Position numbers and translations under genes: made by a program
In this document: positions 1 through 14,203 of the stretch, one piece after another
Numbering within the stretch: position 1 is the stretch's first letter
How the letters are laid out: every line of letters starts with the position of its first letter
NCBI GenBank assembly: GCA_046542505.1
Contig: JBKHBH010000051.1
Span: 1-14,203 of the forward strand
Direction of reading: 5' to 3'
DNA length: 14,203 nucleotides
Source: Thermovirgaceae bacterium
GTDB taxonomy: Bacteria > Synergistota > Synergistia > Synergistales > Thermovirgaceae
The notes under the pieces: model-generated
Seen by the model: only the letters and a program-made list of their open reading frames with translations
The model's database searches: none
What the model was told of the DNA's origin: nothing

Positions 1-2144
1 AAGCCCGCCACCAAAGAGGAAGGTCCGAAAACCCGGGCCTTCAGGCGCCACGAAAGGAGTCGCCGAGCCTGTTCCGGATAATGGGAAGCGAAGCGCGCAA
101 AAAGGCTCCCCGGGAGGTCCTTTCCTTCCCCGGATGTGAAAAGCGACGTTGCCTCGGAAAGAAAGAGACCGCTCAAGGGGCTGCTCAAAAACGAAGCAAG
201 GGCGAGATTGTCGTCCGGGTCGGCCATGGCCTTGAGGGCTGCCGCCACGTCCCTGACCTCACCCCGGCTGAAGTAGTTCCGGTTTCCCTCGAAGTAGACA
301 GGAAAGTCCCTGCCCTCGATCAGGACCTCTTCAAGGGCCTCGTACTGGGTCCTCGTCGGGACGAGGATCGCCACGTCCCTGAACCGCAGCGGCCTGAGTC
401 CGCCGCCGGCAGGATCCCAGATGGTTTTTCCGCCGGTCAGGGCATCGTCGAGAAATTCGGCCAGAGCTTCCAGGGATGTCCTGCGAAGTTCCTCGATCGG
501 TACTGATTCTGAGCCTGCTCCAGGAACGGAGACGATGCAGCGGGTAACTGGAACAGTGCCCCCCTGGCGCTCTTTCCACCAGCTGTGGTGCGAAGGCGGA
601 AAGAGGGGTTCATAGGGTCTGGGTATCCCTTCGGCGATCCTGTCGTTCCAGACTGACGAAAAAAGGCGGTTAACATGGTCCATGAGACCGCCGCGGCTTC
701 TGAAAGAGGTTCCGAGAATGATTTCCTCGCCCTCGCTTTCTCGTCGAGCTTCCGAGAGGACTTTCCAGAAGATCAGCGGCTCGGCGTGGCGGAACCGATA
801 GATGGATTGTTGCAGGTCACCCACCAGGAACAGGTCACATTCGTCGTCTTGTGAAATGGTCCGGATCATTCCGTACTGCAGGCCGTCGGTGTCCTGGAAC
901 TCGTCGACGAGGACGTGGCTGAAACGGCTCCGGTAGGAGGAATTCGTTTTTAGGGCAAGGGATGCGTACCGGATCAGATCGTCAAAGGTGAGAATTCCCC
1001 GGGCGTGATTCTGGCTGTCCCGAAACCGCCAGCAGACGGCGCAGGCTCCAAGAAGCAGTTTGCGCGCCCGCTCTTCCGACGCAAAAAACCCGTCGGAGAC
1101 AAAACGGGCCACGCTCAGCCAATGGTCCCTGACGTTTCTGTAGGTGACACAGCGTTGCCCCGTCGCTTCCATGAGAATTGATTCGGCGGCTTTTTTGGCC
1201 CTGCCGTTATTGAGTGCGTACAGCGGTCCTTTCTCATCGAAAAGGGCCATGATGAAGCGGGGCAGGTCTTTTTCGTCGCCCCTTCGTTCCTTCCAGGTGT
1301 CTCTCAGTTCCCTCAGGCGTGAGGAAAACTTCGTCTTGTCCGTGTCGAGCCCGATTTCCGAATCAACGAAGGGAACGATGCGGTCCAGCCACAGCGAAAG
1401 GGCTTCCCTCCACTCCTTTTGGTACCTTTCCTGAAGGCTTGCGGCAACGTTTTCGTCGGCGGTTTCGGGTGAGACGCTCCAGGCCCAGATGTCTTCCGGG
1501 GTCAAGCCTCGACTTGCGAAATGGGAGATGAAGTCTCTGATGAAGGAGGTGATGCCCGAGGGGCCGAAAGTATTCAACAGGTCCAGGAAACTGTCGTCGC
1601 TGAAGGTTTTTTCGCCGCGGGAAGCCCACTCTCCCTTGAGGCCCTGAAGGAGTACGTCGAAATCGGTCCTGTCGAGTACGTGTTCCAGTTGCAGCCAGAA
1701 GGCGGTGTCTTCCGAACCGCTGATGACGCGTGCCTCCGGGTCAAGATCGAGGGCCAGGGCGTTTTCCTTGAGAACACGCATGGAAAAGGCATGAATCGTC
1801 GAGATGTATGCCTCGTCCAGGCGGTCCAGGGCCGGACGAAGCCTGTGCGAAAGGGACGGTTCCTCCACAAGAAGGCTCTCCATGAGCCTTTTGATCCGTT
1901 CGCGCATTTCCAGGGCCGCCTTTTCCGTGAAGGTGATGGTGAGAAGGGCGTCCACCGGGACGCCTTCGGCGGCCACGAGCCACAGGAAGCGCCAGGCCAG
2001 GGTGAGGGTCTTCCCCGTCCCGGCACCGGCGGTGACGACGACGAGTTTTTTGCCCGAGGTGACGGCCCGTATCTGATCCTCCTCCATGCGGACTGTTTCC
2101 TTCAGGTGTTTTGCAAGGATGCCGGGTTCATTCTGCTTCGCCAT
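1..2144 (-). CDS. addA: AddA-like UvrD/SF1A helicase-nuclease subunit, N-terminal ~714 aa; continues beyond the left window edge
   Basis: Not in the ORF track, consistent with no stop inside the window. Manual translation from ATG 2144 (GGAGG 8 nt upstream, overlapping the addB stop): MAKQNEPGILAKHLKETVRMEEDQIRAVTSGKKLVVVTAGAGTGKT (Walker A), LLTITFTEKAALEMRERI (motif Ia), HVLVDEFQDT (Walker B, ~890-920), LFLVGDLQQSIYRFRHA (motif III, ~785-835). Directly downstream of an addB-like gene. Confidence 0.92.
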   Translation of the reverse strand, partial: MAKQNEPGILAKHLKETVRMEEDQIRAVTSGKKLVVVTAGAGTGKTLTLAWRFLWLVAAEGVPVDALLTITFTEKAALEMRERIKRLMESLLVEEPSLSHRLRPALDRLDEAYISTIHAFSMRVLKENALALDLDPEARVISGSEDTAFWLQLEHVLDRTDFDVLLQGLKGEWASRGEKTFSDDSFLDLLNTFGPSGITSFIRDFISHFASRGLTPEDIWAWSVSPETADENVAASLQERYQKEWREALSLWLDRIVPFVDSEIGLDTDKTKFSSRLRELRDTWKERRGDEKDLPRFIMALFDEKGPLYALNNGRAKKAAESILMEATGQRCVTYRNVRDHWLSVARFVSDGFFASEERARKLLLGACAVCWRFRDSQNHARGILTFDDLIRYASLALKTNSSYRSRFSHVLVDEFQDTDGLQYGMIRTISQDDECDLFLVGDLQQSIYRFRHAEPLIFWKVLSEARRESEGEEIILGTSFRSRGGLMDHVNRLFSSVWNDRIAEGIPRPYEPLFPPSHHSWWKERQGGTVPVTRCIVSVPGAGSESVPIEELRRTSLEALAEFLDDALTGGKTIWDPAGGGLRPLRFRDVAILVPTRTQYEALEEVLIEGRDFPVYFEGNRNYFSRGEVRDVAAALKAMADPDDNLALASFLSSPLSGLFLSEATSLFTSGEGKDLPGSLFARFASHYPEQARRLLSWRLKARVFGPSSLVAG

Positions 2145-5049
2145 CACCGGAGCCTCCAGGTCTTTCGTCCATCCTGCAGAGTCCCCTGTATCCGCAGGTC
2201 GTGCATGCCTCTGATCCCCATTTCGGAGGAAATACTCCCGATAGAAGCCCCTGTGCCATTTCGTCGAGTTCCTTTCGCGCTTTTTCGAGCGATTCTTTTA
2301 GCATTTCCGGGGAAACCGCTTTTTTCCCGAAAAAGGGCGCCGTACTCCTTGTGAACCGACCCACCACCTTGCCGTCGCCGAGGCAGAGATACCCCCATCC
2401 GGAAAGGGGCGGGAAGCCCTCCCTGTCCATGACGAGGGCATAGGCGGGAAGCTGGAGACTCTTTCTGTAGGAGTCTGAAGAGCCTGATTTGTAGTCGATC
2501 AAGAGGGCCTCTGACTCGAGAATATCTAACCTGTCAAAGCGGCCCCTGAAGGTGACTCCGGAAAATGTCGCCGAAAGCTCTCCTTCGCGGACCTGGTTCC
2601 TGCGTCCTTCGCAAAGACCGCGCCCGTCGATCTCCTCCTGTTCCCTGCACAGGCGGAAAACCTGGTCACGAAGCCTGATGCCGTGGCGAAACAGGTAAGA
2701 TCCCTCCCTCAGGAGTTCCGGGTACTTTTGCAGAACCGTTTTTTTCCAGATTCCGTCAACGATTTCCGTGAGGTTCCTTCCGGTTTTTTTCTTTTCCAGC
2801 CAGGCCTTGTTCCAGAGGTCATGGATCATACTTCCGGCCCTCGCAGCGTCAAAAAGGCCCGGGCGGGGCTCCTGCAGACCGAGAATCCTCATGGCGTAGT
2901 AGCGGAAAGGGCAGGTCCGCCAGAGGTCGATGTCACCGAGGTAGGCTGTCGGCGATGAGGCGGGGTCCCTTTTTTCGAGGCTCTGGATCTCTCCCGTGAG
3001 CCGGCGGGGGACAAGAGGCTTTTCGGCTTCTCGGACCTCCACGGGCCTGATTCGGGTCCCGCTGTTTTCAGGCAGCACATCCTTCATGGTAGTCCTGACG
3101 GGTTCGTCTTGCAGGGGAGTGATCCATGGGGCATCTCCTTCGCGGGCGTCGCGCAAAAATGGTGAAAGCTGCAGGGGGCGGCCCGAAGCGTCCTGGCGCG
3201 GACGGCTGACAATGGTCAGTTCGTCGCCGCAGGCAAGGATACGGCGGAACAATGCGTGTCGCTGTCTGCGAATTTCGGACAAAAGAGGCAGATGAAAGGC
3301 TCCGAGCTCAAGAGACGGATCCTGATGGAGAAGTTCTCTCTTTTCGTCCGGGAGGAGGGGCGATTGCCTGAGACGGCCGGGCCAGGCCGAAGCCAGTGCC
3401 CCGGCGAACACGAAAACCCGATGATGGGCCAGTACCGGCGGATTCCCGGAATACAGGGTCAGGCTTCCGGTTTTTCTCGCAGTCTGCCAGATGGTCGAAC
3501 GTTCCGCCCACGCGCGCAAAAAGGCCATGGCCCTGTCTCCGGCGAGCTTCCGGCGTCCTGCAGGACCGATATCCGGCTCCGCCTCGCGCAGTTCGAGGGC
3601 TTTTTGTTCAAGCTCCCGCACGGCACCGCTCAACCGGCGGACTCCTTCGTCGAGGTCCGGTTCCTCCAGCACGAGATCAGAGAGGGCCCGGTCCCAGCCG
3701 CCGCGATGCATACCGTAAGGGGCTGTCATTGATTTGAAGGCTTCCAGGAGTTCCGCCGGAGTTCCACCTGATTCAACGGTCTCGATAAAAGACAGAAGGC
3801 CTTTGAAAACGGGCAGACTGTCGGGTCCTTCGGTGGCAAGAAAGTCTTCCCAGCCTTTTTTGCCTGAAGGAAGGGTCTCGATGGCGGTTCTGAAGGGGAA
3901 AGCGTGTCCCGTCAGGAATGGTTCCGTCAACAGCCGTGCCGTATCTTCGGCGGGAAAATCCCTCCGGTTGAGATCCCAGAGGCGGGAAGCCGTTTCCCAC
4001 AGCGGTGTGGAGGAGACATTCGGGCCGTCGTCGACGAAACAGGGCACCTTGTACCTTTCGAGGATTTCCTCCGCCAGAAGGAGTCTGTTAGCATCCACGG
4101 CGATCGCCGTATCACCCCATCCCGGGAACGGGCCCGCCGCTTCGGCAAAAGGACCCTCCGCCTTTTCCCACAGGACGAGATTCCGCACCAGGTGCTCGAT
4201 TTCCAGTCTCTGGTCGCCCGACTCAAGTTCAAGCACGCAAAGCGGCCGATGGCATTTGAAGACGGGGATCTCTTCAAGGACTGTCTCGAGCTGTTGGGAC
4301 GCGTTGTGGATGTCCAACCCTGTCGCCGGTGTCAGGACGAGGAGTCGGGCCCCCGCATCATGAAGGCATCGCAGAAGGAGGAGCTGGCCGTGGGTGAAAC
4401 TCAAAAACCCTGTAAAGACAAAGGATGCCGAACTGAGCCAGGAGAAGGCTTCTTTTGGGTGGTCCTCCACCATCCTGCGAATGACCGTTGCCGCCTGGGC
4501 GCTGTCGAAAAGCCCTTCCGATTCGAGGTACGCGGCGTACCGATGATACAAACGGCAGAGAAGACGGTCGGGATTACCGTCCTCGGGACAGGCTTCACCT
4601 GATTCGCATCCCTCGCACCCGACGGAGGCGGCCACGTGTTCCGGGAGCACTTCCTCCCGGAGGAGTTCCCGCAGCGTTTCACCCAGGATCGAGATGAACC
4701 CCGGTCTGGCTATCGCCGGAGGAAGATTCTCCGGGCTGAGGTTTTCCAGGACTTCTTCAAGGATGTGTCCTACGATAAGCCAGTGATCCGGGGGGGCGAT
4801 CTGCCGCCTCGGGGACAGGCCCCGCGAATCCATACGGGCTGCGGCCTCGCGATAAAGTTCTTCCCAGCGGAGAATCTGGGGTTCTCCGCCGCCGAAGGTC
4901 CCTTCGCCGACAAGAACGTCCCTCAGCCATCGGCGGTCTCCCGTACCGGGAACCACAAAATATTGCCGGCGCTCCCTTACGTCTGCGGCTTCCCGTAAAA
5001 GAGGCACCAGTTCCCGGGCAAACTGGTATTCAAAGATCCGTACCGGCAT
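2128..5049 (-). CDS. addB: AddB-like subunit: inactive helicase scaffold plus C-terminal PD-(D/E)XK RecB-family nuclease with Fe-S cysteines
   Basis: 973 aa; GGAGG upstream of ATG; C-terminal RGRFDRLD...LLIDYKSG...LQLPAY motifs; Cys in WRTCPFRYY plus CTTCGYRGLC matches the 1+3 cysteine 4Fe-4S pattern of AddB; overlaps the addA start. Confidence 0.88.
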   Translation of the reverse strand: MPVRIFEYQFARELVPLLREAADVRERRQYFVVPGTGDRRWLRDVLVGEGTFGGGEPQILRWEELYREAAARMDSRGLSPRRQIAPPDHWLIVGHILEEVLENLSPENLPPAIARPGFISILGETLRELLREEVLPEHVAASVGCEGCESGEACPEDGNPDRLLCRLYHRYAAYLESEGLFDSAQAATVIRRMVEDHPKEAFSWLSSASFVFTGFLSFTHGQLLLLRCLHDAGARLLVLTPATGLDIHNASQQLETVLEEIPVFKCHRPLCVLELESGDQRLEIEHLVRNLVLWEKAEGPFAEAAGPFPGWGDTAIAVDANRLLLAEEILERYKVPCFVDDGPNVSSTPLWETASRLWDLNRRDFPAEDTARLLTEPFLTGHAFPFRTAIETLPSGKKGWEDFLATEGPDSLPVFKGLLSFIETVESGGTPAELLEAFKSMTAPYGMHRGGWDRALSDLVLEEPDLDEGVRRLSGAVRELEQKALELREAEPDIGPAGRRKLAGDRAMAFLRAWAERSTIWQTARKTGSLTLYSGNPPVLAHHRVFVFAGALASAWPGRLRQSPLLPDEKRELLHQDPSLELGAFHLPLLSEIRRQRHALFRRILACGDELTIVSRPRQDASGRPLQLSPFLRDAREGDAPWITPLQDEPVRTTMKDVLPENSGTRIRPVEVREAEKPLVPRRLTGEIQSLEKRDPASSPTAYLGDIDLWRTCPFRYYAMRILGLQEPRPGLFDAARAGSMIHDLWNKAWLEKKKTGRNLTEIVDGIWKKTVLQKYPELLREGSYLFRHGIRLRDQVFRLCREQEEIDGRGLCEGRRNQVREGELSATFSGVTFRGRFDRLDILESEALLIDYKSGSSDSYRKSLQLPAYALVMDREGFPPLSGWGYLCLGDGKVVGRFTRSTAPFFGKKAVSPEMLKESLEKARKELDEMAQGLLSGVFPPKWGSEACTTCGYRGLCRMDERPGGSGDGEAE

Positions 5050-5054
5050 GGCGA

Positions 5055-5096
5055 CCCTCCAGCGTCGTTCTCGTAACTATATTACACGCTGGAGGG
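5055..5096 (-). promoter_or_regulatory. 11-bp perfect inverted repeat covering the addB Shine-Dalgarno, with -10-like hexamers in its loop
   Basis: CCCTCCAGCGT (5055-5065) / ACGCTGGAGGG (5086-5096); on the minus strand the 3' arm contains the addB GGAGG and the loop reads GTAATATAGTTAC. Confidence 0.5.
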
Positions 5097-5148
5097 CACG
5101 ATCGCCGTACCGCCAAAACGCCTTTTCACGGAACGGATCGGGCGAATC

Positions 5149-5310
5149 CTACCGATATCCTTCGAAAGGTCCCCGCCAGCGGACATCGAAGGGTGTTGGC
5201 TCTCCGCCGCTGTTCCACCAATTGCCCGCAGGCGCCGGCTGTTCCGGTCCCCTGGAAAACATCGCTGCCCTGGAGTCCTGCCATACCTCTGCCTGTCTTT
5301 TCTCTCTCAT
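5149..5310 (-). CDS. 53-aa hypothetical small protein downstream of the attenuator (MREKRQAEVW...GPFEGYR)
   Basis: Strong RBS GGGGAGG 7 nt before ATG 5310; the C-terminal part of track ORF 5149..5553; no recognisable family. Confidence 0.5.
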   Translation of the reverse strand: MREKRQAEVWQDSRAAMFSRGPEQPAPAGNWWNSGGEPTPFDVRWRGPFEGYR

Positions 5311-5390
5311 GATGAATCCTCCCCTGTTCTCCGGCGCCTTTCCTGAAGCACGCCTGTCACTCCGGCTTTCTCGCGCGAACCTAAAGAAAT

Positions 5391-5424
5391 AAAAAAGCCG
5401 GGACCCTTTTGAAGGATCCCGGCT
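5391..5424 (-). terminator. Intrinsic terminator (attenuator terminator)
   Basis: Minus-strand RNA AGCCGGGAUCCUU-CAA-AAGGGUCCCGGCU-UUUUU: 13-bp stem with one U-G wobble that pairs only in the minus orientation, then a U tract. Confidence 0.88.
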
Positions 5425-5447
5425 CCTGGCCCGAAGGTATGCGGCGT

Positions 5448-5531
5448 CTATGTGACGGCCGCCCCAGGAGGGGACCCACACGGGATAAGTACAAGAAGAA
5501 TAATGGCGAGAATCACAGAAGATCGAAGCAC
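5448..5531 (-). CDS. 27-aa branched-chain amino acid-rich leader peptide (ilv-type attenuator leader): MLRSSVILAIILLVLIPCGSPPGAAVT
   Basis: AAGGAGG RBS 8 nt before GTG 5531; TAG at 5448-5450; 10 of codons 6-16 are Val/Ile/Leu; followed by mutually exclusive antiterminator/terminator pairings; resembles the E. coli ilvL leader in composition and its IPPCGAA-like tail. Confidence 0.75.
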   Translation of the reverse strand: MLRSSVILAIILLVLIPCGSPPGAAVT

Positions 5532-5595
5532 CGTGCACCCCTCCTTTTTGCATGCCGACAGCCTGCTACAGGTTTTGCCGGAAGATTTTCACGAT

Positions 5596-5624
5596 ATTTT
5601 ACGTCAGTGAAGAATGGCTGTCAA
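5596..5624 (-). promoter_or_regulatory. Sigma70-type promoter for the leader transcript
   Basis: Minus strand TTGACA (5624-5619) - 17 nt - TAAAAT (5601-5596); near-consensus; about 65 nt upstream of the leader start. Confidence 0.8.
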
Positions 5625-5725
5625 AATGTGTACGTTATACATATCTCCCGGCCGTCGTTTCAGAGAAGCGGCTGTCTGCTAAGATAGAGAAACGGTAGAA
5701 CACACAAAAATCGGGAGAGTTGATC

Positions 5726-6010
5726 ATGAGGACATATGGATGTCTGGCGGCTTTTGCAGCCGCTTTCATGTCGGTGGGACCGGCATCCGCGGGGCAGTGG
5801 CACGAGATGATGTTCACAAGATGGATGGGCCCGTGGATGTGGGTGTTCTGGGTAGTCGTGATCGCCCTTGTCATCTTTTTTGTGGCCAGGCGGGCGGAGA
5901 CGCCCGAGGGCGGTCTGGAAGAGCCCCTGGAAATCCTCCGCCGAAGACTCGCGAAAGGGGAAATAACCGAAGAGGAATTCGACCGGCTGAAAAAGAAGAT
6001 CGAAACCTAG
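5726..6010 (+). CDS. Small membrane protein with C-terminal SHOCT domain
   Basis: GGAGA RBS before ATG 5726; signal-like N-terminus (ASA), Met/Trp-rich segment, one TM helix, and the PLEILRRRLAKGEITEEEFDRLKKKI SHOCT signature. Confidence 0.85.
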   Translation: MRTYGCLAAFAAAFMSVGPASAGQWHEMMFTRWMGPWMWVFWVVVIALVIFFVARRAETPEGGLEEPLEILRRRLAKGEITEEEFDRLKKKIET

Positions 6011-6049
6011 GGATGGTATCAAAAGGATCTTGACTGGGAGGAGCGCGTC

Positions 6050-6712
6050 GTGAGGCGATCGATTCAGGTTTTCGAAAATGCGGAATTGCTCGTGGAGACA
6101 CTGGCAGGAGAATGTGCTTCTCTGCTTGCCGGAGGAGGGACAGCGGTTTTCGGCGGAGGGGGCGTCCCTTTTGCCGTGTGCGCCGCCCTGGCAAGCCGGG
6201 CAAACCTTCCCTGGCGCATGATCCAGGTTTTTCCCGCCGATGAGACGTTTTCGCCCAAGGGGCACCCTGAGAGGAATGAAACACGACTGAGGCAGCTGTT
6301 ATCCGGCAGGTCATGCCTGATCCAGTCCTTCCCCACCGGCCTTGACCCGGAGAGGGCGGCACGGGAAATGCAGAAATACGTCCGTCATGTCATTCCTTTT
6401 GACGTGGTGATACTGGAACTCGGCGCCGGCGGGCGGATGGGTTCTCTCACTCCGGGGTCGTCCGTGCTCGAGTCACAGGATCTTGTAGATGTTCAGGAAG
6501 CAGCGGGAAGAAACGATCGAGACAGGCTTGTCTTGACGCCCAGAGCGTTGAGTGCTTCGGAGAAACTTGTCCTCTGCGCGACTGGACCAGAGGCCAAAGA
6601 GCCGCTTCGGGATATTGCAGAAGGAGCGGAACTGCCACCGACGCTTCTGCATCCTCTCCAGCCTGTGGCTCTTTACGCCGACGGGGAAGCCGCCGCGGAG
6701 CTTTATCTCTAG
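6050..6712 (+). CDS. 6-phosphogluconolactonase / glucosamine-6-phosphate isomerase fold protein with divergent active site
   Basis: GGAGGAG RBS, GTG start; ADETFSPKGHPERN resembles GDERxVPxDHxxSN; FDVVILELGAGGRMGSLTPG resembles FDLxLLGxGxDGHTASLFPG; RLVLT, TGPEAK and LPPTLL segments align with Pgl. Confidence 0.75.
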   Translation: MRRSIQVFENAELLVETLAGECASLLAGGGTAVFGGGGVPFAVCAALASRANLPWRMIQVFPADETFSPKGHPERNETRLRQLLSGRSCLIQSFPTGLDPERAAREMQKYVRHVIPFDVVILELGAGGRMGSLTPGSSVLESQDLVDVQEAAGRNDRDRLVLTPRALSASEKLVLCATGPEAKEPLRDIAEGAELPPTLLHPLQPVALYADGEAAAELYL

Positions 6713-6728
6713 GTCTTCTGTCAGTTGT

Positions 6729-7355
6729 TCAGTTGTTGCCGATGTGCTGCGCCAGGGCTTCTTCGAAAAGCGTACGTTGGGTATAGTGAACCGTTTCGAT
6801 CCCGAGGGATTTCGCCATCTGTACGTGTTCGAGGGTATCGTCCACGAAAAGGGCCTCACCGGGGGAAACGCACAGGCGGTCGAGAAGACTTTTGTAAGCG
6901 TCGGTTTCGAACTTGCTCACACCGAAGTTGTAGCTGTTCTGGATGATATCGAACAGTTCATAAAAGTGGTTTTCCCCGTTAAGCTCGTCCAGCCAGTTAG
7001 TCTGGTCGCTCAGAATGGCTGTCCGAAGGCTTTTTGCCCGGAGGGATCTTACGTGTTCAAGCATCCATGGCCTGATGACGAAGCGCTGGAGTATTTCCTC
7101 CCGAAGGACTTCATCGGGGAGGGTTATACCCGTTTCCCTCCTGAAAGCTCTCCAGAATTCCTCTTCGGGCACTTTGCCGGTAAGATAGCCCGTTTCATGG
7201 ACAAGGCGCCGGCCCGTCCGGAAAGTGTTTTCGGGGTCGAGGCCGTTGTTTTTGCCGATGGCCCTGAGGCCAAGACTGAAACCTTCCTCCGCCAGTACGC
7301 CGCCGAAGTCGAAGATGACTGCGCGAAGACGGTTTCGTTTTCCGTGCGTGTTCAA
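6729..7355 (-). CDS. HAD-superfamily hydrolase (subfamily IA, YihX-like phosphatase)
   Basis: AVIFDFGGVL motif I, ILSD motif II, K in GVSK, LFVDD motif IV; AAGGAG RBS favours TTG 7355 over GTG 7364. Confidence 0.88.
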   Translation of the reverse strand: MNTHGKRNRLRAVIFDFGGVLAEEGFSLGLRAIGKNNGLDPENTFRTGRRLVHETGYLTGKVPEEEFWRAFRRETGITLPDEVLREEILQRFVIRPWMLEHVRSLRAKSLRTAILSDQTNWLDELNGENHFYELFDIIQNSYNFGVSKFETDAYKSLLDRLCVSPGEALFVDDTLEHVQMAKSLGIETVHYTQRTLFEEALAQHIGNN

Positions 7356-7473
7356 GAGGATCACTCCTTTGTGGGTTTTATCAAATATAGTGTACCTTGA
7401 AGCCGCATGGTATAAGTATCCCGGGCGAAAAGGACGGAAATGTTCTGGCCGTTTATTCCGGGGGGCTTTGAAG

Positions 7474-8784
7474 ATGAGGGATGAAAAGAAACAGACAGTG
7501 GATGTGTCGAAGACATTGCGTTACAGGTGGGTCGTATGGGGAGTCATGGCCCTGGCCTACATGGTGGTCTTCTTTCACCGCCTCGCCGCAGGCGTTGTCA
7601 GGGGGGACCTTATCTCGGCCTTCGATCTTTCTTCGACGGCTTTTGGCCACCTGGCTTCCACATATTCTTATGCCTATCTGATCATGCAGATTCCGGTGGG
7701 GCTTCTCGCCGATTCTCTGGGTGCCAGGCTGACGGTGACTTTCGGGATGGCCCTGGCTGGGGCAGGATCGCTTCTTTTCGGATATGCCTCCACAGCTTTC
7801 TGGCTTTTTGCAGGACGCTTCGCCGTGGGGATCGGCGTCTCCACTGTGTTCGTCTGTATCCTGAAAGTCCTGTCACGATGGTATCGTGAAAACGAGTTCG
7901 CCACCATGTCAGGGCTGACCAATTCCATCGGGAATCTCGGGGGCTACATGGCCCAGACACCACTGGCCCTGATGGTGGCAGCCATCACATGGCGGCACAC
8001 TTTCGGAGCCATAGGAGTCTTGTCCTTTCTTCTGGCGGCATCCTGTTACGTTTTTATACGAAACAGGCCCGAGTCCATGGGGCTCCCTCCTCTCGAGACA
8101 CCATCGGAGCAGGAGGAACTGCCGACAGAAAACCTGTTGGGCGGCATCCTGGAAATTCTCCGGTATCCCCTCATGTGGCCGGGGCTCGTCTTCATCCCTC
8201 TGTTTATGGGCGCGGTGCTCGCTTTGACAGGTGCCTGGGGTGTGCCCTTTCTGATGGATGTTTACGGCATGGCTGCCCGGAAGGCATCGGGCATCGTTTC
8301 GGCGGCGGTGATCGGGGCGATTCTCGGCGGGCTCCTGCTGGGAAGGATTTCAGACCGTCTCGGGCGGCGGAAACCTCCAATGATCACTGCAGGGTTCATC
8401 TACGTCCTGTGCTGGGGGCTTTTGGTGCTTCTTACCTCCCGTCAGGTTCCGTCGAGCGTGCTGGTCGTCCTCTTTTTCAGTCTGGGGTTTTCGTCCATGT
8501 CATTCGTCATCTCCCTGGCAATCACCAAGGAAATCAATCATCCGGAAAAAACGGGCGTAGCCTTGTCGATCCAGAACATGACGACGTTCATGGGAATAGC
8601 GGTTTTCCCTCCGTTCATGGGAGCCGTCATCGACATATCGGCGAGGCTCCCCGAATGGATGGCCTACAGGCGTGCCTTTCTCATTTGCCTTGTCGCATCG
8701 GTCATCGGCCTTGGCCTGGCCTTTTGCATGAAAGAGACCCGGTGCCGCAACATCTACGCCGAACTCAGGCGACCGAAAAAGTGA
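7474..8784 (+). CDS. Major facilitator superfamily transporter
   Basis: About 12 hydrophobic segments; motif A copies GLLADSLGAR and GRISDRLGRRK; start moved to ATG 7474 (G-rich RBS) to avoid overlap with the divergent HAD gene. Confidence 0.92.
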   Translation: MRDEKKQTVDVSKTLRYRWVVWGVMALAYMVVFFHRLAAGVVRGDLISAFDLSSTAFGHLASTYSYAYLIMQIPVGLLADSLGARLTVTFGMALAGAGSLLFGYASTAFWLFAGRFAVGIGVSTVFVCILKVLSRWYRENEFATMSGLTNSIGNLGGYMAQTPLALMVAAITWRHTFGAIGVLSFLLAASCYVFIRNRPESMGLPPLETPSEQEELPTENLLGGILEILRYPLMWPGLVFIPLFMGAVLALTGAWGVPFLMDVYGMAARKASGIVSAAVIGAILGGLLLGRISDRLGRRKPPMITAGFIYVLCWGLLVLLTSRQVPSSVLVVLFFSLGFSSMSFVISLAITKEINHPEKTGVALSIQNMTTFMGIAVFPPFMGAVIDISARLPEWMAYRRAFLICLVASVIGLGLAFCMKETRCRNIYAELRRPKK

Positions 8785-8792
8785 CCGGTCCC

Positions 8793-9578
8793 CTACAGCG
8801 TTTCCTCTCTTTGGTACGTAAAGGTCCTTCCCTCAAAAGACTCGGGATCAAGGCGGCTTCTGATGGTGATCTTGTCCTCTTCCTGGATGATGCGGTCCAG
8901 CGTCAGGGGGAAGGGGAATTCTCCGAGATCGATGATGGGCTGGATCCTGGAAACAGCCCGATCTGCCAGTCCATCGGGGACATTGACCCTGTTGACTCTG
9001 ATCGTGTAGTCGTCGAGCCAGATTTCCCTGCCTCGACGAATGTCGAAGTGGCCATCTATTTCCAGAAGAATATCCAGCCTGAAGATAAACCGCGCCAGGT
9101 AGTATCCCCGGGCGTAGATCCCGCCGTTGCGGAAGTCCAGGGAAAGGTCGTGCCAGTGTTCGTCGTCGTCGCCGATCTGCTTGACCAAAAGCGCCTGGTT
9201 GACGTCCTCCTCGAGTATCCTGGCCACCGCCTTGACCGAAAGCATTTCCTCCACGTCGGGCCCCTCTTCGTCCCACGTTGAGGGGGGCGTGAAAATGACC
9301 TCGCAGGCGTCGATCTTCAGACGGTCAATGCGGACTTCGTCCATTACGCAGCCTTTCAGGTCGAGATAGATGCGACGCACCCGGCCGTTTTCGTCAGGGT
9401 CGCCGTCCAGGATCATTTCCGCCGACTCTGGTTTCAGGCCTGTGACAAAGGCGTCAAAGAGTATTTCTGCCGCATTGAATTTATCGTCGCTTGCTTGAGC
9501 GGAAAAGGCCGGGCCGGAAAAAACCGTTATGATAACGAAGAAAAAAGCCAGCCAGAATGAAATTCCCTTTGCGGACAT
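8793..9578 (-). CDS. Exported protein, DUF2993/LmeA-like (putative lipid-binding)
   Basis: Signal peptide MSAKGISFWLAFFFVIITVFSGPAFSAQA; ILEEDVNQAL and PIIDLGEFPFPLTLDRI segments typical of DUF2993 proteins (family recalled, not searched); GGGGG RBS before ATG 9578. Confidence 0.65.
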   Translation of the reverse strand: MSAKGISFWLAFFFVIITVFSGPAFSAQASDDKFNAAEILFDAFVTGLKPESAEMILDGDPDENGRVRRIYLDLKGCVMDEVRIDRLKIDACEVIFTPPSTWDEEGPDVEEMLSVKAVARILEEDVNQALLVKQIGDDDEHWHDLSLDFRNGGIYARGYYLARFIFRLDILLEIDGHFDIRRGREIWLDDYTIRVNRVNVPDGLADRAVSRIQPIIDLGEFPFPLTLDRIIQEEDKITIRSRLDPESFEGRTFTYQREETL

Positions 9579-9688
9579 GTCTATACCCCCGGATTCGTAA
9601 ATTGCCCCTGGATTCATGCCGCATTGATAATACCATCAATCTTATCTTGGAGAACCCGCAAACTTGTCCTGAGTGCTAGACTTTCCTC

Positions 9689-9883
9689 ATGAAGAACAAG
9701 AACTTCACGCTCGACACGAATTCCGAACTCCGAAAGCGGGCCGCACGACTGGCAGCCGAAGGAGAAACGTTTTGCGCGCGACGTGCCTGGTGTGACCTGG
9801 CGGAGGAGGCGGCTTCCCGCAGAGACTGGGTCCTGGCGGAATATGCCTATAAACGTGGATTGGGGTTACGGACGCTGTGGTGA
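9689..9883 (+). CDS. 64-aa helical hypothetical protein, probably leaderless and coupled to sfsA
   Basis: Fills the gap before sfsA; stop overlaps the sfsA GTG (GTGA at 9880-9883); extended -10 TGCTAGACT ends 6 nt before the ATG; no SD. Confidence 0.55.
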   Translation: MKNKNFTLDTNSELRKRAARLAAEGETFCARRAWCDLAEEAASRRDWVLAEYAYKRGLGLRTLW

Positions 9884-11055
9884 GAAAACTTTCCGGTTAC
9901 AGCCGGCCTCCTGCCCTGTACCGGGCAGCCCGAGGTGAGCTTGTCAGGGGCGATTTCCTCTTTCGGCCGAACCGTTTTGCAGTGATCTGCGAAACGCCCG
10001 GCGGGCCTATCCGGGCCTACCTACCGAACCCCGGCAGACTCCGGGAACTGCTCCTCCCGGGTGCTGTGCTCTTGCTGGAGAAGACCCAAAGAAAGGGAAA
10101 GCGGACCACTGAATATACCGCCGTTGCCGCTGAAACCGCCCGAGGCCCTGTCATGCTTCATACCCACAGGACGAACGACGCAGCGGAGCACCTGTTGCGG
10201 GAAGGCCTTGTCCCCGGGTGGGAGGACCTGTCCGTCCTCCGGCGCGAGGCGGCCTTTGGCGGAAGCCGTTTCGATTTTCTTCTGGATACGCCCGAAGGCC
10301 CTGTCCCTGCGGAGGTGAAATCCTGCACGCTCTTTGGAAAGAGAATGGCCATGTTTCCCGACGCGCCCTCCCTGCGGGCAACCCGGCATGTCCTTCACCT
10401 GGCGGAGATGAAAGGACCAGGCCTGAAACCCAAGGTCCTGTTTCTTGTCCAGTCGGGTTTGATGGAGTTCTTTCTTCCCGACTTTCACACCGACTTCGAG
10501 TTTTCCAGAACCCTTTTCAATTCCAGAAACGATATCGACATCAAGGCCGTCGGCGTCGAATGGAATGACGACCTCGAGATGCCTGCCAGGGCACGGGAAC
10601 TCGAGATCCCCTGGCAGATTTACGAAAAACACGGGATCGACGGCGGGTGCTATCTGCTCATCCTGAAGCTCGACGAAGAAATCCGAATCGGTGTTGGTGC
10701 CCTTGGGCAGATCGATTTCGCGTCCGGGTATTATTGCTACGTCGGGTCGGCAATAAGGAACCTGAAGGCCCGGATGTCGAGACATCTCCGGCGCCGGAAG
10801 AATTTCCACTGGCATGTCGACTACCTGAGAGAGCATTGCGATGTAGTGGTCTGCCTGCCGGTCAGATCGGCGGATCCTCTCGAGTGCGACCTTGCCGGTG
10901 CCGTAGGTGCCATCGCCGGGTCCTCCACGTCTTGCTTCGGCTCTTCCGATTGCACCTGTCCCTCGCACCTGTTTTACTTTTCAGCAAATCCATTGAATAA
11001 TCCGGGATTTATCGACATCCTTCTGGATTTCCGAATCGACAGACTTCTTGAATGA
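9877..11055 (+). CDS. sfsA: SfsA DNA/RNA nuclease-family protein fused to a C-terminal GIY-YIG (DUF123) domain
   Basis: RPNRF, LPNPGRLRELL, SRFDFLL, EVKSCTL, FPDAPSLRATRH are SfsA motifs; C-terminal GCYLLIL...GYYCYVGSA...RH...HWHVDYL...E...FGSSDCTCPSHL is DUF123/GIY-YIG. Start may be GTG 9880. Confidence 0.9.
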   Translation: MVRKLSGYSRPPALYRAARGELVRGDFLFRPNRFAVICETPGGPIRAYLPNPGRLRELLLPGAVLLLEKTQRKGKRTTEYTAVAAETARGPVMLHTHRTNDAAEHLLREGLVPGWEDLSVLRREAAFGGSRFDFLLDTPEGPVPAEVKSCTLFGKRMAMFPDAPSLRATRHVLHLAEMKGPGLKPKVLFLVQSGLMEFFLPDFHTDFEFSRTLFNSRNDIDIKAVGVEWNDDLEMPARARELEIPWQIYEKHGIDGGCYLLILKLDEEIRIGVGALGQIDFASGYYCYVGSAIRNLKARMSRHLRRRKNFHWHVDYLREHCDVVVCLPVRSADPLECDLAGAVGAIAGSSTSCFGSSDCTCPSHLFYFSANPLNNPGFIDILLDFRIDRLLE

Positions 11056-11083
11056 AGGCCGGTAGCGACCAAAAAGGGGGACC

Positions 11084-11119
11084 TTGACTCTTGTTGGTAA
11101 TGTGGTAATATAGCCACAT
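11084..11119 (+). promoter_or_regulatory. ars operon promoter with overlapping putative ArsR operator
   Basis: TTGACT (11084-11089) - 16 nt - TAATAT (11106-11111) with extended TG; inverted repeat ATGTGG-N8-CCACAT (11100-11119) straddles the -10. Confidence 0.72.
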
Positions 11120-11139
11120 ACGCAAAAAGGAGGGGCGGC

Positions 11140-11460
11140 ATGACGCTTACAGAAAAAAAGGTCAGGATTTTCAAGGCCATGGCTCACCCTGTCCGGCTTT
11201 CCATCGTTGAAAGACTCGCCGAAGGGGAACGTTGCGTCTGCGATATCGCGGAATGGTTCGATTGCGACAGGACGACCATCAGCAAACACCTTTCGATCCT
11301 GAAAAACACCGGCGTCATAATCGACCGCAAGGAAGGCCTCAACGTGCACTATTCGCTTCACGCCACATGCCTGATTCCCCTTCTTGAATGTCTGGAAGGT
11401 ACCTTGCGGGAAGATGTCCGGAAGGAATACGAAAGTTGCTGTGGCGTACAAGATCAATAG
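11140..11460 (+). CDS. arsR: ArsR/SmtB family metalloregulatory repressor
   Basis: AAGGAGG RBS; FKAMAHPVRLSI, ERCVCDI, TISKHLSILKNTG winged-helix motifs; C-terminal CC. Confidence 0.93.
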   Translation: MTLTEKKVRIFKAMAHPVRLSIVERLAEGERCVCDIAEWFDCDRTTISKHLSILKNTGVIIDRKEGLNVHYSLHATCLIPLLECLEGTLREDVRKEYESCCGVQDQ

Positions 11461-11485
11461 CCTCAGATACCGGGAGGGAAGGGTA

Positions 11486-11734
11486 ATGCATAAGATCCAG
11501 ATCCTGGGCACAGGGTGCCCGAAATGTAAAAAGCTTGCTGAAACAGCGGAAAATGCCGCCGAACAAGCCGGCATGGAATACGAGATCGTCAAGGTGACCG
11601 ACATCAACCAGATCATGGATTTTGGTGTCATCATGACGCCGGGACTGGCACTGGACGGGAAGGTCCTGTTCACCGGGAAGGTGCCTTCCGTTGACGAAGT
11701 TGTAAAACACCTGAAAAAGGCCGCGGGGAACTGA
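11486..11734 (+). CDS. Small redox-active disulfide protein (MTH895/TM0996-type thioredoxin family)
   Basis: ATG 11486 after GGAGGGAAGGG; KIQILGTGCPKC, GVIMTPGLALDGKV, GKVPS motifs; 82 aa; usual neighbour of DUF318 permeases. Confidence 0.92.
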   Translation: MHKIQILGTGCPKCKKLAETAENAAEQAGMEYEIVKVTDINQIMDFGVIMTPGLALDGKVLFTGKVPSVDEVVKHLKKAAGN

Positions 11735-11769
11735 GCGGACATATATTCCATGAAGGGAATTTGTGAACG

Positions 11770-12933
11770 GTGAGCGATAAAAGGAAGCTTTTCTGGCTTG
11801 CGGCGGCCTTTGTCCTGTTTTACTACATGCCAGCCGGAAACAACCGCGTCCAGTCAGGGGCCGTCGAGGCCGTGGCGATGATGCACGAATATGCCCGGGA
11901 ACATGTCCTGTTGTGCCTCGTGCCTGCATTCTTCATTGCAGGGGCAATAAGCGTTTTTGTGAGCGCCCAGTCGGTGATGAAATACCTGGGCGGACAGGCC
12001 CACAAGGTCGTTGCCTATTCGGTTGCCGCCGTATCGGGAACGGTGCTTGCCGTCTGCTCCTGCACGGTACTGCCCCTGTTTGCCGGAATTTACAAGCGGG
12101 GAGCAGGGCTCGGCCCGGCCACGGCCTTTCTGTACTCCGGTCCAGCCATTAATGTTCTGGCCATCATCCTGACGGCGCGGATTCTGGGCGTTCAGCTCGG
12201 GATCGCCAGGGCTGTGGGCGCCATCGTTTTCAGCGTTCTGATCGGGAGTGCCATGGCTTTTCTGTTCAACCGGGAAGAAGCCGAGCGGCAGGGAAACTTT
12301 GCAGGATCGGAAGATGACATTGATGAAAGACCCCTCTGGCAGACGGTGTGGCACATGGCCTCCATGGTGGTTTTTCTGGTCTTTGCCAACTGGGCGGCTC
12401 CGAAGGAACCCACCGGCTTGTGGTCGACTTTGTACGACATCAAGTGGTACCTGGCGGGAGCAGCATTTTTGAGCGTGGTCCTGTCGACCTTCAAATGGTT
12501 TAACAGCGAAGAGAGAATGTCCTGGTTTGAATCGACCAAAAGCTATGCCCTGCAGGTGATGCCCCTTCTGTTCGCAGGAGTTCTCGTGGCCGGGTTCCTG
12601 CTTGGTCGCCCAGGAGAAGAGGCGCTCATACCTTCGAGGTTCGTCGCCTCCCTTGTTGGGGGTAACGGACTCTTCGCCAATTTTTTTGCTTCCCTCGCGG
12701 GGGCCTTCATGTATTTCGCGACGTTGACGGAAGTGCCCATTCTGCAGGGGCTCATTGGATCCGGGATGGGGCAGGGACCTGCCCTCGCTCTTCTTCTGGC
12801 CGGGCCGGCCCTTTCATTGCCCAACATGCTGGTTATCCGCGGAGTTTTGGGGACGAAAAAAACACTGGCCTACGTGGGTCTCGTGGTGGCCATGTCCACT
12901 GCGGCGGGCCTGGTCTATGGAACCTTTGCGTGA
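11770..12933 (+). CDS. arsP: ArsP/DUF318 family permease
   Basis: Polytopic; AVCSCTVLP, FLYSGPAIN, FMYFATLTEVPI, LLLAGPALSLP motifs of DUF318 permeases; lies between arsR/trx and arsC. Confidence 0.85.
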   Translation: MSDKRKLFWLAAAFVLFYYMPAGNNRVQSGAVEAVAMMHEYAREHVLLCLVPAFFIAGAISVFVSAQSVMKYLGGQAHKVVAYSVAAVSGTVLAVCSCTVLPLFAGIYKRGAGLGPATAFLYSGPAINVLAIILTARILGVQLGIARAVGAIVFSVLIGSAMAFLFNREEAERQGNFAGSEDDIDERPLWQTVWHMASMVVFLVFANWAAPKEPTGLWSTLYDIKWYLAGAAFLSVVLSTFKWFNSEERMSWFESTKSYALQVMPLLFAGVLVAGFLLGRPGEEALIPSRFVASLVGGNGLFANFFASLAGAFMYFATLTEVPILQGLIGSGMGQGPALALLLAGPALSLPNMLVIRGVLGTKKTLAYVGLVVAMSTAAGLVYGTFA

Positions 12934-12956
12934 CAGGGGAAGGAAGGTCGAGGGAT

Positions 12957-13382
12957 ATGACTGAAAAAATACGGGTGCTGTTTCTGTGCACGGGAAACTC
13001 CTGCCGGAGCCAGATGGCTGAAGGATGGGCGAAGGCGCTCAAGGATGACGAAATCGATGCTTTTTCCGCGGGGACAAGGCCCGCGGGGATCAACCCGAAG
13101 GCGATCCAGGTCATGGCCGAGGCGGGGGTGGACATGGCGGGGCAACAGAGCACCCATGTGGAAGAATACCTCGACGGGCAATTCGACGTGGTCATCACTC
13201 TTTGCGGTGACGCGAGGGACACCTGCCCGGTGTTTCCGGGAGCCGTCAGGGTGATCCATCGAGGTTTCGACGACCCGGCCCGGGCTGAAGGCACAAAGGA
13301 AGAAATCCTGGAGGTTTTCAGGCGCGTGAGGGACGAGATCCGGGATTTTGTGTCCGCCATGCCTGGAAACCTGATGGAGTGA
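12957..13382 (+). CDS. arsC: Arsenate reductase ArsC, thioredoxin-coupled LMW-PTPase family
   Basis: LFLCTGNSCRSQMAEG P-loop; second and third cysteines in ITLCGDARDTCPVFPG; FDDPA; FRRVRDEI; ATG 12957 after GAGGG. Confidence 0.93.
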   Translation: MTEKIRVLFLCTGNSCRSQMAEGWAKALKDDEIDAFSAGTRPAGINPKAIQVMAEAGVDMAGQQSTHVEEYLDGQFDVVITLCGDARDTCPVFPGAVRVIHRGFDDPARAEGTKEEILEVFRRVRDEIRDFVSAMPGNLME

Positions 13383-13397
13383 TCAGGGGGAAAGATC

Positions 13398-13721
13398 ATG
13401 AGCACCGTCAGGGTGACCTCGAATTACTGGCTTGACCGGCTCAGACGAAAAAGCGATGGTTTCAGGATAGAAGTTCAAACGAACATCGTCGGCTGATGAA
13501 TGGCTTACAGGGGCCCGGCGGGCCTTCCCGAACCTCCAGGTGGCAAGGATATCGCGCAGTACGAGGTTTTTCACGTGGCCGGCGAAAGGCTGACATGCTG
13601 GATCCATAAGGAAGCGTTAAAGATATTCCGCGAACAGGGGCCGCTACCCGATGGGGCATATCTGTTTTTTGCGGAAGGAGCGGGACGACTGCGCCTTTTC
13701 TTTGAAGACGGGCTTCCATGA
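13398..13721 (+). CDS. Candidate 107-aa selenoprotein with tandem Sec-Sec (in-frame TGA TGA at 13494-13499); HesB/IscA-like vicinal Cys/Sec motif protein
   Basis: AGGGGG RBS 7 nt before ATG 13398; MSTVRVTSNYWLDRLRRKSDGFRIEVQTNIVG-TGA-TGA-MAYRGPAGLPEPP... is in frame with track ORF 13500..13721; ATG 13500 lacks an SD; SECIS-like hairpin at 13510-13526. Confidence 0.7.
13510..13526 (+). promoter_or_regulatory. Putative bacterial SECIS element
   Basis: GGGGCCC-GGC-GGGCCUU: 7-bp stem (two G-U), apical loop starting with G; stem begins after a 10-nt spacer behind the second UGA, and 17 and 20 nt separate the two UGAs from the loop. Confidence 0.55.
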
Positions 13722-13776
13722 AAAAGGAGAAACGCGGGGAAAAGAGTGTGAAGAAACGTGAAGGAGGAATGTACCT

Positions 13777-14103
13777 ATGGGGTTTTTGAAAAAATGGTAT
13801 CCCGAGTTTACGGACAGGCTGGATGAGATCGACTCGCTCAGGGAAGAAAAGGGGATCCTTGACGAAAAAACCTATCAATTCATCTGTCTTGCATTGGCCA
13901 TAAGAGGGCGATCGGCTCCCTGCCTCAGGAAGCATTTTCTCGGGGCTCTCGAAGCTGGAGCGACCATGGAGGAAGTGTCCCATGTGGTTGCCCTGACCAT
14001 GAGAGAGGCCGCGGGGAACGATGATTGCTGGATTCACGACGTTATCGGCGATGAAAGGGAACTGATGCGGCAGGCATCCTCAGACTGCTGCTGCAGCCGA
14101 TAG
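13777..14103 (+). CDS. Carboxymuconolactone decarboxylase / AhpD-like family protein with C-terminal CCC
   Basis: AAGGAGGA RBS; LDEKTYQFICLALAI...CLRKHFLGALEAGATMEEV is the CMD/AhpD core; ends SSDCCCSR. Confidence 0.88.
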   Translation: MGFLKKWYPEFTDRLDEIDSLREEKGILDEKTYQFICLALAIRGRSAPCLRKHFLGALEAGATMEEVSHVVALTMREAAGNDDCWIHDVIGDERELMRQASSDCCCSR

Positions 14104-14123
14104 GAACGAGCTCTTCGTATTTG

Positions 14124-14154
14124 AAAGCGCCCGCCTTCAGGCGGGCGCTTTTTT
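14124..14154 (+). terminator. Intrinsic terminator ending the ars operon
   Basis: AAAGCGCCCGCC-TTCA-GGCGGGCGCTTT perfect stem running into a T6 tract, 20 nt after the last stop codon. Confidence 0.92.
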
Positions 14155-14203
14155 GGTTTGCCCAGCGTGGAGAGTCCATCCGGCCTGCTGGAAGAAGCAG
14201 GTG

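Follow-up and report, generated by a model that had tools for sequence, protein, structure and literature searches.

A probable ilvL-type attenuator in front of a small gene and addBA in Synergistota

Attenuators that work through a leader peptide are regarded as feedback controls of amino-acid biosynthesis. In the attenuator of the Escherichia coli ilvGMEDA operon (ilvL; ivbL and leuL belong to the same class) a run of Ile/Val(/Leu) codons is followed by Pro/Cys/Gly/Ala codons which encode G+C-rich stems, an intrinsic terminator competes with an antiterminator, and a tiny ORF (ilvX) is located downstream. Attenuators with uORFs rich in branched-chain amino acid (BCAA) codons are also known 5' of ilvB in several phyla, and Narunsky et al. 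(2023, PMC10272879) present the ilvB-II, ilvB-OMG and ilvB uORF motifs as BCAA-rich uORFs within conserved RNA structure in non-Proteobacteria phyla, with attenuation as the proposed mechanism. The sORF-2 motif (Stav et al., 2019, PMC6429828) is attenuator-like as well: its short ORF encodes a conserved peptide containing Pro and adjoins hairpins, and biosynthetic genes are not associated with it. Finally, type I toxin mRNAs combine a small hydrophobic ORF with a Shine-Dalgarno sequence (SD) that, in the completed transcript, base-pairs with an internal anti-SD. Traits of all these systems recur at the locus described here.

This locus is located on the minus strand of a contig of a Thermovirgaceae bacterium (JBKHBH010000051.1), which was analyzed over positions 1 to 14,203 (the whole stretch of 14,203 nucleotides is referred to as the window). 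A first-pass annotation had proposed a promoter, a ribosome binding site (RBS), a 27-aa ORF, a terminator and two alternative pairings, followed by a 53-aa ORF and addB-addA, and all of these could be recovered, the leader parts to the base:

5596 to 5624, minus strand: leader promoter TTGACA-17-TAAAAT, 11 of 12 consensus matches
5531 to 5545, minus strand: segment 1, comprising the SD of the leader itself (AGGAGGGG, 5545-5538) and the nucleotides from there up to the G of the GTG start
5448 to 5531, minus strand: leader ORF, 27 aa plus TAG, peptide with VILAIILLVLI
5508 to 5516, minus strand: second short run of the leader ORF, VIL
5484 to 5504, minus strand: unbroken Ile/Leu/Val codon run IILLVLI, codons 10-16
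5464 to 5483, minus strand: segment 2, CCGTGTG plus GGGTCCCCTCCTGG, encoding P-C-G-S-P-P-G; pairs with segment 1 or segment 3
5464 to 5477, minus strand: pairing part of segment 2, GGGTCCC-CTCCTGG
5466 to 5473, minus strand: anti-SD CCCCTCCT within segment 2
5441 to 5462, minus strand: inner hairpin GCGG-c-CGTC / GACG-CCGC with the leader TAG (5450-5448) at the loop edge
5414 to 5429, minus strand: segment 3, CCAGGAG-cc-GGGATCC, terminator 5' arm and antiterminator partner of segment 2
5391 to 5427, minus strand: intrinsic terminator, stem 5427-5393 with 16 pairs (8 G-C), T run 5396-5391
5149 to 5324, minus strand: putatively regulated gene, SD GGGGAGG (5324-5318) and 53-aa ORF (5310-5149) ending in WRGPFEGYR
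5055 to 5096, minus strand: hairpin by folding, CCCTCCAGCG (5096-5087) with CGCTGGAGGG (5064-5055), predicted to lock the addB SD
5079 to 5084, minus strand: -10-like TAATAT in the loop of this hairpin
2128 to 5049, minus strand: addB, 973 aa, PD-(D/E)XK nuclease
3 to 2147, minus strand: addA, UvrD-type helicase, running off the window

The E. coli IlvL peptide, MTALLRVISLVVISVVVIIIPPCGAALGRGKA, has the layout of the Synergistota leader, with an I/V run followed by PP-C-G-A-A, and shares the string VISVVVIII with the leader of one relative (L005). BLASTP gave no alignment between these two peptides, and the NCBIfam IlvL model NF007744 recognized none of seven Synergistota leaders at E up to 10 (E. 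coli IlvL: 1.5e-23). Because G+C-rich stems force Pro/Gly/Ala codons, the two peptides may resemble each other by convergence. In contrast to E. coli, segment 1 is the leader's own SD/start and not coding sequence, the stop codon is located in or beside the apical loop of the antiterminator inner hairpin, and the gene apparently controlled is not ilv. The ilvB motifs are by definition upstream of ilvB, whereas here a 53-aa gene beside addBA follows; sORF-2 is assigned to SAR11 alphaproteobacteria without a fixed downstream gene, whereas the present element has the same gene behind it in 11 of 11 sequences. A search of all Rfam families at E up to 1, including any ilvB motif that Rfam may hold, gave no match at the leader locus, the sole match being an unrelated ALIL piece elsewhere, and a literature search found no description of the leader element or of the WRGPFEG motif. 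In the portion of Stav et al. (2019) that covers 48 intergenic regions of T. lienii, no row has a RecB/AddB-type downstream gene, two "hypothetical protein" rows being undecidable; among the Synergistaceae examples of that paper, ilvH (acetolactate synthase) is one of the genes that follow another cis element, PBC-10 (PMC6429828).

Using nhmmer we identified the leader element in 11 of 81 sequences, namely the window and the relatives L001, L003-L008, L010, L011 and L018. A covariance model run over 1,102,145 bases returned 17 matches, which are the same 11 and six reverse-strand pieces of the terminator; every locus that carries the element has a single copy, and this 1.1 Mb contains no additional one. 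Among the relatives whose AddB is 41-66% identical, 11 have upstream sequence; 10 of these carry the element and L009 lacks it, and it was not found in 68 more distant loci, 63 of which have at least 600 nt upstream. As L005-L011, which account for six of the 11 sequences, are close relatives, the set corresponds to about 4-5 independent lineages. The order leader, WRGPFEGYR ORF, addB is invariable in all 11 copies.

The promoter of the leader is the sole promoter-like site on either strand between 4900 and 6500 (shuffles: mean 0.4); it is near-consensus in 11/11 sequences, with a perfect TTGACA box at the same place in all 10 relatives. The distance from the leader SD to the GTG at 5531 is 6 nt by window coordinates, or 7 nt counting from AGGAGGG, and an AGGAGGG SD 7-8 nt 5' of an in-frame start, followed by an ORF of 27-34 aa, was found in all 11 sequences. 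Each ORF has an uninterrupted stretch of 4-9 codons for Ile, Leu or Val; every stretch includes two or more Ile codons in succession and ends 4-5 codons before Pro-Pro. The run in the window is written with the rarer codons: in the window's genes, ATT, CTT and GTA have shares of 21%, 24% and 7% in their respective codon families. Gene callers misread the leader region as longer ORFs. A reading of the peptide as a lipoprotein signal peptide (L-I-P/T-C) was ruled out, the Cys being missing in 8/11.

In the window the duplex of segment 2 with segment 3 has an energy of -26.2 kcal/mol and that with the SD/start -25.8 kcal/mol, and three competing helices are present in all 11 sequences (1:2, -21.9 to -25.8; 2:3, -20.3 to -30.8; 3:4, -21.4 to -30.4 kcal/mol). 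Read from the window alone, the attenuator pairing is no more than suggestive: the whole leader folds with z = -2.4 (3 of 200 shuffles as stable), and among 28,364 22-mers 95 match the pairing of segment 2 with segment 3 and 30 that with segment 1, counts that include overlapping windows and trivial complements. It rises above chance because it is conserved in 10 other genomes. The third codon positions of segment 2 are identical in 8-11 of the 11 sequences, compared with 4-10 upstream of the I/L/V run. The inner hairpin is kept with differing sequence (CGTC/GACG, CGCGC/GCGCG, TGCC/GGCA), and in 11/11 the stop codon is located in or beside its apical loop.

Folding, which had been suggested as a check, yielded all three proposed structures: the full-length RNA adopts the terminator fold in 11/11, and the pairing of the SD with segment 2 appears in 10 of 11 minimum free energy (MFE) structures and in the centroid of the window, while the antiterminator was obtained from truncated RNA. 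MAFFT alignment with RNAalifold recovered the terminator and one local stem only, segment 3 having been thrown out of register by indels within the stop-codon hairpin, and covariance-model alignments were used in its place. On the alignment fitted to the terminated fold, 89.8% of the cells of this fold are paired and 17 of 48 pairs are changed on both sides, a level reached by none of 500 shuffles; slid controls gave 43-53% paired. Broken down by helix, the values are 96% paired for the SD half of the 1:2 helix, 92% for its start-codon half (4/8 pairs changed on both sides), 90.8% for the terminator helix (9/16) and, on this same terminated-fold alignment, 81% for the inner hairpin. The antiterminator reached 86.0% on this alignment too, which was not fitted to it (slid controls 34-57%), and 93.6% on its own fitted alignment of 10 sequences. 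Covariation in the 2:3 helix is modest, with 4/25 pairs changed on both sides and 14/500 (unfitted) or 4/500 (fitted) shuffles reaching this, since both strands are nearly invariant.

Taken as a whole, the ilvL-type architecture claimed for this locus, with short ORF, Ile/Leu/Val run, terminator, antiterminator and SD-sequestering helix, is kept in 11 genomes, the antiterminator being one that excludes the terminator. We consider it probable that at this leader a translating ribosome controls transcription by attenuation in the manner of ilvL, that Ile (and Leu/Val) codons are read out, and that a small Synergistota-specific gene is gated in place of ilv genes; in the best reading, an ilvL-like, ribosome-stalling attenuator was adopted for the control of a new small protein. 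In which direction the switch works, which amino acids it responds to and what Pro-Pro-Gly does are inferred from the parts, from their conservation and from the pairings that they could form. The near-consensus promoter would give rise to a leader transcript of about 200 nt, on which a ribosome would begin translation. With ample charged tRNA the ribosome would cross segment 2 (G-S-P-P-G codons), on which the Pro-Pro-Gly codons may hold it briefly, and reach the stop codon. From there, on steric grounds, it would keep segment 2 from segment 3, so that the 3:4 terminator forms and the transcript ends; in the released RNA segment 2 would fold onto its own SD/start and shut off further translation. 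When Ile-, Leu- or Val-tRNA is scarce, the ribosome would stall on the run just 5' of segment 2, the 2:3 antiterminator would form first and the polymerase would continue into the 53-aa gene, which is probably turned on in this way when these amino acids run short.

If the ribosome is assumed, from general knowledge, to cover positions -12 to +14 relative to the P site, a stall at the first codons of the run leaves segment 2 free, and in the L005-L008 group later ribosome positions lower the pairing of the terminator 5' arm. The mean pairing of this arm in truncated RNA is a weakly discriminating measure, because with segment 2 masked the arm pairs elsewhere. At equilibrium, with the ribosome mask at every codon, the terminator probability was 0.84-1.00 in all 11 sequences; as the terminator wins at every ribosome position, the switch would need to be kinetic.

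The same RNA switch might instead sense translation generally, that is ribosome supply, coupling, Pro-Pro/EF-P status or ribosome-targeting stress, so that any leader ribosome failing to reach segment 2 in time would lead to read-through. RNA cut before the 3' arm of the terminator has the antiterminator as its MFE structure in 10/11 sequences without any ribosome, and this preference means that the element may report translation in general and not BCAA. Furthermore, the G-x-P-P-G-A motif is conserved more strictly than the I/L/V run, the downstream gene has no known link to Ile, Leu or Val, and Pro-Pro motifs are known to pause ribosomes and to alter attenuator output in reporters (PMC8129111, PMC5021804). 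However, a ribosome pausing at Pro-Pro-Gly would sit on segment 2 and promote termination, the default outcome, and such a pause cannot act as the inducing signal; the Pro-Pro is moreover accounted for by the RNA, CCTCC being the anti-SD. The run is also exclusively I/L/V in 11/11 and located at the distance where, with the assumed footprint, a stall frees segment 2. Even in L018, whose peptide MSRKFADSFVHALIIISRGAPPGAGVA is otherwise polar and without a membrane-spanning stretch, it is kept as LIII, which argues for codon sensing over a membrane peptide or toxin. We regard sensing of translation in general as rather unlikely.

Functions in trans of an attenuator RNA and its peptide have been described for a rhizobial trp leader. 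In the same way, the product of this locus could be a stand-alone small hydrophobic peptide and/or a stable, structured trans-acting RNA of about 200 nt, made from a strong promoter and ended by a terminator of its own, with the small ORF expressed by leakage only. The strength of the promoter consensus in all sequences, the compact terminated RNA with its 5' region paired to segment 2 and the hydrophobic stretch in 10/11 peptides, which is enough for a membrane peptide in its own right, fit such a product. Against it, the N-termini of the peptides vary in sequence and length and that of L018 is polar, the conserved C-terminal residues coincide with stretches of RNA that pair, their synonymous positions being fixed as well, a segment mimicking the terminator 3' arm would be purposeless in a simple terminator, and the small ORF is always there with no promoter of its own seen. 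Such a peptide or RNA is compatible with the attenuator and does not exclude it; as the explanation of the locus it seems quite improbable to us.

A type I toxin-antitoxin locus, in which a small hydrophobic toxin is encoded by an SD-hiding mRNA and controlled by an antisense RNA, had been named as a less likely alternative, and it would agree with the small size and, in 10/11, the hydrophobicity of the peptide and with the downstream anti-SD that sequesters the SD. A scan for sigma-70-type consensus on the opposite strand found no promoter-like site in the window, L004, L005 or L018, and two weak, unconserved 9-of-12 sites in L001. Together with the non-hydrophobic L018 peptide, the single copy per locus and an anti-SD that doubles as an antiterminator strand, this sets the locus apart from type I toxin mRNAs; a toxin would also leave the conserved antiterminator and the dependent downstream ORF unexplained, and we regard it as very unlikely. 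Least of all can we follow the proposal of a relic leader left after loss of an ilv/liv operon, which agrees with the finding that the window contains no ilv, leu or liv gene: a relic would decay, whereas in 11 genomes with AddB identities of 41-66% the promoter, SD, leader ORF, all helices and the ORF behind them are undamaged and in conserved order, and in the relatives the leader is always followed not by ilv, leu or liv genes but by the ORF of about 53 aa and then addB. Of the two explanations offered by the first-pass annotation, control of a new small protein by BCAA starvation is the one that appears to fit.

The 53-aa ORF had been called an orphan; its location is as described, but 48 database proteins make up its family, and all of those with an organism name are from Synergistota, so that the protein appears to be specific for this phylum. 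No promoter-like site was found between terminator and small ORF in any of the five sequences scanned (the window and four relatives), which suggests that the small ORF depends on read-through. Pfam and NCBIfam gave no match for the small protein (two small proteins were tested against NCBIfam), the Protein Atlas gave no usable match, and the AlphaFold2 model from 26 sequences reached a pLDDT of 58.9 and a pTM of 0.19. The protein is probably disordered and probably acts through its WRGPFEG tail; this motif occurs once here and twice, internally and terminally, in distant Synergistota homologs. A search for longer, fused forms gave three matches, all of them apparently over-extended ORF calls through leader and terminator in another frame and not fusions.

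Read-through had been proposed to lead into the 53-aa ORF and then addB-addA. The gene order holds, but addB is doubtful as an output: its SD lies in a conserved hairpin, the layout of which was found in 11 of 12 folded sequences (the window and 10 of 11 relatives), including the leader-less L009. addB seems to be insulated from leader read-through, and addBA probably does not benefit from it because the addB SD is locked in this hairpin on the read-through RNA. We also considered the small ORF as an arrest peptide that opens the addB hairpin, and set this aside, as the hairpin is about 50 nt past the stop codon in the window and further away in the relatives; the internal motif copy of the distant homologs also opposes this reading.

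Synergistota ferment amino acids, and the branched-chain ones are likely a fermentation substrate as well as building blocks. The genes downstream of the leader, those of the small protein and addBA, are not known to make, carry or charge Ile, Leu or Val, and the attenuator logic is apparently wired to a small protein and not to biosynthesis genes. The leader gives a handle on a conserved, unannotated protein family by predicting the condition of its expression. As a natural switch it is compact, and two features of its design are unusual: segment 1 is the leader's own RBS, and the stop codon is located in or beside the apical loop of the antiterminator inner hairpin. In a further reading, which we hold to be unlikely, the locus would form a starvation circuit specific for Synergistota: a sensor of tRNA charging, made from the RBS of the leader itself, would free a disordered mini-protein, whose WRGPFEG would dock on a core machine such as the ribosome, RNA polymerase or the neighbouring AddAB, and the abundant terminated RNA might also act in trans. 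If true, this circuit would add a new family of starvation effectors and would be the first leader-peptide attenuator described in Synergistota.

On the minus strand of the window, the candidate attenuator stands ahead of a small ORF and addB-addA, and the coordinates and pairings that the first-pass annotation had assigned to an Ile/Leu/Val leader all proved correct when rechecked. The locus contains the following features:

5624-5596, minus strand: promoter TTGACA-17-TAAAAT, matching 11 of 12 consensus positions
Between promoter and leader SD, minus strand: 5' UTR
5545-5538, minus strand: leader SD AGGAGGGG
5531-5448, minus strand: leader ORF of 27 aa, GTG start, peptide MLRSSVILAIILLVLIPCGSPPGAAVT
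5462-5441, minus strand: hairpin around the TAG stop
5427-5393, minus strand: stem of the intrinsic terminator, with T run
5310-5149, minus strand: small ORF of 53 aa, SD GGGGAGG
5055-5096, minus strand: addB SD hairpin with paired anti-SD, at the equivalent place upstream of addB in L001 and L003-L011
5049-2128, minus strand: addB, PD-(D/E)XK nuclease
2147-3, minus strand: addA, UvrD-type helicase

The leader promoter is the sole promoter-like site on either strand within 4900-6500, and a SHOCT-domain gene (5720-6010) and a 6-phosphogluconolactonase-like gene lie on the opposite strand, divergent from the leader locus, at which Rfam gave no match. The addB and addA genes overlap by 20 nt (2128-2147), and Cys949, Cys952 and Cys958 of the 973-aa AddB are invariant in 29 aligned homologs. 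Further along, a single 392-aa ORF (9877-11055, plus strand) joins the SfsA N-terminal OB and nuclease-like domains with DUF123; a weak match to the ALIL pseudoknot inside it (9965-9998; 20.1 bits vs a threshold of 50, E 0.12) is probably due to chance.

The proteins related to AddB come from Synergistota (Thermovirgaceae, Synergistales, Aminivibrio, Fretibacterium). Searching genome contigs with a profile of AddB yielded 80 loci, all from Synergistota, and the leader was searched for by nhmmer and with a covariance model, the latter across 81 sources and 1,102,145 bases. Both detected it in the window and in L001, L003, L004, L005, L006, L007, L008, L010, L011 and L018, and the six remaining covariance-model matches are all reverse-strand readings of those same terminators. 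The leader is thus present in 10 of the 11 relatives with upstream sequence and an AddB at least 41% identical, a count that leaves out L002, whose sequence begins within addB. Neither method found it in L009, the eleventh of these relatives, or in the other 68 loci, 63 of which have at least 600 nt upstream. Short tandem heptamer-like repeats (CCGTTCA / GTCTCAC type) occupy intergenic spacers of several Thermovirgaceae MAGs (L005 at about 150-330 and 830-1000; spacers flanking the module in L006-L009); none were seen in the window spacer.

Three competing helices can form in the RNA. Segment 2 (5483-5464) can pair with segment 1, which comprises the SD of the leader and its start region (5545-5531); in the species compared, this helix has energies of -21.9 to -25.8 kcal/mol. 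The other possible partner of segment 2 is segment 3, the 5' arm of the terminator (5429-5414; -20.3 to -30.8 kcal/mol). Segment 3 can alternatively pair with segment 4, which forms the terminator. Full-length leader RNA adopted the terminator fold in 11/11 sequences, with the SD on segment 2 in 10 of the 11 MFE structures; in the window MFE the SD pairs with a CUUCUU run instead, and the window centroid has SD and segment 2 paired. RNA ending just before the 3' arm of the terminator folded in 10/11 into one long hairpin, with the helix of segments 2 and 3 outside and the stop-codon hairpin inside.

In the window alone these pairings are not unique, as 95 and 30 of 28,364 22-mers pair equally well, and the case therefore rests on conservation. 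For the terminated fold, in an alignment fitted to that same fold, 89.8% of the cells are paired (43-53% in slid controls) and 17 of its 48 pairs show changes in both partners, a count that none of 500 shuffles attained. The antiterminator, to which this alignment was not fitted, reached 86.0% vs 34-57% when slid, but no more than 4 of its 25 pairs show changes in both partners (reached by 14 of 500 shuffles); an alignment fitted to the antiterminator itself, comprising 10 sequences as L004 fell under the cut-off, gave 93.6% and again four such pairs (4 of 500 shuffles). By eye, segment 2 tracks the 3' arm of the terminator across lineages (GGGTCCC in the window, GGGTTCC in L004, GGGG(C/T)CCC in L005 and L018), and the start-codon half of the helix between segments 1 and 2 as well as the stop hairpin change in sequence with pairing kept. 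GTG or TTG rather than ATG is the start in 9 of 11 leaders (5529-5531 in the window); the pairing of this codon with segment 2 may limit which codon is used.

All 11 leaders have a perfect TTGACA -35 box and AGGAGGG 7-8 nt upstream of an in-frame start, from which an ORF of 27-34 aa is read. The N-terminal halves of the peptides vary in sequence and length, and every peptide is encoded with 4-9 consecutive Ile/Leu/Val codons, among which two or more Ile are adjacent. No residue of another type interrupts this run, which stops 4-5 codons upstream of an invariant G-x-P-P-G-A. Third codon positions are identical in 8-11 of the 11 sequences across G-S-P-P-G-A-A-V and in 4-10 upstream of the run, which argues that this stretch is held by the RNA and not by the protein. 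In this run the window uses ATT, CTT and GTA, whose shares of their codon families are 21%, 24% and 7% in its long genes.

A ribosome translating to the stop codon would open the entire 5' side of the antiterminator hairpin, leaving segment 3 free for segment 4 and hence termination. The Pro-Pro-Gly codons fall on segment 2, and since Pro-Pro motifs pause ribosomes (available text of PMC8129111 and PMC5021804), a pause here would detain the ribosome over segment 2 and so make termination more likely; the released RNA is predicted to shut its own SD by pairing. If a ribosome is assumed to cover -12 to +14 nt, stalling with the A site at the first Ile/Leu/Val codons would leave it short of segment 2, and the antiterminator could then form first. 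It speaks against this scheme that equilibrium folding favoured the terminator at every simulated ribosome position. As the shortened RNA prefers the antiterminator even without a ribosome, the signal could also be a lack of translation in general and not a shortage of Ile/Leu/Val. We consider it quite likely that the element is an attenuator of some kind, and reasonably likely that Ile/Leu/Val are its signal. A type I toxin, raised earlier as a further reading, is spoken against by the L018 peptide (MSRKFADSFVHALIIISRGAPPGAGVA), which is polar except for LIII and suggests that the codons themselves matter, not a membrane peptide.

Judged by sequence, the leader would work like an ilvL-type attenuator. 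It has the structural parts of that class; a small ORF and then addB, not genes for the sensed amino acids, lie downstream, and it belongs by sequence to none of the known leader families. E. coli IlvL, translated from its gene, likewise has an I/V run with P-P-C-G-A-A after it, and VISVVVIII occurs both there and in the L005 leader. Homology is unsupported, because BLASTP of IlvL against the leader gave no alignment and the NCBIfam IlvL model matched only the E. coli peptide and none of the Synergistota leaders tested. In E. coli K-12, ilvX is annotated as a 16-aa ORF between the ilvL attenuator and ilvG (708-758 of the ilv region L081), a loose parallel to the tiny ORF directly behind the Synergistota leader. 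Ahead of ilvB, attenuators with BCAA-rich uORFs have been described in several phyla (available text of PMC10272879). A full-text search on leader peptides and attenuation in Synergistetes gave no paper describing such an element. Stav et al. (2019) included Thermovirga lienii in their analysis and reported PBC-10 ahead of amino-acid genes, ilvH among them (PMC6429828); among the 48 T. lienii regions listed in the available text, none names an AddB-type downstream gene, two 'hypothetical protein' rows being neither matched nor excluded.

The addB SD is part of the 3' arm of a strong hairpin, and the loop carries a -10-like box that reads TAATAT in the window and TGCTAATAT or TGCTATCAT in relatives. 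Of 12 folded sequences, 11 show this layout: the window and ten of the 11 relatives, leaderless L009 among them, with L018 the exception. It suggests that addB has its own promoter inside the hairpin, such that only its own transcript would be translatable, and that addB would be translationally silent on read-through RNA. Between terminator and small ORF, no promoter-like site was found in the window, L001, L004, L005 or L018, which argues that the small ORF depends on read-through.

The small protein matched no Pfam or NCBIfam family, and the literature searched contained no mention of its WRGPFEG motif. A full HMMER search of representatives gave four matches, and a profile search gave 48 proteins, all named sources being 'hypothetical protein' and all named organisms Synergistota. 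AlphaFold2 modelling (pLDDT 58.9, pTM 0.19) suggests a disordered protein that would act via a short motif. Gene callers at times predict proteins of 101-138 aa (P0092-P0094) that span leader and terminator in a different reading frame before ending in the small protein, and the 134-aa ORF of the window (5149-5553, minus strand) is of this over-extended kind. Distant Synergistota homologs of 58-72 aa, or 65-72 aa by another count, from Aminivibrio and others, carry WRGPFEG twice, internally and C-terminally (P0067, P0070, P0071, P0074, P0077, P0080, P0082, P0083, P0087, P0088). The N-terminal extension of P0094, which is of the two-motif type, resembles a translated hairpin and T run, hinting that its gene also has a terminator upstream. 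No two-motif homolog lies within the AddB loci compared, and the family is therefore wider than its link to addB.

Contrary to its first description, the small ORF is no orphan. It is present at all 11 leader loci, where it encodes 51-55 aa ending in W-R-G-P/F-F-E-G-Y/F-R. The order leader, small ORF, addB is kept in 11/11 sequences, which contradicts the relic of a deleted ilv/liv operon and argues that leader and small ORF, from their sequence conservation, are a conserved two-gene module.

Follow-up and report, generated by a model that had tools for sequence, protein, structure and literature searches.

The window analysed here is a 14,203-nucleotide stretch of DNA from a Thermovirgaceae bacterium (contig JBKHBH010000051.1). 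It contains an ArsR-controlled operon of six genes, the fifth of which is interrupted by two adjacent in-frame UGA codons (Table 1). The genes follow each other in the order arsR, arsE-like thioredoxin, arsP-like permease, arsC, the gene with the UGA pair (the putative Sec-Sec gene) and a gene encoding a CMD-like protein. Models of ArsR, the ArsE family, ArsP_1 and ArsC matched the window genes, in agreement with the arsenic-type operon recognized in the original prediction, which had been made from the letters of the sequence.

Table 1. Features of the ars-type operon and of the putative Sec-Sec gene within the window.
Feature	Coordinates	Strand	Evidence
Promoter-like site before the operon	11084..11111	+	consensus scan, 9/12 with TG extension; pattern match alone
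arsR, ArsR/SmtB metalloregulator	11140..11460	+	PF01022, 48.3 bits; NF033788, 88.4 bits (cut-off 55)
MTH895/ArsE-family mini-thioredoxin, C-P-K-C	11486..11734	+	TIGR00412, 103.5 bits (cut-off 62)
ArsP-type permease (PF03773)	11770..12933	+	ArsP_1, 255 bits
arsC, thioredoxin-coupled LMW-phosphatase-type arsenate reductase	12957..13382	+	PF01451, 69 bits; TIGR02691, 160.7 bits, just below the 174.3 cut-off
arsC stop codon TGA	13380-13382	+	read from sequence
Shine-Dalgarno-like AGGGGGA	13385..13391	+	purine-rich, 6 nt before ATG 13398; read from sequence
Full CDS, predicted 107-residue Sec-Sec protein	13398..13721	+	translation; homology across both halves; AlphaFold2
First UGA, predicted Sec33	13494..13496	+	TGA in 46/46 homologues; Cys or Phe in TGA-free forms
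Second UGA, predicted Sec34	13497..13499	+	TGA in 46/46 homologues; Cys in TGA-free full-length forms
SECIS-type hairpin in codons R-G-P-A-G-L	13510..13526	+	7-bp stem 13510-13516/13520-13526, loop GGC 13517-13519
Cys67 codon, motif T-C-W-I-H	13596..13598	+	aligned Cys in 43/46 UU homologues
Stop codon TGA of the Sec-Sec gene	13719-13721	+	read from sequence
CMD/AhpD-like protein, C-terminal Cys-Cys-Cys tail, last operon gene	13777..14103	+	PF02627, 30.6 bits
Intrinsic terminator-like hairpin and T run	14123..14152	+	13-pair stem, 9 G-C pairs

The ATG at 13398 is located 15 bases after the arsC TGA and opens 32 sense codons, after which the TGA-TGA pair occurs. Another ATG, at 13500, directly follows the second TGA, and the same frame remains open for 73 codons up to the terminal TGA. 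Every coordinate given in the original prediction was correct, and a ribosome-binding site had rightly been recognized there ahead of the first ATG. The ATG at 13500 had been described there as devoid of a Shine-Dalgarno sequence, and inspection of the sequence indeed revealed no GGAGG-like run before it. Contigs from four sequencing runs of a second study span positions 13494-13499 without a listed difference; none of them has 31 letters on both sides of these positions, and therefore none was counted as bridging.

A six-frame search with the read-through protein over 261 genomes of the same order resulted in 56 matches in 50 genomes. In 46 of these matches, the homology continues across precisely two in-frame TGAs that align with those of the query, and the G-U-U motif was located at the same place in all 46. 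The matches covered residues 1-107 or about 3-100 of the query, which rules out that the homology begins only at the MAYRG sequence behind the UGA pair. The 32 upstream codons contain three invariant residues (W11, F22 and G32). The TGA-free homologues carried Cys-Cys (P0005, P0006, L034, L112 and L113) or Phe-Cys (P0004 and L037, the G-F-C form) at the UGA site, and the second position was Cys in all TGA-free full-length forms seen (P0004, P0005, L034, L037, L112 and L113). No orthologue with TAA or TAG at this site was found, the codons being TGA-TGA in all 46 cases. It is the comparison, and not the window sequence alone, that shows the feature to exceed chance.

The conserved UGA pair, together with its Cys counterparts, argues for the proposed presence of Sec at both positions. 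A read-through of another kind, in which one UGA is decoded by a near-cognate event as Trp or Cys, or in which the full-length protein is only a minor product, is quite improbable. From the E. coli spacing data, a single SECIS with its distance fixed may be poorly placed for one of the two codons, and the sister family NF041239 has Sec at the first position only. However, both codons were invariably TGA in the UU homologues and both were Cys in the Cys-Cys forms, and the frame was open on both sides of the motif in 57 of 60 motif-containing metagenome loci, the other three being cut by the locus end. TGC, TGT or TGG would be expected at the second codon if it meant Cys or Trp, and none of them was seen among the 46 UU homologues.

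A model with two products, i.e., a 32-codon upstream ORF ending at UGA-UGA and a 73-residue protein made from ATG 13500 by termination-reinitiation, would fit the TGA-TGA-ATG order in the window and the 63- to 83-residue pieces of UU members that start just past the UGAs in databases, but is hardly credible. Conservation at the protein level extends through the 32 upstream codons, whose residues belong to the single, confidently modelled domain, the Cys-Cys homologues run uninterrupted over 107-116 residues, and a conserved covarying hairpin occupies the SECIS position. The residue following UU, Met in 22 of the 46 homologues, is Thr, Ser or Asn in 24, so that half of the homologues offer no ATG for a restart. 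In public records, the pieces of UU members are named 'hypothetical protein', one of them being a 70-residue RefSeq entry from the cultured species Aminiphilus circumscriptus. A word-indexed protein search returned only two matches, both truncated (82 residues), and an exhaustive search of representative proteins gave eight matches, mostly truncated pieces. The gene is thus cut short by gene callers, as had been anticipated.

A single hairpin of the SECIS type follows the UGA pair, with the stem and the G-first loop as originally described. In the window, its stem is built of five G-C and two G-U pairs. The hairpin starts 13 nt after the first and 10 nt after the second UGA, and its apical loop starts 20 and 17 nt after them, respectively; the distance from UGA to loop accepted by bSECISearch is 16-37 nt. 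In E. coli fdhF, the UGA is separated from its hairpin by 11 nt, a spacing described as critical, and the two spacings observed here bracket this value.

All 46 UU homologues keep one hairpin, located in the (K/R)-G-P-x-G-L codons. Across these homologues, 97.1% of 308 cells were paired and compensatory changes were detected at three of the seven pairs; none of 500 shuffles reached the observed values, and slid controls were 31-78% paired. Synonymous positions within the hairpin codons were fixed. The variable codon closing the loop ended in G in all 46 homologues, across six different codons, and the first base of the loop was G in 44 of them. Each of the stem Gly codons was GGC in 39 of 46 homologues, with the next Gly codon, outside the stem, being mostly GGA (27/46). 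The TGA-free Cys forms had neither the G-P-x-G-L codons nor the hairpin. The window hairpin taken alone showed no excess stability (MFE of -11.7 kcal/mol, z = 0.82, with 161 of 200 shuffles folding at least as well), and for this reason the comparative evidence alone counts. A lower helix (columns 16-18 with 41-43) was also considered; it was 90% paired, showed no covariation, is absent in the window and is not claimed. The position of the hairpin suggests that one SECIS may serve both UGAs. The codons at 13494 and 13497 would then be decoded by two successive SelB/Sec-tRNA deliveries, both directed by this single in-frame element.

The genes required for Sec insertion were all detected in the same genome: a tRNA-Sec gene (76.3 bits, anticodon TCA), selA (483 bits), selB, recognized by a SelB wing domain in a 652-aa frame adjoining selA, and selD (345 bits), which itself carries one TGA. 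A genome-wide reassignment of TGA was considered and ruled out, since TGA is the true stop of arsC and of 24 of the 46 family genes. The region 13398-13721 is, with high probability, one gene encoding a cytoplasmic selenoprotein of 107 residues with Sec33-Sec34 in the motif I-V-G-U-U-M-A-Y. Synergistetes have been described as a selenoprotein-rich phylum (PMC5029168).

The AlphaFold2 model of the read-through protein, based on a 30-row alignment, comprised one alpha/beta domain (pLDDT of 94.3 and pTM of 0.87), to which the first 32 residues contribute a strand-helix-strand unit. The Sec pair is placed in the turn of a beta-hairpin. No NCBIfam or Pfam family matched the window protein at E<=1.

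The closest relation was found with NF041239 (Moor_selen_rel, CC/Se motif family (seleno)protein), a family to which the protein had been tentatively linked. An hhalign comparison with 12 members of NF041239 gave a probability of 90.3% (E of 1.5e-6 over 68 columns) and placed Sec33 on their Sec. Both proteins are of about 100 residues, with a strand-helix-strand unit followed by Gly-Sec in a turn, both have the SECIS in the ORF directly 3' of the Sec codon, and both occur together in the same genomes. They differ in that the NF041239 motif is G-U-[G/A/C], with a single Sec, in that its hairpin is located in A-L-V-E codons and differs in sequence, and in that the C-terminal halves do not align. 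The NF041239 model was matched by 7 of 30 relatives, with 12.9-21.3 bits among the matches listed, in relation to a cut-off of 40 bits. A six-frame search of the genome with this model did not match the Sec-Sec locus; it revealed three single-UGA copies of NF041239 and no match with two TGAs. The link with the CC/Se motif family is therefore real but remote, and, with a score below the cut-off, the Sec-Sec protein is not a member of NF041239. It is the founding member of a family centred on the Synergistales and sister to this single-Sec group.

The protein had also been compared to HesB/IscA-like proteins. Its top fold matches were indeed all IscA, SufA, DsrR or HI1723, with weak scores: the best Foldseek matches were the IscA-like structures 1s98/1r94 (E of 5e-3, TM about 0.4), and the top seven VIA rows had Z of 3.3-4.2, under the noise level stated for the tool. 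A local profile match aligned Sec33 with Cys35 of E. coli IscA within a shared G-C-x-(G)-M-A-Y stretch, at a probability of 16% and E of 0.0016. In the A-type carriers IscA, SufA and HesB, two of the three Cys ligands form a C-terminal Cys-x-Cys; this motif is absent from the Sec-Sec protein, and only the first ligand position of IscA has a counterpart in it. HMMs did not uphold the assignment, as PF01521 (IscA/HesB A-type carrier) gave no match at E<=1 and TIGR01911 (HesB-like selenoprotein) matched neither the protein nor its relatives at E<=1, nor anything in the genome at E<=0.1. The IscA-like scores are too weak for homology to be claimed. A sequence-profile search of the PDB returned 0 matches at E<=10, and a search of the ESM Atlas with the Cys-Cys homologue P0005 gave no usable match.

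The neighbourhoods of 33 related loci found by pattern were compared. A gene for ArsR, ACR3, ArsP_1 or LMW-ArsC was located within 2 kb at 19 of these loci, and no such marker was found within 2 kb at the other 14. All seven SBF neighbours tested passed the acr3 equivalog cut-off. Neighbours with a Thioredoxin or Thioredoxin_3 domain were present at 10 loci (L064, L066, L070, L072, L078, L079, L081, L082, L085 and L090), and DsbD_TM neighbours at four (L072, L077, L082 and L083). At L063 and L071, the gene adjoins a gene of the TIGR01977 cysteine-desulfurase family, for which the second-best model is the selenocysteine lyase SclA. The context of the Cys-form paralogues was uninformative, with an ArsR-family gene in one case and a response regulator and AzlC in two.

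These data are compatible with a function of the protein in metalloid handling. The Sec33-Sec34 diselenol, perhaps with the participation of Cys67, would capture a soft metalloid produced by ArsC, such as As(III), and either buffer it or pass it on to the efflux permease; this proposal stands close to an even chance. Judging from its alignment, Cys67 may act as a third ligand or as a resolving residue; three of the 46 UU homologues lack its equivalent. The full scheme, in which a vicinal Sec-Sec pair inserted under the direction of one in-ORF SECIS recruiting SelB twice forms with Cys67 an Se2S site capturing As(III) for arsenic efflux, is put forward more tentatively.

ArsD, the metallochaperone of arsRDABC operons, binds As(III) via a vicinal Cys pair and a third Cys. 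The role proposed for the Sec-Sec protein would be ArsD-like, on an unrelated fold. The likeness is functional alone, both being small soluble ars-operon proteins with a vicinal chalcogen pair and one further conserved Cys, and ArsD has Cys where the present protein would have Sec. No ArsD model was found among the Pfam and NCBIfam matches at E<=1, the fold neighbours being IscA-like, and no arsA partner was present within the window.

The same gene could encode a redox protein instead. The Sec-Sec pair would then act as a low-potential diselenide/diselenol shuttle for ArsC, for an ars thiol relay or for the reduction of organoarsenicals. A vicinal Cys-Sec redox pair occurs in mammalian thioredoxin reductase. 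The thioredoxin-type and DsbD_TM neighbours described above speak for such a role, as does the window operon, with its ArsE-family thioredoxin, thioredoxin-coupled ArsC and AhpD-like protein. On the other hand, a known oxidoreductase fold and a CxxC-type motif are both absent, and the nearest folds are those of carriers, not reductases. No evidence gathered here separates redox cycling from ligand binding, and the redox role is regarded as rather unlikely.

Less probable still, and by a clear step, is an A-type (IscA-like) carrier of sulfur, selenium or Fe-S that would be loaded with persulfide or perselenide by a NifS/SclA-like enzyme, with the ars linkage being secondary. It is suggested by the identity of the top fold matches, the alignment of Sec33 with Cys35 of IscA and the two TIGR01977 neighbours. 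However, a desulfurase neighbour was found at only 2 of the 33 loci, versus 19 with ars genes, and the missing HMM matches, the lacking C-terminal Cys-x-Cys and fold scores within the noise range all stand against it.

The distance between UGA and hairpin is tightly constrained in bacterial Sec insertion, and a conserved family with one hairpin for two neighbouring UGAs would represent a natural test of the spacing tolerance of SelB and the ribosome. The conserved link with arsR, acr3, arsP and arsC points to selenium-arsenic chemistry within the resistance pathway. If the full scheme outlined above is true, the Sec-Sec protein would be the first metalloid chaperone based on selenium, and no insertion of two adjacent Sec residues would have been documented in bacteria before it.

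A consecutive Sec-Sec has been predicted from UGA-UGA for the algal protein PDI_e, with the motif G-U-G-U-U, and in the account consulted the vicinal diselenol/diselenide is a prediction only (PMC7539508). As presented there, PDI_e is eukaryotic, has a thioredoxin fold and depends on a SECIS in the 3' UTR without spacing dependence, whereas the bacterial gene has its SECIS within the coding sequence, at 10-13 nt from the two codons. The U-U motif was not found in Table 1 of a 2022 review (87 families) or by term searches in the main texts of deep-Sep 2025 and BSepDB 2026. No report of a bacterial Sec-Sec was found in open-access full text; the supplementary tables of BSepDB and deep-Sep could list one. 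With genes annotated as 63-83-residue pieces and U-U not found in these catalogues, selenoproteome counts for Synergistota are too low. Cultured carriers of the gene exist, e.g., Aminiphilus circumscriptus.

Comparative analysis indicated that the UU gene, the fifth gene of an apparent ars operon, is a predicted bacterial SECIS-dependent selenoprotein gene, sister to a catalogued family. The new element is the adjacent Sec-Sec pair; the literature search turned up no bacterial precedent for it. The layout first proposed (13398-13721, from the end of arsC through TGA-TGA with 32 and 73 codons on its two sides) was exact, and read-through would give 107 residues with Sec33-Sec34. The ATG at 13500 directly follows the TGA pair and, as first noted, lacks a Shine-Dalgarno sequence, no purine-rich run preceding it. 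Contigs of a second study covered both TGAs with no difference listed, and no contig bridged the pair by the bridging rule used.

Features of the ars operon and the UU gene in the window
Feature	Position	Strand	Basis or remark
Promoter-like site, operon front	11084-11111	+	pattern match
arsR	11140-11460	+	family models
ArsE-family mini-thioredoxin	11486-11734	+	family model
ArsP-type permease	11770-12933	+	family model
Thioredoxin-type arsC	12957-13382	+	family models
arsC end	13382	+	sequence reading
Purine-rich AGGGGGA before ATG 13398	13385-13391	+	sequence reading
UU gene start ATG	13398	+	32 codons up to first TGA
Two adjacent TGAs	13494-13496, 13497-13499	+	sequence reading
Hairpin, seven pairs (five G-C, two G-U), GGC loop	13510-13526	+	folding
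UU gene final stop TGA	13719-13721	+	73 codons after TGA pair, same frame
CMD/AhpD-like gene, operon's last	13777-14103	+	family model
Terminator	14123-14152	+	terminator-like hairpin

A six-frame search of 261 same-order genomes (170 of good quality) with the read-through protein as the query gave 56 matches in 50 genomes, 34 of them of good quality. Exactly two in-frame TGAs were present in 46 matches, which covered the query on both sides of the pair (residues 1-107 or about 3-100), as expected if the two halves form one gene. The remaining matches comprised eight without a stop, one with one TGA (E 0.002) and a weak one with other stops (E 0.004). All 46 two-TGA genes were cut out (28 from six-frame-search loci, 18 fetched separately) and each encoded ...I/V-A/V-G-U-U-x-A/V-Y/F... 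at one aligned place. Met followed the pair in 22 genes, whereas the other 24 had Thr, Ser or Asn at that place; therefore, reinitiation at an ATG was ruled out as the source of the downstream half in most lineages.

At the protein level the 32 codons ahead of the pair were conserved, and W11, F22 and G32 did not vary across a 30-row family alignment. AlphaFold2 run on this alignment gave a single-domain model of the 107-residue protein (pLDDT 94.3, pTM 0.87), a result not fully independent of the N-terminal part, which the alignment contains. In the model, residues 1-31 formed a strand, a helix and a strand, and the Sec pair was located in the turn before strand 35-43. A further 60 metagenome stretches with the motif and hairpin encoded 49 distinct proteins. 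In 57 of the 60 stretches the frame had no stop over at least 25 codons ahead of the pair and 55 beyond it, the other three being cut by the locus end; these stretches and 33 named loci were chosen by a pattern including the stem and are uninformative on the hairpin. In public databases every family record was named 'hypothetical protein', and UU members appeared there only as pieces of 63-83 residues (70 in the RefSeq entry of Aminiphilus circumscriptus), in agreement with the prediction that gene callers cut the gene short.

Reassignment of TGA in these organisms was rejected, as arsC truly terminates at TGA and so do 24 of the 46 family genes (the others: TAA in 14, TAG in seven, one cut by a contig end). 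Full-length TGA-free relatives carried G-C-C (P0005 of 115 aa, P0006, L034, L112 and L113) or G-F-C (P0004 of 107 aa and L037). Cys or TGA aligned at both Sec positions had been named as support; in all TGA-free forms seen the second position was Cys, and the first was either Cys or Phe. In three genomes one contig carried both a UU gene and a Cys-Cys relative, separated by roughly 3 to 10 kb (G016:C62, L096/L034; G023:C1, L031/L112; G024:C8, L099/L113), and on G015:C2 a TGA-free match over query residues 29-103 only lay ~2.4 kb from the UU copy. The Cys copy in L034 had an ArsR-family gene as its neighbor, and those in L112 and L113 lay beside a response regulator and AzlC.

The Sec machinery that the proposal requires of the host was found in its 2.14-Mb, 93.5% complete assembly: tRNA-Sec (76.3 bits, anticodon TCA), SelA (483 bits), a SelB winged-helix domain within a 652-aa frame adjoining selA and SelD (G000:C74:11170-12102(-), 345 bits), which is itself a predicted selenoprotein because of one in-frame TGA. 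According to record titles, relatives found by pattern were almost all Synergistales (Synergistaceae, Thermovirgaceae, Acetomicrobium and Aminiphilus), with single Deltaproteobacteria, Planctomycetota and Eisenbacteria MAGs as other carriers. Synergistetes are described as a selenoprotein-rich phylum (PMC5029168).

The predicted hairpin was present at SECIS spacing for both UGAs. Alone it was unremarkable in its G+C-rich stretch (MFE -11.7 kcal/mol, z = 0.82, 161 of 200 shuffles as stable). Across the family, a 7-bp hairpin within the codons (K/R)-G-P-x-G-L was kept in all 46 UU genes, with pairing in 97.1% of 308 cells of the hairpin alignment (46 rows, 44 distinct). Both sides changed at three pairs (base A-U 17, G-C 13 and others; G-C 42, A-U 2; C-G 39, G-C 1). 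The observed pairing or covariation was reached by none of 500 shuffles, a count that is not a probability as the sequences are related, and sliding the 3' arm as a control left 31-78% pairing. The variable codon closing the loop ended in G in every gene, using six codons (GTG, GCG, TCG, GAG, ATG and TTG). Pro was encoded by CCG in 43 genes, so that the loop began with G in 44. Each stem Gly was GGC in 39 genes, whereas the first conserved Gly past the stem used GGA in 27, GGC in eight and GGT in seven. This synonymous-site pattern is a second line of support for a putative RNA signal. The Cys forms read ...S-V-F-R-G-A-A-A-Y-L-G... or ...E-A-Y-E-S-L-L-G-L... without the hairpin, which suggests that G-P-x-G-L may be kept largely for the sake of the RNA.

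The window hairpin has its stem base 13 nt downstream of UGA1 and 10 nt downstream of UGA2, distances that bracket the 11-nt spacing of E. coli fdhF, and its loop starts at 20 and 17 nt, inside the bSECISearch range of 16-37 nt. A single conserved hairpin marked the UU site. A putative lower helix was discarded, as it lacked covariation and was not formed in the window.

The window protein had no Pfam or NCBIfam match at E<=1, and the family alignment matched no PDB sequence. The suggested link to the 'CC/Se motif family (seleno)protein' NF041239 stood as a remote one: profile-profile comparison gave 90.3% probability (E 1.5e-6, 68 columns), but the window protein was unmatched and the seven of 30 alignment rows that hit the model included four listed at 12.9-21.3 bits, short of the 40-bit cut-off. 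Sec33 aligned onto the NF041239 Sec, whereas the C-terminal halves did not align. NF041239 was found in 86 of the 261 genomes, above cut-off in ten; among the matches listed, members had one TGA or none, plus one weak match with other stops, and none had two. In contrast to the UU family, 12 extracted members read ...I-G-x-G-U-[G/A/C]... and had their own, different hairpin in A-L-V-E codons. The remote match, the scores below cut-off and the UU pair versus a single Sec argue that the UU gene represents a sister family of its own, where the neighboring residue would also be Sec. Three small genes of the host genome with one in-frame TGA each, C93:17315-17560(-), C112:29524-29751(-) and C25:5149-5385(+), scored 25.7-35 bits with NF041239, under its cut-off, and are probably unannotated single-Sec paralogues.

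As to the proposed HesB/IscA likeness, IscA, SufA, DsrR and HI1723 headed the structure searches, but weakly (Foldseek best E 5e-3, TM about 0.4; first seven VIA-align rows Z 4.2-3.3, under the level VIA-align calls meaningful), and hhalign placed Sec33 on Cys35 of E. coli IscA in an alignment limited to 24 columns (probability 16%, E 0.0016). A possible IscA-like fold is a lead, not membership.

Table 1 of a 2022 review of prokaryotic selenoproteins (PMC9312934) comprises 87 families, including the Moorella hypothetical protein, and motifs such as UxxC, CxxU, UxxU and CxU; the UU motif is absent from that table. The main texts of deep-Sep (2025) and BSepDB (2026) do not mention adjacent or multiple Sec by term. 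CU and CC motifs are treated in a 2022 preprint describing eight selenoprotein families, as is the SaoP permease, whose two Sec are positioned for a diselenide bond; no description of these two as adjacent was found. The first consecutive Sec-Sec in eukaryotes was claimed in a 2020 algal paper (PDI_e, G-U-G-U-U; PMC7539508), and phrase searches of open-access full text found no bacterial case.

An arsenic-type operon had been proposed, and arsR, ArsE-family, ArsP-type and arsC genes indeed precede the UU gene. The surroundings of the 33 named loci, found by DNA pattern, were surveyed with Pfam over 148 ORFs (greedy longest non-overlapping, >=80 aa, so small genes may stay hidden in G+C-rich DNA). 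ArsR, SBF/ACR3, ArsP_1 or LMW-ArsC lay within 2 kb in 19 loci, and no such marker was found within that distance in 14. All seven SBF neighbors tested exceeded the acr3 equivalog cut-off, and the order arsR, acr3, UU gene recurred in five loci (L061, L073, L078, L081 and L093). From these neighborhoods we infer that the protein takes part in handling arsenic. The likeliest form, put forward tentatively, is that the Sec33-Sec34 diselenol, together with Cys67 (conserved in 43 of 46 UU genes), would bind As(III), which could then be buffered or handed to the pump. ArsD binds As(III) with a vicinal Cys pair; the UU protein would differ in using a diselenol for the same proposed binding.

Other neighbors were thioredoxin-type (10), Usp (6), DsbD_TM (4) and CDF (3) genes; that the protein is a redox shuttle is somewhat less likely than As(III) binding. 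A sulfur or selenium carrier is improbable, although in L063 (633-1793 +) and L071 (191-1348 -, 3176-4033 -) the UU gene adjoins TIGR01977 cysteine-desulfurase-family genes with selenocysteine lyase SclA as the second-best model, which hints at a link to sulfur or selenium trafficking in two species.

In a variant context (L070, L079 and L092), Usp and CDF cation-efflux genes precede the UU gene; a small 2x[4Fe-4S] ferredoxin follows it in L070 and L092, and L070 and L079 have a thioredoxin and an ArsP-like permease at a greater distance. CMD genes are also neighbors of the UU gene at L062 and L076. The CMD/AhpD-like product of the window has a Cys-Cys-Cys tail, a D-C-W-I-H echoing T-C-W-I-H around Cys67 and a weak likeness to the GSU3128 family (seleno)protein (32.8 bits, cut-off 110). 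In a 392-codon ORF at 9877-11055 (+), SfsA_N and the SfsA nuclease domain occur together with DUF123; this may reflect a gene fusion or the reading of two genes as a single frame.
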